Of a stretch of DNA of 64,000 nt, positions 1 to 64,000 are shown one piece after another. The stretch's first letter is position 1, and every line of letters starts with the position of its first letter. A program made the translations under genes and the position numbers. The notes under the pieces were generated by a model. It had not been told where the DNA came from. It did no database searches and saw nothing but the letters and a program-made list of their open reading frames with translations. The stretch is from Acidimicrobiales bacterium (GTDB lineage: Bacteria > Actinomycetota > Acidimicrobiia > Acidimicrobiales > Aldehydirespiratoraceae): the NCBI GenBank assembly GCA_965116865.1, contig OZ220727.1, positions 173,333 through 237,332 on the forward strand. The letters run 5' to 3'.

Positions 1-1484
1 TCGACTCCAGTACGGTCGTGGCGAAGAACCGCAGCGAGGTCGATCCGCTGAAGCAGCTTCTTCGTCACCGGCCGTTTGGCGTCGGCGAACAGCAAAGACT
101 TGAGGAGGAGGGTTGTGGCATCACTCGTCAGCGCACTGAGAAGGATGGCTGCCTCGGCCGCTGATTCGCACGGCAAGAAGTACGACGTGTCGTCGAATAG
201 GACGGGCCGGCCCTCGCTTGGACCTACCAGCCGGAACCTAGGGGCTTTGTGGAGGCCCGAGACTGCGACCTTCCATGGTGCGAATGTGTAGGGCCCGATG
301 CCGAACATTGAGAAGGCTGCTCGGTTTCGGTAGATCGACGACTTGCGGGCAGCGAACCGCTCCGCGTGGGCCTGCAGGTAGCTCCAGAGCCTAGGTGCTG
401 TGTGTCGGAGGCTCCTGGTCTCATCTGCCAGCGACCGCTGAGTCACGATCACGTGGCGTTCCGGGGCTCGACCCGCGTTCACATCGGAGCCCTTGAGGAG
501 TGGATACACCCAGTCGTGTTCGACCTCGACGGCCTCGCCGAGCGCGTTGTGGAGTTTGCCACCCTCGTCAGCGCGAAGCTCCATGACGGCTGCCAAGTCG
601 TGCTTGACGCCTTGCCGCCACTCGACTGGCGACAATCCGTCATATTGTCGAGACGCCGCGTGAGCATCCACATCGGCAACAAGTGCACCCTCCACCAATC
701 CCATGGTGCTCGTCGGACAGCTTGCATCTAGTGACTCGAAGACCTGGCATCGGTAGTTGTGGCTAGATCCATCGAGCCGAACAGCGAAGAGGCAGGCGTC
801 GACTGCTACCCCGAACGCCTTCTTCGCGTCGATGCGCCACAGGAACGAATCAGCCACGTGTAGATCTAGATGGGCTGCCAGCGTGAGAACCCTACGTGCG
901 ACGGAAGTCTTGCAAAGGAGCGCGACCGTCGGCTCCTCCCGACGCAACTCCGTGAGTAGCCGCATCCAGATGTACTCGGCGACATCGAAGTTTGACTCAC
1001 CCGTAAGCGCATCGATCCCCCGCACGGAACGCAGGTTCCTGCGGTCGGGGATATGGACTGAGTCCATCGCGCCGAGCTCAGACAACGTAACCCATGGCGG
1101 ATTCCCGAGGACTAGCAGTGGCCCATCCATCGCCCACCGGAGCTTGCCCAAGTCGTGCCGGAACATATCGCCAACCTCAACTCGCCACGCCACGTCTCTG
1201 GTGACCGAGCAGTTGAGAAGGCGGCGCGCGACGTCGGCATGGATTGGTTGTATCTCTACTCCTAGCATTTCGATGGACGGCTCTAGGACCGAGGCCGCGG
1301 CGAGCATGAAGCTCCCCTCACCGCACGTCGGTTCCAGCACCCGGCGCGTTCCACGCTGGATCGTCGCTAGGACTTGAGCGCACTCGACTGCAAGCTCCCG
1401 AGGCGTCTGGAAGTCGCCGAGTTCCTTACGAGACAAGGTCGTGGACACCGTCGACCCCTCCCGCGTTCGTGATTGCGTGGCCAT
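1..1484 (-). CDS. Type II N6-adenine DNA methyltransferase (TaqI/Eco57I-like); 3' end runs off the window
   Basis: Minus-strand frame is open from ATG 1484 to the window edge. It is absent from the ORF track because there is no in-window stop. Own translation gives LGDFQTPRELA...EPTCGEGSFML (SAM motif I) and LVLGNPPWV (NPPW motif IV), then a long target-recognition-like region. The start overlaps the REase 3' end by 59 nt. Confidence 0.75.
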   Translation of the reverse strand, partial: MATQSRTREGSTVSTTLSRKELGDFQTPRELAVECAQVLATIQRGTRRVLEPTCGEGSFMLAAASVLEPSIEMLGVEIQPIHADVARRLLNCSVTRDVAWRVEVGDMFRHDLGKLRWAMDGPLLVLGNPPWVTLSELGAMDSVHIPDRRNLRSVRGIDALTGESNFDVAEYIWMRLLTELRREEPTVALLCKTSVARRVLTLAAHLDLHVADSFLWRIDAKKAFGVAVDACLFAVRLDGSSHNYRCQVFESLDASCPTSTMGLVEGALVADVDAHAASRQYDGLSPVEWRQGVKHDLAAVMELRADEGGKLHNALGEAVEVEHDWVYPLLKGSDVNAGRAPERHVIVTQRSLADETRSLRHTAPRLWSYLQAHAERFAARKSSIYRNRAAFSMFGIGPYTFAPWKVAVSGLHKAPRFRLVGPSEGRPVLFDDTSYFLPCESAAEAAILLSALTSDATTLLLKSLLFADAKRPVTKKLLQRIDLAAVLRHDRTGV

Positions 1485-2082
1485 ACTGAAGCCTCCACTG
1501 AAGGGCATTGCTGATCGTGATGTAGCCCTGTGTCGGGGGGTCGCCGAGAACTCGCTCGGCCAAGGCCATGCGACCAATCTCGTCTAGCGGCAGATTTCGG
1601 TCCTCCATGAAGGCAACGAGGTCGTCGGCATTCCCACCGCGATCGAGGATCTCGCGGATTCCCCTCGTCGTCTGGTAGTCGCCGGTTCTCGACCGGTCGA
1701 TGAACAGCGCGTGGCGAACATCGATCGCCGCAGACTGGGTCTCGTGGGTGTCGGTCTTCTCGTACACGAACACCAGTAGGCCGTAGCCCAGCCCGAAGAT
1801 CTTTTGCGACGCGTCCCGGAACGATCACGATGACTGCGGCTGTTTGACAAATGTCGCTTTGAGATCAACCTCCAGTTCCGGGAAGTCGATTCTCCGAGCG
1901 GCGTTGCCAGGCTCATACGCGTACCGCTCTGCGAGGAACTCGTTGAAGCTTAACTCGACCCAGGTGCCCAGGGCCTTGCCGTCTGTTGTGCCGAATAGCT
2001 CGGGGATCGGCGTGTCACGAAGCGACTCGGCGAACTCTGCAGCCGCGGCCTTCAAGCCATTGAGATCGAGTGAGTTCGACAT
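1426..2082 (-). pseudogene. Type II restriction endonuclease-like gene interrupted by one in-frame TGA (1825-1827)
   Basis: ORF 1825..2424(-), read from ATG 2082, and ORF 1426..1773(-) are in the same frame and separated only by TGA (...KQPQSS*SFRDASQKIFGLGYGLLVFVYEK...). IDFPELEVDLK fits a PD-(D/E)xK core. The gene lies directly upstream of the methyltransferase. Confidence 0.55.
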
Positions 2083-2098
2083 CGCCCCACCGTATAGC

Positions 2099-3118
2099 GG
2101 TGTTTCGCGTTTGAGGTCAGAGTGGAGGCGGTAGGGGTCCCCGTCTGAACGCGAGGGATCCCCCAGAATCGGCGCTTCCGAACAGCCGGGATCTGGAGGA
2201 TCCCTGTGGAGTGCGACCCTACGCGCGCGTGTGTGAGCTGCTGGTGGGGCTGGGCGATGTCGAGGTGCTCGGCGTCGACGACGAGGCGGGCGCGCCGTTG
2301 CGGATGCACATCCGCGGCCGGGCTGTGTGGGCTGTGGCGGAGCGTTGTGGTCTGACGGCGAGCGGGCGGTGGAGTTGGTGGACCTGGCGGTGTTCGGCCG
2401 GCCCGTTCGGCTGGTGTGGCACAAGCGCCGCTGGCGCTGCTGGGACCCCGACTGCGCGGCGGGGACCGTGACCGAGCAGGACCCCTGGGCGGTGCTGGAC
2501 CTCTCAGGCCCCTACCGGGCCGCGTTCGGCGCAGCAGTGCCCCACGCCGGCCAGGCGGCGGACCCGTTCCACGTCGTGCGGTTGGGCAACGACGCCGTCG
2601 ACGAGGTCCGCCGCAGAGTGCACCAGCAGACCCTCGGGCACCGCGGCCGCAAGCACGACCCCCTGTATCGGGCCCGCAAGCTGCCGGTGTCCGCGTCCGA
2701 GAAGATCACCGACTCAGGCCGCGTCCGGCTGCGGGGCCTGCTCGACGCAGGAGACCCCCACGGCGAGGTCCGTGACGCCTGGCACCGCTGAAGAGACCCT
2801 CCGCTCGATCTATGGCATCGACGAGACCGAACTCGGCGCAGCCACCGTCACCCGCCTCGCCCAGGACCTCCAAGACCCCGGCCTGCCGCCGGAGATCAAC
2901 CGGCTCGGCCGCACCATCGAGCGCTGGCGCACCCAGATCGCCAACTGGCACACCGCCAAAGTCACCAACACCGCTGCCGAAGCCGCCAACAACCTCGTCA
3001 AACGCGCCGCCTTCGGGCACTGACTTCGCCAACTACCGCATCCGCGCCCTGCTCTACGCCGACAGACCCAACTGGGCACTGCTCGACACCCTCACCCCGA
3101 CCTGAAACGCGGAGAGCC
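2099..3118 (+). mobile_element. ISL3-family IS, type A, copy 1 (internally deleted, about 1.0 kb versus 1.4 kb)
   Basis: Left end GGTGTTTCGCGTTTGAGGTCAGAGTGGAGG and right end (rc) GGCTCTCCGCGTTTCAGGTCGGGGTGAGGG form terminal inverted repeats. Transposase remnants (ORFs 2211-3105) jump from ...TEQDP to WAVLDLSGPY compared with full copies. It carries the same CAC-CGC-TGA-A frame break as the other copies. Confidence 0.8.
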
Positions 3119-3182
3119 CCTTTGCGCTTGCTCTATGGAAGCCTCTGCACCCGTGACGTGTCGCGCCGGACCGCTGGATTGA

Positions 3183-4454
3183 TCAGATGCGGTGGGTCGC
3201 GGTTGGGTGCCAGAGTGTGTCGAGGGGTGCGGAGTAGAGGCGGTCTCCTACTTTGAGGCTTCGGGGTCCGGTGTGCAGAAGTACGCCGGCGCGGAAGGCG
3301 TCTGCGGACACGGTGTCGAGGTGGTCGCGCATCCAGGCGAGGTGTTTGAGGTGGTCGGTGCCGGGTGACGCGGTGGATTTGATCTCCACTGCGACGACGG
3401 CGCCGTCGGCGCGTTCGATCACCAGGTCGATTTCGTGGCCTGCGCTGTCGCGGTAGTGGTGCAGGTGCAGCGGCTCGCCGCTGGCTGAGAGCTGGCGTGC
3501 GGTCTCGTTGGCGGCGAAGGTCTCCAGCAGCGTCCCGGTGGCTACCGCGGTGGCCGGCCGTAGAGCTTCGGGATCGACGTTGGTGAGCGCGGCGGCGAGG
3601 CCGGTGTCAGCCAGGTGGAGCTTGGGTCGCTGAACCACTCTGGCAGTGAGGTTGCGGGTCCAGGCGGGCAGTTCGTGCACCAGGAAGACCATGCGCAGCC
3701 AGCCCAGATAGGCCTCCAGCGTGCCGCGGTCGATCGCCAGGCGGCGGCACCAGTCGGCGATGTTGAGCTCGCCGGAGGTGCGGGCTGCGGCCAGTTGCAG
3801 CACGGAGCGCAGGGTGCCGGAGCGCCGCACGTCGGCTAGCGCGGTCACATCGCGGCCCAGCACCGTCTCCGCGTAGCTGTCGAACCACATCCGTCGCGCT
3901 GGCGGGTTCATCTCGACCGCCTCGGGATACCCGCCCGCACAGACCATATCCAGGTAGTCGCCGCGAGTCAGCTGCGAAGCGTCGCCCACTGGTACCCGTC
4001 CCTCGAACCAGTCGGCGAGGCCGCAGCCCGCAGTGTCGTGCATCTCCGCAGCCGACATCGGCCACAGCCGCAGGATGGCGGCCCGTCCGGCCAGCGACTC
4101 GCTGATCGTGGGCACCGACAAGAAGTCGGCGGACCCCGTCAACAGGAAACGGCCGGTCGCCCGGTCGTCGTCGACTGCCATCTTGACGGCGCGGACCAAA
4201 CGGTCCCCGCCGATCTGTATCTCGTCTATGACCATCGGATAGCGCTGTTCGCTCAAGAACGTCACGGGGTCCTCCAGCGCGGCCAGCCGAGTCTGCTCGT
4301 CGTCGAGAGTGGTGTAGGTGCCGCCCCGCTCCGCGGCGACCTGCTTGGCCAGGGTGGTCTTGCCGCTCTGGCGGGCGCCGTGCAGCACCAATACCCGGAA
4401 GGTGTCCAGGGCTTCGCGGAGTCGATGCCCGAGATGGCGCTCCACATGCCTCAC
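3183..4454 (-). CDS. AAA+ ATPase with DUF4143-type C-terminal domain
   Basis: 423-aa ORF with Walker A GARQSGKTTL, Walker B-like MVIDEIQ and the typical AAA_14/DUF4143 layout. Confidence 0.8.
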   Translation of the reverse strand: MRHVERHLGHRLREALDTFRVLVLHGARQSGKTTLAKQVAAERGGTYTTLDDEQTRLAALEDPVTFLSEQRYPMVIDEIQIGGDRLVRAVKMAVDDDRATGRFLLTGSADFLSVPTISESLAGRAAILRLWPMSAAEMHDTAGCGLADWFEGRVPVGDASQLTRGDYLDMVCAGGYPEAVEMNPPARRMWFDSYAETVLGRDVTALADVRRSGTLRSVLQLAAARTSGELNIADWCRRLAIDRGTLEAYLGWLRMVFLVHELPAWTRNLTARVVQRPKLHLADTGLAAALTNVDPEALRPATAVATGTLLETFAANETARQLSASGEPLHLHHYRDSAGHEIDLVIERADGAVVAVEIKSTASPGTDHLKHLAWMRDHLDTVSADAFRAGVLLHTGPRSLKVGDRLYSAPLDTLWHPTATHRI

Positions 4455-4825
4455 GAGATATGCCTCACGAGATTGATCCTACGCTATGACCCAAGATTTG
4501 TGCATAATCTAACCGAAGATTTGTGGTACCGCTAGGCCAAGAAACGGTCAAGTGGCTGGTTGCTGCCGGTCGTTGCGGATGGTTCGCGCCCGCAGGCTGA
4601 GCCCGTATCCACCTCTTCTGTCTCTGCACCTTCCGGACTGGTTGACGGTGCGAACAAGAGGCAGTGGTGAGCGTCTTGGGCCGGTTGGGCCGTATCCCTT
4701 GTGCTATTGCTTCTTGGGCGGAAACTGGCGGTACAAGCCGGTACGCAGCGGAACGCCCCCCGGCTCGTGGCAAGACACGCGCCTGACAGCCACGCCGGGG
4801 GCCGTCCGCCGGCCGTCGTCGAGAT

Positions 4826-5013
4826 CCCGGCCAGTCGGGTCAGGCTCCAGTCCTGGCTCCCGGCCAGTCGGGTCAGGCTCCAGTCCTGGCTCCCGGCCAG
4901 TCGGGTCAGGCTCCAGTCCTGGCTCCCGGCCAGTCGGGTCAGGCTCCAGTCCTGGCTCCCGGCCAGTCGGGTCAGGCTCCAGTCCTGGCTCCCGGCCAGT
5001 CGGGTCAGGCTCC
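4826..5013. repeat. 33-bp perfect tandem repeat, 5.7 copies
   Basis: Unit CCCGGCCAGTCGGGTCAGGCTCCAGTCCTGGCT starts at 4826, 4859, 4892, 4925, 4958 and 4991. The last copy contains the hydrolase stop codon (5005-5007). Confidence 0.95.
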
Positions 5014-5778
5014 CGTCAGCCAGTCGAGGACGGTCCTGATCATCTCGTCGGAGTGTCGGCGGTCGCTGAAGAGATGGTCGGCGCCGTCGACGGTGTGAAG
5101 GGTGGCCGAACCGGCCCGGGCCAGCGCCTCGGTCTGGTCGCGGCCCACCACGGCATCGGCTCCGGCCTGAATCACCAGCATGGGCCGGCCCAGGGCGGCC
5201 GCGGCCGCGGCCACATCGTGTCGGTGCAGGTCGTCGAGGAAGTCCCGGCCCACCCTCACCGGCCTGGACCCGATCCTCACCTCCCCCGAGCCCTCGGCTC
5301 GGATCTGTTCGAGAGCGGCGTCGTCGAAGAGGTGCTCCACATGGGCCGCTGACGCCGGGGAGGCCACCGCCACCACACGGGACACGGTGTGCAGGCGGGA
5401 CGCGGCCAGCACCGCGGCGGCCCCGCCGAGGCTGTGCCCGACCAGCACGCAGGGCCCGGCCCCGCGCCGGATCAGGGCCACAGCGGCCGCGGTGATGTCG
5501 CTGACGTTGGTGGCTACGGTGGTGTCGGCCAGGTCGCCGCCGCTCTCGCCCAGGCCGGTGAAGTCGAAGGCCAGGGTCAGGTAGCCGCCCGCGGCGAGGC
5601 CCTTGGCGATTCGGGTGGTGGTGAACAGGTCCTTGGAGCAGGTGAAGCAGTGGCACAGCAGCGCCGCTCCTGCCACCGCAGTGCCGTCGCCTGGCCTATG
5701 GAGGCTGGCTGCCAGCCTGGCTCCCGCCCCTCCGGCGAATTCGATGCGTTCCGTGGCGGGCGGGGAGGTCACCGGCAC
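5005..5778 (-). CDS. alpha/beta-fold hydrolase
   Basis: 257-aa ORF with nucleophile elbow GHSLGG and typical alpha/beta hydrolase spacing. Confidence 0.8.
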   Translation of the reverse strand: MPVTSPPATERIEFAGGAGARLAASLHRPGDGTAVAGAALLCHCFTCSKDLFTTTRIAKGLAAGGYLTLAFDFTGLGESGGDLADTTVATNVSDITAAAVALIRRGAGPCVLVGHSLGGAAAVLAASRLHTVSRVVAVASPASAAHVEHLFDDAALEQIRAEGSGEVRIGSRPVRVGRDFLDDLHRHDVAAAAAALGRPMLVIQAGADAVVGRDQTEALARAGSATLHTVDGADHLFSDRRHSDEMIRTVLDWLTGA

Positions 5779-5864
5779 CCTCGCGAGGGTGGCTCCAGCG
5801 ACGGCGCGGGTGACGGGCGCCAGGTGGCGGGCGGGGAGGTCATAGGCACCTTCGCGAGGCGGTA

Positions 5865-8168
5865 ATGTCTTGGTGCATGAGACTCCTTCCCAGGCCTGTG
5901 GCTCTCGCTTGGTCGGCCATGGCTGTGCTGTTGCTGTTGCTGGCTGCGTGCTCGGACGGCCAGAGTACCGACGGTCCGGACGCAGTCGACGGTGCCGTGC
6001 CGGACGATGGTGCGGCCGGGGATGCTGCGCCGGTCGACGGTGCCGTGCCGGACGATGGTGCGGCCGGGGATGCTGCGCCGGTCGACGGTGCCGTGCCGGA
6101 CGATGGTGCGGCCGGGGATGCTGCGCCGGTCGACGGTGCCGTGCCGGACGATGGTGCGGCCGGGGATGCTGCGCCGGTCGACGGTGCCGTGCCGGACGAT
6201 GGTGCGGCCGGGGATGCTGCGCCGGTCGACGGTGCCGTGCCGGACGATGGTGCGGCCGGGGATGCTGCGCCGGTCGACGGTGCCGTGCCGGACGATGGTG
6301 CGGCCGGGGATGCTGCGCCGGTCGACGGTGCCGTGCCGGACGATGGTGCGGCCGGGGATGCTGCGCCGGTCGACGGCGCCGACGATACGGCCTACGGGGC
6401 TGAGCCGGCGGAGGTTGACGAGGATGCCGACGAGCCCGACGAGGATGCCGCGTCCGGCGACGTCTCGACCGTGGACCGACTGAAGCTCAACGCCGAGCGG
6501 TTCGAGTACGCCATCGGCACGCACGGGGGCGCGCTCACCGTCAACACCATCTCCGAACCGCTCACCTTCAACCTGGCCGTCGCCAACGACGCATCGTCCT
6601 CGGACGTGCTCGGGCACCTTTTCGAGGGGCTGACCCAGACCTCATGGCTGACCGACGAGGTGGAGCCCTTACTGGCCGAGTCCTGGGAGCGCTCCGACGA
6701 CGGCATGACCTGGACGTTCCATCTGCGCCGCGACGTGGCCTGGCACGACGGCGAGCCCTTCACCGCCCACGACGTGGACTTCACCTTCAACCGGATCGTC
6801 TACAACGACGACATCTCCGCCAGCAGCCGCTCGACCTTCGAGTTCCGGCACCTGGACGGGTCGGGGGCCTGGCAGGAGAGCCCCATGGCCGTGTCGGCGA
6901 TCGGCGACCACACCGTCGAGTTCACCCTGCCCGTGCGGTTCGCCCCGTTCCTCCGGTCTATGGGAACTGCCATCTATCCGCGGCACGTCCTCGAGCAGCA
7001 TGTCGAGGACGGCACCTTCGCTGACGTTTGGGGAACAGACACCGACCCGGCCGAGATCGTCGGCACCGGCCCCTTCACGATCGCCGACTACGAGCCCGGC
7101 CGGCAGCTGGTCCTGGCCCGCAACCCCGACTACTGGCTGACCGATGCCGACGGCAACCGGCTTCCGTACCTGGACCGGATCGTCCACAACATCGTCGAGG
7201 ACGTCGAAGCTGAGCTGGACGGCTTCCTGGCGGGCGAGTCCGACGTGCACGGCGTGCTGGGCAAGGAGTACGCGCAGATCGAGCCACGGCAGGACGAGGG
7301 CGACTTCACGATCCACCGGCGCGGGCCGAACTTCGGCTCGACGTTCCTCACCTTCAACGCCAACCCCGGAGCGAATCCCGACACCGGGGAGCCGTACGTC
7401 GCGGCCCACAAGCTGGACTGGTTCAGCAACGTCCAGTTCCGCCAGGCCGTGGCCCACAGCATCGACAAGGGCGCCATCATCGACGACGTCCAGCACGGCC
7501 TCGGCTATGCGCAGTGGTCCTCGGTGAGCCCCTCGGCCGGCGACTTCCACAATCCCGACGTCAGGCGCTATCCATACGACCCCGACAAGGCCAACGCGAT
7601 CCTCGACAGCCTGGGCTGGGTCGACACCGACGGCGACGGCATCCGGGAGGACTCCGACGGCAACGACATCGAGTTCAGGCTCGTCACCAACGCGGGCAAC
7701 ACCGTGCGCGAGGCGGTCGCCGAGATCATCCACGAGGGGATGGAGGCCGTCGGGCTCGCAGTGGACTACGAGGCGATCGACTTCGCCGAGATCGTCAGCG
7801 GGCTCACCAGCACGTACGACTGGGAGGCGGTCGTGATCGGGCTGACCGGCGGCGCGGATCCGTACAGCGGGATCGACGTCTGGCACAGCACCGGCGACCT
7901 GCACATGTGGTACCCCAACCAGCCTGTGCCGGCCACCAGCTGGGAGGCCGAGATCGACGCGATGTACATATTCGGAAGCCAGGAACTCGACCATGCCCGG
8001 CGGGTGCGGTACTACCTGAACGCCCAGGAGATAGCGGCCGACAACGTGCCCCTCATCTACACGACGCTGGCCGAGCGGCTTACCGCGACTCGCAACGTGT
8101 TCGGCAACACCACGCCCACCCTGTACGGGATCTGGGACGTCCGCTACCTCTACCGGACCGACCAGTAG
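5865..8168 (+). CDS. ABC transporter substrate-binding lipoprotein, family 5 (peptide/nickel type)
   Basis: 767-aa ORF. Signal peptide with lipobox LLLAAC. The mature part resembles DppA/OppA-type binding proteins (WHDGEPFTAHDVDFTF, NPDYW). No adjacent permease genes. Confidence 0.85.
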   Translation: MSWCMRLLPRPVALAWSAMAVLLLLLAACSDGQSTDGPDAVDGAVPDDGAAGDAAPVDGAVPDDGAAGDAAPVDGAVPDDGAAGDAAPVDGAVPDDGAAGDAAPVDGAVPDDGAAGDAAPVDGAVPDDGAAGDAAPVDGAVPDDGAAGDAAPVDGAVPDDGAAGDAAPVDGADDTAYGAEPAEVDEDADEPDEDAASGDVSTVDRLKLNAERFEYAIGTHGGALTVNTISEPLTFNLAVANDASSSDVLGHLFEGLTQTSWLTDEVEPLLAESWERSDDGMTWTFHLRRDVAWHDGEPFTAHDVDFTFNRIVYNDDISASSRSTFEFRHLDGSGAWQESPMAVSAIGDHTVEFTLPVRFAPFLRSMGTAIYPRHVLEQHVEDGTFADVWGTDTDPAEIVGTGPFTIADYEPGRQLVLARNPDYWLTDADGNRLPYLDRIVHNIVEDVEAELDGFLAGESDVHGVLGKEYAQIEPRQDEGDFTIHRRGPNFGSTFLTFNANPGANPDTGEPYVAAHKLDWFSNVQFRQAVAHSIDKGAIIDDVQHGLGYAQWSSVSPSAGDFHNPDVRRYPYDPDKANAILDSLGWVDTDGDGIREDSDGNDIEFRLVTNAGNTVREAVAEIIHEGMEAVGLAVDYEAIDFAEIVSGLTSTYDWEAVVIGLTGGADPYSGIDVWHSTGDLHMWYPNQPVPATSWEAEIDAMYIFGSQELDHARRVRYYLNAQEIAADNVPLIYTTLAERLTATRNVFGNTTPTLYGIWDVRYLYRTDQ
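5985..6376 (+). repeat. 48-bp in-frame tandem repeat, 8 copies, inside the binding-protein gene
   Basis: Unit GTCGACGGTGCCGTGCCGGACGATGGTGCGGCCGGGGATGCTGCGCCG repeats every 48 bp from 5985. It encodes (V)DGAVPDDGAAGDAAP x8 just after the lipobox. Confidence 0.95.
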
Positions 8169-8194
8169 CCGAGCCCCGGAAGCGTTCATCGACG

Positions 8195-8344
8195 CTCGCC
8201 CCCCTGCACGGATGGACGGCGAACCTTGGCCGGGATCGGGAGGGGGCGGTCGAACCTCGCCCCCCTGCACGGATGGACGGCGAACCTTGGCCGGGATCGG
8301 GAGGGGGCGGTCGAACCTCGCCCCCCTGCACGGATGTACGGCGA
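8195..8344. repeat. 61-bp tandem repeat, about 2.5 copies
   Basis: Units start at 8195, 8256 and 8317 (CTCGCCCCCCTGCACGGATGGACGGCGAACCTTGGCCGGGATCGGGAGGGGGCGGTCGAAC), immediately 3' of the binding-protein stop (8168). Confidence 0.9.
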
Positions 8345-8727
8345 CGCTGACGACGACGTCGAGTTGCCGCCGGAAGCGTTCATCGACGCTCGCCCCCGTG
8401 CACGGCGCCCGCTGAGACGCGGAGGGGCGGCTCCGCAGGGGTTCGTCCCGCCTTCCGAAAAAATCTGTGACAAGAATGTGACAAACCCGTGACGACGGTG
8501 TAACCTAGTTGCCAGTACCCGGGTCCAAACGACACGATCCGCAGGAACCGGGTCGATAATCCCCCCCTCCAGGGACCGTACGGAGCCCGCTGGCTCAGCG
8601 CTGGCGGGCTCCGGCGCGTCGCGCGGCCGAGGGGCCGAGCGAACGGGCGCAGCGAAGCGGCCCGTGCGGGCGGGGCCGTGGCTCGCGCGGCCCGCGAGCG
8701 CAGCGAACAACAGCGGGAGTGGCACCT

Positions 8728-8905
8728 CTGCGACTCATCGGGTTCGCACCTGTCCGCGCGTGAGGTGATCCGTTAGTGTCGGCTGCACGAGATCGGCGCC
8801 TGCGACTCATCGGGTTCGCACCTGTCCGCGCGTGAGGTGATCCGTTAGTGTCGGCTGCACGAGATCGGCGCCTGCGACTCATCGGGTTCGCACCTGTCTG
8901 CGCGT
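8728..8905. repeat. 72-bp tandem repeat, about 2.5 copies
   Basis: Units start at 8728, 8800 and 8872 (CTGCGACTCATCGGGTTCGCACCTGTCCGCGCGTGAGGTGATCCGTTAGTGTCGGCTGCACGAGATCGGCGC), about 70 bp upstream of the ligase start. Confidence 0.9.
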
Positions 8906-8972
8906 GCTCTGGGTGCCGCGTCCCCGCGGCGCGTTACGATGCATCACTGTTCCAACCACCGGAGCGACCCGC

Positions 8973-10601
8973 ATGAGCGACCCGATCTACGACGCCAGAA
9001 CCTTCTGGGAACTGCTCGACCGGCGGGCGGCGGCCACACCCGACCGGACGATGCTCCTCGACGAGGCGGGACGCTCGCTGACGTTCGCAGAGTTCAAGAA
9101 CCGGGCCGAGCGCGTGGCCGCGGGGCTGCTGGCCATGGGCGCCGCCGAGGGCACGCCGGTCACCTGGGTCCTGCCTACCCGCATCGAGACCGTGCTCACG
9201 AGCTTCGCTCTCAGCCGGCTGGGCGCGGTGCAGAACCCGATCATCCACGTCTACCGCCGCCGCGAGGTCGAGTTCTGCGTCCGGCAGACGCGGGCCGAGC
9301 TGGTATTGCATCCCGGGGCGTGGTCGGGGTTCGACTACGGGGCCATGGTCGACGGGATCGTCGCGGGGCTCGACCACGAGGCCCGGGCGCTGAACGGCTA
9401 CGACGCCCTTCCCGACGGAGACCCGGCCGCCTTGCCGCCCACCCCGGGGCCCGGCGACGACGCGGGCAAAGTGCGCTGGACGTACTACACCTCGGGAACC
9501 ACCTCCGATCCCAAGGGCGTGAAGCACACCGACGCGTCGCTGATAGCCGGCGGAGTCGGGCTGGCCCGTGCGCTGGACGTGAGCGACGACGACGTGGGCT
9601 CGATCGCCTTCCCCTACGCCCATATCGGCGGACCCGAGTACATGGTCATGATGTTGGCCGCCGGGTTCGGCGCCGTTCTCGTGGAGCGCTTCGACCCGGC
9701 GGCCGCAGTCTTGGCCTACGCCCGCCACGGCGTGACCATGGCCGGCGGCTCGACCGTCTTCTACCAGATGTTCCTCGAGGAGGACCGCAAGTCTCGCCGG
9801 TCCGCCGGCCGTCCCGCCATGCCCGCGCTGCGGGTGCTGTCGGGCGGGGGCGCCCCCAAGCCGCCCGAGATCCACTTCCGGGCGAAGGAGCAGATGGGTG
9901 TGCCAGTGGCCCACGGATACGGCATGACCGAGTGCTCGATGATCTCGCAGGGGTCTCCTCGCGACAGCGACCGCCAGCTGGCGCACACCGACGGCCGCCC
10001 GGTACACGGCTGCGAGGTGTCGATCGTCGCGATGGCCTCCGACGGCGGCGAGGCTCCCGCCCCGGCCGGGGTGCAGGGCGAGGTGCGGGTGAGCGGGCCG
10101 ATGCTGTTCTCGGGCTACACCGACCCCCGCCTCGACAAGGAGGCGTTCGACGCTCGGGGCCGCTTCCGCACCGGCGATCTGGGAGTGCTGGGCGCCGACG
10201 GGCACCTGACGCTCACCGGACGGGTGAAGGACATCATCGTCCGCAGGGGGGAGAACATCTCGGCCAAGGAGATCGAGGACGTGCTGCATACCCACGACAA
10301 GGTGGGCGCAGCCGCTGTGATCGGCCTGTCGGACCCCCAGCGGGGCGAGCGGGTCTGTGCGGTGGTCGAGACCGCGCCCGGCGCCGACGACCTGACTTTC
10401 GAGGAGATGGCAGAGGCCTGCCTGGCGGCCGGCCTGGCCCGCCGGAAAGTTCCCGAGCAGCTAGAGATCTTTCCCGGTCCGCTGCCCCGCAACGCCACCC
10501 TCAAGATCCTCAAGCACAAGCTGCGGGAGGTCTACGAGGCCCGCCGGCCGGTGTCCCTGGCCGCGCGAACCGTCTACGAAGCACGGCAGGAAGAGGACTG
10601 A
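8973..10601 (+). CDS. AMP-dependent synthetase/ligase (acyl-CoA synthetase-like)
   Basis: AMP-binding motif YTSGTTSDPKGV and C-terminal GDLG...GRVKD. Start placed at ATG 8973 (MSDPIYDART..., GGAG 9 nt upstream) rather than the ORF-track start at 8904. Confidence 0.85.
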   Translation: MSDPIYDARTFWELLDRRAAATPDRTMLLDEAGRSLTFAEFKNRAERVAAGLLAMGAAEGTPVTWVLPTRIETVLTSFALSRLGAVQNPIIHVYRRREVEFCVRQTRAELVLHPGAWSGFDYGAMVDGIVAGLDHEARALNGYDALPDGDPAALPPTPGPGDDAGKVRWTYYTSGTTSDPKGVKHTDASLIAGGVGLARALDVSDDDVGSIAFPYAHIGGPEYMVMMLAAGFGAVLVERFDPAAAVLAYARHGVTMAGGSTVFYQMFLEEDRKSRRSAGRPAMPALRVLSGGGAPKPPEIHFRAKEQMGVPVAHGYGMTECSMISQGSPRDSDRQLAHTDGRPVHGCEVSIVAMASDGGEAPAPAGVQGEVRVSGPMLFSGYTDPRLDKEAFDARGRFRTGDLGVLGADGHLTLTGRVKDIIVRRGENISAKEIEDVLHTHDKVGAAAVIGLSDPQRGERVCAVVETAPGADDLTFEEMAEACLAAGLARRKVPEQLEIFPGPLPRNATLKILKHKLREVYEARRPVSLAARTVYEARQEED

Positions 10602-10608
10602 CACGCCC

Positions 10609-11007
10609 ATGGCCAACATTGTTATATACCATAACAAGCATTGAAACTCCTCCAAAAATGCCGTGGCGGTCGCTGCGGAAGCCAACGCTGACGTTGAGGT
10701 GGTGCTCTACATGTCCGACCGTCCCGACCGCGACACGCTCCGGGGCATCGTCGACCGGTTGGAGGACCCGGTGGAGAACCTGGTCCGCAAGGACTCGCAG
10801 TTCTCGAAGCTGGGGCTGGACCCCGACGACTACGTCGGCGACCCCGACGCGGTGGTGGAGGTGCTGCTCCGGTATCCGAGGCTGATGCAGCGTCCGGTGC
10901 TGGTCGGCGGCGACCGGGCCATCATCGGGCGGCCGCTCGGCGACACGAAGGCCAAGGACCGGCTGGCCGAGTTCCTGGGCGCCGAGACGGCCGGCGGGAG
11001 CTCGTGA
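10609..11007 (+). CDS. ArsC/Spx-family reductase-like protein with in-frame TGA (10642-10644) at the catalytic Cys position
   Basis: ATG 10609 gives MANIVIYHNKH-TGA-NSSKNAVAV..., continuous with ORF 10663..11007 in the same frame. This aligns with the ArsC N-terminus IYHNPxCxxSRNxL, and the C-terminal PRLMQRPVLV...IIGRP is typical of the family. Confidence 0.6.
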
Positions 11008-11163
11008 CGTCAGGAGAGTGCTGAGCGAGGCCGTGGCCGGCGCGGCCCGTGAGCGCAGCGAACGGTAGCGAGAATCACGGGTCGGCCGCGCCCGGCGCTC
11101 CGCGGCTCGCTACCGTGGGCCGAGACCAGACCGACCACACCTTCAGACCACAAGGGGGCGCCG

Positions 11164-11352
11164 ATGCGAATCGTCGTTGACTTCGATCTGTGCGAGAGCA
11201 ATGCCGTCTGCATGCAGATCGCGCCCGACATCTTCGAGGTGCGAGACGACGACTTCCTCTACATCCTCGACGAGACGCCCGGCGAAGCCGACCGGGCCAG
11301 GGTTCAGGAGTGCGTGCAACGCTGCCCCAAGCAGGCCATCTCGATAGCTTGA
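11164..11352 (+). CDS. small ferredoxin (single Fe-S cluster type)
   Basis: 62-aa ORF with the pattern VDFDLCESNAVC...CVQRCPKQAI, typical of actinobacterial 3Fe-4S/4Fe-4S ferredoxins. Confidence 0.8.
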   Translation: MRIVVDFDLCESNAVCMQIAPDIFEVRDDDFLYILDETPGEADRARVQECVQRCPKQAISIA

Positions 11353-11482
11353 GAGGCCGAGCGAGCAGGCGAGCCGATCGGTTGAACACGGGCGGCGAGG
11401 CCGCGGCCCGAGCGGCCCGTGAGCGCATCGGACGAGAGCGCGCAGGCCGGTGCTCTGAGCCGGTGCCGGGATCCGGCTGCGC

Positions 11483-12685
11483 ATGACCGAAGCCCGGCGC
11501 GCCGTCACCATCGTCGGGGCCTCGCTGGCGGGCTTGAACGCGGCCGAGGCCCTGCGCCGGGAGGGCTTCGACGGCCCGGTCGTCCTCATCGGCGCCGAGA
11601 AGCATCTGCCGTATGACCGGCCTCCGCTGTCCAAGCAGGTGCTGGCGGGCGACTGGGCGCCGGAGCGGGTCGCGCTGACCGACTCCGAGAAACTGGAGGA
11701 GGACGGCATCGAGACGCGTCTCGGCGTGCGGGCCACCCGTCTGGACCTGGATGCACGGGAGCTGGCCCTCGACACCGGCGAGACTGCGGCCTTCGACGGG
11801 CTCGTCGTTGCCACCGGATCCCGCTGCCGCACCATCGGCGGCGTCGAGGGACTGCAGGGAGTGCATGTCCTGCGCTCGCTGGACGACTGCCTGGCGTTGC
11901 GCGCCGACTTCGAGGCGACGCCTCAGAGGGTGGTGGTGGTGGGCGCCGGCTTCATCGGCGCGGAGGTGGCCGCCACGGCGCGGGGACGCGGACTCGAGGT
12001 CACGGTGGTGGAGGCGCTGCCCACTCCGCTGAGCCGGGTGCTCGGAGACGAGATGGGCGAGGTGTGCGCCGAGGTCCACCGCGACCACGGCGTCGATTTG
12101 CGCACCGGGGTCGGCGTGAGCGCCGTCTCCGGCGGCGGCCGGGTGGAGCAGGTGACGCTGTCGGACGGCTCGGCGGTGGACGCCGACGTGGTGGTGGTCG
12201 GCATAGGCGTGATCCCCAACACCGAGTGGCTGGACGGCTCGGGTCTGAAGGTGGACGACGGCGTGGTGTGCGACGCCTCGTGCCTGGCAGCGGAGGGAGT
12301 GGCCGCGGCGGGTGACGTGGCCCGCTGGCCCAACGGGCTGTTCGGCGAGACGATGCGGGTGGAGCACTGGGACAACGCCGCGCAGCAGGGCGCCCAAGCG
12401 GCCCGTCGCCTGCTCGACTCGTCGACGGGGCCGTTCACGCCGGTGCCGTGGTTCTGGAGCGACCAGTACGACCGCAAGATCCAGCTCGCCGGCCGGGTGC
12501 GCCCCGACGACGAGGTGCGGGTGGTGGCCGGCTCGGTCGCCGAGCGGCGGTTCGCGGCGGTCTACGGTAGGGCCGGTCGGCTTGTGGGGGTGCTCGGCTT
12601 CAACCGCCCCCGCCACGTGATGCGCTACCGGGCCCTGATCGAGCGGCGCGCCGGCTTCGAAGAGGCCCTCGCCGCCGAGTTCTGA
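11483..12685 (+). CDS. FAD-dependent ferredoxin/NAD(P)H oxidoreductase (ferredoxin reductase)
   Basis: 400-aa ORF with two dinucleotide-binding motifs (IVGASLAG, VVVVGAGFIGAEVA). Adjacent to the ferredoxin gene. Confidence 0.85.
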   Translation: MTEARRAVTIVGASLAGLNAAEALRREGFDGPVVLIGAEKHLPYDRPPLSKQVLAGDWAPERVALTDSEKLEEDGIETRLGVRATRLDLDARELALDTGETAAFDGLVVATGSRCRTIGGVEGLQGVHVLRSLDDCLALRADFEATPQRVVVVGAGFIGAEVAATARGRGLEVTVVEALPTPLSRVLGDEMGEVCAEVHRDHGVDLRTGVGVSAVSGGGRVEQVTLSDGSAVDADVVVVGIGVIPNTEWLDGSGLKVDDGVVCDASCLAAEGVAAAGDVARWPNGLFGETMRVEHWDNAAQQGAQAARRLLDSSTGPFTPVPWFWSDQYDRKIQLAGRVRPDDEVRVVAGSVAERRFAAVYGRAGRLVGVLGFNRPRHVMRYRALIERRAGFEEALAAEF

Positions 12686-12972
12686 ACGGGTTGCACTCGT
12701 CGGCGCAGCCCCGCAGCCGTGCTTCGGCGCCTGTCAGTCGCCGTTCCGGCTCGGTCGCAGCGCAGCGCCGGCTAGTAGCGGATCTTCGAGCGCTCGAGGC
12801 GGTGGTTCACAGGGACGGCAGCGCAGCGGCGAGGCAGGGTCCGCGGGTTTCGGGCGGGTGCGGGTAGCCTGTTGCGGTCCCGCCGACGGCGGGACGTGTC
12901 GTGTGCAGCACGCACGCTGCCGGCCTCGCACAGCGGGCCATGCAGCAGGGTCCGATACCCAATGGAGATTCC

Positions 12973-13254
12973 ATGCCAATCAGCCTCCCTCCCAAGGCCG
13001 CGACCATCGCTTCGATGGCGGAGGCCTTCGACTTGGAGGAGAACGACACCGGCTCACCCGAGGTCCAGGTCGCTCTGCTCTCGGATCGCATCAACCATCT
13101 CACCGAGCATCTGCGGGTCCACAAGAAGGACCATCACAGCCGGAGGGGTCTGCTGATGCTGGTGGGCAGGCGCAGGAGGCTGCTCGACTATGTGAAGGAG
13201 AACGACGTCGAGCGGTACCGGGCGGTCATCGCCCATCTCGGTCTGCGGCGCTGA
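12973..13254 (+). CDS. rpsO: 30S ribosomal protein S15
   Basis: [37 protein letters not shown]...LGLRR. Start set at ATG 12973 (GGAG at 12964-12967), giving 93 aa. Confidence 0.95.
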
Positions 13255-13262
13255 GCACGACC

Positions 13263-13284
13263 CGGGCGGCTCCAGGGCCGCCCG
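13263..13284 (+). terminator. GC hairpin 3' of rpsO (possible attenuator/terminator, no U tract)
   Basis: CGGGCGG-CTCCAGGG-CCGCCCG, a 7-bp stem located 9 nt after the rpsO stop. Confidence 0.3.
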
Positions 13285-13449
13285 CCCGGCTGTCTGCGCC
13301 GACCGGCGTCGAGCGGCCGGCGACGATCCCAGTGACAACCGACAATCAGGCGCGACCGCTCCGGTGCTAGTCGCATCGGCCCCGTCCCGGGCAATCCGGC
13401 ATCCGACGGGACCGATACGACTGGGAACTGGCGGGGTCGCGCCCATACC

Positions 13450-13469
13450 GGGCCCCCGGACGGGGGCCT
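13450..13469 (+). promoter_or_regulatory. pnp leader hairpin abutting the Shine-Dalgarno sequence
   Basis: GGCCCCC-GGAC-GGGGGCC (7 bp plus a G-U pair) ends 1 nt before GAGGAG (13471-13476), which precedes the pnp ATG at 13484. Confidence 0.3.
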
Positions 13470-13483
13470 CGAGGAGCATTCCC

Positions 13484-16015
13484 ATGGCTGAAGCCATTTC
13501 TGTCACTGGTGCGTTCACGCGCGCCGAAGGCAAGGACGCCACCTTCGAGACGGGCCTGCTGGCCCCGCTCGCGGGAGGCGCCGTCACCGTCCGGATGGGT
13601 GACACGGTGGTGCTCGTGACCGCCACGGGCGCCAAGTCTCCCCGGGAGGGCGCCGACTTCTTCCCCCTGACCGTGGACGTCGAGGAGCGTATGTACGCCG
13701 CGGGCCGCATCCCGGGCTCGTTCTTCCGGCGCGAGGCCCGCGCCGGCGAGCAGGCCGTCCTGACCTGCCGGCTGATAGACCGCCCGCTGCGGCCCAGCTT
13801 TCCCGACGGGTTCCGCAACGAGGTGCATGTCGTTGCCACCGTGCTGGGCGCCGACCAGTCCCATCCCTACGACGTCGCGGCGCTCAACGCGGCCTCCTTG
13901 GCGTTGTGCATCTCGCCGGTTCCCTTCGACGGGCCGATCGGCGCGGTGAGGCTGAGCTGGTCGTCGCCGGGCGAGTGGGTGCCGTTCCCGACGTACGCCG
14001 AGAGCGACGAATCCGCGTTCGAGATGGTGGTGGCCGGCCGGCTCGACGGCGACGACGTCGCCGTGATGATGGTCGAGGCCGGAGGCACCGCCGCCACCTG
14101 GGACCTGTACTCGCACGGCGTCCCCAAGGTGGACGAGGACGTCCTCGCCGGCGGCCTGGAAGCGGCCAAGACCTGGATCCGCGAGATGATCGAGCTGCAG
14201 CAGAAGATGATCGAAGCGGTGGGCCCGGTCGCCAAGATGGACGCGCCGTTGGCCGTCGACTGCGCTGACGACGTTATGGCGGCCGTGCGCGACGCCGCCG
14301 CCGACCGCATCGACTCGACCCAGCGCATCGCCGACAAGACCGACCGGCAGGCCGCCGAGGCTGCCCTGGCCGTCGACGTGACCGCCGAACTGGCGGAGCG
14401 CTTCGGCGACGACCCGGCCGCGGCCCGGCAGATCGGCAGCGCCATCCGCACCGTTGCCAAGGAGGCGGTGCGGCGCCGCATCGTTGCCGAGGGCGTCCGC
14501 ATCGACGGCCGGACCACCGACCAGCTGCGTCCGCTGACGTGCCGGGTCGGGGTGGTGCCGACTGCTCACGGCTCGGGGCTGTTCCAGCGGGGCGAGACGC
14601 AGGTGCTCAACTTCACCACGCTGGGGATCGGACGCAGCGACATGCTGATAGACGACCTGTCGCCCACCGAGAAGAAGCGCTACTTCCATCACTACAACTT
14701 CCCGCCGTTCTGCACCGGCGAGACCGGCTTCATGCGCGGGCCGAAGCGGCGCGAGATCGGGCACGGGGCGCTGGCCGAGCGGGCCGTGTTCCCGGTGGTG
14801 CCCGGCTTCGAGGACTGGCCCTACACGGTGCGCACCGTGTCGGAGGTGATGGCGTCCAACGGGTCGAGCTCGATGGCGTCTGTGTGCGGGTCGACGCTGT
14901 CGCTGATGGACGCCGGCGTCCCGATCAAGGCGCCGGTGGCGGGGGTGGCCATGGGCCTGGTCCACGCCGACGGCGCCTGGGTGACCCTCACCGACATCCT
15001 CGGCGCCGAGGACGCCTTCGGGGACATGGACTTCAAGGTGGCCGGAACCACCGACTTCATCACCGCGCTGCAGCTCGACACCAAGATCTCGGGCATCCCG
15101 GCGTCGGTGCTGGCCGACGCGCTGCGGCAGGCGCACTCGGCTCGCCTCGACATCCTCGACGCGATGGCCGAGACCATCATCGAGCCGAGGCCCGACGTGC
15201 GCGACACCGCTCCGAAGATCAGCTCCTTCGAGATCCCCGTCGAGAAGATCGGCGAGGTGATCGGACCCAAGGGCAAGGTGATCAACGCCATCCAGTCCGA
15301 GACCGGCGCCGACATCAGCGTCGACGACGACGGCGCGGTCGGCATCGTGGCCATCGCCTCCACCGACCGCGGCGCGGTGATGGAAGCCGAGCGGCAGATC
15401 AAGCTCATCCTGGATCCGCCCACCGCCGACATCGGCACCGCCTACCGGGGACGGGTGGTGAACATCACCAAGTTCGGGGCGTTCGTGAACATCCTGCCCG
15501 GACGCGACGGCCTGGTCCACATCTCCAAGCTGGGCGGCGGCAGGCGCATCGACAGGGTCGAGGACGTGCTCGACCTCGGCGAGGAGATCGACGTGGTGGT
15601 CGAGGACGTCGACCCCAACGGGAAGATCTCGCTGCTCCTCAAGTCGGACGACTCCGACCGCGCCGATTCGTCGGGGTTCCGGCGCCGGGAGATGTCCCGG
15701 TCCGGCGGCGGCCGGGGCGGCTCCCGCGGCTTCGGAGGCGGCGGACCCGGACGGGATTCTGGCCGATCCGACCGCGACGGCGGCTTCGGCCGCTACCGCG
15801 ACGGCGGCCGTCCCGAGGCGAGGCGGCCGGAGGCGGGGCGCGCCGACGGCGAATCGCGCCGCGAGGACCGGCCCGGCGCCCGGTCGAGGCCACCCGCTCC
15901 GAGCGCCCAGGGAACCTCGTTCGAGGAGTCTTTCGACCAGGAGCTCGAGCGCGAGTTCGGCGACCTGGGCCCGGACCAGCGAGCACGCCGCGGCGGCCGC
16001 CGCGGTGGCCGCTGA
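13484..16015 (+). CDS. pnp: polyribonucleotide nucleotidyltransferase (PNPase) with an RGG-rich C-terminal extension
   Basis: Two RNase PH domains (FGDMDFKVAG), a KH domain (IGPKGKVINAIQ) and an S1 domain (GRVVNITKFGAFV). Start set at ATG 13484 (MAEAISVTG...) after GAGGAG. About 125 extra R/G/D-rich residues follow S1. Confidence 0.95.
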   Translation: MAEAISVTGAFTRAEGKDATFETGLLAPLAGGAVTVRMGDTVVLVTATGAKSPREGADFFPLTVDVEERMYAAGRIPGSFFRREARAGEQAVLTCRLIDRPLRPSFPDGFRNEVHVVATVLGADQSHPYDVAALNAASLALCISPVPFDGPIGAVRLSWSSPGEWVPFPTYAESDESAFEMVVAGRLDGDDVAVMMVEAGGTAATWDLYSHGVPKVDEDVLAGGLEAAKTWIREMIELQQKMIEAVGPVAKMDAPLAVDCADDVMAAVRDAAADRIDSTQRIADKTDRQAAEAALAVDVTAELAERFGDDPAAARQIGSAIRTVAKEAVRRRIVAEGVRIDGRTTDQLRPLTCRVGVVPTAHGSGLFQRGETQVLNFTTLGIGRSDMLIDDLSPTEKKRYFHHYNFPPFCTGETGFMRGPKRREIGHGALAERAVFPVVPGFEDWPYTVRTVSEVMASNGSSSMASVCGSTLSLMDAGVPIKAPVAGVAMGLVHADGAWVTLTDILGAEDAFGDMDFKVAGTTDFITALQLDTKISGIPASVLADALRQAHSARLDILDAMAETIIEPRPDVRDTAPKISSFEIPVEKIGEVIGPKGKVINAIQSETGADISVDDDGAVGIVAIASTDRGAVMEAERQIKLILDPPTADIGTAYRGRVVNITKFGAFVNILPGRDGLVHISKLGGGRRIDRVEDVLDLGEEIDVVVEDVDPNGKISLLLKSDDSDRADSSGFRRREMSRSGGGRGGSRGFGGGGPGRDSGRSDRDGGFGRYRDGGRPEARRPEAGRADGESRREDRPGARSRPPAPSAQGTSFEESFDQELEREFGDLGPDQRARRGGRRGGR

Positions 16016-16248
16016 GAGCTGCTGCGTGTTGGGGCGGCGTCCGCGGGCCGCGGTGGCCGCTGAGAGCTGCTGCGTGTTGGGGCGGCGTCCGCGGGCCGCG
16101 GTGGCCGCTGAGAGCTGCTGCGTGTTGGGGCGGCGTCCGCGGGCCGCGGTGGCCGCTGAGAGCTGCTGCGTGTTGGGGCGGCGTCCGCGGGCCGCGGTGG
16201 CCGCTGAGAGCTGCTGCGTGTTGGGGCGGCGTCCGCGGGCCGCGGGCC
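16001..16248. repeat. 48-bp perfect tandem repeat, 5 copies, spanning the pnp stop to the dapB start
   Basis: Unit CGCGGTGGCCGCTGAGAGCTGCTGCGTGTTGGGGCGGCGTCCGCGGGC starts at 16001, 16049, 16097, 16145 and 16193. The first unit contains the pnp stop (16013-16015). Confidence 0.95.
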
Positions 16249-16249
16249 G

Positions 16250-16981
16250 ATGATCCGACTCGGTGTCTGCGGTGCCTCCGGCCGCATGGGCACCGAGGCA
16301 TGCCGGGCGATCGACGCTGATCCCGACACCGAGCTGCTGGCCGCGGTCGGCTCCGCCGGCTCGGTCGACGAGTTCGTGGAGGCGGGCGTCGATGCGGTGG
16401 TGGACTTCACTGTCGCGGAGGCGGTCCGGGACAACATGGGCGTGCTTGCGACAGCCGGGATCCACGCCGTCGTAGGGACTACCGGTCTGGGCGTCGGCGA
16501 CTTGGACTCGTTGCGCGCCGCCTTCGTGAGCAGCCATTGCATCGTGGCGCCGAACTTCGCGGTGGGCGCGGTGCTGATGACCCGGTTCGCGGCTCTGGCC
16601 GCCCCCTATTTCGACACCGCCGAGGTGATCGAGATGCACCACGACCGCAAGATGGACGCACCTTCGGGCACGGCCATGGCGACCGTCGAGGCGATGGCAG
16701 TGGCGTCCGCCGACTGGGCGCCGGACCACACTGCCGCCGAGAGCCTTCCCGGCGCACGCGGCGGCCGCGGCCCGGGCGGGATCCCGGTCCACTCGGTGCG
16801 CCTCAAAGGACTGGTCGCGCACCAGGAGGTGCTGCTCGGCGGGCCCGGCGAGACCCTGACGATCCGCCACGACACTGTCGACCGTTCGGCGTTCATGCCT
16901 GGAATGCTCCTCGCGGTCAAGCGGGTGGTGACGCTCGATCCGGGGGTGACCGTCGGCCTCGGCGAGGTTCTGGGCATCTGA
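16250..16981 (+). CDS. dapB: 4-hydroxy-tetrahydrodipicolinate reductase
   Basis: 243 aa with GASGRMG NAD(P) motif and the signature EMHHDRKMDAPSGTA. Confidence 0.9.
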   Translation: MIRLGVCGASGRMGTEACRAIDADPDTELLAAVGSAGSVDEFVEAGVDAVVDFTVAEAVRDNMGVLATAGIHAVVGTTGLGVGDLDSLRAAFVSSHCIVAPNFAVGAVLMTRFAALAAPYFDTAEVIEMHHDRKMDAPSGTAMATVEAMAVASADWAPDHTAAESLPGARGGRGPGGIPVHSVRLKGLVAHQEVLLGGPGETLTIRHDTVDRSAFMPGMLLAVKRVVTLDPGVTVGLGEVLGI

Positions 16982-17531
16982 GACCGGAACGGGGGCGGTG
17001 AGTGCGCTGGCTGGTGTCGCTGGGGTGGGTCGCTTCGCACGTCTTCGCGCTGGCGATGGTCGTGCTGATGGTCGATCTGGGGTTCTGTCTGAGACCGGAA
17101 CGGGGGCGGTGAGTGCGCTGGCTGGTGTCGCTGGGGTGGGTCGCTTCGCACGTCTTCGCGCTGGCGATGGTCGTGCTGATGGTCGATCTGGGGTTCTGTC
17201 TGAGACCGGAACGGGGGCGGTGAGTGCGCCGGCTGGTGTCGCTGGGGTGGGTCGCTTCGCACGTCTTCGCGCTGGCGATGGTCGTGCTGATGGTCGATCT
17301 GGGGTTCTGTCTGAGACCGGAACGGGGGCGGTGAGTGCGCCGGCTGGTGTCGCTGGGGTGGGTCGCTTCGCACGTCTTCGCGCTGGCGATGGTCGTGCTG
17401 ATGGTCGATCTGGGGTTCTGTCTGAGACCGGAACGGGGGCGGTGAGTGCGCCGGCTGGTGTCGCTGGGGTGGGTCGCTTCGCACGTCTTCGCGCTGGCGA
17501 TGGTCGTGCTGATGGTCAACCTGGGGTTCTG
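16977..17531 (+). repeat. 111-bp tandem repeat, 5 copies (4 duplicates plus the native copy), covering the dapB stop and the SURF1 start
   Basis: Units start at 16977, 17088, 17199, 17310 and 17421. They differ only at 1-2 positions (T/C in GTGCGC[T/C]GG). Confidence 0.95.
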
Positions 17532-18192
17532 GCAGCTCCGGCGGCTCGACGAGCGCCGCACGTCGAACGCCGGAATCGCTGCGGCCATGTCCCAAGCCCC
17601 GGTTGACATCGCCGCCCATCTCGACATTCGGGGCCTCCCCCCTGAGCACACCTCGGTCGCGGCGGCAGGCACCTACTTGTCCGGCGCAGAAGTCCGGATC
17701 GGCAACCGCAGCAGCGGCGGGCAGCCCGGCTTCTGGCTGGCGACGCCTCTGCGGCTCGACGACGGGCGGGCGGTGGCGGTTGTCAGGGGCTGGGTCCCCC
17801 GGCGCAGCCTGGCCGGGCGCGACGATCGCGGAGCGGCTCCGCCGGCGGGGGAGGTGACGGTGGTCGGTGCAGCCTTCGACAGCGTCGGTGGCGGCCGGGT
17901 GGCAGAGACCGCCCCGGGTGACGTTCCCGAGATCTCCCGCATGGACCTGGACCGGTTCGAGGAGGTGTCCGGCGTCGACGTGGAGGACACGTGGATCAGG
18001 CTGCGGGCCCAGTCGCCGCCCCAGCCCGAAGGACTGCCCGAGCCGGTGCCGGATCCCGATCTGGGTCCGGGGCCCCACCTGTCGTACGCGTTCCAGTGGT
18101 TCTTCTTCTCCGCCGGCGCGGTGGTGGTGTACGGTTTGATCCTGCGCCGGGCAGCCGCAGGCCGTCCGGAGCCGGCCGACATTCGGATCTGA
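17446..18192 (+). CDS. SURF1-family (cytochrome oxidase assembly) membrane protein
   Basis: GTG start. N-terminal TM helix followed by GFWQLRRLDERR, and a C-terminal TM helix (HLSYAFQWFFFSAGAVVVY), typical of SURF1/Shy1. Confidence 0.8.
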   Translation: MRRLVSLGWVASHVFALAMVVLMVNLGFWQLRRLDERRTSNAGIAAAMSQAPVDIAAHLDIRGLPPEHTSVAAAGTYLSGAEVRIGNRSSGGQPGFWLATPLRLDDGRAVAVVRGWVPRRSLAGRDDRGAAPPAGEVTVVGAAFDSVGGGRVAETAPGDVPEISRMDLDRFEEVSGVDVEDTWIRLRAQSPPQPEGLPEPVPDPDLGPGPHLSYAFQWFFFSAGAVVVYGLILRRAAAGRPEPADIRI

Positions 18193-18289
18193 GGCGGTCG
18201 TTGCGCATTTCTCAGGCGTCCGGTTTCTTTGCCTGCCCCTGATGTTCCGCTGGAACCTGGCCGACGGTACCCGCAGCCCGGGCTGCGGC

Positions 18290-18732
18290 ATCACCGTCAC
18301 GGACGACGACGCCCCGCCTCCGCCGTCTCCGCACTGGGGGGAGTCGTGCCAGGAGGCGACGCGTGACCCTGCTCCGGCTGGTGGGCCCGCTTGTGGCCGC
18401 CGACCTGCTGTGCTCCCTCGCGATCCACGGCGAGGGCAGCCTGGCCGTGCCGGGTGGGCCCGCATGTGGCCGCCGACCTGCTGTGCTCCGGCCGGCGTGT
18501 CCCGAGCGAGGAGGCTGCGCATCTGGGCCTGGCTTACCGCCTTGTACCCTGTGACGAGGTCCGGTCCGCGGCGCACGCCCCAGCCCGCGAGACTGCCATG
18601 TCAGCGCCGCTTGCGGCGAGATCGATCCGGACCGCCATGGGTGGCGACCCGGACGACCAGGTGGAAGCGGCCGCGTTCCACGACCATCGGGAGCAGGATC
18701 GTCTCCAACACGCGGCGGACTTCGCCGAGTGA
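18290..18732 (+). pseudogene. enoyl-CoA hydratase/isomerase (crotonase) remnant, frameshifted and 5'-truncated
   Basis: Fragments GVVPGGDA / TLLRLVGPLVAADLLCS / ADLLCSGRRVPSEEAAHLGLAYRLVP...APLAARSIR lie in different frames. A 37-bp direct repeat (18381 and 18454) is inside. Only about 0.5 kb is available, against the ~0.8 kb expected. Confidence 0.5.
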
Positions 18733-18755
18733 GGCCTGCTACCCTGGGTGCTTCG

Positions 18756-18830
18756 GGGCCGTTAGCTCAGCCTGGTTAGAGCGCCTGCTCGACACGCAGG
18801 AGGTCAGAGGTTCAAATCCCCTACGGCCCA
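18756..18830 (+). tRNA. tRNA-Val (anticodon GAC)
   Basis: Manual cloverleaf: acceptor GGGCCGT/ACGGCCC, D arm GCTC-AGCCTGGTTA-GAGC, anticodon arm CCTGC-TCGACAC-GCAGG, T arm AGAGG-TTCAAAT-CCCCT, discriminator A. No encoded CCA. Confidence 0.8.
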
Positions 18831-18992
18831 CTCTGGGGTGTTCTTGATTTCGCGCCGCTCGCGTTCGCGGCATTGTTGAGCGATAAGCCTTCTTGGTGTC
18901 TCTTGCCCGGCGACAGCCTTGATCGACGCGAGTGAAAGCCGTCCGGGACGGGTTGGGACGGACGTGAGGGCTTCGCGGCCCGCGTTGGGGCG

Positions 18993-19030
18993 CGCTGAAG
19001 CTGACGGTGCTGAGACCGTCAGCTTCAGCG
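18993..19030. other. perfect 16-bp-stem hairpin
   Basis: CGCTGAAGCTGACGGT-GCTGAG-ACCGTCAGCTTCAGCG, 16 nt beyond the stop (19046) of the minus-strand transposase fragment. Confidence 0.6.
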
Positions 19031-19045
19031 CCTGCTCAGAGGGTT

Positions 19046-19492
19046 CTAGGGCGGCGGTCTTGGCGCGTCGCTGTCGCTGTTATCGGTCGCGCAATCAGGG
19101 GACATGTTGGTGTCGGGCTCGTCGTCGGGCGGGCTGGTGTCGTCTTGGGCGTTGCTGTCGCTCGAATTTTCGTTGTTGTTGGCGCTGCCGTCGTCTGTGT
19201 CGGGGTCGGACTTGGCCAGTTTGAGGTTGTGCGCGATGGCGGCAGCGAGCGCTGCGAGGGTGTGGGCGCCGAGGCCGCGTGCGCGGCACGCCTTGGGGTC
19301 CAGGCCTCCGTCAGCTTTGACCATGCCGTTGACGTTTTCGACTTGGAGCCTTCGCACGTAGGACGTCTTCCAGGCTCGGGTGCCCCAGGGGGTCGGTTGC
19401 CAATAGTCGAGCCTGTCAACGGGAATGGTCACCAGGCCCTTGCAGCACGCATCGTCGTCGTGAGTGACCGTCATCGAGGGTGCTGACTTGTT
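19046..19492 (-). pseudogene. DDE transposase C-terminal fragment (family uncertain), 5' part removed by ISL3-B insertion
   Basis: The C-terminal part of ORF 19046..19930 (...SYVRRLQVENVNGMVKADGGL...RARGLGAHTLAALAAAIAHNLKL) resembles the conserved Y..R..VE..F..K...RxRG...AxNL end of IS4/IS5-like transposases. Coding sense is lost at the ISL3-B end (19493). Confidence 0.4.
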
Positions 19493-20834
19493 GAGCCTTC
19501 GCGGATTCGTGGGGAGCGGGGTGGTTGAGGGTCCCTGGGTAGGGGTCGGGGCCCTGCTGGGATCGGTGATGTGCATGTCAGCGATCCAGGAGGGCCTCGA
19601 TGGCTTCGGATGTTGTGCGGGTGCGGCTGCACCTGCGCTAGGTCCGTGTGCTCGTGGTGGTGGTGGACACGCCGAGCGAGTTGGTTGTGGAGGTCGAGTC
19701 GGCTGTGAGGCGGCCGGGGTGCCCGGCGTGCGGGTTCTGTTGCGCTCGGGTGCATGACATCCGGCGTCGCGAGATCCGCGACCTGGAGGTGTCGGGACGT
19801 CACACGACGTTGGTGTGGATGCGGCGGCGGTTCTCGTGGGGCAACTGCGGCGAGCGTTTCTTGGAGGACCGCCCAGCCTTCGAGCGACGCCTGGCGCGGC
19901 GGCTGGTGGCCGACGCCGAGGTGATGACAATCAGCGCGGCGGCGCGCTGTCATGGGCTCGGCTGGCATCTGGTGGTGGCGCTGGTGGAGTCTTGGTCGGA
20001 TCTGGTGGCCGGGCACCGGCGCAGCCGCCGCTGGCGGGTGCTGTTGGTCGATGAGACCTCCATGCGCCGCCGGCACCGCTACGTGACCGTGATCGTCAAC
20101 GGCGACACCGGCCGCGCCCTGGCCATGGTCGAGCACCGCAGCGCGGCTGCGCTCAGCGGGTTCTTCGTCGCGCAGCGCCGGCGCTGGTGTCGAGGCGTCC
20201 AGGTCGTGGCCACGGACGGCTCCGGGGCTTGCAGGTCCGCCATCGACGCCCGCTTGGGCCATGCCCGCCACGTGCTGGAGCGGTTCCACGTCATCAGATG
20301 GTTCTCAGCGGGGCTCACCCAGGCGCGCCGCGACATCCAGCGACGCCGGCCACCCGGTGCCAAGCCCGTCTTCGAGCCCGAGGTGTTCAGAGCCAGATTC
20401 GCTCTGCTGCGCCGCGCCGACACCCTCACCGACGCCGACCGGGCCCGCCTCGAGGGCCTCTTCGACGCGCGCCCACGGCTCAGGTCGGGCTGGCAGGCCC
20501 TCCAGGAGCTCCACGGCCCCTACCTCGCCGGCGACCACCACAGCGCCCTCGAAACGCTCGGACGGTTCCGCGACCCCTACAAGACCGGACAGCTGCCCGA
20601 GCTCCACGACATCGTCGACACCATCATCGCCCGCTCCGACGAGATCCTCGCCCAACACCACACCGACCGAGCCCCCAACGGACGCATCGAGAGCACCAAC
20701 AACCCGCTGCAAGTCCTGCGGCGCACCGCCCACGGCTTCACCAACCCCACCAACTTCGAGGCCCTAGGCCTGCTGACAACGCGACCAGCCCACCGGTGCC
20801 AGCAACCCCTCATCCCACGTTTACGCGAAGGGCC
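19493..20834 (+). mobile_element. ISL3-family IS, type B, copy 1
   Basis: Ends GAGCCTTCGCGGATTCGTGGGGAGCGGGG and (rc) GGCCCTTCGCGTAAACGTGGGATGAGGGG are inverted repeats. About 1.34 kb. Confidence 0.8.
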
Positions 20835-20844
20835 CACAACCTGA
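19600..20844 (+). pseudogene. ISL3-B transposase with an early in-frame TAG (19639-19641)
   Basis: ATG 19600 (MASDVVRVRLHLR*), then the same frame continues as ORF 19648..20844. zf-ISL3 motif CPACGF. The native TGA is mutated (ACAACGCGACC versus ACAACGTGACC in copy 3), so the frame reads through the IR. Confidence 0.65.
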
Positions 20845-20875
20845 GGGATCGTGTGTGGATGTGTATGCGGCGCGT

Positions 20876-22021
20876 TCACGTCAGGAGCCAGTCGCGGTAT
20901 CCCGGCACGTCGTAGCGAGCTTTGGCGAGCAACTGTTCCGTCTCTCGGATGAGTTCCTCGCGCAGGCGCGAATCACCCTGCAAGATGTCATCGACATTAC
21001 GGCGCTTGGCCGAGCGCTTCAGGATGTGTCTGGCGATAGCGCACTCATCTAGCGGCGTCGGAGCGGCTGGCGCGAGGGCGTCGGGTGACGCGGCGATGAT
21101 CGGCTCGAAGCGAAGGGCGAGCGACACAAGGTCCTCGCACGTCGACATGGGTTCTATCCGGTATGCGTGTGTGCTGGCGAGGTTTACGCGACTGGGACGT
21201 TGGGCCTGCACTAGTGCGGACAGCCATTTGCCAATGGCAACGATCATGAGGTTGAGGAGTTCGGTCTCGCTGCAAGCTGTCGGGTCTACGGTCGCTGCGT
21301 CTAGGTTCAAGTGCTGGTGGCACGCTTCTGTGAAGCCTTCGCAGTTCGTGACGTTGCTGCGGAAGAGAGTGAGCAATTGTTGTTCGGCATCCGCATCGAA
21401 CATCCCTCGTCCTATTCTCGTGCTCACTAGCAAGAGCCACGGCTCGGGGTTATGGGTTTGAAGTGCCACTAACTGCGCGAGCGCGCCGTAGATCGCTCCA
21501 TCGTTGTGCGGCGGGTCCGACGCGAGCCCGTCACAGAGATCGATGTTGACGACATCGAAGGGGCCGAGGGATCGAGCTCGTGCCCATGCGATCGATGCCT
21601 CATCGCCGATACGGCGGAAGTCGTCATGGAGCACTTCGGACTGCGGGTCGACGTTGGACAGACGACGCACCTCATCGAGTGAGAGACTCAGATCGACGTG
21701 GGCGGGACTGCCCGGCTGTGCTTCGGTGCTGAAGCCGAGGAATCGGAGCGTGCGTCCCTCAGCACGACAGAGCTTCTCATGGAGGTACCGGAGATCGAGC
21801 AGGTCTGTTCCTGGCAAGCCCAAGTATCGCAGAGGCTCGTCTGGTTGCCGTCGCTGGTAGAGGTGTCGCAGTAGGGCCAGTAGCTGCTTGCACCGGACGA
21901 ACTGCTTGCGCGGCTTGTGCCACGGCTTGAAGGTCTTCGGCGCAGCCGGAGTGGGTCGGTACTCGACTTCGCCGAAGATTTCCGCGGCGAGATCATCCTC
22001 ATCAGCCGATTGGAAGCTCAC
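20876..22021 (-). CDS. hypothetical protein, Rossmann methyltransferase-like fold without a catalytic (D/N)PPY motif; partner of the GHKL ATPase
   Basis: 381-aa ORF. Its GTG start overlaps the ATPase stop (GTGA). Strand/helix pattern: LRYLGLPGTD...LRFLGFSTE...FDVVNIDLCDG...WLLLVST. N-terminal basic motif KPWHKPRKQFVR. No family recognised. Confidence 0.7.
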   Translation of the reverse strand: MSFQSADEDDLAAEIFGEVEYRPTPAAPKTFKPWHKPRKQFVRCKQLLALLRHLYQRRQPDEPLRYLGLPGTDLLDLRYLHEKLCRAEGRTLRFLGFSTEAQPGSPAHVDLSLSLDEVRRLSNVDPQSEVLHDDFRRIGDEASIAWARARSLGPFDVVNIDLCDGLASDPPHNDGAIYGALAQLVALQTHNPEPWLLLVSTRIGRGMFDADAEQQLLTLFRSNVTNCEGFTEACHQHLNLDAATVDPTACSETELLNLMIVAIGKWLSALVQAQRPSRVNLASTHAYRIEPMSTCEDLVSLALRFEPIIAASPDALAPAAPTPLDECAIARHILKRSAKRRNVDDILQGDSRLREELIRETEQLLAKARYDVPGYRDWLLT

Positions 22022-24072
22022 TGCTCGGAGGCCTCAAGGATCTTGCGCAGTCCTGCAAGAAGGCGCTCCTGCTGCTGCTTGGTGAGGTTCTCGAGGATGC
22101 CGTACGCTGCGAGGAGCTGGACGATCGCTCGGAGCTTTCGTTCCGTGGACTGGTCCTGGCGTGTTCTCTGTCGGCTTCGCTGACCGAAGACCGGTTCGCG
22201 CCGGAATCGGTACGCTCCGGACTCGACAGACATCGGCTCTTCGGCCGAGTCGTCGAAGTCAACCGGAGGCGGCTTCGATCCCGGGTCGTCAGACTCGACC
22301 TGCCACGCGGTAGCCGCGACGTTCGACAGAACCTCCTCCTCCTCTTCTGCGGCGGCTTGCCGAGTTTCCTTACGAATTTCAGCCGCTATCCGCTTCTGGG
22401 CTGTCGCGACGCGTCTCAGGGACGCGTGCAGCCATTTCGTGATGTACACCACATGCGGGTGGGCGTAGTTGAATGACTCGCGATCGATGTTCAGCGCCGC
22501 TTCCAAGCCCTCAGAAACGAAGATCTCACACGAGATCTGTCTGAGCCTCGTCTGCTCGGATACCTGATATCGCATGAACGTCGGGTCGAACAGCGTCCCG
22601 CTCGATCCGTGTACCCGCACGAGAACGCCTTGATGCTCCGTAGGGGCGATCTTCGGTGCCCATAGGAGATACATCTCGAACTCGAGTGGCCCGCCGGTGA
22701 ACTCGCGTGGAATTCCGTCGAACTCCTCACGGCACCGCCCGACAAACAGGATCGGCTTCTTGACGGCGTGGCTCGTCGACGGAAGGTCGGCGAATACGAG
22801 TGGACGAGCGAGCTGCAAGTCGTCGATCAGCACGGTGAAGTCGCTCCCAACGTGGGCTGCGGAGCCGATCGACCTGCTCCCCCGGACTGTTGCGTCACCG
22901 GTGAGTTGGAACTTCTTCGGTGCTGCTTTGCGGGACTTCGGCATCTCGAAGAGATACACACTGTCCTGGAGCGATAGGTCGAAGGGGCTGCCGACGACGT
23001 ATGGAGCTGGTATGGCCAAGCTGAGTTGCCACACCATCCGCAGGTAGTAATCGAAGATGCGTTCAAGCTGCGGGTTGGGTATGCCGTGCTCCAACTGCTT
23101 CCACACTGCCCTGACCAGCTTCTCGAAGGCGGCCCTAGGTTCATCCTCCCGGGTCCACGGGAGGCTGTTGTAGACACCACCGGCATCGCTCTGGAGAACG
23201 TCGGAGTCATCCCGCTGCACGCGGTCATCCCGCTGCACGCGACCTATGTGGAATTCGGGCGGGCTGAGGTCTCTCGCTTCCTCGGGCGCTAGCTCTCGGT
23301 CGGAATCGATGGCGGCCCACAGATCGCGGCTCTGGAGCGTGTCTTGAGTCTGAGGCCTGATGTCGGTCAGGATGATCGAGGTGCCGTGCGACCATGCGTC
23401 GAGGGCTGGCTCTCGCCAGATCTCCACGCGTCCCGCCTCGTACTCACCCTGCTCGTCAGGTGGAAGTACGTTGTCATCGTGCGGCGGCCCTCCGTTATCG
23501 GAGTATTGACGTAGCACGACCGAAGCGACCGTTCGGCAGGGGTCGGCGGCAGTCTTAGTGATGATCTGGAAGCGGTGGGTCAGCTGCGCGACCGAGAAGA
23601 GACCGATCCCGATCTTGCCGATGAGCCGGCGCCCTGACGGGCTGCGAGTGGGGTCCGCGCTGTCCGTGATGCCGAGGTCTGCCCCTTCGTGGGACCGCTT
23701 GGCGCTGCCGCCGATGTGATGGAGAAGGTACGCGAGGGCCTTCGGCGTCATCCCTATTCCGTCGTCCTCGACCGTCAGCGTTTGGAACCGAGGTCGATCG
23801 GTCTTAATGACCACCCGTGCAGCATCGGCGTCGTAGGCATTGGAGACGAGTTCTCTGATCGCCGAGCCCGGCTGCCTGTAGATTCCGTCGGTGACCCTGG
23901 CGAGCACCCGTTCGTCTGTCTTGAGGACGGTGCTGACGGGGGATTCGCTGGAGCTGTCCTCGATACTGGCGGCAAGCTTGGCGTCGGCGCTGTCTTGCCC
24001 GCGCGGGACGTTCACGGCTGCTCCGATGTGCAAGCAGGGAGGGGCTCTCGCTGTAGTGGCGTTGGGGTCCAC
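22018..24072 (-). CDS. Hsp90-like GHKL (Bergerat-fold) ATPase
   Basis: 684 aa. GTG start with GAGGAGG 7 nt upstream. N-box IRELVSNAYDA, G1 box DDGIGM, G2 box GKIGIGLFS. ALNIDRESF resembles the Hsp90 middle-domain LNISRE loop. No nuclease motif seen. Confidence 0.8.
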   Translation of the reverse strand: MDPNATTARAPPCLHIGAAVNVPRGQDSADAKLAASIEDSSSESPVSTVLKTDERVLARVTDGIYRQPGSAIRELVSNAYDADAARVVIKTDRPRFQTLTVEDDGIGMTPKALAYLLHHIGGSAKRSHEGADLGITDSADPTRSPSGRRLIGKIGIGLFSVAQLTHRFQIITKTAADPCRTVASVVLRQYSDNGGPPHDDNVLPPDEQGEYEAGRVEIWREPALDAWSHGTSIILTDIRPQTQDTLQSRDLWAAIDSDRELAPEEARDLSPPEFHIGRVQRDDRVQRDDSDVLQSDAGGVYNSLPWTREDEPRAAFEKLVRAVWKQLEHGIPNPQLERIFDYYLRMVWQLSLAIPAPYVVGSPFDLSLQDSVYLFEMPKSRKAAPKKFQLTGDATVRGSRSIGSAAHVGSDFTVLIDDLQLARPLVFADLPSTSHAVKKPILFVGRCREEFDGIPREFTGGPLEFEMYLLWAPKIAPTEHQGVLVRVHGSSGTLFDPTFMRYQVSEQTRLRQISCEIFVSEGLEAALNIDRESFNYAHPHVVYITKWLHASLRRVATAQKRIAAEIRKETRQAAAEEEEEVLSNVAATAWQVESDDPGSKPPPVDFDDSAEEPMSVESGAYRFRREPVFGQRSRQRTRQDQSTERKLRAIVQLLAAYGILENLTKQQQERLLAGLRKILEASEQ

Positions 24073-24260
24073 ATGGCAACCTCCTCGCAGTGACGGGCTT
24101 CTAGTCCGTCATGTCTCCCGGCGGCAAGCCGAACCGTCCCAGTGTGGTCGTTGCGGGCGACGCCGTGACAGCGATTCCGGCCGAGACGGCCTGCGGCAGA
24201 GCCCCACGCCGAGGGATTGAATCCAGCGGGCCTGGCGGCCCCGGGGAAGCCGTCGCATCT

Positions 24261-25802
24261 TCAGGCCGCTCGTCGCCGCGACGGCTCGGCGACGGACGAG
24301 TCCGAGGCCTCCAGCGACGCCCGCAAAGCCTCCGCAACCGCGTGCGCGAGTGCGGGCGGCACCGCATTCGCTACCTGCAGCGGTTGGCTCGCCCTTGGCC
24401 CGGAGAAGAAGTAGCTGTCAGGGAAGCCCTGGATCCGCGCAGCCTCCCGCACGGTGATCGCCCGGTTCTCGATCGGATGCACAGGCAAGGCCCGATGACC
24501 GGCTACGAGAGTGCGCGCGACATCGTCATTGAGTCGCCGGTAGGAGATCGGGCCACCGCCCTGAGGGATCGCCGCGATCTTCGCCATGACCCTCGGCGAG
24601 TGATTCATGGCGGTCGAGTTCAGGACGACGCGTCCGTCGGGGAGATGGAGCCGCTCCGCCCCCTCACCGGGGCTTAGATCCGGAAGATCCCGGAGTCGTT
24701 CGAGCAACGATGCTGTCCGAGGCAGGGGACGGTCGGGGGAGGCATCGCCCGGCGGGGAGTGGGTCGGAGTTGGTGCGGCGGGCAGGTCGATGCCGGGGCC
24801 CACGCCCACGAAGAACAGCCGTCTTCGATTCTGGGGTACCCCGAAGTCAGAAGCACGCAGCGTGGCAGGCTGCTCCCAGGTCGCATAGCCCGCCTTGCGC
24901 AGAGATGCGGTGATGCGCTCCGTGTAGCTGACCCCGTTCACGCGGCGGACGCCCGGGACGTTCTCGATCATGACGGACCGTGCCCAGAGTTCTTTCGCGA
25001 GCCGACTCACGTGACGGAACAGCAGGTTGCGCTCGTCACCGATCGTCCGGGCGCCAGCGGCGGAGTACCCCTGGCAGGGAGGGCCGGCGATAACGGCCGC
25101 CGGCGCGTCCAAGCCCGGCAGCCATGACCGCAGCGCGTCTCCATCCACCTCCTCGACGGAAGCCTCCAGGACGGGCACTCCCGGATGGTTCAGGCGGTAT
25201 GTCTGCGCAGCATGCCGTTCGATCTCGACAGCGGCCGCGATGCGGAAGCCAGCCTGCGCGAAACCCAGCCCCATCGCACCGGCACCGCCGAACAGATCTA
25301 CAACCGCCGCATTGTCGGCGGCGTTGGCGACCTTGGAGCGGCCCGTCTCGCAGAACGACACCAGCGAGCAACTCCCGCATCTCGGAGCCACCTCAGCGCA
25401 CACCGCCCGCCCGTGACTCACCAGATTCGCATGCAGCCGGGCCCGCACGGGCTTGGGGACAGCGGCCCCGAGCGCGTCGTGATCCGGCCTCTTCGGCTGG
25501 CCGTCGACGATGCCGAGTCGCCCAAGAATGCGGTACACATGCTTGTTGTCCGCTGGGCGGTTCCCTTCGTCCGACAAGGTGCCATGCTCGCTGGTCCAGT
25601 ACTGCGCTTCGAGGATCTCATCCACTCGTTGGAGCAATGCACCAGCTGCGGGTGCCACGCAGGCGGTCACGAGGATCCCAGCTTCATCGGACGGATGGCG
25701 AACACGCCTGAAGGACGTCGGAATGCGAGCCACCGTCGAATCTGTGCAACATGCCGACGGCCAAGAACTTGAGCTGTTCAGACATCCAGCACCTCCGACC
25801 AC
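24261..25802 (-). CDS. DNA (cytosine-5) methyltransferase with an N-terminal EndoIII/MIG-like iron-sulfur (HhH-GPD C-terminal) domain
   Basis: C5-MTase motifs DLFGGAGAMGLG (I), GPPCQGYS (IV), ENVPG (VI), QNRRRLFFVG (VIII), ANAVPP (X). The N-terminal ~165 aa carry ADNKHVYRILGRLG and HGRAVCAEVAPRCGSCSLVSFC (a Cx6Cx2Cx5C cluster loop, as in endonuclease III). Confidence 0.85.
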   Translation of the reverse strand: MVGGAGCLNSSSSWPSACCTDSTVARIPTSFRRVRHPSDEAGILVTACVAPAAGALLQRVDEILEAQYWTSEHGTLSDEGNRPADNKHVYRILGRLGIVDGQPKRPDHDALGAAVPKPVRARLHANLVSHGRAVCAEVAPRCGSCSLVSFCETGRSKVANAADNAAVVDLFGGAGAMGLGFAQAGFRIAAAVEIERHAAQTYRLNHPGVPVLEASVEEVDGDALRSWLPGLDAPAAVIAGPPCQGYSAAGARTIGDERNLLFRHVSRLAKELWARSVMIENVPGVRRVNGVSYTERITASLRKAGYATWEQPATLRASDFGVPQNRRRLFFVGVGPGIDLPAAPTPTHSPPGDASPDRPLPRTASLLERLRDLPDLSPGEGAERLHLPDGRVVLNSTAMNHSPRVMAKIAAIPQGGGPISYRRLNDDVARTLVAGHRALPVHPIENRAITVREAARIQGFPDSYFFSGPRASQPLQVANAVPPALAHAVAEALRASLEASDSSVAEPSRRRAA

Positions 25803-25842
25803 GACTCGCCATCACACTACTTTCTGTTCCAAGCTAGCGAGA

Positions 25843-26909
25843 CCCTGGGCGCCCTCCACCGGTGGATGCGACAGATCGGCCATGATGGCCGGTTGTCCAG
25901 TCAACATCCGAACCGGTGGAGGTCCACAGTGTGGCGCAGCGGTTCAGCTCCGACGAGCGCGCCCGGATCGAGGCGATGCGCGCCGCGGGCGCGAGTGTCG
26001 ACGACACAGCGAGACGTCTTGGCAGGCACCGCTCGACGGTGTACCGAGAGCTCGAACGCGGCGGCGGCGTCTACGACGCCGAGGCGGCGCAGACGGCCGC
26101 TGAGGCCCGGGCGGCGCGCCCCAAGACGCCTGCGCTCGCGGCCGACGCCGGCCTGGCCGCCGCGGTGAGCGAGCGCCTGGCTATGCGCTGGTCCCCGCAC
26201 GCGATCCGCGCGGACCTGCGCGCCCAAAGGCGCCGGATCAGCGCGGAGACGATCCACGCGGCCTGCTATGACCACACCGGCCGACGCGGGCTGCCCGAGG
26301 AGTCCCGGAGGCTCCCGCCGCGCCGCTGGCGAAGACGCAAGCCCCGCAGCCGCGCGACGCGAAAGCCCAGCCCGCTGGGCGATTCCAAGCCCGTAGCGGC
26401 GCGCACCGCGGCCGTCGAGGACCGCCGCGAAGCCGGCCACTGCGAGGGCGATCTGATCATCGGTGAGGCCAACCGCTCAGCGGTCGCGACGCTGACCGAG
26501 CGCGCCGGCCGCCACACCCTTGCCGTCGCGCTGCCCGACAGCTACGACGCCGCCAGCACCGCGGCCGCGGCCATCGCCGCTCCCGCCCGCCAACCGGCGC
26601 ACCCGGCCAAGACCCCGACCTGGGACCAGGACCGAGAGACGGCCCGCTGGGCCGACACCGAGCAAGCGCTCGGAGCCGAGGCCTACTTCTGTGACCCGCA
26701 CCCGCCGTGGCAGCGCGGAACCAACGAGCACACCAACGGCCTGCTGCGACGCCGGCTGCCCAACAGCACCGACCTCGACATCGGCCAAGCCCGCCTCGCC
26801 GTCATCGAGGACAACCTCAACTCGATGCCCCGCAAGCTCCACGACTGGGACTCACCCTACGCCGTGTACACTGCCCTCTGTCGCAACGACCGGTAGAGTT
26901 CGCCCTGTG
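25843..26909 (+). mobile_element. IS30-family IS inserted between dcm and vsr
   Basis: About 32-bp imperfect inverted repeats: CCCTGGGCGCCCTCCACCGGTGGATGCGACAG (25843-25874) versus rc of 26878-26909 (CACAGGGCGAACTCTACCGGTCGTTGCGACAG). Confidence 0.7.
25916..26896 (+). CDS. IS30-family transposase
   Basis: 326 aa. N-terminal HTH (RLGRHRSTVYREL) and a DDE region (HCEGDLI...WQRGTNEHTNGLLRR), characteristic of IS30. Confidence 0.85.
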   Translation: MEVHSVAQRFSSDERARIEAMRAAGASVDDTARRLGRHRSTVYRELERGGGVYDAEAAQTAAEARAARPKTPALAADAGLAAAVSERLAMRWSPHAIRADLRAQRRRISAETIHAACYDHTGRRGLPEESRRLPPRRWRRRKPRSRATRKPSPLGDSKPVAARTAAVEDRREAGHCEGDLIIGEANRSAVATLTERAGRHTLAVALPDSYDAASTAAAAIAAPARQPAHPAKTPTWDQDRETARWADTEQALGAEAYFCDPHPPWQRGTNEHTNGLLRRRLPNSTDLDIGQARLAVIEDNLNSMPRKLHDWDSPYAVYTALCRNDR

Positions 26910-26928
26910 ACGCCCTGAACACCTCCCT

Positions 26929-27315
26929 TCATGCTGACGGGTCCAGGGCGGACCGCACGGCTTTCTGAATTCGATCGGCCACCTCCTCCGCATCCTCGTG
27001 CTCCCAGAAGCGCAGCACCGTCCACCCTGTCCGCTGCAGATAAGCGGTGGTCTCCGTGTCGCGCTCGATGTTGCGGGCGATCTTGTCAGCCCAATACTGG
27101 GAGTTGGTGGCAGGTGGGATGTGGTGGTCGGGGCATCCGTGCCAGAAGCATCCGTCGACGAATACCGCTATGCGGGTCTTGCGCAGCACCAGGTCGGCGG
27201 TGCGGGCGAACTCCGGCTGAGGTCGCACCGACACTCGGAACCTGATGCCGCGCCGATGCACCGCAGAACGCACCTCCATCTCGGGCTTCGTGTCGCGGCT
27301 CCGGTTGCCCTGCAT
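26929..27315 (-). CDS. vsr: very short patch repair endonuclease
   Basis: 128 aa with RSRDTKPE...FVDGCFWHGCPDH...WTVLRFWEHE, the Vsr signature. Confidence 0.9.
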   Translation of the reverse strand: MQGNRSRDTKPEMEVRSAVHRRGIRFRVSVRPQPEFARTADLVLRKTRIAVFVDGCFWHGCPDHHIPPATNSQYWADKIARNIERDTETTAYLQRTGWTVLRFWEHEDAEEVADRIQKAVRSALDPSA

Positions 27316-28132
27316 CGACTTGCGGGTTGCCGGCGACGAAGCTCACGACTCGTTACCCGAGTCCGCTCCCACGACCGCACCGTAACGGCGGAGTGCCGTG
27401 GACGCCGAGGCAGCCTGACTTGCTTGTAACCGAGCCGATGCATGGGATCGACTCATCGTCGATGTGGGTGGCCGCGGAAGACACGCAGCGATGCGAAACG
27501 ATGTCGACGGAAGAGCTGAGCGCGAAGGGACCGGTCACAGGTTCGTGCTACTGCTCGGTGCCTGCATCGTCCTCGTCATCGGATTCTGTTTCGGGCCAGT
27601 TCACGCGGATGAACGTCCCATCGGAGTATCTGTCGTCATCGGCGGCATCGATGCCCTCGGGCAGTCCCTCAAGTATCTCTGACAGCTGGGGGCCGAGACT
27701 CGCATCTGGAGTCGAGGCCAGTTCGGTGATTCGCCGATGTAGTCCGATGGTGACATCAGTACCCGCCAGCTCGCGGATCCGGTATTCGCGCGACTCGTCC
27801 AGGTCGGCGTCGGTGCCGCCCACGAGCATCGCGAAGCGCTGGTACCAGGCGGACTCGAGCGCGTTCCAATCCGTCTCATAGAAGCGGAACAAGTAGCGCC
27901 GGTCTTCATCGTCGAGCGGATCCATGGAGAATTGGCATCCGTGGCATCTGTAGGGAGGTCCTGTCACATATTCTGCGGCGTCCAGCTGCACGGTCTGGCC
28001 AGCCGCTATGGGCGAGGTGACACAAAGAAACAAGCGAGTCGACGGCGGGAAGTGTGCCTCGCCTCTGCTGGTCACCTGCTGATAGCAGTGACGAACGAGC
28101 TTGGCGGGTTGGACGTGAGAGGGATTCGGCGC

Positions 28133-29293
28133 TAGTGGTCACGCGCGTGAGTTCTGTGGCTGTTGGTTTGGGTGGTAGGTCCATTTGAAGGGTTTGGCCC
28201 GGTTGTTGTAGTCGTCGATGTGGTCGAGGATGGCTCCGGCGAGGTCGCTGGTGTGGGCGAACTCGGCTGTGTCGAGGAGTTGTCGGGTGAGGATGGAGAA
28301 CCACATCTCGATCTGGTTGAGCCAGGATGCGTGGGTGGGGGTGCGGTGCAGGAACACGCGGTGGTGGCCGTCGAGGAACTCCTCGACGGCGGCGGTGCAG
28401 TGGGTGGCGGGGTTGTCGACGATGCAGCGCAGCTCGAGGTGGGCGGGCACCATGGAGTCCAGCTCGGCGAGGAACGCCACGAAGTTGTCCGAGCGGACCG
28501 AGTCTGTGGGCGCGGCGACGACTTCGCCGGTGGCGCACTCGAACGCGGCGAACAGTGCCTTGGTGCCGTGGCGGCGGTACTCGAACTCCTGTCGGGCGAC
28601 CCGCCCGGCGGCGGCGCCGTCGGCGGGCCGCGCCGGGCGGGTCGCGCCGACGCGGCTCTTGGCCTGTATGGCGGTCTTCTCGTCGACGCTGAACACCGCC
28701 CAGTTGTCCGGCGGGTCGAGGCACAGCCCGCAGACGTCGGCGGCCTCGGCGTCGAAGTCTGCGTCATGGGAGGTCATCCACGAGCGCGCCTGCTGCGGCT
28801 TGAGGCCCATCGAGGCGCAGATCCGCCACACCTGCGAGTCCGAGATCGCGATGGCGAGGTCCTCGCGCATGATCCGGCCGACCTCGGGCATCGACATGCG
28901 GGCCTTGAGCCGCCGCCCGCCGAGCTGGCCCGCCTCGGGGGGCCGCGTCGTGATCGTCTCGACCAAAGCCAGCCTCTCCGCGGGCCCATACACACGCGGC
29001 CGGCCCGAGCGCGGCCGGTCCGCGAGCCCGCCCAGGCCCACCTCGCCGTAGCGGCGCCGCCACACGTCCACCTGGTTGCGGTTCAGGCCCACCGCCTTGC
29101 CGATCACCGGAGACGACAGCCCCTCAGCGGCCATCAGCACCACCTTGGCACGCTGCCAATCCCGCCGCGGCGTCGTCGACGCAGCCACCCGCGCCTCCAG
29201 CACCGCCCGATCAGCCTCGCACACCTTCAAAGTCCTAGGAACAGTCATAACCCGACCCTAACACAGCCATACGACTACCGCGAGCATGCACTA
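28133..29293 (-). mobile_element. IS630-family IS, copy 1, with TA target duplication
   Basis: TA at 28133-28134 and 29292-29293 flanks a 1157-bp body starting GTGGTCACGCG and ending (rc) GTGCATGCTCG. Confidence 0.75.
28139..29248 (-). CDS. IS630-family transposase
   Basis: 369 aa with HTH region (RDWQRAKVVLMAAEG...GRPRVYGP) and DDE region. About 50% identity by eye to ORF 40508..41608. Confidence 0.85.
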   Translation of the reverse strand: MTVPRTLKVCEADRAVLEARVAASTTPRRDWQRAKVVLMAAEGLSSPVIGKAVGLNRNQVDVWRRRYGEVGLGGLADRPRSGRPRVYGPAERLALVETITTRPPEAGQLGGRRLKARMSMPEVGRIMREDLAIAISDSQVWRICASMGLKPQQARSWMTSHDADFDAEAADVCGLCLDPPDNWAVFSVDEKTAIQAKSRVGATRPARPADGAAAGRVARQEFEYRRHGTKALFAAFECATGEVVAAPTDSVRSDNFVAFLAELDSMVPAHLELRCIVDNPATHCTAAVEEFLDGHHRVFLHRTPTHASWLNQIEMWFSILTRQLLDTAEFAHTSDLAGAILDHIDDYNNRAKPFKWTYHPNQQPQNSRA

Positions 29294-29496
29294 GCTGCAT
29301 GGCGTCATCGCTGATGCCCTGCATCGCAGCTATCGCCTCATCAACCGTCTGCACGAGATGCGCCCTCACCTCTTCCGGGAGGTTCGTATCGGCGACCTGC
29401 TGACGCAGTTGCTCCAACCGAAAAAGCAACGTGCTGTTGTCGGCAGGCATCGGATCTGGCTGGGCTGTCATCGTGTCGCTTCCCGTGCAGGTGCCA

Positions 29497-30336
29497 TCAG
29501 TGTTGCGCTCTGCACTGGCGCGGTGCAGGTCTGTGCTCGCACCACGTGACCTCGCACTCACACACGACGTCATTCTCGTACTCCGCGCCGCAGTTGACGC
29601 ACCAGAATCTCGCGTTCTTGAAGCCGCCGAGGTAGCTGACGTATCCGAACCGTCCCCAACCACAAGAAGCGCACGCCTTCAGGCTGATTTCGTCGCCGCC
29701 TTCCGCGGGTGGTACTAGGCGACGGGCAACGGTGTCTACCGAGCGTCCAATCTTGTCCAGCTTCTGGCCGTGTCCCGAGACCGCCGAGGCGATCTTGCCG
29801 AGTGGAGTGGAAGCATCCTCGCTAGAGCCCCGGCGGACACCCGCTCCGCCGAAGGTGAGAGTTGACCTGTGCCTTCTGAACCCCCACGTGCTCTCGTGAG
29901 ACACTTCAAAGGTGGTGTTCTCCAGCGTGCTTACCATGTCTGGGCCGTACACAGAAACCGCCACGCTGTAGCGCTGACCTCTATCCATGTCACCGAAGTT
30001 CTCGACCGGCCCGAAGTCGCCAATGTCGTCCGCGGTCCCCAACAACTCCTTTACCGAGAGGGGCGGTTGGCACCGAACTTGCACCCGCTTGGCGGCTCGG
30101 TTCCCGGTGTTCTCCAAATCGAGATACGTGAGACCCCTCCTCATCCCGAGGTGGAGCGTCATGCGTGGTCTGCTGCGGTATGCCCAGAACCATGCGCCGC
30201 CGAGCGCCGCTAGCCCCTGAACGATGGCCTCGCTCCAGTCGGCCCCGATCCTGCGTACGAGCATCACAAGCAGCACCAGCGCGAGTGCTACTAGCACCCA
30301 GCCAGCTGTCCGCTTCGTCGTTCTCTTTCGGTCCAA
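29497..30336 (-). CDS. hypothetical membrane protein with a C-terminal Cys-rich (zinc-ribbon-like) domain
   Basis: 279 aa. Two N-terminal TM helices (WVLVALALVLLVMLV, GLAALGGAWFWAY). C-terminal CASCGW...CVNCG...CECEVTWC. The stop lies 25 nt upstream of the split gene's start. Confidence 0.65.
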   Translation of the reverse strand: MDRKRTTKRTAGWVLVALALVLLVMLVRRIGADWSEAIVQGLAALGGAWFWAYRSRPRMTLHLGMRRGLTYLDLENTGNRAAKRVQVRCQPPLSVKELLGTADDIGDFGPVENFGDMDRGQRYSVAVSVYGPDMVSTLENTTFEVSHESTWGFRRHRSTLTFGGAGVRRGSSEDASTPLGKIASAVSGHGQKLDKIGRSVDTVARRLVPPAEGGDEISLKACASCGWGRFGYVSYLGGFKNARFWCVNCGAEYENDVVCECEVTWCEHRPAPRQCRAQH

Positions 30337-30941
30337 GACACCCTCCGATGCTGTGTGCCTCTCTGTGGTCTGGACACTACGGGATGGGTACGACAGCTAC
30401 GGGGAACATCCGGGGATGCGGCTGGTGAACTTCCCCCGGTCGGGGCCGGAGGCGGTGGCTAACGTGCAGGAACCAGCCCATCAGCTAAGCGAGCACCCGT
30501 GTCCGACCCTCTTGGCCGCTCCGCACCCCGCCCGACCTTGGTCCACGCCCCCGCTCCCGGTGAAGGTCCACCCCTCTCGGCGGTGAACCCTCTCGCGGAG
30601 AGGCCACAACTCGGGAGGTCAGAGCAGGTCGCGAACACCCCACTCTGGTGGTTCATGGAGTTAGTAGCGCTCAGGTAAGGGAGTTAGCTCCGCCGTGAGC
30701 GCTTTAGGGTGTTTGGGGGCATTTAAAGTCGTGATTGCTGGTTCGTGACGCGCTGGTTCGGCGCGTGGGTGTCAACCGTTGCGTGTGGAGGGGTTGACGG
30801 ACGCGCCGAAGCTGACGGCCGACTTCACCGGGCCGTCAGCCTCAAGGACGGTGCTCAGACTGTCAGGGTGGTGCCCGTGGCGGCAGATCGGCCTTTGGGC
30901 TGTGGTGGGCGGCTGGGTGGCCGCCGTTGGAGGTGGTGTTG

Positions 30942-32346
30942 TCGAGGGCGGCAGCGTCCCACCGGGTGGTGGAAATTGAGGTAGCTGGGAGGGTCCACCT
31001 GTAGGGGGGCCATCGGCGTGATCCTCGGTGAGAAGACATCACCGACTCATCGAGGAGGACACACCGATGACCCTGTCTGATACTGCCACAGCGCAGCTGT
31101 TGGAGACCTTCCGCGCCTCAGGTGGCGCGGAGCTGATCCGTGAGGCGGTGGTGTTGGTGCTCCAGGAGCTGATCGAGGCCGAGGCGACCGCGGCGATCGG
31201 AGCGGGCCGCTATGAGCGCAGCGAGACCCGCACGACGGCGCGCAACGGGCACCGCGGCCGCCTGTTGGCCACCCAGGCGGGGGATCTGGAGCTGAAGATC
31301 CCCAAGCTGCGCAAGGGCAGCTTCATGCCGTCGGTGCTCGAGCCGCGCCGGCGCATCGACCGGGCGCTGTATGCGGTGATCATGGAGGCCTACGTCGCTG
31401 GGGTGTCCACCCGCTCGGTGGACGACCCGGTGGCCGCGCTGGGAGCGGAGTCGGGCATCTCCAAGTCGGAGGTGTCGCGGATCTGTGCGGGCCTCGACGA
31501 GGGCGTGGAGGCCTTCCGCAGCCGGCGCCTGGACCACATCGAGTTCCCCTACGTCTACTTGGACGCCACCTACCTCAATGTGCGCAACAGCGTCGCCCAG
31601 CCAGCGTCGATGGCGACGGTGGTGGCCACCGGGATCACCTCAGACGGCAATCGTGAGGTCCTGGGCTGTGACGTCGGCGACAGCGAGAGCGAAGCCTTCT
31701 GGCAGCAGTTCATGGGGTCTTTGCGCGACCGGGGCCTCACCGGGGCGCGCCTGGTGATCTCCGACGCTCACCGCGGGCTCGCCGCAGCCGCCGACCGCTG
31801 GTTCCAGGGCGCCGCCAGACAGCGTTGCCGGGTGCATTTCATCCGGAACCTGCTGGCGGTGGTGCCCCGCAGCCACCAGCACATGGCCGCCGCCTTGTTC
31901 CGCACGATCTTCGCTCAACCCGACACCGACGCCGTCACCGCCGCCTGGGACCAAGTCACCACCCAACTCGCCGCCAGCTTCCCCAAAGCGGGCCCGCTGA
32001 TGGACACAGCCAGAGCCGAGGTGCTGGCCTTCGCCGCGTTCCCCAAGGCCCACTGGCAAAAGATCCGGTCCACCAACCCCCTCGAACGCATCAACAAGGA
32101 GATCAAGAGACGATCACGCGTCGTGGGGATCTTCCCCAACGAGGCCTCCGCCATCCGATTGGTCGGAGCCATCCTCGCCGACCTCCACGACGAGTGGCAG
32201 GCCAGCGACCGGCGCTACCTCTCAGAGGACTCCATGAGCCTGCTCTACCCCGAGCGCGATAGTCTCGCCACAGCCGAACTCACAGCCGGCAACTAACCAC
32301 CGAGGCTCAACCCCAAAGTCCACCACGCCACGGGACGCCCCCTCGA
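30942..32346 (+). mobile_element. IS256-family IS (ends approximate)
   Basis: Imperfect IRs: TCGAGGGCGGCAGCGTCCCACCGGGTGGTGGAAATTGAGG (left) versus rc of the right end, TCGAGGGGGCGTCCCGTGGCGTGGTGGACTTTGGGG. Confidence 0.55.
31067..32296 (+). CDS. IS256-family (Mutator-type) transposase
   Basis: GAGGAGG lies 8 nt upstream of ATG 31067. Typical motifs ELKIPKLRKGSFMPSVLEPRRR and YLDATYLNVR. Confidence 0.9.
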   Translation: MTLSDTATAQLLETFRASGGAELIREAVVLVLQELIEAEATAAIGAGRYERSETRTTARNGHRGRLLATQAGDLELKIPKLRKGSFMPSVLEPRRRIDRALYAVIMEAYVAGVSTRSVDDPVAALGAESGISKSEVSRICAGLDEGVEAFRSRRLDHIEFPYVYLDATYLNVRNSVAQPASMATVVATGITSDGNREVLGCDVGDSESEAFWQQFMGSLRDRGLTGARLVISDAHRGLAAAADRWFQGAARQRCRVHFIRNLLAVVPRSHQHMAAALFRTIFAQPDTDAVTAAWDQVTTQLAASFPKAGPLMDTARAEVLAFAAFPKAHWQKIRSTNPLERINKEIKRRSRVVGIFPNEASAIRLVGAILADLHDEWQASDRRYLSEDSMSLLYPERDSLATAELTAGN

Positions 32347-32492
32347 GGGCGGGCAGGATGCAGAACAGTGGGCCCTTCGCGTAAACGTGGGATGAGGGGT
32401 TGCTGGCACCGGTGGGCTGGTCACGTTATCAGCAGGCCTCGGGCTTCGAAGTTGGCGGGGTTTGGGCTTCCCCCCGAATCTTGGAGTGTTGG

Positions 32493-33389
32493 TTAGGCGG
32501 CTTGGGTTTGTTCGTGGTCGAGGGGGCTGGTCATGTTGTTGGCGGAGTGTAGGCGTAGGGGGTTGTACCAGGTGTCGGTCCAGGCGGCGATGTCTCGCCG
32601 GGCGTGGTCGCGTGTCTGCCGGCGCCGCCGGGAGATGAGCTCGTGTTGCAGGGTGGAGAAGAACGACTCGGCCGCGGCGTTGTCCAGCGCGCAGCCGACG
32701 CGTCCCATCGACTGGTTGACCCCGAGGCGCCGGCAGGCTTCGGCGAAGTCTCCGGAGCTGTACTGGGCGCCCTTGTCGGTGCGGAGGATCACGCCGGCGA
32801 CGGAGCCGCCTCGGGTGGCGGCGGCCATGTTGAGCGCCGCGGCGGCGAGGCCGGCTGTGGGATGGCGCTCAGAGGTGGCGAAGCCCAGCATCCGGCGGCT
32901 GTAGAGGTCCTCGACGGTCGCGAGGAACACCGGTCCCTCGGCGGTGGGGATCTGCTTGAAGTCGCCGACCCGCTTCTGGTCGGGGGCCTCTGCGGTGAAG
33001 TCGCGCCTGAGCAGGTCGGGCACGGGATCGGCCGACTTGTCGGGCCGTGTCAGGCCCCGCCGGCGGCGCCGGGTGCGGGCCTGGAGCCCTTGGCGGGCCA
33101 TGGAGGCCTCCACCGTCTTCTTGGACACCGTGTGGCCGTCTCGGCGCAGCTGGGCGCGCGCCCGCGGCGAGCCGTAGGTCCCGCCGGACGCCTCGAAGCA
33201 GTCCTTGACCGCGGCATCAACGCGCTGTCGGCGCCTCCCGGCGAGCGAGGGTCCGCGGCTGCGGCGCTCATAGAAGCTGGACTCGGCCACCCCCAGGGCC
33301 CGGCAGGAGACCGCGTGAGGCACCCCGTGATCGGTCCTTTGGGCCGCGATGTGCTCGACCAGGCTCACCGCGTCGCCTCCCTGACCCAA
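32493..33389 (-). CDS. IS3-family transposase OrfB (integrase core)
   Basis: DDE/rve region (ILRTDKGAQYSS...LDNAAAESFFSTLQHE). Overlaps orfA by 25 nt in the -1 frame, as is usual for IS3. Confidence 0.85.
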   Translation of the reverse strand: MGQGGDAVSLVEHIAAQRTDHGVPHAVSCRALGVAESSFYERRSRGPSLAGRRRQRVDAAVKDCFEASGGTYGSPRARAQLRRDGHTVSKKTVEASMARQGLQARTRRRRRGLTRPDKSADPVPDLLRRDFTAEAPDQKRVGDFKQIPTAEGPVFLATVEDLYSRRMLGFATSERHPTAGLAAAALNMAAATRGGSVAGVILRTDKGAQYSSGDFAEACRRLGVNQSMGRVGCALDNAAAESFFSTLQHELISRRRRQTRDHARRDIAAWTDTWYNPLRLHSANNMTSPLDHEQTQAA

Positions 33390-33652
33390 AGGACCACCGA
33401 TCGTTTGAGCACATCACGCTCCATCCCCAACTCGTCGCAGCGGCGGCGCAGCCGCACCAACTCGGCACGCTCGTCGCCGTCGAGACGCTCGCCCGAGCGC
33501 TCGGCGCGGTCCTTGCGGACCCAGTTGCCCAACGTGCCCGCGCCGATCCCCAGCTCGCGGGCCACCTCAGCGACCGATCTGCGAGTCTCTTGGACGATCC
33601 GCACAGCACCGGCCTTGAACTCCGGGTCGTACTGTCTTCGTGTCTCAGGCAT
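33365..33652 (-). CDS. IS3-family transposase OrfA (HTH)
   Basis: 95 aa, YDPEFKAGAVRIV...VARELGIGAGTLGNWV. Confidence 0.85.
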   Translation of the reverse strand: MPETRRQYDPEFKAGAVRIVQETRRSVAEVARELGIGAGTLGNWVRKDRAERSGERLDGDERAELVRLRRRCDELGMERDVLKRSVVLWVREATR

Positions 33653-33693
33653 GGCGTCTCCTCTTAGCAGGCTGCTGAAAAAGTCGCTGCGGG

Positions 33694-34989
33694 GTGCTCG
33701 CGATCGTTGGTGGGGTGTGGGACGATGTCGTTATGCGTGGAACGGTGGATGCCCAGATGGCGATGTTGTCGACTGTGTCGGCGGAGGACTTGATCGGCGC
33801 TGATCATCCGATTCGGCGGATCAAAGCGGTGGTGGACGCGGTGCTCGGGGGCCTCGACGCCGAGCTGGCGGCGATGTGTCCGCCTCGGGGCCGTCCCAGC
33901 GTGCCGCCTGAGATGCTGTTGAAGGCGTCGGTGCTGATGGCGTTGTACTCGGTGCGCTCGGAGCGGGCGTTCTGTGAGCGCTTGAACTATGACATGTTGT
34001 TCAAGTGGTTCCTTGGGCTGCGCATCGACGAGCGCGGCTTCGACGCGTCGACGTTGTCGAAGAACCGGCAGCGGCTGTTGGACCATGAGATCGCGGACCG
34101 GTTCTTCGCCGCGGTGGTGGACGCGGCGAAGCTGCGCCGGTACTGCTCGAGCGAGCATTTCAGCGTGGACGGCACTCTGTTGGAGGCGTGGGCGTCGCAC
34201 AAGAGCTTCAAACCCAGAACCGGCGCCGCAGCCGGGGCCGCGTCGGCGCAGCCCCAGCCCCAGCAGCCCCAGCAGCCCCAGCTCCAGCAGTCACAGCCCC
34301 AGCAGCCCCAGCCCCAGAAGTCCCAGCAGTCGCAGCCCCAGCAGCCCCAGCAGCCCCAGCCCCAGAGGTCCCAGAAGTCCCAGCAGTCGCAGCGGCCGCG
34401 GCGGGCGGCGGGCGGCGGCCGCAACCCCGGGACGGACTGGCGCGGCGAGCGGCGCCGCAACGACACCCACGCTTCTGTGACCGATCCCGAGGCGAGGCTG
34501 TTCCGCAAGTCCGCGGGAACCGCCGCGACGCTGTGCTTCATGGGCCATCTGCTCACCGAGAACCGCAACGGGCTCATCGTCGACGCCGAGCTCACCACAG
34601 CCGACGGCCACGCGGAGCGCGGCACCGCCGCCGCGATGCTCAACAGAGCCCCGCCACGCGCCCGGCGCCGCACCGTCGGCGGCGACCGCGACTACGACAC
34701 CAGAGGCTTCGTCGCCGACGCCCGGGCCGCGGGATTCACGCCCCACGTCGCCCAGAACACCACCAGACGCCGATCCGCGATCGACGAGCGCACCACCCGC
34801 CACGCCGGATACGCCGCCTCCCAACAAGCCCGAAAACGCGTCGAGGAGCCCTTCGGACGGATCAAAACCATCGCCGGAGGACGCAAACTCCGCCACAAAG
34901 GACAACAACGCAACCGGGCCTGGTTCCTCATCACCGCCGCCAGCTACAACCTGGTGCGCATAGCCCGACTCGACACGCCCACCCCCTGA
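33694..34989 (+). CDS. IS5-family transposase (DUF772 N-terminal domain plus DDE) carrying an internal Q/P repeat
   Basis: HPIRRIK...RPSVPPEMLLKASVLMALYSVRSERAFCERLNYDMLFKWFLGL is typical. DDE C-terminus ...EEPFGRIK...YNLVRIARL. Confidence 0.85.
   Translation: MLAIVGGVWDDVVMRGTVDAQMAMLSTVSAEDLIGADHPIRRIKAVVDAVLGGLDAELAAMCPPRGRPSVPPEMLLKASVLMALYSVRSERAFCERLNYDMLFKWFLGLRIDERGFDASTLSKNRQRLLDHEIADRFFAAVVDAAKLRRYCSSEHFSVDGTLLEAWASHKSFKPRTGAAAGAASAQPQPQQPQQPQLQQSQPQQPQPQKSQQSQPQQPQQPQPQRSQKSQQSQRPRRAAGGGRNPGTDWRGERRRNDTHASVTDPEARLFRKSAGTAATLCFMGHLLTENRNGLIVDAELTTADGHAERGTAAAMLNRAPPRARRRTVGGDRDYDTRGFVADARAAGFTPHVAQNTTRRRSAIDERTTRHAGYAASQQARKRVEEPFGRIKTIAGGRKLRHKGQQRNRAWFLITAASYNLVRIARLDTPTP
34249..34392 (+). 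repeat. imperfect CAGCCC/CAGCAG microsatellite, in frame in the IS5 transposase
   Basis: Encodes QPQPQQPQQPQLQQSQPQQPQPQKSQQSQPQQPQQPQPQRSQKSQQSQ. Confidence 0.85.
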
Positions 34990-35215
34990 ACCGGCCCCGA
35001 ACCGCCGCCCAGAACGCCCACCCCGAACCGGCGCCGCCAGCCCCGACCCCCGACAACACACCCGAGCCAAGCCCCACAACCCCGCCCCCAACACACAACA
35101 CCCCAGACCAAAGCACCACAACACCCCCAACCAGACCCCAAACACAGCCCAACCGCCCTGAACTCCCAAATTTCAGCATCCTGTTAGACGATGCCTCCAA
35201 GATCAGGGGGGATGC

Positions 35216-36376
35216 TCAGTTGGTGAAGCCGTGTGCGGTGCGCCGCAGTACTTGGAGCAGGTTGTTGGTGCCCTCGATGCGTCCGTTGGAGGCCCGGTCG
35301 GTGTGGTGCCAGGCCAAGATCTCCTGGGACCAGGCGATGATGGTGTCGACGATGTTGTGGAACTCGGGCAGCTGTCCGGTTTCGTAGAGGTCGCAGAACC
35401 GCCCGAGCGTTTCGAGGGCGCCGTGGTGGTCGTCTGCGAGGTAGAGGCCGTGGAGTTCCTGTAGGGCCTGCCGGCCGGCTTTGAGGCGGGGGTGGGCGCC
35501 CAGGAGGGCGTCGAGGCGGGCCCGGTCTGTGTCATTGAGCTGGTCGTCTCTGCGCATCAGCAAGAACCGGGCACCGAACACCTCGGGATCGAAGGCCGGG
35601 GTGACGCCGTGGGGCTCGCGGCGCTGGATGTCTCGGCGCACCGCGGTGAGCCCCGCCGCGAACCACCCGATGACATGGAAGCGGTCAAGCACATGGCGCG
35701 CGCCCCGCAGGCAGGCCTCCACCGACGCCTTGTAGGCGCGGGAGCCGTCGGTGACGACGACCTTGACTCCTCTGCGCCACTTGTGTGGCTGTTGCATCAA
35801 GAACGCTGTGAGCGCAGCACTGCTGCGGTGCTCGACCATCGCCAGGGCGCCGCCGGTGTCGCCGTTGACGATCACCGTCACATAGCGGTGGCGCTTGCGC
35901 ATCGAGGTCTCATCGACCAACAGTACCCGCCAGCGCCGGGTGCGGCGATGCTCCGTGACGAGCCCCGCCCAGGCCCTCACCAGCGCCATCACCAGATGCC
36001 ACCCCAGCGCGTGGCGGCGCGCCACCGCCGCCACCGTCATCACCTCGGCGTCGCTGACCAGCCGCCGGGCCAGACGCCGTGCCACACAACCGCCGAACTC
36101 GGGGTGGTCCTCGAGCCAGCGGTGCTCGCAGCCCCCGCAGCAGAACCGTCGCCGGCGCCACACCAGCGTCATGCGGCGCCCCGACACCCCAAGGTCGCGA
36201 ATGTCGCGTCGGCGGGTGCCATGCACCCGTGCGCAACGGAACCCGCACGCCGGGCACCGCGGCCGCCTCACAGCCGACTCGACCTCCACAACCAGCTCGC
36301 TCGGCGTGTCGACCTGCACTCTCAGCACGCGTGCCTCACGCAGGTGCAGCCGCACCCGCACAACATCAGAAGCCAT
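35216..36376 (-). pseudogene. ISL3-B transposase, C-terminal end severed by the IS3 insertion
   Basis: 386-aa ORF (MASDVVRVRLHLREARVLRVQVDTPSELVVEVES...CPACGF...) ends at ...AHGFTN inside the IS3 end. The remaining codons lie at 32371-32462. Confidence 0.8.
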
Positions 36377-36609
36377 CGGGGCCCTCCTGGATCAGTGTTG
36401 TGACAATCACCGATCCCAGCAGGGCCCCGACCCCTACTCAGGGACCCTCAACCACCCCGCCTCCCCACGTTCTCGCGAAGGCTCCGTAAGCTCCTGCGGA
36501 TGCTGGCCGTGCGCTGGCCCAATCACTCTCGCAGGGTACTGCCAGCCTGCGACGGGACAGGAACGTTCCAGTTGCGGTTGGAGTCTCCCGGCACTGGTCT
36601 CCGAGTAGA

Positions 36610-37443
36610 TCACTGATCCTTCTCTTGTAGCTGCATGTACTCAGTCCGGCTGGGAAGCCGGTGCGTAGCTATTTCCCTTACGGCCTGACGGAACTCTGGC
36701 CAACTATGGAGCACACCACAGGCGACTTGGGGAACGGCGGGCGTCGTACTGGGGAACAGTGCAAGCGATCCGCCAGTCTCATCGTCGTAGGGAGGGTTGA
36801 CGGTGGCTACCAGTGCCACATTCGAGTAGCGGAGCACGGCAACCTCACCGGCCTTGCCCTCCGCTATCTCTATTTCCGCGAACCACTTGCGACATTCTTC
36901 CTTTTCGAGCACGAATTCCTGGGGCAGGTGTCCCGTGGGCAGGCTGATTGAAAGGAGCGGAGCGATCCTCCCTGACGGTCGCCCCACCACTTCGACCCTT
37001 GCGTACTGGTCGTCTTCGGTTTCACCGGGGGCTTTGGCGTGCAGGTACGGGCGGGAGAGCCGAGTTGCGAGGGCGTCTCGTTGCGTCTCCAACGCTTGGC
37101 GCGCTTCCTCAGCGCTTCGACGCGCATCCTCGGCATCGTCCAACCTCTTCAACAAGCCACTGACCCCTTCAGGCACGCGGCGAGCGAACCAAGCAAGGAA
37201 CGCAGTGGCGACGGCTGTCAACGAGATTGCGACCAGAGCTAGCCACCCACGTAACGCACCGGAGGTGCCGACACTGGTTGTCGGCTCCGGGGTGGCCTCC
37301 CATGCGATGGCCTGCCAAACCCCAACGGCTACAGCAGCGACGATCACGAGCGCTGCGATCACCGCAACCACAGCCTTGACGCCGCCCCGTCCCAGTTTCT
37401 TTGGCTTGTCCTCATGGTCAGCGGACACGGCTACCTCTTCCAC
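36610..37443 (-). CDS. hypothetical two-TM / coiled-coil protein (downstream partner of DUF4238)
   Basis: 277 aa. TM helices VKAVVAVIAALVIVAAVAVGVW and WLALVAISLTAVATAFLAWF, then a charged helix DDAEDARRSAEEARQALETQRDALA. The start overlaps the upstream gene by 13 nt. Confidence 0.65.
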   Translation of the reverse strand: MEEVAVSADHEDKPKKLGRGGVKAVVAVIAALVIVAAVAVGVWQAIAWEATPEPTTSVGTSGALRGWLALVAISLTAVATAFLAWFARRVPEGVSGLLKRLDDAEDARRSAEEARQALETQRDALATRLSRPYLHAKAPGETEDDQYARVEVVGRPSGRIAPLLSISLPTGHLPQEFVLEKEECRKWFAEIEIAEGKAGEVAVLRYSNVALVATVNPPYDDETGGSLALFPSTTPAVPQVACGVLHSWPEFRQAVREIATHRLPSRTEYMQLQEKDQ

Positions 37444-38414
37444 ATCTCGTAGGGGTCTACCTCGATCAGCGGGTACTTGCTCACAGGCGGGGGTGTGGGG
37501 CGTGCGTGCTGCTGGACGAACTCTCGCTCTCTTGCCGTGTCATCTTGCGGGAGCACCACACGAAACTGTGCTCTCCAGCACTGTTGAGCGTTGAACTGCC
37601 TCACCACCTGGGACGCCAAGGGGCGCACGCCCGAGCAACTGAGCACCCGAGGCCCCGCCACGGCCATCACCCGAGGCGTCAACGGCATCCAGCAATGCCA
37701 CTCGTTGCCATCGAGGTGAACGCCGCGAGCTGTGTTCCTGACTCGCCCGAACAGCGCTGTGCTCTCCTTTCTCAGGCGACCCGTGGGAGACAGGAACGCC
37801 GGGCCGTCTCCCAGCAGAAAGCCTCCGCTCCGCTTGGGACGGTGCAGCCTCAGTCCGCATCCCCGCAACAGTGCGCGGTACCGATCCAAATACTCCGGCA
37901 ACGTCTCGGCAATCCTCTGCCGCTGCTGTGACACCAGTCCGCCATCAGCGTTGCGTATCGCAGCGTCGGCCATTCGGAGAGCCTCCTCATGCGACATGCC
38001 GGTTTCTTCAAGCCTTCGATTCCATTCCTCGTCCGATTGCGCCTCCTGTAGGGCCTCCGCTGCGCCCTGCGCGATCAGACCGAGCTGGCCAGACAGCATC
38101 TCGCTGCTTCTGAGCAGGTGCAACGCCATGAGATCAAGCACCGCCTGCCGCCGCTCGGGATCAGCACCGAGGGGGGAACAGTCGCCTTCCAGAGCGTCAG
38201 CGGCCTGGCTCTCGATGAAGCTCCAGTCGGTTTCGAGCGCTTGCGCAAACTCGACGGGAACGATCCCTCTACCTTCGTCATCGGAGACGGCGTACATGAT
38301 GCTGCCGGGTAGCTCGCGTCTGGTATCCCAGCGTCGAAGGTCGAACACTTCGACCCTGCCGTCGTCACCGGCCCAGTTCTTGATGATGAACTGCGACACG
38401 AGATGCTGGTCCAC
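37431..38414 (-). CDS. DUF4238-family protein
   Basis: 327 aa, GTG start. N-terminus QHLVSQFIIKNWA matches the DUF4238 H-x-[VI]-[PS]-[QK]-F-[YI]-L-[KR]-x-[FW] signature. Confidence 0.65.
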   Translation of the reverse strand: MDQHLVSQFIIKNWAGDDGRVEVFDLRRWDTRRELPGSIMYAVSDDEGRGIVPVEFAQALETDWSFIESQAADALEGDCSPLGADPERRQAVLDLMALHLLRSSEMLSGQLGLIAQGAAEALQEAQSDEEWNRRLEETGMSHEEALRMADAAIRNADGGLVSQQRQRIAETLPEYLDRYRALLRGCGLRLHRPKRSGGFLLGDGPAFLSPTGRLRKESTALFGRVRNTARGVHLDGNEWHCWMPLTPRVMAVAGPRVLSCSGVRPLASQVVRQFNAQQCWRAQFRVVLPQDDTAREREFVQQHARPTPPPVSKYPLIEVDPYEMWKR

Positions 38415-38423
38415 GCCAGCAGG

Positions 38424-38530
38424 CTAGGAGAGTGTTGATTATGTCCCAAAATCGCGATATCGCTGTCACAAAACCGCAGGTCAGAAGGTTGTGTACTGCG
38501 CGAAATCGGCATTACTCAACAGTCTCCTAG
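38424..38530. mobile_element. 107-bp MITE-like element, copy A, with 15-bp TIRs bounded by CTAG
   Basis: CTAGGAGAGTGTTGA...TCAACAGTCTCCTAG. A near-identical copy lies at 60490-60596. Confidence 0.75.
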
Positions 38531-38615
38531 GAGGCTGGTGTTTTTCTCGGGTGGGGTTGGGTGTGTGTGGTAGAGTTGCAGGGATGTTGTTCGGTCTCGT
38601 GGGGAGGTTCGTGTC

Positions 38616-40373
38616 GTGACGGTGGGTGTGGAGCCGTGTCGGGTGGATCTGTTCAAGGGTTCGCATTTCGTGGGGGAGCGGCTGGCGGCGGATTCGATTT
38701 TTTCGGTGTTGGCGCGTGAGGGGCGGCGGTTGTTTCCCGACGGGATGTTCGATGATCTCTTTAGTTCGCGGGGGCGGCGCAGTGTGCCGCCGCGGGTGGT
38801 TGCTGTGGTGATGGTGCTGCAGCGCTGGTTCGGGTTGTCTGAGTGTGAGGCGGTGGCCGCGTTCGAGTTCGACGCGCGTTGGCGTTATGCGTGCGGGTGC
38901 CTCGACGTGGACGGCGGCGGGTTCGACCACACGGTGCTGGTGGGGATGCGGGCGCGGCTCGCGGCGTCGCAGCGGCCGCGGCGGATCTTCGAAGCGGTGC
39001 TGGGCGCGGCCCGCGAGGCGGGGGCGTTGTCTCGGCGGCGGGTGCTGGACTCGGTGCCGGTCTATGACGCGGTCGCGACCCAAGACACTGTCACGATGCT
39101 GCACCGCGCCATCGGCGCGGTGCTCGCAGCCGGCGGGGGCGACGCCGGCGCGGGCTTGCGTGGCGACTATCGGCGCGGCAGCAGGCCGGTGTGCGACTGG
39201 GACGACCCCGGCGAGCGCTCGGAGTTGGTGGACGCGCTGGGCGCGGACGCCGCGGCGGTGCTCGCCGGGTTGGAGGGCCGCGAGCTCAGCGGGGCTCTCA
39301 GCGAGGCTGCGGAGTTGTTGGCCGCGGTCTGCGGGCAGGACCTCTGCGAGGACCCCGACGGACGGTTCATGATCGCTCGGCGCGTCGCCGCGGACCGGGT
39401 CATCTCCACGGTGGACCCCGACGCCCGCCACGGCCACAAATCCACCGCACGGCGCTTCGACGGCTACAAGGGCCACGCCGCGGTGGACCCCGACTCCGAA
39501 CTCGTCACCGACACCGCGGTCACCCCCGCCAACACCGCCGACGCCCAACCCGCCCCCCAACTCATACACGACCTCCTCAACACCGCCGACACCGACACCA
39601 ACACCGCCGACACCAACACCAACACCGCCGACACCGACACCGCCGACACCGACACCGCCGACACCGCCGACACCGACACCGCCGACACCGCCGACACCGC
39701 CGACACCGCCGACACCGCCGACACCGACACCGCCGACACCGACACCGACACCGCCGACACCGCCGACACCGACACCGCCGACGTCGGCGGTGTGGTCGAG
39801 GAGTTCGAGGGCCGGCCGACGGTCTATGGCGACAGCGCGTACGGCAGCGGAGAGTTCCAAGGGCTGCTCGAGCGCAGCCGCATAAACTCGAGGTGCCGCA
39901 CCCAGCCGGCGCGCGCTCCGGGGGGCCGCTTCGCCAAGGACCGCTTCGACGTCGATCTGCCCAACGGCACAGTCACCTGCCCCGCGGGGGTCTGCGTCGC
40001 TGTCCGCTTCGGCCGCGACGGCTCGGGCGCGGCCCGCTTCGGGCCGGCGTGCGCGAGCTGCGAACTGCGCGACCGCTGCACCAGCGCAGCCGGCGGAAGG
40101 ACTGTGCGCGTCGGACCCGACGAGGCCGTGCTCGCCGCGGCCCGCGAACGCCAACAAGACCCACAATGGCGCCGCGACTACCGCGCCGTGCGCCCCAAAG
40201 TCGAACGCAAGCTCGCGCACCTCGTGCGCCGCAAACACGGCGGCCGCCACGCCCGGGTGCGCGGCCGGCCCAAAGTCGACGCCGACTTCAACCTGCTCGC
40301 CGCAGCCGCCAACATCGCGCGCCTCGGCATACTCGGACTGCGCTCCACACCAACAGGATGGACCCTCGACTGA
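38616..40373 (+). CDS. IS1182-like transposase with an internal T-A-D repeat
   Basis: 585 aa. N-terminal DUF772-like region (RRSVPPRVVAVVMVLQRWFGLSECEAVAAFEFDARWRYACG), DDE region, C-terminus ...ANIARLGILGL. Confidence 0.85.
   Translation: MTVGVEPCRVDLFKGSHFVGERLAADSIFSVLAREGRRLFPDGMFDDLFSSRGRRSVPPRVVAVVMVLQRWFGLSECEAVAAFEFDARWRYACGCLDVDGGGFDHTVLVGMRARLAASQRPRRIFEAVLGAAREAGALSRRRVLDSVPVYDAVATQDTVTMLHRAIGAVLAAGGGDAGAGLRGDYRRGSRPVCDWDDPGERSELVDALGADAAAVLAGLEGRELSGALSEAAELLAAVCGQDLCEDPDGRFMIARRVAADRVISTVDPDARHGHKSTARRFDGYKGHAAVDPDSELVTDTAVTPANTADAQPAPQLIHDLLNTADTDTNTADTNTNTADTDTADTDTADTADTDTADTADTADTADTADTDTADTDTDTADTADTDTADVGGVVEEFEGRPTVYGDSAYGSGEFQGLLERSRINSRCRTQPARAPGGRFAKDRFDVDLPNGTVTCPAGVCVAVRFGRDGSGAARFGPACASCELRDRCTSAAGGRTVRVGPDEAVLAAARERQQDPQWRRDYRAVRPKVERKLAHLVRRKHGGRHARVRGRPKVDADFNLLAAAANIARLGILGLRSTPTGWTLD
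39581..39782 (+). repeat. ACCGCCGAC/ACCGAC microsatellite, in frame in the IS1182-like transposase
   Basis: Encodes TADTDTNTADTNTNTADTDTADTDTADTADTDTADTADTADTADTADTDTADTDTDTADTADTDTAD. Confidence 0.9.
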
Positions 40374-40507
40374 CCCCGCCAAAGCCCCAACCCGCCCCCG
40401 ACACGACCAACCAGCCGCCCCCGACACGACCAACCCTCGCCCAACCCGCCGACCCCGGCCACCACCCACCACAACAGCCCACCGAACACCAATTTGGCAC
40501 CAGCCAC

Positions 40508-41608
40508 CTAGTGTCCTGAGTCAGGAATTCGTTGGAGATATGTTGCCGGGTTGTGGAGTGTCTCGTCGGTGCTCTTGTGCCATGTGAACGGGCGGGGGTT
40601 GTGGTTCCGGTGGTCGATCCGGTGCTGGATGGAGCCGGTGGGCTCTTTGGTGCTGGTGTGGGTGCCGCGGCGGATCCGTTTGGTGGTGGGCTCGGCGAAC
40701 CAGCGCTCGACGGGGTTCGTCCACGAGCTGTGGGTGGGGGTGAGGTGGAAGCTGAAGCGGGGGTGGCGCAGCAGCCGGCGCTGTATGGCGGGGGTCTTGT
40801 GGGTGGAGGAGTTGTCCAGCACGACGTGCGCCTTGGGGCCCTCGGGGGCTTCGCTGTCGATGAGGTCCAGGAACTTGCGGGACTCGATGGCGCGGCGGCG
40901 CGCGGTCATCGAGGAGGTGGCTTTGCCCGAGGCGGCGTCGAGCGCCGCGTGGAGGTTGGTGGTGCCGAAGCGGCGGTAGTCGTGGGTTCGGCGCTGGGGC
41001 GCACCCGGCATCAAGGCAAGCACCGGCGCGGCGCGGTCGAGAGCCTGGATCCGGGTCTTGTCGTCCGCGCAGAGCACCACCGCTGCCTCCGGCGGGTTCA
41101 AGTACAGCCCGGCGACGTCGCGCGCCTTGTCGATGAACTGGGGGTCCGGCGACACCTTGAACTCCTCCACGCCATGGGGCCTGAGCCCGAAGGCCCGCCA
41201 CATCCTCGAGATCGTCGACTGCGACAGCGCCACCTGCGCGGCCATCGAGCGCGTCGACCAGTGCGTCGCGCCCTCAGGAGCCGACTCCAGCGTCTTGACG
41301 ATCACCTCCTGCGCCTTGTCGTCGCTCACCGTGCGCGGCGCGCCCGGACGCGGCTCGTCGCAGAGCCCGTCCAACCCGCGCCCCGCGAACCGGCGCCGCC
41401 ACTTCGACACCGTCGCCTCGCTGCACCCCAGCGACGCCGCGATCGACTTGTTCGTCTCCCCCGCGGCCGCGCCCAGCACTATCCGGCACCGCAGCGCCAG
41501 AGCCTGCGACGACTTCGGGCGCCGCGCCCACCGCTCCAGCGTCTCGCGCTGCTCATCGGCGAGCACCACCTTCACCCCACGACGGCCTCTAGCCACCACT
41601 GCCTCCAA
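40508..41608 (-). CDS. IS630-family transposase
   Basis: 366 aa. The ORF runs through the TIR, and its TAG stop is formed by the duplicated TA plus the flanking C (40508-40510). Confidence 0.85.
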   Translation of the reverse strand: MEAVVARGRRGVKVVLADEQRETLERWARRPKSSQALALRCRIVLGAAAGETNKSIAASLGCSEATVSKWRRRFAGRGLDGLCDEPRPGAPRTVSDDKAQEVIVKTLESAPEGATHWSTRSMAAQVALSQSTISRMWRAFGLRPHGVEEFKVSPDPQFIDKARDVAGLYLNPPEAAVVLCADDKTRIQALDRAAPVLALMPGAPQRRTHDYRRFGTTNLHAALDAASGKATSSMTARRRAIESRKFLDLIDSEAPEGPKAHVVLDNSSTHKTPAIQRRLLRHPRFSFHLTPTHSSWTNPVERWFAEPTTKRIRRGTHTSTKEPTGSIQHRIDHRNHNPRPFTWHKSTDETLHNPATYLQRIPDSGH

Positions 41609-41673
41609 TCACCGCCCGCATCCACACCAACCATACCACAACCAACCCCAATAACTAAAGACTCAGGACACTA
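40509..41673 (-). mobile_element. IS630-family IS, copy 2, inserted in the CTAG at the IS1182-like right end
   Basis: Perfect 12-bp TIR GTGTCCTGAGTC at 40511-40522, with its reverse complement at 41660-41671. TA at 40509-40510 and 41672-41673. Confidence 0.85.
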
Positions 41674-41695
41674 GGTGCCTCTCATCTCATGGGAT

Positions 41696-42992
41696 GAGCC
41701 TTCGCGGATTCGTGGGGAGCGGGGTGGTTGAGGGTCCCTGAGTAGGGGTCGGGGCCCTGCTGGGATCGGTGATTGTCACAACACTGATCCAGGAGGGCCT
41801 CGATGGCTTCTGATGTTATGCGGGTGCGGCTGTACCTGCGTGAGACACGCGTGCTGAGAGTGCAGGTCGACACGCCGAGCGAGCTGCGCGTGGAGGTCGA
41901 GTCGACGGTGAGGCGGCCGCGGTGCCCGGCGTGCGGGTTCCGTTGCGCACGGGTGCATGACACCCGCCGACGCGACATTCGCGACCTTGCGGTGTCGGGG
42001 CGCCGCATGACGCTGGTGTGGCGCCGGCGACGGTTCTGCTGCGGGGGCTGTGAGCACCGCTGGCTCGAGGACCACCCCGAGTTCGACGGTCGTCTGGCAC
42101 GGTGTCTGGCCCGGCGGCTGGTCAGCGACGCCGAGGTGATGACGGTGGCGGCGGTGGCGCGCCGCCACGCGCTGGGGTGGCATCTGGTGATGGCGCTGGT
42201 GAGGGCCTGGTCGGGGCTCGTCGCGGAGCATCGCCGCACCCGGCGCTGGCGGGTGCTGTTGGTCGATGAGACCTCGATGCGCAAGCGCCACCGCTATGTG
42301 ACGGTGATCGTCAACGGCGACACCGGCCGCAAGCCACACAAGTGGCGCAGAGGAGTCAAGGTCGTCGTCACCGACGGCTCCCGCGCCTACAAGGCGTCGG
42401 TGGAGGCCTGCCTGCCGGGCGCGCGCCATGTGCTTGACCGCTTCCATGTCATCGGGTGGTTCGCGGCGGGGCTCACCGCGGTGCGCCGAGACATCCAGCG
42501 CCGCGAGCCCCACGGCGTCACCCCGGCCTTCGATCCCGAGGTGTTCGGTGCCCGGTTCTTGCTGATGCGCAGAGGCGACCAGCTCGATGACACAGACCGG
42601 GCCCGCCTCGACGCCCTCCTGGGCGCCCACCCCCGCCTCAAAGCCGGCCGGCAGGCCCTACAGGAACTCCACGGCCTCTACCTCGCAGACGACCACCACG
42701 GCGCCCTCGAAACGCTCGGGCGGTTCTGTGACCTCTACGAAACCGGACAGCTGCCCGAGTTCCACAACATCGTCGACACCATCATCGCCCGCTCCGACGA
42801 GATCTTGGCCCAACACCACACCGACCGGGCCTCCAACGCACGCATCGAGGGCGCCAACAACCTGCTGCAAGTACTGCGGCGCACCGCCCACGGCTTCACC
42901 AACCCCGCCAACTTCGAAGCCCGAGGCCTGCTGACAACGTGACCAGCCCACCAGTGCCAGCAACCCCTCATCCCACGTTTACGCGAAGGGCC
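41696..42992 (+). mobile_element. ISL3-B copy 3 (small internal in-frame deletion)
   Basis: Same IRs as copy 1. The transposase reads ...VIVNGDTGRKPHKWRRG..., lacking the ~20 aa (ALAMVEHRSSAALTAFLMQQ) present in copy 2. Confidence 0.8.
41803..42942 (+). CDS. ISL3-B transposase (deletion derivative, probably inactive)
   Basis: 379-aa ORF collinear with 35216..36376(-) apart from the deletion. Confidence 0.7.
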   Translation: MASDVMRVRLYLRETRVLRVQVDTPSELRVEVESTVRRPRCPACGFRCARVHDTRRRDIRDLAVSGRRMTLVWRRRRFCCGGCEHRWLEDHPEFDGRLARCLARRLVSDAEVMTVAAVARRHALGWHLVMALVRAWSGLVAEHRRTRRWRVLLVDETSMRKRHRYVTVIVNGDTGRKPHKWRRGVKVVVTDGSRAYKASVEACLPGARHVLDRFHVIGWFAAGLTAVRRDIQRREPHGVTPAFDPEVFGARFLLMRRGDQLDDTDRARLDALLGAHPRLKAGRQALQELHGLYLADDHHGALETLGRFCDLYETGQLPEFHNIVDTIIARSDEILAQHHTDRASNARIEGANNLLQVLRRTAHGFTNPANFEARGLLTT

Positions 42993-43089
42993 AAGAACAG
43001 AGGGACGCGCCGACGCTGCCCGCAACCCGAAGTGTCCCCCTCTGGTCCTCGCCCAGGTCGCCCTGGATTCGCATTCCTATCCCCGCCGG

Positions 43090-43383
43090 GTGGCTGCCGC
43101 TATCCCGAACACCCCCCAAGATGCCCTCGCCGCTCTCGCAGAGGACGATGTGGAGGGCTGTCGCCAGGCCGTGGCCGGCAACCCCGCCGCATCTGAGACG
43201 CTGCTGACACGACTGTCTGAGGAGCCGGACCCTGAGGTGCGCGTCGGCGTGATCGACAACCCAAACGTGCCAGCCGAGATCCTGGAGCGCCTCCGGGACG
43301 ACGACCGTCCAGAGATCCGGGCGCGGGCGCGTCGGCGGCTCGCGATCTTGGCACACAAGGCGCAGCAACGGCAGGTCGGCTAG
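43090..43383 (+). CDS. HEAT/leucine-rich-repeat-variant fragment, probably 5'-truncated by the IS
   Basis: Repeats of the type NPAASETLLTRLSEEPDPEVRVGVIDNPNVPAEILERLRDDDRPEIR. Begins about 100 bp after the ISL3-B end. Confidence 0.4.
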   Translation: MAAAIPNTPQDALAALAEDDVEGCRQAVAGNPAASETLLTRLSEEPDPEVRVGVIDNPNVPAEILERLRDDDRPEIRARARRRLAILAHKAQQRQVG

Positions 43384-44723
43384 TCGAGTGTTTTGATGGC
43401 AGCCACCGCATCTGCGAACGATGCCGGCTTACGGCCCCACACCAGGTCGAGTATGTTGTCGTAGGCCGCCTCGAGAGCGCCGTACTGCGGTGTGCCGGGC
43501 TGAAAAGCCGGGCTGGTCGAGAACCCTTCGTCAGGCCGGGGGTGAGGCTCTTTGGTGGCGCCTTTGGCCTGGATGTGGCGGGCCAGGATCGGTAACGCGG
43601 AGCGAGTCTCCGCGGCGTGGACCGGCGACTCAGCGATGCTCCACAGGTCGTAGATGTCACGGCCGCGTTTCTGCAGCTGTTCGAGGGCGTCATCGTCTGG
43701 TTTGGCCATGGCTCGCTTGTGCAGGGCGAAGAACTTGTTGGCGGCGGTGAACGGCACGCATAGCACAGGGACATCGAAGGCAGCGAGTTCCGGGTAGGCG
43801 GCGACTGTGGCCGGGTCGGCGGCGCGTCCCATCAACGACTGGCAAGACGCGACACGGGCGACAGCGAATGGCCGGTGGCATGCGGTGTCGAGTTCGGTCT
43901 GGAGGTCTTCGTCGAAGGGTCGGATGATGCTCGACTCAGCGACGAGATAGTCGGGGGTGTCGCCGACGGTGATGACCCGGCGGCCGACGTCGCCGCCGGT
44001 GGTGCGGGTGTTGTGGGCAGTGTCGGGTAGGTCCGGTGAGCATGCTCTCGCGGTGTCGGTGACAGCGAGCCGACGGATACGGCTCAGCGCGTTCTTGGCC
44101 TCGGGCTCGGCTGTGAGTGCTATGGAGAGGTCGATGTCCTCAGAGATGCGGTCCGCCAGTTGGTAGGCGTTGGTGAGAGACGATCCGCCGGTGAACACCA
44201 GCGCACCGACGGGGTTGGAGACGGGCCGGTGCTTGTGGTCGTCGTAGCGATCCTCGAACTGTGCGCCGGGCGGGTGCTGAGCGAACAGCACTCGTAGCGT
44301 GCGGCACATGTGGTAGTCACGAACGATGCTGTCCTCGTCGACCGCGAACCGGTCGAATGCTGCGTTGAGCACACCCCCGAAATCGGCGACGTTGTCGCAT
44401 AGACGGCCACCTGTGCGGGCGGCCACGCCCGGCCAGAGAGCCCCTGGACCGGTGCCGGCAGCTGACCCGCCGCGAGGGTTGCTGGTCATGGCCGTCATGA
44501 GGCCCAGAGACCCGGAAGAAGCGGCTGGCCGCAAAGATGCGGTGTTGGCGGCCGGCCGTTGCGAGGCCGAGCTAGCGGCAGCTGCAACAGGTGGATCCTC
44601 CTGTTGGCCGTGGTTGTGATGGGGGCATGACCCCTTGGGATTCTGGCAGCGGCCCCGTCGCGCCGTGTGAGCGAGACACTTCGGGCCGTCCTGCCTGCGC
44701 CGCCGAGAGCCTCGTCCGGGCAT
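43380..44723 (-). CDS. abiEii: AbiEii-family nucleotidyltransferase toxin with an N-terminal Cys/His-rich basic extension
   Basis: FTGGSSLTNAYQLADRISEDIDLSI matches the AbiEii GG..L....R.S.D.D motif. Start chosen at ATG 44723, 12 nt after the abiEi stop. The longer track ORF overlaps abiEi. Confidence 0.75.
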   Translation of the reverse strand: MPGRGSRRRRQDGPKCLAHTARRGRCQNPKGSCPHHNHGQQEDPPVAAAASSASQRPAANTASLRPAASSGSLGLMTAMTSNPRGGSAAGTGPGALWPGVAARTGGRLCDNVADFGGVLNAAFDRFAVDEDSIVRDYHMCRTLRVLFAQHPPGAQFEDRYDDHKHRPVSNPVGALVFTGGSSLTNAYQLADRISEDIDLSIALTAEPEAKNALSRIRRLAVTDTARACSPDLPDTAHNTRTTGGDVGRRVITVGDTPDYLVAESSIIRPFDEDLQTELDTACHRPFAVARVASCQSLMGRAADPATVAAYPELAAFDVPVLCVPFTAANKFFALHKRAMAKPDDDALEQLQKRGRDIYDLWSIAESPVHAAETRSALPILARHIQAKGATKEPHPRPDEGFSTSPAFQPGTPQYGALEAAYDNILDLVWGRKPASFADAVAAIKTLD

Positions 44724-44734
44724 GAGGGAATCCT

Positions 44735-45415
44735 CTAGCTGTCGCTGGTGACCGTAGCGGGCATCGCTTCTGTGAGGCTGCGCAGCCGGTACCGGAACCT
44801 GGCAGTGACGCGAGGTTCGCGGCCGCCCACATCGCGGAGCGCGTCGCCGCGTACGTACGCGTCCGGGCCGAGCCGCCTCATCGCAGAGCCGTCTGTGATG
44901 AGGTTGACGCATTCGTCCCAGTCCCATCCGGCGAAAGCCGAGTAGCGCAAAGCCTCCAACACTGTCACCTCGGCCCATGTCAGCTCCCGGCGTGCCTCGT
45001 TGGCCCTAGACGAGAACATGCAACCCCTGACGTTTGTGCGCGGGGCCCGTCCGACCACACATATCCGCAAGCGGACGGTCGGCTGCCAGTTCCATCCCAA
45101 CTTGTTGACTGCGGTCAGTCCCCCGTAACCGGAGCCTGGGCCTGCGATGGCCATTGCGGCTCGGCCGCGGTCGTAGACGAGAATGCCTTTGCGCCAGGGA
45201 TTGTTGACCTTGATATAGACCCCCTGAGCGACGCGTTCGAGACGGATGTCTCGGGCGACCATCTGGCTGAGGGTCTTGGCCACCACCTGCTGCGGCCCGG
45301 GCACGTCGCCGGTTCTGAAGATCGACCAGTCCGGCAGCGCAGCCACCCAGTCACGCACGGCCGCAGCGGCGGAGCCGTCTCTGTAGGCGATCGGCGCGAG
45401 CGCTGTATCTGTCAT
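44735..45415 (-). CDS. abiEi: AbiEi-family antitoxin / transcriptional regulator
   Basis: 226 aa. N-terminal wHTH ending ...RLERVAQGVYIKV (the G-x-Y motif of AbiEi). Directly upstream of abiEii. Confidence 0.7.
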   Translation of the reverse strand: MTDTALAPIAYRDGSAAAAVRDWVAALPDWSIFRTGDVPGPQQVVAKTLSQMVARDIRLERVAQGVYIKVNNPWRKGILVYDRGRAAMAIAGPGSGYGGLTAVNKLGWNWQPTVRLRICVVGRAPRTNVRGCMFSSRANEARRELTWAEVTVLEALRYSAFAGWDWDECVNLITDGSAMRRLGPDAYVRGDALRDVGGREPRVTARFRYRLRSLTEAMPATVTSDS

Positions 45416-45588
45416 GGCCCCACTCTACCACGCCGATATAGCTACCGCGTTATGACGCTGCGGCTGGCTCGTGCCCAAATCGCAAGCAAACGGCGGAAGC
45501 GGAGACCTGATCGGGCTACTCGGACGCGAAATGCCACGTCACCGCAGTCGCTGGCGGCGACCCGGCCGCGCTAGGCGGCCCGGCGACT

Positions 45589-46286
45589 ATGTGCGCTCAT
45601 CCGCAGCGGCTGCTCACACTCGGCGGACCGGGACTCCGGCTGTCGATCCAAGACGGCAGTGCCACTCCCCTTGCAGGCATTGCCGACGACATAGGCGAAA
45701 TCAAGATGGCGATCGAGCAGCTATGCGGTGGGATCTTGGGTCTCGAATACAGCGCCCACCCCCAGTCAGCGCCCTCAGCTGGCGATCTGGCGTGGGTCGT
45801 GCATCACAGCCTTAGCGACGCACCAGGCATCGAGAAACTGATCGAACAGGGCAAGGCCCAGCGGTCTGTCGAAGCCCGCTGCGCTGAAACCCTCTGCACC
45901 TTCACTGCCACCAGTCCAGGCACAGTTACCACCATCCTGCTGCGCCCGGTCGACGTCGGCGCCGGCACAGTTCACCTCTGGCCTGGGGTCGTCACCGTCG
46001 ACGATTGCGTGCTCGACACCACTGGCACCTCATGGGCTCCCCAGCCCGTCGAACTGCCTGCCGGCCGCTACCTGGTGCGAGGCGCTCCGCACCAGGTAGA
46101 TCATCGGCAATCAGATCCGATGGTATTCATCCCCGATCCCTCGATCGAGCCCGAGACCACAGCCAGCATCAAGGTAGGGGAGTGGGGCCAGGACAGCCGC
46201 TTTGAAGTGCGCGCTCGCCCGGACTGCATCATTCGACTCCCACACGACGAGCCCGCTCTACTCGCCTGTTGGGCGACCGCTTTGGC
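45589..46286 (+). pseudogene. hypothetical gene, 3'-truncated by ISL3-A copy 2
   Basis: The ORF 45589..46710 frame changes to IS-derived sequence (LRVSGRGEGVEQ...) exactly at the IS end (46287). No recognisable domain. Confidence 0.5.
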
Positions 46287-47687
46287 GGCTCTCCGCGTTT
46301 CAGGTCGGGGTGAGGGTGTCGAGCAGTGTCCAGTTGGGTCTGCCGGCGTAGAGGAGGGCTCGGATTCGGTAGTTGGCGAAGTTGGTGAACCCGAACGCGG
46401 CACGTTTGACGCGTTTGACGGGGTTGTTGGCGGCTTCGGCAGCGGCGTTGGTGACTTTGGCGGTGTGCCAGTTGGCGATCTGGTGTCTCCAGGTCCACAG
46501 AGTGCGGCCGAGCCGGTTGGCCTCGGGCGGCAGGCCGGGGTCCTGGAGGTCCTTCGCGAGCTGGTTCACGGTCGCGGCGCCCACTTCGGCGTCGTTGATG
46601 TCATAGATGCTGCACAGGGTTTCTTCAGCGGTGCCGGGCGTCGCGGACTTCGCCGTGGGGGTCGCCGGCGTCGAGCAGGCCCCGCAGCCGGACGCGGCCG
46701 GAGTCGGTGATCTTCTCGGACGCGGACACCGGCAGTTTGCGGGCCCGATACAGGGGGTCGTGTTTGTGGCCGCGGGTCCGCTGGTGGACTCTGCGGCGGA
46801 CCTCGTCGAGGGCGGTGTTGCCCAACCGCACGACGTGGAACGGGTCCGCGGCCTGGGCCGCGTGGGGCGGCGCCTCGTCGAAGGCCGTGCGGTAGGGGCC
46901 TGAGAGGTCCAGAACAGCCCAGCGGATGCCGGCCAGCCAGCTGCGGGGCCGCTCAAGCAGCCACGCTGCGGGTGCTTTGGCGGCGCGGCCTGGGACTATG
47001 TCCAACAGCTGGCCTGCGCCGACGTCGACGATGCCGGTCGCCCAGACCTTGGTCCGGGACCGTCCCCGCCGCCACATCAGGCGCTCGTCGAGCCCCAGCG
47101 CGACGACGGCTGAGATGCGCTCAGTGTCGGCCTCGAGCAGCGCCTCGCCCCAGCGCCGCACCGAGGCGTTCACCGGGCGCCGGCTGCACCCGAGCTCGTC
47201 GGCGACCTCCGCCACAGTGCGGCCCAGCCCGGCCTGGCGCGTCGCCCAACGCCCCGCCCGCGTCGTCAGCCTCTCGCGCTCGGACGCGATCCGCGGGTCC
47301 TGCTCGGTCACGGTGCCCGCCTTGCAGTCCCCGTCCGAGCAGCGCCACCGCCGCCTGCTGCACCAGCCGCACAGACCGCCCGAACGCCGGCAGGTCCACC
47401 AACTCCACCCGGCTGTCGCCGTCTGACCACAGCCGCCCGCCGCAGCCCACACAGCCCGGCCTCGGCACCCGCAGCCGCACATGCACCCGCAACGGTGCAC
47501 CGGCCTCGTCGTCAACGCCCAGCACCTCCACGTCGCCCAGCCCCAACATCAGCTCACACACGCGTAGGGTCGCACTCCACAGGGATCCTCCAGATCTCGG
47601 CTGTCGTGAAGCGCCGATTCTGGGGGATCCCTCGCTTTCAGCCGCGGACCCCTACCGCCTCCAATCCGACCTCAAACGCGAAGCGCC
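46287..47687 (-). mobile_element. ISL3-A copy 2 (1401 bp)
   Basis: IRs as in copy 1. Transposase ORFs 46625..47515 and 46300..46956. An extra 2-nt frameshift near LVWHKRRW, plus the shared CGC-TGA-A break. Confidence 0.85.
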
Positions 47688-48389
47688 GCATAAACTCGAG
47701 GTGCCGCACCCAGCCGGCGCGCGCTCCGGGGGGCCGCTTCGCCAAGGACCGCTTCGACGTCGATCTGCTCAACGGCACAGTCACCTGCCCCGCGGGGGTC
47801 TGCGTCGCTGTCCGCTTCGGCCGCGACGCCCGCGTCGAGAGCGGCGACGCCGGCTGGACACCCGTGCGGGGGTTTGCGTCGCTGTCCGCTTCTGCCGCGA
47901 CGGCTCGGGCGCGGCCCGCTTCGGGCCGGCGTGCGCGATCTGCGAACTGCGCGACCGCTGCACCAGCGCAGCCGGCGGAAGGACTGTGCGCGTCGGACCC
48001 GACGAGGCCGTGCTCGCCGCGGCCCGCGAACGCCAACAAGACCCACAATGGCGCCGCGACTACCGCGCCGTGCGCCCCAAAGTCGAACGCAAGCTCGCGC
48101 ACCTCGTGCGCCGCAAACACGGCGGCCGCCACGCCCGGGTGCGCGGCCGGCCCAAAGTCGACGCCGACTTCAACCTGCTCGCCGCAGCCGCCAACATCGC
48201 GCGCCTCGGCATGCTCGGACTGCGCTCCACACCAACAGGATGGACCCTCGACTGACCCCGCCAAAGCCCCAACCCTCCCCCGACACGACCAACCAGCCGC
48301 CCCCGACACGACCAACCCTCGCCCAACCCGCCGACCCCGGCCACCACCCACCACAACAGCCCACCGAACACCAATTTGGCACCAGCCAC
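47688..48389 (+). mobile_element. 3' fragment of an IS1182-like element (with an internal ~60-bp duplication/insertion)
   Basis: Collinear with 39878-40507 of the intact copy, ending ...CCAGCCAC + CTAG (48390-48393). Its 5' side is cut by ISL3-A copy 2. Confidence 0.8.
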
Positions 48390-48635
48390 CTAGGGGTGCG
48401 GAACTCCGGTCGAGCAACTCTCCGTGACGGGAAGCGAGAAGATGCCACGGTAAGCGCTCCGAGGCCGTGCCCACTAGCAAAGGGGCCTGTAGATCATTCG
48501 CGAGAACCGAGCAGATCGACCCGAAGTGGGGCCATGAGGTACTAGTGTCAGCGTGCTGTCCATGGTATGCTTACGAGTTAGGGTGCCGACGTTGCAGAAC
48601 GGTGGCGACAAGATGGAGACCTTGGGAGGATCGCG

Positions 48636-49478
48636 TTGACGCTGTTTGGGGTTCCCGACGCACCACGGTACCGCCTCAGGCAGGCTCCTCTAGCACAGGC
48701 TCTGGCGCAAGTGCGATTTCCGCTGCTCGCCACCCTAGAGACGATGCACGGCATCAGACCCCTGCAAGAGGAACTCCGCGCGGAATTCCCCTACATGGAG
48801 CAGGAGCGCGTCCAAGAGGTAGCTCTAGTCGTAGGTCCAGCCGGACCAGCCGGTGGAATGGCTAGCTCGGAGTCAGTCACTTGGAAGCTAGCAAACGATG
48901 CCGGGACGATGATCGTGATAGGCGCTGGAAGCGCCACCCTTTCAGCAGGCACCTCCTACACGACCATTGAGGACTTCTCTAGAGACTTCCAGCGAATGCT
49001 GACTGCTCTTGACTCAGTAGATATCGCTCGATGTGACAGGTTTGGTGCTCGGTATCTTTCGTTGGCAACAAACTTGCCCGGTGAAGACCGATCATGGAGA
49101 CGATGGTTCAGACCTGATTTGCTTGGGTGGGCTGGTTCTAGTTTCATCGCAGACTACGCTCTCGAAAACGCGGTAAACCAAGTGACCCTTGGATACACAC
49201 CCGAAACTAAGTCAGGTCCACTGCCGACAAAAATTCAAGCTACCGTGCGGCATGGCGCGCTACCTGCAAATACAGACTTGCCGGGCATTCCGCCTCTGCA
49301 TGTATCGGAACCTTCATATTTTCTAGACCTTGATGTCTATTCTCTTGGCTATCAAAGCTTCGATCCTAAAGCGATACTTGAACAGTTCATGATCTTTCAT
49401 CAACAAATAGATCGGTTCTTCTATTGGTCACTATCAGAGGAAGGTAGAGAGCACTTTGGCATCACTAATCACGGCTAA
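48636..49478 (+). CDS. TIGR04255-like uncharacterised protein
   Basis: 280 aa. The N-terminus PRYRLRQAPLAQALAQVRFP matches the Y..aPL.e....vrF start I recall for TIGR04255. Visibly lower GC than surrounding sequence. Confidence 0.6.
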   Translation: MTLFGVPDAPRYRLRQAPLAQALAQVRFPLLATLETMHGIRPLQEELRAEFPYMEQERVQEVALVVGPAGPAGGMASSESVTWKLANDAGTMIVIGAGSATLSAGTSYTTIEDFSRDFQRMLTALDSVDIARCDRFGARYLSLATNLPGEDRSWRRWFRPDLLGWAGSSFIADYALENAVNQVTLGYTPETKSGPLPTKIQATVRHGALPANTDLPGIPPLHVSEPSYFLDLDVYSLGYQSFDPKAILEQFMIFHQQIDRFFYWSLSEEGREHFGITNHG

Positions 49479-50049
49479 CCCCACCTTGGGATCGACTCGC
49501 GGCCTACCTTGGCCCAGTATTGTTCCGTACGAAGCAACAGTCACTAGTACCAGATACCGCGAAGTCGCCCCCAAGGAGGTCTATGATCCGTGGGTTCGGA
49601 CTCCTGTTCTTGAACCGCAATATGAACCACCTGCCCCGGTGCAAGCTCTTGTGAGGGCTATCACTGAATGGACCAACTGGTCTCATGTGGAATTGGCGCG
49701 TCTCTTGAACAGTACCAATTCACGAGTTCAGGAGTTGGAGGATGGACTTCCAATCCCACGAAATGATGAGCTAGCAGAAAGACTTCATGAGATGCATGAG
49801 GTTGTGGAACGCGTCTTTCTTGTCGCAGGTGGAGACACCACAAGGGCGAGTCACCTTCTCGAATCAAAGCCCGATTCTCGACCCAGCGCGGTAGAACTGT
49901 TGTCTGAGGGCCGCCCATCGGAGGCGTATCTTGCCGCGCTTGAAGTGCATCGTCCTCGTCGCAAGGGTCCGATGATGGAGAGCATTTGGCCAGCCAAACC
50001 CAGTGAAGCTACGGTTGCGATGGAGGATGTTTGGACGGCTCACGATTAG
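49456..50049 (+). CDS. Xre/MbcA/ParS-like antitoxin (HTH plus DUF2384-like C-terminal domain)
   Basis: HTH-like WSHVELARLLNSTNSRVQELEDG, and RASHLLESKPDSRPSAVELLSEGRPSEAYLAAL resembling the DUF2384 motif. The start is uncertain and overlaps the upstream gene by 23 nt. Confidence 0.5.
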   Translation: MASLITANPTLGSTRGLPWPSIVPYEATVTSTRYREVAPKEVYDPWVRTPVLEPQYEPPAPVQALVRAITEWTNWSHVELARLLNSTNSRVQELEDGLPIPRNDELAERLHEMHEVVERVFLVAGGDTTRASHLLESKPDSRPSAVELLSEGRPSEAYLAALEVHRPRRKGPMMESIWPAKPSEATVAMEDVWTAHD

Positions 50050-50061
50050 GCGTGAGCCTAG

Positions 50062-50820
50062 TTGGCAATGTCCAAGCTATATGAGCAGGGGTGGCTCCAA
50101 GGGAGTATTGTTGCCTTCCGACTAGAGGCAACCTACTTGACAACTGGTGGCCAAGAACAGCGCATCAGCACCCAGAAAGAGTCGTTTGAACGATGGATCG
50201 TCTGCACACAAGACTGTGATCTTGCGCGCGTGAGCATCGAATCAGATGAGCCGATAGTTGAACTTAGGCCAATTCTGACAGGCGGTCACCAGAAGGCGTG
50301 GGGCATTAGAAGCGCCATACTCCGCTTGACGGAAAACTCCTATATTGATGCATACTCCCCTAGGTGCTTCACGACACCCAGAGTTCTACACAAGCTGGAA
50401 CCATACCGTGATAACGCTCTTGATCTTTCGCGCCGACCGCATTTCAAGACATGGCTTGGAAGACGGTACGACAGACCAGCCGTTCCAGAGACTTATTTGC
50501 CACTTGCGGTGGCTATCGCAGAAACGTGCAGAAAGCGCAGACACCGGGAGTTTCATGATCGGATTCATGAGATTCTCATGCAGTTTAATCCTTCAGCCCA
50601 ACCACCTGAAGCGGCGCTCTATGCCGTAATCAAGCGTCAGACTGATTCCAGCGATGTGGAAGAATGGTTAGGTACTGTGTCAAGGGAGATCGATGCCAGT
50701 TTGGGTTTCGTAGGAAGGATCGAGGTTGGCACGCGTTCACAAGCTACTTTGCAGTTGCTGGAAGATAGCTACGCCGCTGATCTTTCTCAACTAACTTGGG
50801 GCGGACATCCCCTAGCATAG
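50062..50820 (+). CDS. hypothetical protein (no family recognised; candidate toxin/effector)
   Basis: 252-aa ORF starting 12 nt after the antitoxin-like gene. No RES, PIN or HEPN signature seen. Low GC. Confidence 0.6.
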   Translation: MAMSKLYEQGWLQGSIVAFRLEATYLTTGGQEQRISTQKESFERWIVCTQDCDLARVSIESDEPIVELRPILTGGHQKAWGIRSAILRLTENSYIDAYSPRCFTTPRVLHKLEPYRDNALDLSRRPHFKTWLGRRYDRPAVPETYLPLAVAIAETCRKRRHREFHDRIHEILMQFNPSAQPPEAALYAVIKRQTDSSDVEEWLGTVSREIDASLGFVGRIEVGTRSQATLQLLEDSYAADLSQLTWGGHPLA

Positions 50821-50931
50821 GAACTGCGAGGCATCATCTTGGAATATCCTGCCCCGGCTAGGACTCTGCTGTATCGTTTGCAGCGTCGAAGTCGTTCGTA
50901 GCATCCATAGCAGATTGGGACGGCCCCCTAC

Positions 50932-53100
50932 ATGAACGCCAACACGCACAGCCAGCTAGCCAGCTTCATCTGGAAGATATGCAACCTGCTGCGAGGCCCC
51001 TACAAGCGTAACGAATACCGGAAAGTCATTCTGCCGTTGACGGTGCTTCGGCGTTTCGACTGTGTTCTTGCTGACACGAAACAAGCAGTGCTTGCGGCTG
51101 ACAAACAGCACGCTCATCAGCCAGAGACTTTCCGCCATGAGCTTCTTGAAGCTGCCTCTGACCGACCGTTCTACAACACCTCCAAGCTCGACTTTGAACG
51201 GCTGTTGGATGACCCGAGCCTGCTGGCGCAGAACCTCAACGCCTACATTCATGGTTTCTCAGAGAACGTCCAAGAGATCATCGAACGGTTCGGTTTCAGT
51301 GATCACATCGCCAGGATGGATGAACGGAACCTTCTATATGAAGTCATCAAGGCGTTCGCTGCGGTGGACCTCTCCCCAGAGCGCGTTGACAACATGCAGA
51401 TGGGCTATGTCTTTGAGGAACTCATCCGTATCGGGGCTGAGCAGTCCAACGAGGAAGCCGGTGAGCATTTCACGCCGCGTGAAGTGATCCGTTTGATGGT
51501 CAGTCTGCTGCTGTCTCCCGAACCTGACCTGGGCAAGAGTCGTGTCGTCAAGACGATCTATGACCCTGCCTGCGGCACCGGTGGGATGCTCTCGGTAGCG
51601 GAGGACTACCTGTTGGAACACAATCGGACAGCACGCCCGGTCCTCTTCGGTCAGGACATCAACGACGAAGCCTGGGCGGTTTGCAAGTCCGACATGCTGC
51701 TCAAAGGACAGGACGCAGAGAACATCATCCTCGGAGACTCGTTCACCCGCGACGGTTTCCGCCTACGCCCCAACGGTCAACGCTGGACGTTCGACTACAT
51801 GCTTGCCAATCCTCCCTTCGGTGTGGAATGGAGGCAGCAACAGGACCACATCAACCATGAGCGTGACACGCTCGGCTACGACGGACGTTTCGGAGCAGGG
51901 CTGCCGCGGATCAACGACGGGTCGCTGCTGTTCCTGCTGCACATGCTCTCCAAGATGCAGCCCGTTGAGGATGGCGGCTGGCACCGGGTACAGGCAGGCG
52001 GACCAGGTGGAGGCGGCTCCATGCTCCAACTGCCGCCTACTAGTGGCAGCCGCATCGCCATCGTGTTCAACGGATCACCGTTGTTCACCGGGGACGCCGG
52101 GAGCGGCGAGAGCAACATCCGCCAGTGGATCATCGAGAACGACTGGCTAGAAGCGATTGTGGCGCTGCCTGACCAGATGTTCTACAACACCGGCATCTCC
52201 ACCTACATCTGGGTGCTGACCAACCGCAAGGAACCACACCGCGTCGGCAAGGTGCAACTTGTCGACGGTCGCCAGTTCTTCACCAAGATGAGAAAGAGCC
52301 TCGGCAACAAGCGCCACGAACTGTCACAGGCCCAGATTGACGACCTCACCACCCTTCACGGCAACTTCACCGATGGCGAGACGCGTGACCTCACCGACGA
52401 AGACCCCGTGACCCACCAGCCCCGCACTCGGCCTCGGGTTGTGAGCAAGGTGTTCGACAACGACGACTTCGGCTACCGGAAGATCACCGTTGAGCGGCCT
52501 CTACGGTTGAACTTCGCTGCCACCCCGGAACGGATCGCGCGCATCGAAGATGAAAAGGCGTTCATGAACCTTGCCAAGAGCAGGAAGCGCCCAGGCCCCG
52601 AGCATGACGCAGAGGTAGCCGCAGGCAAGTCCCGTCAGGAGTTGATCCGTGCTCTGCTAGAAGCGCTTGCGGATGAGATGGACGGCGAAGTGGTAGGTGA
52701 CCGTGACACGTTCCTTGGGGTGCTCTCCGGGATTGAGACCACAGCAGGCGTCCGGCTTGCTACGCCTGAGCGCAAGGCAGTGCTCTCAGCGCTGAGCGAA
52801 CGTGATCCTGATGCCGTGATCTGTAGGGACAAGAACGGCAACCCCGAACCCGACACCGAGCTACGCGACACCGAAACCGTGCCGAAGAACGAAGACGTTG
52901 ACGACTACATGGCCCGAGAGGTTCTGCCCCACGTCCCCGACGCATGGATAGACCACTCCAAAACCAAGACCGGCTACGAGATACCCCTCAACCGGCACTT
53001 CTACGTCTACGAACCACCCCGACCCCTAGACGAAATCGACGCCGACCTGCACGACTTGGAGCGCGAGATCATCGGGCTGTTAGCCGACGTAACCTCATGA
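50932..53100 (+). CDS. hsdM: Type I restriction-modification system, methyltransferase subunit
   Basis: HsdM N-terminal domain (LASFIWKICNLLRGPYKRNEYRKVILPLTVLRRFDCVL), motif I DPACGTGGML, motif IV NPPFG. 722 aa. Confidence 0.9.
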   Translation: MNANTHSQLASFIWKICNLLRGPYKRNEYRKVILPLTVLRRFDCVLADTKQAVLAADKQHAHQPETFRHELLEAASDRPFYNTSKLDFERLLDDPSLLAQNLNAYIHGFSENVQEIIERFGFSDHIARMDERNLLYEVIKAFAAVDLSPERVDNMQMGYVFEELIRIGAEQSNEEAGEHFTPREVIRLMVSLLLSPEPDLGKSRVVKTIYDPACGTGGMLSVAEDYLLEHNRTARPVLFGQDINDEAWAVCKSDMLLKGQDAENIILGDSFTRDGFRLRPNGQRWTFDYMLANPPFGVEWRQQQDHINHERDTLGYDGRFGAGLPRINDGSLLFLLHMLSKMQPVEDGGWHRVQAGGPGGGGSMLQLPPTSGSRIAIVFNGSPLFTGDAGSGESNIRQWIIENDWLEAIVALPDQMFYNTGISTYIWVLTNRKEPHRVGKVQLVDGRQFFTKMRKSLGNKRHELSQAQIDDLTTLHGNFTDGETRDLTDEDPVTHQPRTRPRVVSKVFDNDDFGYRKITVERPLRLNFAATPERIARIEDEKAFMNLAKSRKRPGPEHDAEVAAGKSRQELIRALLEALADEMDGEVVGDRDTFLGVLSGIETTAGVRLATPERKAVLSALSERDPDAVICRDKNGNPEPDTELRDTETVPKNEDVDDYMAREVLPHVPDAWIDHSKTKTGYEIPLNRHFYVYEPPRPLDEIDADLHDLEREIIGLLADVTS

Positions 53101-54482
53101 AGCAGCCGTACCCCACCTATCGGGACTCTGGTGTGGAATGGATAGGGGACGTGCCGAAGCACTGGACGGTCGCTCAGGTGCGTAGGTGGTTCGACATCGT
53201 TAACGGAGGGACACCATCTAGCGGTGAGGAGTCCTATTGGGATGGCGAAACGGTTTGGTTGACACCCGACGATTTGGGCCGCAACTCGGCAGTTTGGATC
53301 AACGAGAGCCGCCGCAGGATCACCGAAGAGGGAGTCCGCAACTGTAGTGCCCGAGTCAGTCCTGAAGGCTCCATCATCCTGTCCACGCGTGCTCCCATTG
53401 GTCACATCGCGATAGCGGCTGTGCCTGCTGCTACAAACCAGGGATGTCGCACACTGGTACCGAATCCCGAATCCGACAGCATCTTCGCGTATTACTCACT
53501 CATGGCGAGTCGCCAACCGCTCCAATCGCTCGGGAAGGGGACAACGTTCATGGAGCTGACTCCGACTGAACTCGGCGGTTTCGGAATGGCTCGTCCACCG
53601 CTTGATGAGCAGCGTTCCATCGCAGCCTTCCTCGATGTTGAGACTGCGAAGATCGACACGCTCATTTCAAGGAAGCAGCAGTTGTTGGAACGGCTTGCTG
53701 AATTTAGAACAGCGTTGATCACACAAGCAGTCACGAAAGGGTTGCCACCCGAAGCAGCCCAACAAGCAGGACTTGACCCGGCACCACCGCTCAAAGACTC
53801 AGGAGTGGAATGGCTAGGAGACATACCGGAGCACTGGGACGCAAAGCGGATCAGCGCTCTCGCGCGTCCCGGCAAGGAATCGTTCATCGACGGGGACTGG
53901 GTGGAGTTGCCCTACATCACGGATAGCGGAGTACGTCTAATCCAGACAGGGAACATTGGGATTGGTACGTATCGCGAGCAGGGCTACCGCTATATTGAAG
54001 AGGAATCATTTGATGAACTCAACTGCACCGAGGTCGATCCCGGCGACGTGCTGATCTGTAGGTTGGCTGACCCTGTTGGGAGAGCTTGTAGAGCACCAAG
54101 CTTGGGAGTGAGAATGATCACTTCCGTCGATGTGTGCATCTTGAAGCCATCGGTGGAACACTCAGCCGCTTACCTCACGTATCTGCTTAGTTCACAGCGC
54201 TACCTCAACTATGTCGATTCAACTGTCCGCGGCGGGACAAGGGACCGCATCAGTCGGTCCATGCTTGGGGCTATCAGGGTTCCCACCCCTCCATATGGCG
54301 AACAGCGTGCTATAGCCACCTTTCTTGACGGGCAGGCGGGACGCATAGACGACCTGTGTTCAATAGTCGAGACAGCTATCGAGCGGTTGCAGGAGTACCG
54401 AACCGCTCTCATCACGGCGGCTGTGACAGGCAAGATCGACGTGCGTGACCATGATGGGGTCAAGGCAGGAGCGAGCGTATGA
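53097..54482 (+). CDS. hsdS: Type I restriction-modification system, specificity subunit
   Basis: ATG 53097 overlaps the hsdM stop (ATGA). Two TRDs, each starting ...SGVEWIGD[VI]P[KE]HW, and conserved coiled-coil regions (...LQEYRTALITAAVTGKIDV). Confidence 0.9.
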   Translation: MKQPYPTYRDSGVEWIGDVPKHWTVAQVRRWFDIVNGGTPSSGEESYWDGETVWLTPDDLGRNSAVWINESRRRITEEGVRNCSARVSPEGSIILSTRAPIGHIAIAAVPAATNQGCRTLVPNPESDSIFAYYSLMASRQPLQSLGKGTTFMELTPTELGGFGMARPPLDEQRSIAAFLDVETAKIDTLISRKQQLLERLAEFRTALITQAVTKGLPPEAAQQAGLDPAPPLKDSGVEWLGDIPEHWDAKRISALARPGKESFIDGDWVELPYITDSGVRLIQTGNIGIGTYREQGYRYIEEESFDELNCTEVDPGDVLICRLADPVGRACRAPSLGVRMITSVDVCILKPSVEHSAAYLTYLLSSQRYLNYVDSTVRGGTRDRISRSMLGAIRVPTPPYGEQRAIATFLDGQAGRIDDLCSIVETAIERLQEYRTALITAAVTGKIDVRDHDGVKAGASV

Positions 54483-57400
54483 CCAGCCAGACGAACGAGA
54501 AGGCGTTTGAGACGACGGTGGAGTCGATGCTGGTCGATGGCGGCTGGCAGAAGGGTGATCCCGACGAGTGGGATGTGGAGCGGGCGGTGTTCCCGGCGCG
54601 TGTGGTTGCGTTCCTTCAGGCTGCTCAACCGGAGTTGTGGAGCCAGTTGGCTGCCCTGCACGGTAACCAACTGGAAGCGATGGTTGTGGACCAGTTGGCG
54701 AAGCAGCTTGACATCAAGGGAACCCTGAGAGTGCTCCGACAAGGCTTTAAGTTCCAGGGCAAGACGCTGCGGTTGGCCTTCTTCAAGCCAGCCCACGGCC
54801 TCAACCCCGACGCGGTGGCACAGTTCGACTTGAACGTCCTCACGGTGACCCGTCAGGTTCGCTGTCACCCTGGCAAGAAGGACACCATCGACATGCTGTT
54901 CGACCTCAACGGCGTGCCGGTGGCGACCTGCGAACTGAAGAACCCGATGACGGGCCAGACCTGGCGGAACGCCGTCCGGCAATACAAGGAGACACGCGAC
55001 CCCAACGCACCGGTGTTCCAGTTCTCCAGACGCGCCCTTGTGCATTTCGCGGCTGACCCCGACGAGGTGCACATGACCACCCGGCTGGCCAAGGACAAGA
55101 CCCGGTTCTTGCCGTTCAACCGGGGCAGCGCTCCCGGTGAGATCAGATGTGGGGCTGGCAACCCGGAACATCCCTCGGGTTACCGCAGCGGCTACTTCTG
55201 GCAGGAGGTGCTCGAACGCACCTGCTTCTTGGGCATTTTGGGTTCCTACGTGTTCATCGAACGCCGCGACGAGAAGGTTCACACCGAGAAGGGTTCCCGA
55301 ACCGAGAGGCGTGAGACGTTGGTGTTCCCCCGGTACCACCAACTCGACGCTGTGGACAAGCTGGTGAACACCGCCCGAGCAGAAGGGGCTGGCCACAACT
55401 ACCTGATCCAGCACTCCGCAGGCAGCGGCAAGACGAACAGCATCTCGTGGCTGTCGCATCGGCTGGCGAGCCTGCACACCGACACCAACGAGAAGGTCTT
55501 CGACTGTGTTGTGGTCATCACAGATAGGCGCGTACTCGACAAGCAGCTTCAAGACGCCATCTACCAGATCGAGCACGCCCAAGGTGTCGTCAAGAAGATC
55601 GATGAGGACTCCAAGCAGCTAGCCCAAGCTCTTGTGGACGGAACGAAGATCGTGATTACGACGTTGCAGAAGTTCCCGTTCGTGATGCCACGGCTGCTGT
55701 CCATCGCAGGGGCGTCATCCCCCGACGACCCCGGCCAGCAGGAGCAGGCACAAGCCCAGGAGTGGCATCAGGAGATCGCCGGGCGGCGCTATGCGGTGAT
55801 CGTGGACGAGGCCCATTCCAGCCAGAGTGGTGAGAGCGCCCGTGGCATGAAGGAGGTTCTGGGGGAACGTTCACGGGTGGCGGCTGAGCATCTCACCGAC
55901 TGGGAGGATGGACTGAACGCTTTCGTGGAGGCACGAGGCCCCCAGCCGAACCTGTCGTTCTTCGCGTTCACGGCCACCCCGAAGGGCAAGACCATCGAGC
56001 TGTTCGGTCGGCAAGGCTCCAGCGCCAGCCCTGAGGCGTTCCACGTCTACAGCATGAGGCAGGCCATCGAGGAGGGCTTCATCCTTGATGTGCTGCGGAA
56101 CTACACCGACTACGACACCTACTACAAGATCGCCAAACACGCTGCCGACGATCCGAAGTTCCCCCAACGGCGTGCGGCTAGAGCGCTATGCAAGTTCGCG
56201 TCGCTGCATCCCCACAACCTCAACCAGAAGACCGAAGTCATCATCGAGCACTTCCGTGCCAACGTGATGCACCGGATCGGTGGCAAGGCGAAGGCGATGG
56301 TGGTCACATCGTCACGGCTTCATGCTGTGCGCTTCATGAGGGAGTTTCAGGACTACATCAGCCAGAAGGGATACACCGACGTTCGTCCTCTGGTCGCCTT
56401 CAGCGGGACCGTCCACGATCCCGACAACGATCAGGACTACACCGAACCCGGCATGAACATCGACATCGTTAGCGGCAAGCCGATCAGCGAATCGGCGTTG
56501 CCAGCACGTTTCGACTCACCCGACTACCAGATTCTTCTGGTGGCAGAGAAGTACCAGACCGGCTTCGATCAGCCTTTGCTTCAAGCGATGTATGTCGATA
56601 AGAAACTCGATGGCGTGACCGCTGTGCAAACCTTGTCGCGCCTCAACCGGATCGCACCCGGCAAGAGCGACCCGTTCGTGTTGGATTTCGTCAACAAGCC
56701 CGACGACATCGGTGAAGCCTTCGCTCCCTACTACGACCAGACACAACTAGAAGCCCCATCAGACCCCAACCGGCTTGAAGTCCTCAAACACGAACTCGAT
56801 GAGATGCAGGTCTACCACCATGACGAAGTGGAGAGGTTCGCCAAGATCTACTTCCTGCCCTCCCACCAGAAGCGAGCCAAGAACCATCCGCTGCTCGTGA
56901 AGGAACTTCAGCCCGCTATCGGTCGGTTCAAGCAACTCAGCGACGACGACCAAGAGAAATTTCGTGATCGTCTCGGCGCGTTCGTCCGGCTCTACATGTT
57001 CATGAGCCAGATCATCCCCTACGCCGATGGTGACCTTGAACAACTGGCAGCGTTCGCTCGGGTGCTCCTACCGAACCTCGGCAACGGCCTTGACGATCAG
57101 ATTCACCTTGAAGACGATGTGGAGTTGGAATTCTACCGTCTTCAGCACGTCTCCTCGGGAGCTATCGAACTCGGAGACGGCGGAACCGTCAAGAGTCCAA
57201 CCGAAACAGGCACAGGTCGCACCGAAGAGGACGAGGCCCCGCTATCTGAGATCATCTCCAAGCTCAACGACCGGTTCGGCACTGCGTTCACCGAGACGGA
57301 CCGCCTGTTTCTGGAGCAGCTAGAGCAAGACGGCGCGAACGATGAAGAGATCAGCGAGACAGCCCTGGCGAACCCGTTCGAGAAGTTCGATCTTGTTGTA

Positions 57401-57556
57401 CGGCAGCTAATACCGAAGTTGCTGATCGACCGGATGGCAGGCAACGACGAGATCGTCAGCCGGTGCTTCAACAACCCCGACTTCCAAGAGATCGTCTACG
57501 CCGGGCTAGCCAGAGGCATCTACGAAGCTGTGCTCGCCCAACAGGAACAGCCCTAG
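54479..57556 (+). CDS. hsdR: Type I restriction enzyme, R subunit
   Basis: ATGA overlap with hsdS. Walker A QHSAGSGKT, DEAH box IVDEAHSSQ, 1025 aa. Confidence 0.9.
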   Translation: MTSQTNEKAFETTVESMLVDGGWQKGDPDEWDVERAVFPARVVAFLQAAQPELWSQLAALHGNQLEAMVVDQLAKQLDIKGTLRVLRQGFKFQGKTLRLAFFKPAHGLNPDAVAQFDLNVLTVTRQVRCHPGKKDTIDMLFDLNGVPVATCELKNPMTGQTWRNAVRQYKETRDPNAPVFQFSRRALVHFAADPDEVHMTTRLAKDKTRFLPFNRGSAPGEIRCGAGNPEHPSGYRSGYFWQEVLERTCFLGILGSYVFIERRDEKVHTEKGSRTERRETLVFPRYHQLDAVDKLVNTARAEGAGHNYLIQHSAGSGKTNSISWLSHRLASLHTDTNEKVFDCVVVITDRRVLDKQLQDAIYQIEHAQGVVKKIDEDSKQLAQALVDGTKIVITTLQKFPFVMPRLLSIAGASSPDDPGQQEQAQAQEWHQEIAGRRYAVIVDEAHSSQSGESARGMKEVLGERSRVAAEHLTDWEDGLNAFVEARGPQPNLSFFAFTATPKGKTIELFGRQGSSASPEAFHVYSMRQAIEEGFILDVLRNYTDYDTYYKIAKHAADDPKFPQRRAARALCKFASLHPHNLNQKTEVIIEHFRANVMHRIGGKAKAMVVTSSRLHAVRFMREFQDYISQKGYTDVRPLVAFSGTVHDPDNDQDYTEPGMNIDIVSGKPISESALPARFDSPDYQILLVAEKYQTGFDQPLLQAMYVDKKLDGVTAVQTLSRLNRIAPGKSDPFVLDFVNKPDDIGEAFAPYYDQTQLEAPSDPNRLEVLKHELDEMQVYHHDEVERFAKIYFLPSHQKRAKNHPLLVKELQPAIGRFKQLSDDDQEKFRDRLGAFVRLYMFMSQIIPYADGDLEQLAAFARVLLPNLGNGLDDQIHLEDDVELEFYRLQHVSSGAIELGDGGTVKSPTETGTGRTEEDEAPLSEIISKLNDRFGTAFTETDRLFLEQLEQDGANDEEISETALANPFEKFDLVVRQLIPKLLIDRMAGNDEIVSRCFNNPDFQEIVYAGLARGIYEAVLAQQEQP

Positions 57557-57585
57557 CGAGCCACTGCTTACCGAGCGGCGAATCA

Positions 57586-57798
57586 TCACGAGCCGATCAG
57601 CCTGCTCTCCCTGCTGTCAGTTCGCGTGAGGTTGTTGGCGCGTGATGCGGGCGGGCCGCCTACGGTGGTGTGGTGTCGGTGACAGTTGTAGTCGTGGATC
57701 CAGCGTCGCAGGCGGATGCGCCGTTCGGACTCGGATCTGTACCGGCGGGCGTAGAGGAACTCATCCGCGAGGGTGTGGTTGAAGCGTTCAGCTTTGCC
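57586..57798 (-). pseudogene. C-terminal fragment of an IS481/IS3-type (rve) transposase, cut by ISL3-A copy 3
   Basis: Own translation: GKAERFNHTLADEFLYARRYRSESERRIRLRRWIHDYNCHRHHTTVGGPPASR..., stop at 57586. The upstream part is replaced by the IS at 57799. Confidence 0.7.
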
Positions 57799-59199
57799 GA
57801 CTCTTCGCGTTTGAGGTCGGAGTGGAGGCGGTAGGGGTCCGCGGCTGAACGCGAGGGATCCCCCAGAATCGGCGCTTCGCGACAGCCGAGGTCTGGAGGA
57901 TCCCTGTGGAGGTTGACCCTACGCGTGTGTGAGCTGATGTTGGGGCTGGGCGACGTGGAGGTGCTGGGCGTCGACGTCGAGGCCGGTGCACCGTTGCGGG
58001 TGCATGTGCGGCTGCGGGTGCCGAGGCCGGGCTGTGTGGGCTGCGGCGGGCGGCTGTGGTCAGACGGCGACAGCCGGGTGGAGTTGGTGGACCTGCCGGC
58101 GTTCGGGCGGTCTGTGCGGCTGGTGCAGCAGGCGGCGGTGGCGTTGCGGTGACTGCGGCTGCGAGGCGGGCTCCGTGACCGAGCAGGACCCGCGGATCGC
58201 GTCCGAGCGTGAGAGGCTGACGACGCGGGCGGGGCGTTGGGCGACGCGCCAGGCCGGGCTGGGCCGCACTGTGGCGGAGGTCGCCGACGAGCTCGGGTGC
58301 AGCTGGCGCCCGGTGAGCGCCTCGGTGCGGCGCTGGGGCGAGGCGCTGCTCGAGGCCGACACTGAGCGCATTTCAGCCGTCGTCGCGCTGGGGCTCGACG
58401 AGCGCCTGATGTGGCGGCGGGGACGGTCCCGGACCAAGGTCTGGGCGACCGGCATCGTCGACGTCGGCGCAGGCCAGCTGTTGGACATAGTCCCAGGCCG
58501 CGCCGCCAAAGCACCCGCAGCGTGGCTGCTTGAGCGGCCCCGCAGCTGGCTGGCCGGCATCCGCTGGGCTGTTCTGGACCTCTCAGGCCCCTACCGCACG
58601 GCCTTCGACGAGGCGCCGCCCCACGCGGCCCAGGCCGCGGACCCGTTCCACGTCGTGCGGTTGGGCAACACCGCCCTCGACGAGGTCCGCCGCAGAGTCC
58701 ACCAGCGGACCCGCGGCCACAAACACGACCCCCTGTATCGGGCCCGCAAACTGCTGGTGTCCGCGTCCGAGAAGACCACCGACTCCGGCCGCGTCCGGCT
58801 GCGGGGCCTGCTCGACGCCGGCGACCCCCACGGCGAAGTCCGCGACGCCCGGCACCGCTGAAGAAACCCTGCGCGGCATCTACGACATCGACGACGCCGA
58901 GACCGCCGCCGCGACCGTGAACCAGCTCGCCAAGGACCTCCAAGACCCCGGCATGCCCGCAGAGATCAACCGGCTCGGCCGCACCATCGAGCGCTGGCAC
59001 ACCCAGATCGCCAACTGGCACACCGCCAAAGTCACCAATGCCGCTGCCGAAGCCGCCAACAACTTGATCAAACGCGTCAAACGCGCCGCCTTCGGGTCCA
59101 CTGACTTCGCCAACTACCGCATCCGCGCCCTGCTCTACGCCGGCAGACCCAACTGGGCGCTGCTCGACACCCTCACCCCGACCTGAAACGCGGAGAGCC
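57799..59199 (+). mobile_element. ISL3-A copy 3 (1401 bp)
   Basis: IRs GACTCTTCGCGTTTGAGGTCGGAGTGGAGG / rc GGCTCTCCGCGTTTCAGGTCGGGGTGAGGG. ORFs 57913..58152, 57986..58861 and 58530..59186 (2-nt deletion plus the shared break). Confidence 0.85.
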
Positions 59200-59216
59200 C
59201 GATAGCCTCGCCTGCC

Positions 59217-60248
59217 GTGCCTGAGGACGATTCCACAGTTGAAGAGCGGCTGGCAATCCGCCTCATCCGCGAGTTGGAGGACTTGGTTCACGTCGAACGC
59301 TTGGAGCCTCTGGGCAGCGTTCCGACACCGGACTGGCGGATTGAGATGGCTGATGGGCGGACCGCTGACGTAGAGGTCGTCTGGGACGCCAACGAGGCCG
59401 GTCGGCGGTTCGAGAGCCAACTGGCTGAAGAACACCCAGACGATGACGCTCTCGTACGGTGGTGCTCGCGCAAGGAGTGGCCTGATCCTCGGCTGTCGTT
59501 GGTGTGGGATGTGGCGGTCTACGACTACGCCCCCGAAAGCAACAGGTGTCCCGCCAAGGAACTGGTGGAGGCGCTCATTGGGGTGCTGGTGGATGTGGAG
59601 GCTCGCGGAGGAACCCCTCAGGAGATGGTGGAGGCCGTTGGCGAACGGCTGGTAGACCCCCGACGGCACTTCGATAGCCACAATTGGATCGCCGCATGGC
59701 AGAGGGAATCTTCTCGCGGCATCGGATACAAGGAGTTCTTGCTTCGTTGGGGTCAACAGACCGGCTATTGGTGCCCCCGACTGCTTGTTGACGAAAGTGA
59801 GGCACCCCCTCGCCCCATCTTCGTGTGGCGAGCCGCGGAGCCGGAGGGTTCAGCCGGTGGGATGGTACGAACCTTTCCAAGCGTGATCGAGGTGGAGTGG
59901 GGCGAGTACGAGCACATGCTGGCTACGGTGCAAGGCCGCATCAACGCCAAGACCGCTAAGCGTCAGATGGAGAACGCTCCGAGCTTCAGGTGGCTGTTCG
60001 TGGTGCTCGAACCCAACCTGGCCGCGGCGCAACTCGATGACTACTTCGGCCCCGCCTGGCTGAAACCCGACGCACCCAAACCATCCCCCTACCATGTGCT
60101 GGACACTCTCACGTTCGACTACTTCGATGAGTTGTGGATCACCGGCAGAGCATTCCATGAGAGAGCCGAAATCGTGCTGCGCCTGTTCAAGACGGGTGAC
60201 GCCCCACAGCACAAGATCGTGCGCCGTCCTGAAGTGCTTACTGGCTGA
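59217..60248 (+). CDS. hypothetical protein (possible N-terminal PD-(D/E)xK-like motif)
   Basis: 343-aa ORF, GTG start 18 nt after the IS end. TPDWRIEMADGRTADVEVVWD could be a D...(D/E)xK-like core. No family recognised. Confidence 0.55.
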   Translation: MPEDDSTVEERLAIRLIRELEDLVHVERLEPLGSVPTPDWRIEMADGRTADVEVVWDANEAGRRFESQLAEEHPDDDALVRWCSRKEWPDPRLSLVWDVAVYDYAPESNRCPAKELVEALIGVLVDVEARGGTPQEMVEAVGERLVDPRRHFDSHNWIAAWQRESSRGIGYKEFLLRWGQQTGYWCPRLLVDESEAPPRPIFVWRAAEPEGSAGGMVRTFPSVIEVEWGEYEHMLATVQGRINAKTAKRQMENAPSFRWLFVVLEPNLAAAQLDDYFGPAWLKPDAPKPSPYHVLDTLTFDYFDELWITGRAFHERAEIVLRLFKTGDAPQHKIVRRPEVLTG

Positions 60249-60489
60249 TCGCAAGTGCTGCGCTGCCGTCACACCATCGAATTAGCGTAGGTGCGGGATC
60301 ACAAACACCAAGGTCAGAGGGTTGCCCTGTGCCAGGGCTGGAACGGATTTGGCCTGATTCTGGAACGCGTTCTGGATCTGGAGCGCAAGACCATAGGTGA
60401 GAGACATGATCCGCGCTCTCGGATCTCGTGTTGATCGCACTCACGAGAACCCAACCAGAATCCGTCCCCCTTCAACCGCCATGGGCGGC

Positions 60490-60596
60490 CTAGGAGAGTG
60501 CTGATTATGTCCCCAAATCCCGATATCGCTGTCACAAAACCGCAGGTCAGAAGGTTGTGTACTGCGCGAAATCGGCATTACTCAACAGTCTCCTAG
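60490..60596. mobile_element. 107-bp MITE-like element, copy B
   Basis: CTAGGAGAGTGCTGA...TCAACAGTCTCCTAG. Differs from copy A at a few positions. Confidence 0.75.
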
Positions 60597-60649
60597 ACAG
60601 CGACCAACCCCGAGTGGCACGGTTTCGACACAGCTGATCACTTGCCTAG

Positions 60650-60857
60650 GTGGCTGGTGTTTTTCTCGGGTGGGGTTGGGTGTGTGTGGTGGAGTTGCAG
60701 GGATGTTGTTCGGTCTCGTGGGGAGGTTCGTGTCGTGACGGTGGGTGTGGAGCCGTGTCGGGTGGATCTGTTCAAGGGTTCGCATTTCGTGGGGGAGCGG
60801 CTGGCGGCGGATTCGATTTTTTCGGTGTTGGTGCGTGAGGGGCGGCGGTTGTTTCCC
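60650..60857 (+). mobile_element. 5' fragment of an IS1182-like element, cut by ISL3-A copy 4
   Basis: CTAG (60646-60649), then GTGGCTGGTGTTTTTCTCGGG..., collinear with 38531-38745 of the intact copy. Confidence 0.8.
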
Positions 60858-62257
60858 GGCTCTCCGCGTTTTAGGTCGGAGTGAGGGTGTCGAGCAGTGT
60901 CCAGTTGGGTCTGCCGGTGTAGAGCAGGGCGCGGATGCGGTAGTTGGCGAAGTCAGTGCCCGAAGGCGGCGCGTTTGGCGCGTTTGACGAGGTTGTTGGC
61001 GGCTTCGGCAGCGGCGTTGGTGACTTTGGCGGTGTGCCAGTTGGAGATCTGGGCTCTCCAGGTCCACAGGGTGCGGCCGAGCCGGTTGATCTCTGCGGGC
61101 ATGCCGGGGTCTTGGAGGTCCTTGGCGAGTTGGTTCACGGTCGCGGCGGCGGTCTCGGCGTCGTCGATGTCGTAGATGCCGCGCAGGGTTTCTTCAGCGG
61201 TGCCAGGCGTCGCGGACTTCGCCGTAGGGGTCGCCGGCGTCGAGCAGGCCCCGCAGCCGGACGCGGCCGGAGTCGGTGATCTTCTCGGACGCGGACACCA
61301 GCAGCTTGCGGGCCCGATACAGGGGGTCGTGCTTGCGGCCGCGGTGGCCGAGGGTCCGCTGCTGCACTCTGCGGCGGACCTCGTCGAGGGCGGTGTTGCC
61401 CAACCGCACGACGTGGAACGGGTCCGCGACCTGGGCCGCGTGGGGCAGCGCCTCGTCGAAGGCCGTGCGGTAGGGGCCTGAGAGGTCCAGCACCGCCCAG
61501 CGGATGCCGGCCAGCCAGCTGCGGGGCCGCTCAAGCAGCCACGCTGCGGGTGCTTTGGCGGTGCGGCCTGGGAGCTGGCCTGCGCCGACGTCGACGATGC
61601 CGGTCGCCCAGGCCTTGGTCCGGGACCGTCCCCGCCGCCACATCAGGCGCTCGTCGAGCCCCAGCGCGACGACGGCTGAAATGCGCTCAGTGTCGGCCTC
61701 GAGCAGCGCCTCGCCCCAGCGCCGCACCGAGGCGCTCACCGGGCGCCGGCTGCACCCGAGCTCGTCGGCGACCTCCGCCACAGTGCGGCCCAGCCCGGCC
61801 TGGCGCGTCGCCCAACGCCCCGCCCGCGTCGTCAGCCTCTCACGCTCGGACGCTATCCGCGGGTCCTGCTCGGTCACGGAGCCCGCCTCGCAGCCGCAGT
61901 CACCGCAACGCCACCGCCGCTTGTGCCACACCAGCCGCACAGACCGCCCGAACGCCAGCAGGTCCACCAACTCCACCCGGCTGTCGCCGTCTGACCACGA
62001 CCGCCCGCCGCAGCCCACACAGCCCGGCCTCGGCACCCGCAGCCGCACACGCACCCGCAACGGTGCACCGGCCTCGTCGACGACACCCAGCACCTCCACG
62101 TCGCCCAGCCCCAACATCAACTCGCACACACGCGTAGGGTCAACCTCCACAGGGATCCTCCAGACCTCGGCTGTCGCGAAGCGCCGATCCTGGGGGATCC
62201 CTCGCGTTCAGCCGCGGACCCCTACCGCCCCCACTCCGACCTCAAACGCGAAGCGCC
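60858..62257 (-). mobile_element. ISL3-A copy 4 (most intact copy; only the shared frame break)
   Basis: ORF 61194..62150 (318 aa, MEVDPTRVCELMLGLGDVEVLGV...CVGCGG...LVWHKRRWRC...) plus ORF 60953..61534 in the +1 frame. IRs at both ends. Confidence 0.85.
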
Positions 62258-62723
62258 CCATTAGCTCAGAATTCTGACGGATCATCGTCGCCACTGAGTC
62301 GGTTAGTCTCTGCTTTAGCTGCAGCCGGATTTCCTTCAAGGGTTCCATGACACCTTCGCGAACGCCGCGACTCCTACGATGCGAATCTGCGACAAAGCTG
62401 GCCAATCCACGCCGAAATTGGGCAGAATACTCGCGACTCGTGATCGATCTGCTAAGCTCATCAGCCTTGCGCTGTGTGATAGCTGACAGCAAGCTAGACC
62501 ACTCTTGCTCCCGTTCGGTTATCGACGCATCATTGGTGACAGAGTAGGCATCCTTGGACACCTCAACCTTATCGATAGAGTGGATCTGAACGCCTGCGTC
62601 GGGATTCTGCTTGTCGAAGACATAGATCTGCTTAGTACTGTTGCTCAAGCAGAATCCTCGCAAGTAGAACTTTGGCACGAAGTGCTTGTTTGTCGCGTCG
62701 ATCTCAAACGCTGAATCCGTCAT
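62258..62723 (-). pseudogene. DUF4238-family gene, 3'-truncated by ISL3-A copy 4
   Basis: N-terminus ...KHFVPKFYLRGF (DUF4238 signature). The frame runs into the IS end at 62257, and the tail GRFAFEVGVGAVGVRG is IS-derived. Confidence 0.65.
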
Positions 62724-62802
62724 CAGAACACTCTATTCGTGAATGGCGAGGGTCATACGATAGCGACATCTCAAAGTTGCCCACATACGGCCGGTCGAAT
62801 GG

Positions 62803-64000
62803 TCAGGATGGCATACCATGCGCCACCGGGCGCTGCGAGAGCCTGTCGCGTACTCGTGAAGGGAGAAGTCCGTAGGTCGTGAAGATGTCCTCGACATGCT
62901 CGCGGAGCGCTGCACCTCTCAGCCCGACGCTCGATGCTAGGAGGCTCTCCCAAGCGTTGCTAGCATCCGTTGCCACTTGTAGCACCGTCGAGGGATCCAC
63001 AAGATGGACTTCTGGCTCTGCAACGGTCTCCCCATCTGTATGGACCGTTGACCTAGGCGAAATGATTATCGCCACGCTCGAATCTGGTGGTGACGACTGC
63101 GCACGATCTGCCGCCAAGAGCCGCAAGTGTCCGTTAATCTGCCGGATATGTTCGTGCGAGACAGTTCCGCCTGGCTGTTGTTCGCTCTTGGCTTCGATAG
63201 CAAACCAGATTTCGTTACCGAAACACCAAGCAGAATCGCACCTTCCGGTGCCCGGCGGTTTGAAGGCGTCGGCACCGAGGAGCAGTCCGAGCTTTGTGAG
63301 AGCGGGCTCATAGAGCGAATGGTCCGTAGCATTCAGTCCCTTCAACATCTTCTTGACGGACTTACTATGCTTGTTCTTGTTGGTGCCATCACGGACATCC
63401 GCAGCCAACTTCTTCACGGCTATCGAATCGGCAGGGCTTAACTCTTCGCGACTCAGGCCAGGTAGGGGTGCCAGATCGCGAGTCCAAGTACCGGGCTTGG
63501 CAGCGGCTGCTGCCTGCTCAAGCAATGATCTGGCAGTTGTCCGCTGGGTTGGAGAGTCGGCCTCTTCGCCAGCTTGGTCTAGCCATAGACCCGACAGATA
63601 GAGCCAAAATGCCCGGTAGCCTCGTGTATGGTCGCCGTCAACTCCGAGTTTGTGGGCCACGTCTTGAGCGACGCGGCTGGCATCAGCCCATTGGCCATCA
63701 GCCGCGAAAGAGCACGCCTCAACTTCCTTGTCCGCGGTAGCGGCGAGCGACTCGGTCCCCGGTGGAGGAACCCTCGCGGCGTCCCTTCTCATGATTTGAA
63801 GGTGTGGCTCGGCATCGGTTCGCCAGGCCTTCTCTTGTTTTAGGAACACGGTCACATCCTCAAGGACATCCGCATGACTGACACCTCGACTGCTCTCGAT
63901 TCCGAACCTGACCTCCGCTTGTAGCTCCGGTTCCAAAGCCTCAAGCGTCTCCGGTCGCATCAGATAGTTCGTAAGCTCGGATCCCGACACGACCACTAGC
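62803..64000 (-). CDS. hypothetical protein, 5'-partial (frame open to the window edge), with a C-terminal PD-(D/E)xK-like motif
   Basis: The codon preceding the track start (63996) is CTA, so the frame is still open. CDSAWCFGNEIWFAIEAKSE fits D-x(n)-E-x-K. Lower GC. Upstream of the truncated DUF4238 gene. Confidence 0.55.
   Translation of the reverse strand, partial: LVVVSGSELTNYLMRPETLEALEPELQAEVRFGIESSRGVSHADVLEDVTVFLKQEKAWRTDAEPHLQIMRRDAARVPPPGTESLAATADKEVEACSFAADGQWADASRVAQDVAHKLGVDGDHTRGYRAFWLYLSGLWLDQAGEEADSPTQRTTARSLLEQAAAAAKPGTWTRDLAPLPGLSREELSPADSIAVKKLAADVRDGTNKNKHSKSVKKMLKGLNATDHSLYEPALTKLGLLLGADAFKPPGTGRCDSAWCFGNEIWFAIEAKSEQQPGGTVSHEHIRQINGHLRLLAADRAQSSPPDSSVAIIISPRSTVHTDGETVAEPEVHLVDPSTVLQVATDASNAWESLLASSVGLRGAALREHVEDIFTTYGLLPSRVRDRLSQRPVAHGMPS

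Follow-up and report, generated by a model that had tools for sequence, protein, structure and literature searches.

An in-frame UGA at the catalytic codon of an ArsC-family gene from an Acidimicrobiales bacterium very probably encodes selenocysteine

The question raised by this locus is whether a TGA codon that falls on the catalytic cysteine position of an ArsC-family gene specifies selenocysteine (Sec) or marks a gene that has recently been inactivated. The locus lies in a stretch of 64,000 nucleotides from an Acidimicrobiales bacterium (the window), and all of the features described here are on its + strand and numbered from its first letter. A Shine-Dalgarno-like AAGAGGA sequence (10591-10597) is located 11 nt before an ATG (10609-10611), within the last codons of the upstream gene encoding an AMP-binding enzyme (ORF 8904-10601, stop codon 10599-10601). 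The frame from this ATG reads MANIVIYHNKH, TGA (10642-10644), NSSKNAVAVAAEAN and onwards to a TGA stop codon at 11005-11007. Each of these elements stands where the initial annotation had placed it. The CDS (10609-11007) has 132 sense codons (131 standard residues and Sec12) followed by the stop codon. Based on its translation, matches in Pfam, NCBIfam and the PDB and 80 tblastn matches, this region is very probably (with a probability of roughly 0.92) one intact gene encoding a 132-residue ArsC-family selenoprotein. The nucleophile would be Sec12, specified by the UGA at 10642-10644 and forming the motif U12-N-S-S15 (UxxS).

Assignment of the gene product to the ArsC family, as originally proposed, is supported by the conserved domain PF03960 (Pfam ArsC; E-value: 9e-12, 45.5 bits vs. 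a cut-off of 24), which is detected when U is replaced by C. The best NCBIfam match is TIGR00014 (arsC), with a score of 73.4 bits that falls below the equivalog cut-off of 106.05. Among PDB entries, the protein is most similar to ArsC of the E. coli plasmid R773 (R773 ArsC; E-value: 1e-12). Residue 12 is aligned with Cys12, the catalytic residue of this glutaredoxin-type ArsC (1I9D/1JZW), which confirms that the TGA occupies the codon of the nucleophilic cysteine. Three arginine codons fall in invariant columns. Arg60 (10786-10788) is aligned with Arg60 of R773 ArsC (1I9D), a member of the oxyanion-binding triad, and Arg95 (10891-10893) with Arg94 (...LINRPIVV in the window protein and ...LMQRPVLV in 1I9D). 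Arg108 (10930-10932) is part of a conserved G-R-P motif and, from its position in this motif, we take it to be the equivalent of R773 ArsC Arg107. R60, R95 and R108 are invariant in alignments of both 15 and 24 sequences, and together with U12 they reproduce the combination of a nucleophile at residue 12 and an Arg60/Arg94/Arg107 triad that characterizes glutaredoxin-type ArsC proteins.

The fold was assessed using an AlphaFold model of a Cys-containing orthologue (P0112, pLDDT 90.6) standing in for the window protein. This model has the thioredoxin-like fold of the ArsC/Spx proteins, with TM-scores of 0.72-0.84 against the ArsC structures 3RDW, 1I9D and 3F0I. In this model, strand beta-1 and the catalytic loop are formed by the segment encoded 5' of the TGA (IYHN). 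With respect to Spx-type proteins, the score obtained with the Spx model TIGR01617 is 40.3 (vs. a cut-off of 75.05), and NF041106 gives no match at an E-value of 0.01 or lower.

Related genes were retrieved as full-length tblastn matches spanning the TGA (51-86% protein identity). They were found at 80 loci from 80 species-level genomes, which are Acidimicrobiia and Verrucomicrobiales MAGs and so represent two phyla; with the window gene, they make up a set of 81 sequences. The initial annotation had suggested aligning orthologues to see whether they carry Cys or Sec. All 81 sequences have TGA at the codon for residue 12 and none has TAA, TAG or TGY, such that the UGA is retained in the orthologues of other organisms at 80 loci and across both phyla. 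The 11 codons 5' of the TGA are constrained in frame, with 91-100% nucleotide conservation at the first and second codon positions of I-Y-H-N. Outside this set, three rare Cys orthologues (P0112, P0121 and P0122; Cys-form loci L081, L083 and L084) carry TGC at the Sec codon. P0112 and P0121 are syntenic, adjoining rpsO-pnp-dapB-SURF1. In these Cys orthologues, the N-terminal 11-residue segment is fused in frame with the rest of the protein. The in-frame UGA is therefore paired with Cys both in R773 ArsC (Cys12) and in the TGC-containing orthologues.

A conserved RNA hairpin follows the TGA. This putative SECIS core, CCGUGGC[GGUC]GCUGCGG (10661-10678), is composed of a 5' arm (CCGUGGC, 10661-10667), a loop (GGUC, 10668-10671) and a 3' arm (GCUGCGG, 10672-10678). 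Its stem comprises 7 bp, and it starts 16 nt past the UGA with a UGA-loop gap of 23 nt. The intervening 16-nt spacer (AACUCCUCCAAAAAUG, 10645-10660) is A/U-rich and unpaired in the RNAalifold consensus, and local GC content in this region is 0.43 vs. approximately 0.70 around it. The consensus of the 81 sequences is CCGUGGC[GGUC]GCYRCGG, in which the GGUC loop is invariant. Compensatory changes are found in three of the seven pairs (GC to UA, GC to AU and CG to GC), and 98.4% of hairpin cells are paired, compared to 29-73% in slid controls. Covariation exceeds that of 500/500 shuffles and of all slid controls. Conservation of third codon positions is 0.90-1.00 within the hairpin vs. 0.36-0.58 outside, so both covariation and synonymous-site constraint point to a structure at 10661-10678. 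Published criteria for a bacterial SECIS (bSECIS) element are a loop of 3-9 nt, a stem of 4-16 bp, a G in the first two loop positions, a UGA-loop distance of 16-37 nt and an MFE of -7.5 kcal/mol or lower (PMC13188914). The hairpin has a 4-nt loop that starts with GG, a 7-bp stem, a distance of 23 nt and, in the window copy, a folding energy of -10.6 kcal/mol. It is absent from the Cys-form genes.

What sets this element apart from chance is its conservation in relatives. The window copy is weakened by two G.U wobble pairs, and single-sequence folding of 10642-10710 and 10590-10730 gives energies no better than those of shuffled sequences (z = +0.12 and -0.84, respectively). The same is true of the hairpin when 49-nt segments are folded (z = -0.4 to -1.5, not significant). 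Because these energies are indistinguishable from those of shuffles, thermodynamics alone cannot identify a SECIS element here and comparative analysis is needed. No SECIS or other relevant family was found with Rfam, either in a gathering scan of the whole window or in a permissive scan of 10560-10760. Some MFE folds include a lower helix in which the UCC-UCC region pairs with a downstream GGAG/CGAG, but it shifts register and is missing from the RNAalifold consensus, and no such helix is proposed. The initial annotation had put forward two other hairpins (10664-10667 with 10681-10684, and 10669-10675 with 10686-10692). Their arms are complementary as described, but conservation in the alignment of 81 sequences does not extend to the 3' arms (GCCA, 10681-10684, and CGCUGAC, 10686-10692). 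The expectation of a hairpin conserved in orthologues is nevertheless borne out by the one at 10661-10678, which shares part of the proposed 5' arm and has a different 3' partner. When approximately 1.7 Mb was scanned with a SECIS pattern (TGA, spacing, stem, GGUY loop and ORF context), these arsC genes were the only matches, and no other TGA in the window has coding-like GC3 on both sides.

The base immediately 5' of the UGA is also conserved. This U (10641), the third base of the His11 codon CAT in the window gene, is T in 80 of the 81 Sec-form genes regardless of the amino acid encoded (CAT, AAT, TAT or GGT), and it is C in all three Cys-form genes. The background frequency of T-ending codons for His, Asn and Tyr is 3-26%. 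In these lineages, the -1 U could contribute to the signal for Sec recoding, acting via competition with RF2 or via access of SelB or the ribosome. The 5' end of the window gene has an unusually large number of rare A/T-ending codons, and the run of these codons that surrounds the UGA may be another component of this signal.

The pattern of conservation bears directly on the possibility that a nonsense mutation or sequencing error converted TGC or TGT to TGA and killed an ordinary Cys-type arsC gene. A single base change is enough for this conversion, gene callers take the TGA as a stop codon in every database entry, and the window by itself cannot distinguish a nonsense mutation from a Sec codon. 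The likelihood of this explanation is nonetheless negligible, because an identical TGA is present in 80 independently assembled relatives from two phyla, the 11 upstream and 120 downstream codons are under purifying selection in one frame and a dedicated conserved hairpin lies 3' of the TGA. The freshly killed gene offered as an alternative in the initial annotation can accordingly be set aside, as none of the 80 related loci carries TGC or TGT. It is also extremely improbable that the UGA ends an 11-residue leader, with a 114-aa protein made from the GTG at 10663-10665 (Val19) and the hairpin having a role in regulation or initiation. ORF finders and gene callers do select this GTG (ORF 10663-11007), and more than 100 database homologues of 106-114 aa are annotated in this manner, beginning MAVAT... 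at the aligned Val19 GTG position. According to the model, however, the 114-aa form would be missing strand beta-1 and the entire catalytic loop. The supposed leader shares homology, including the IYHN...C motif, with the N-terminus of ArsC and is continuous with the protein in Cys orthologues, and the GTG is buried in the 5' arm of the hairpin stem with no Shine-Dalgarno sequence upstream.

Readthrough might instead insert a residue other than Sec, either through near-cognate suppression by tRNA-Trp or tRNA-Cys or through reassignment of UGA to Gly or Trp. One database protein (P0123) has Gly at the residue 12 site, and genes for the Sec machinery were not seen in the window or the locus flanks. 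The Gly of P0123 comes from a genuine GGA codon and not from a translated TGA, however, and UGA serves as a normal stop codon both for this gene (11005-11007) and for the gene upstream (10599-10601), which means that UGA has not been reassigned genome-wide. Only Cys or Sec would be workable at the catalytic nucleophile site, Cys orthologues exist and the hairpin fits the SelB-binding bSECIS model, including the G-G-U loop start. With respect to the machinery, the 64-kb window and the flanking sequences of the 80 loci yielded none of selA, selB, selC (tRNA-Sec) or selD. A tRNA scan of the window (ARAGORN, Rfam) detected only tRNA-Val, a search of 60 loci revealed no tRNA-Sec and tblastn searches of the window and 80 loci with E. 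coli SelA, SelB and SelD (queries validated against Pfam) gave no match. This absence is uninformative because a 64-kb window and locus flanks were searched and the genomes are approximately 4 Mb in size. Complete Sec machinery is present in related Acidimicrobiia: selA, selB, selC and selD are found in 84 of 84 Actinomarina genomes, and SelA, SelB and SelD are encoded by a sponge Acidimicrobiia bin. This documented trait indirectly supports Sec decoding, and readthrough with another residue is considered highly improbable. The preferred reading is that the gene encodes a selenoprotein, as the initial annotation had suspected: all 80 relatives carry the TGA, the codons upstream are constrained, orthologues with TGC exist and the SECIS hairpin covaries.

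The proposed model for expression of this gene, inferred from the standard bacterial pathway, is SelB-dependent Sec insertion at UGA 10642-10644. The first 11 codons would be translated while the hairpin at 10661-10678 binds SelB carrying GTP and Sec-tRNA(Sec). This SelB complex would compete with RF2 to bring Sec to the ribosomal A site. Both the A/U-rich spacer and the conserved -1 U probably keep the site unstructured, weaken termination or both. Following Sec insertion, elongation would continue to the true stop codon at 11005-11007.

The resulting protein most likely functions like a glutaredoxin-type ArsC, judging from its sequence. An oxyanion, in the simplest case arsenate, would be bound by the Arg60/Arg95/Arg108 triad and attacked by the selenolate at position 12, and the adduct would be resolved by a thiol or redoxin partner. 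Whether arsenate is the substrate of the Sec12 protein is uncertain, because the TIGR00014 score is below the cut-off, ars genes are missing from the vicinity and Actinobacteria generally use mycothiol, not glutathione. For this last reason, the glutaredoxin-coupled scheme may not be transferable. In the window, the gene is found with genes for the AMP-binding enzyme, a ferredoxin, a ferredoxin reductase, rpsO and pnp. The AMP-binding gene is upstream in 54 of the 80 loci and ferredoxin and ferredoxin reductase genes are downstream in 40, but these neighbors are conserved only within the Acidimicrobiia and are heterogeneous in other loci. No ars genes (arsR, arsB/acr3 or arsA/D) are located nearby in the window or in any locus examined, so the association with ars genes that is supportive of, though not strictly defining for, a glutaredoxin-type ArsC is not seen. 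The operon context gives no functional clue. As this Sec-dominated, stand-alone ArsC clade adjoins core genes and an acyl-CoA synthetase/ferredoxin/ferredoxin reductase cluster and never ars genes, it could act not in arsenic detoxification but as a housekeeping selenol reductase with another oxyanion or thiol substrate. These two proposals, the -1 U as an unrecognized Sec recoding context and a non-arsenic substrate for the clade, are considered rather unlikely.

UGA recoding at this locus is very probably real, and the gene is mis-annotated in public data. In a collection of 5.8 billion proteins, the close homologues are all truncated to 106-114 aa, begin at a GTG that falls within the SECIS hairpin and lack the active site. 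Correct annotation matters for estimates of selenoproteomes and selenium dependence in marine and sponge-associated Acidimicrobiia and Verrucomicrobiales, as well as for inventories of arsenic and redox metabolism, and a correctly annotated gene is a marker of Sec decoding in these genomes. As a discovery, it adds little to a published family.

Comparison with known systems places both the hairpin and the protein. As in the E. coli fdhF-type SECIS and the bSECIS model (bSECISearch), the hairpin is a stem-loop within the CDS just 3' of the UGA, with a small apical loop starting with G-G-U, a spacing within 16-37 nt and an MFE below -7.5 kcal/mol. Unlike the fdhF SECIS, it lacks both a bulged U in the upper stem and a positionally conserved lower helix including the UGA. 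We take the GGUC loop to be identical to the fdhF apical loop and to begin 5 nt further from the UGA. The protein resembles R773 ArsC (1I9D, 1JZW) and the chromosomal proteins 3RDW and 3F0I in fold (based on the P0112 model) and arginine triad, and it shares with R773 ArsC a catalytic residue 12 in an H-N-x-x-[C/U]-x-x-S-[R/K]-N loop. It differs from R773-type ArsC in having a predicted Sec in place of Cys, identity of only approximately 25-29%, a score below the TIGR00014 cut-off and a location outside of an ars operon. Spx/MgsR, YffB and the "arsenate reductase-like UxxC" proteins (NF041106) have the same ArsC/Spx superfamily fold, but they carry CxxC or UxxC where the window protein has UxxS, and the window protein scores far below the cut-offs of Spx models and does not match NF041106.

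The closest known system is the family "Arsenate reductase (ArsC) 1, UxxS", described as predicted selenoproteins from the Sargasso Sea by Zhang, Fomenko and Gladyshev in 2005 (PMC1088965) and found again in the GOS data by Zhang and Gladyshev in 2008 (PMC2398784); these are the ArsC-like selenoproteins of metagenomic surveys that the initial annotation had mentioned. A 2026 review (PMC13188914) includes the entry "Arsenate reductase, TIGR00014, UxxS" and describes functions as still largely uncharacterized, with no member of this family characterized. The window protein is 58% identical to AACY01238341 and 61% identical to JCVI_READ_1092256523999, in both cases over essentially the full length, and it shares with the family the pfam03960 domain, the UxxS motif (U12-N13-S14-S15) and Sec at the same N-terminal position. 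Both the domain with its motif and the similarity to published members thus place it in this family. The start of AACY01238341 is printed as ...CAT TGA GGT TCT TCT CGA AAT GCC TTG GCG GTC GCC, which includes the same U before the UGA, the 5' arm of the hairpin and its GGUC loop but stops short of the 3' arm. Nothing essential differs between the window copy and the published members. The window copy belongs to a high-GC genome of the Acidimicrobiia type; its stem contains the two G.U pairs, its 5' end is unusually rich in rare A/T-ending codons and the encoded protein has the C-terminal tail ...AETAGGSS. The gene is very probably a real selenoprotein gene and belongs to a known family, which the 2005 and 2008 papers had already described along with its UxxS motif and a SECIS element for one member.

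The gene at 10609-11007 (forward strand) starts with an ATG at 10609, downstream of a Shine-Dalgarno-like AAGAGGA (10591-10597), and opens MANIVIYHNKH. An in-frame TGA follows directly at codon 12 (10642-10644). Beyond it the frame reads NSSKNAVAVAAEAN... and stays open until the TGA stop at 11005-11007. These elements are all present as the initial annotation described them. With the internal TGA read as cysteine, the protein matches Pfam PF03960 (E-value: 9e-12; 45.5 bits, cut-off 24). Its top NCBIfam model is TIGR00014 (arsC), with a score of 73.4 bits that is under the equivalog cut-off of 106. The closest solved structures are those of the glutaredoxin-type ArsC of plasmid R773 (1I9D and 1JZW; E-value: ~1e-12), and in this alignment residue 12 of the query lies opposite the catalytic Cys12.

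ORF finding reports only a shortened frame with a GTG start (10663-11007), and the same truncation is found in public databases. A protein search with the window protein returned 708 relatives. The best 120 of these (66-89% identity) are nearly all 98-114 aa in length, mostly 106, with a query coverage of only 73-86%, and the shortened relatives start MAVAT... at the position aligned with Val19. The exceptions among the 120 are one shorter fragment, a 129-aa entry (shortened like the others at its start, but extended at the C-terminus) and P0112, a cysteine form of full length. This shared start indicates that gene callers everywhere stop at one place. More than 100 public entries (among P0001-P0120), shortened to 106-114 aa, start at a GTG or ATG inside the stem of the predicted selenocysteine (Sec) recoding hairpin (SECIS) discussed below; all are without the active site and carry the name "hypothetical protein" or "arsenate reductase". 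These entries are a systematic annotation error, and its exposure is part of the residual value of the finding.

The initial annotation left two readings of the internal TGA, a Sec codon or a lesion in a freshly killed gene, and suggested aligning orthologues. From the DNA of a single genome for each species, 80 loci were obtained, and in these the tblastn matches continue straight across the TGA. The majority are from Acidimicrobiia, many of them named Candidatus Aldehydirespirator or sponge-associated Acidimicrobiaceae, and several are from Verrucomicrobiales or Akkermansiaceae. TGA occupies the aligned codon in 81/81 sequences (the 80 loci and the window), with no TAA, TAG, TGC or TGT. The I-Y-H-N codons that precede it are 91-100% conserved at first and second positions, in a frame shared with the downstream part. 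Because the TGA is universal in this set and the upstream codons are conserved in frame, a nonsense mutation or sequencing error is ruled out, and the killed-gene reading is rejected. TGC is found at codon 12 in three rare full-length orthologues (P0112, P0121 and P0122), and the genes for P0112 and P0121 are in the syntenic position, upstream of rpsO-pnp-dapB-SURF1. Judged from sequence, the TGA forms and the TGC orthologues are a classical Sec/Cys pair. A search starting from the Cys form again retrieved almost exclusively relatives of the shortened (Sec) type, and so Sec is the dominant state in the subfamily. The conserved TGA, the Sec/Cys pair and a covarying hairpin support the prediction that the window gene encodes a selenoprotein.

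Some loci have individual peculiarities. L058 (CAXMSE010000034.1) and L043 (RFFY01000763.1) come from MAGs titled "Gammaproteobacteria" and "Actinomyces sp.", and their arsC(Sec) matches Acidimicrobiia loci; in one of the two, the N-terminal sequence and SECIS are nearly identical to those of a third locus, L056. These labels likely result from mis-binning or mislabelling. An ocean contig from a TARA metagenome (L085:46-414, protein P0123) has GGA (Gly) in the TGA position and retains both the AAT before it and a fully intact SECIS hairpin. As GGA is the real codon in the DNA, this glycine is not a translated TGA. It reflects a T-to-G change that inactivated the gene very recently, a variant within the population, or an assembly/read error.

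Downstream of the TGA, the segment GCC GUG GCG GUC GCC ACG GA is nearly invariant at the nucleotide level in both phyla. Its third-codon positions are 0.90-1.00 conserved, compared with mostly 0.36-0.58 in neighbouring segments. RNAalifold analysis of the 81 sequences predicts a single helix (columns 20-26 with 31-37) whose GGUC loop is invariant. Compensatory exchange is seen at three pairs: UA replaces GC in 5 sequences, AU replaces GC in 4, and one sequence has GC for CG. Wobble changes (UA to UG) are present in 19 sequences. Of the cells in distinct rows, 98.4% are paired, and sliding the 3' arm lowers this to 29-73%; 0/500 shuffles attained the observed covariation score or percentage paired and 3/500 the observed number of covarying pairs. 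In the window the hairpin consists of the 5' arm CCGUGGC (10661-10667), the GGUC loop (10668-10671) and the 3' arm GCUGCGG (10672-10678), which forms two G.U pairs. It agrees in every feature with the published bSECIS model, as quoted in a 2026 review (PMC13188914): an apical loop of 4 nt (required: 3-9), a 7-bp stem (4-16), G in the first two loop positions (GG), 23 nt between UGA and loop (16-37) and a folding energy of -10.6 kcal/mol (-7.5 or lower). The aligned segment of the three Cys orthologues has lost the hairpin, two being unstructured and one keeping a remnant of the stem, with AAGCCG as its loop. A pattern scan (TGA, 16-37 nt, stem of at least 6 bp, GGUY loop, ORF context) of both strands of the window and 85 loci (~1.7 Mb) found arsC genes only.

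The initial annotation proposed two hairpins, pairing 10664-10667 with 10681-10684 and 10669-10675 with 10686-10692. Their bases are shared with the conserved element, but their 3' partners are not conserved in relatives, and neither is supported as the SECIS. The putative SECIS is re-assigned to 10661-10678, the hairpin with covariation in the Sec-form alignment. This element goes undetected by Rfam and by folding statistics on a single sequence, which is why the hairpin at first appeared weak. In one Acidimicrobiales chromosome (L041:10034-10082), the TGA is kept and the consensus 3' arm is destroyed (GCGAAAA). In the MFE fold the same 5' bases form a shifted hairpin whose CGUG loop lies 17 nt past the UGA. 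This alternative would still be compatible with the bSECIS model, and the SECIS may have been remodelled here.

The sequence around the UGA has minor features that are also of residual value. The base 5' of the Sec-UGA (window 10641) is T in 80/81 Sec-form genes, independent of the amino acid encoded (CAT His, AAT Asn, TAT Tyr, GGT Gly); only 3-26% of His, Asn and Tyr codons in these genes end in T. Three Cys-form loci (L081, L083 and L084) all have C before the TGC (CAC, TAC and CAC). The pattern suggests that Sec decoding, or the avoidance of termination, depends on the nucleotide context here. Within 10609-10660, seven of the first 17 codons are rare in the genome (ATT 5%, GTT 6%, ATA 7%, CAT 20% [twice], AAA 16%, AAT 3%), and local GC falls to 0.43 from ~0.70. 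Relatives show a milder bias, with TAT, CAT and AAT enriched. Possible causes are drift in this lineage or selection that keeps the 5' end and the region of the UGA free of structure.

Neither the window nor 60 of the loci contained a tRNA-Sec; the only tRNA found in the window is a tRNA-Val. E. coli SelA, SelB and SelD (query sequences with family membership confirmed by Pfam) had no tblastn match in the window (64 kb of a ~4 Mb genome) or the flanks of the 80 loci. In the same class, selA, selB, selC and selD are present in 84/84 complete Actinomarina genomes (bioRxiv 10.64898/2026.04.03.716425). Bins of sponge symbionts show an enrichment of SelA and SelB, and Acidimicrobiia bin76 encodes SelA, SelB and SelD (Slaby et al. 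2017, PMC5649159, Table S4). These two studies offer indirect support for Sec decoding in the window lineage.

The gene order at 8904-18192 is conserved in Acidimicrobiia: an AMP-binding acyl-CoA-synthetase-like gene (8904-10601, forward strand), arsC(Sec), a small ferredoxin (11164-11352), a ferredoxin reductase (11483-12685), rpsO, pnp, dapB and SURF1. The AMP-binding gene is upstream in 54/80 loci and the ferredoxin pair downstream in 40/80; Verrucomicrobiales and other loci have entirely different neighbours. Because the AMP-binding gene stops 7 nt ahead of the arsC(Sec) start, overlapping its ribosome-binding site, co-transcription of the two is suggested. Further along, genes of mobile elements and of defence systems are abundant (~19000-62000). 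This stretch encodes transposases of the ISL3 (19648-20844), IS30-like rve (25886-26896), IS630-like DDE_3 (28139-29257), IS256/Mutator (31022-32296) and DUF772/DDE_Tnp_1 (33679-34989 and 38574-40373) types, a C5 DNA methylase (24261-25811) adjoining an HATPase protein (22018-24108), and type I restriction-modification hsdM (50911-53100) and hsdR (54455-57556) in a region of lower GC (0.55-0.60 at 48-58 kb). Genomes of sponge symbionts have been reported to be rich in defence genes and transposases, and this content agrees with that.

With respect to function, the catalytic loop is H-N-x-H-U-N-S-S-K-N, compared with H-N-P-A-C-G-T-S-R-N in R773 ArsC, and the ArsC arginine triad is retained (R60, R95 and R108, invariant). 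The Cys orthologue P0112, as modelled by AlphaFold (pLDDT 90.6), is nearest to the glutaredoxin-type arsenate reductases 3RDW, 1I9D and 3F0I (TM 0.72-0.84), with Spx and YffB ranking after these. Given these similarities, an ArsC-like mechanism would be the most economical proposal. After binding to the arginine triad, an oxyanion would come under attack from the selenolate at position 12, and the adduct so formed would be resolved by a thiol partner. Caution is warranted because the score is under the TIGR00014 cut-off and because no ars genes adjoin arsC(Sec) in the window or the other loci looked at; the chances that arsenate is the physiological substrate are about even.

The initial annotation was correct in pointing to ArsC-like selenoproteins in metagenomic surveys, and the window gene is a further member of this already known predicted family, in a high-GC Acidimicrobiia-type genome. 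In the Sargasso Sea selenoproteome the family appears as "Arsenate reductase" (14 sequences, COG1393, motif UXXS), with a drawing of the AACY01238341 SECIS (PMC1088965), and a 2026 review (PMC13188914) still includes the UxxS family, calling such selenoproteins functionally uncharacterised. The GOS supplement (PMC2398784) gives MTAIYHNPNUQSSKNAVAVATEMG...LEDPVENL... (JCVI_READ_1092256523999), a sequence that shares 61% identity with the window protein. The AACY01238341 protein (MANVTIYHNPHuGSSRNALAVAEEMG... in the PMC1088965 supplement) is 58% identical, and its printed DNA (...CAT TGA GGT TCT TCT CGA AAT GCC TTG GCG GTC GCC...) has in common with the window a U directly before the UGA, the 5' arm of the hairpin and its GGUC loop.
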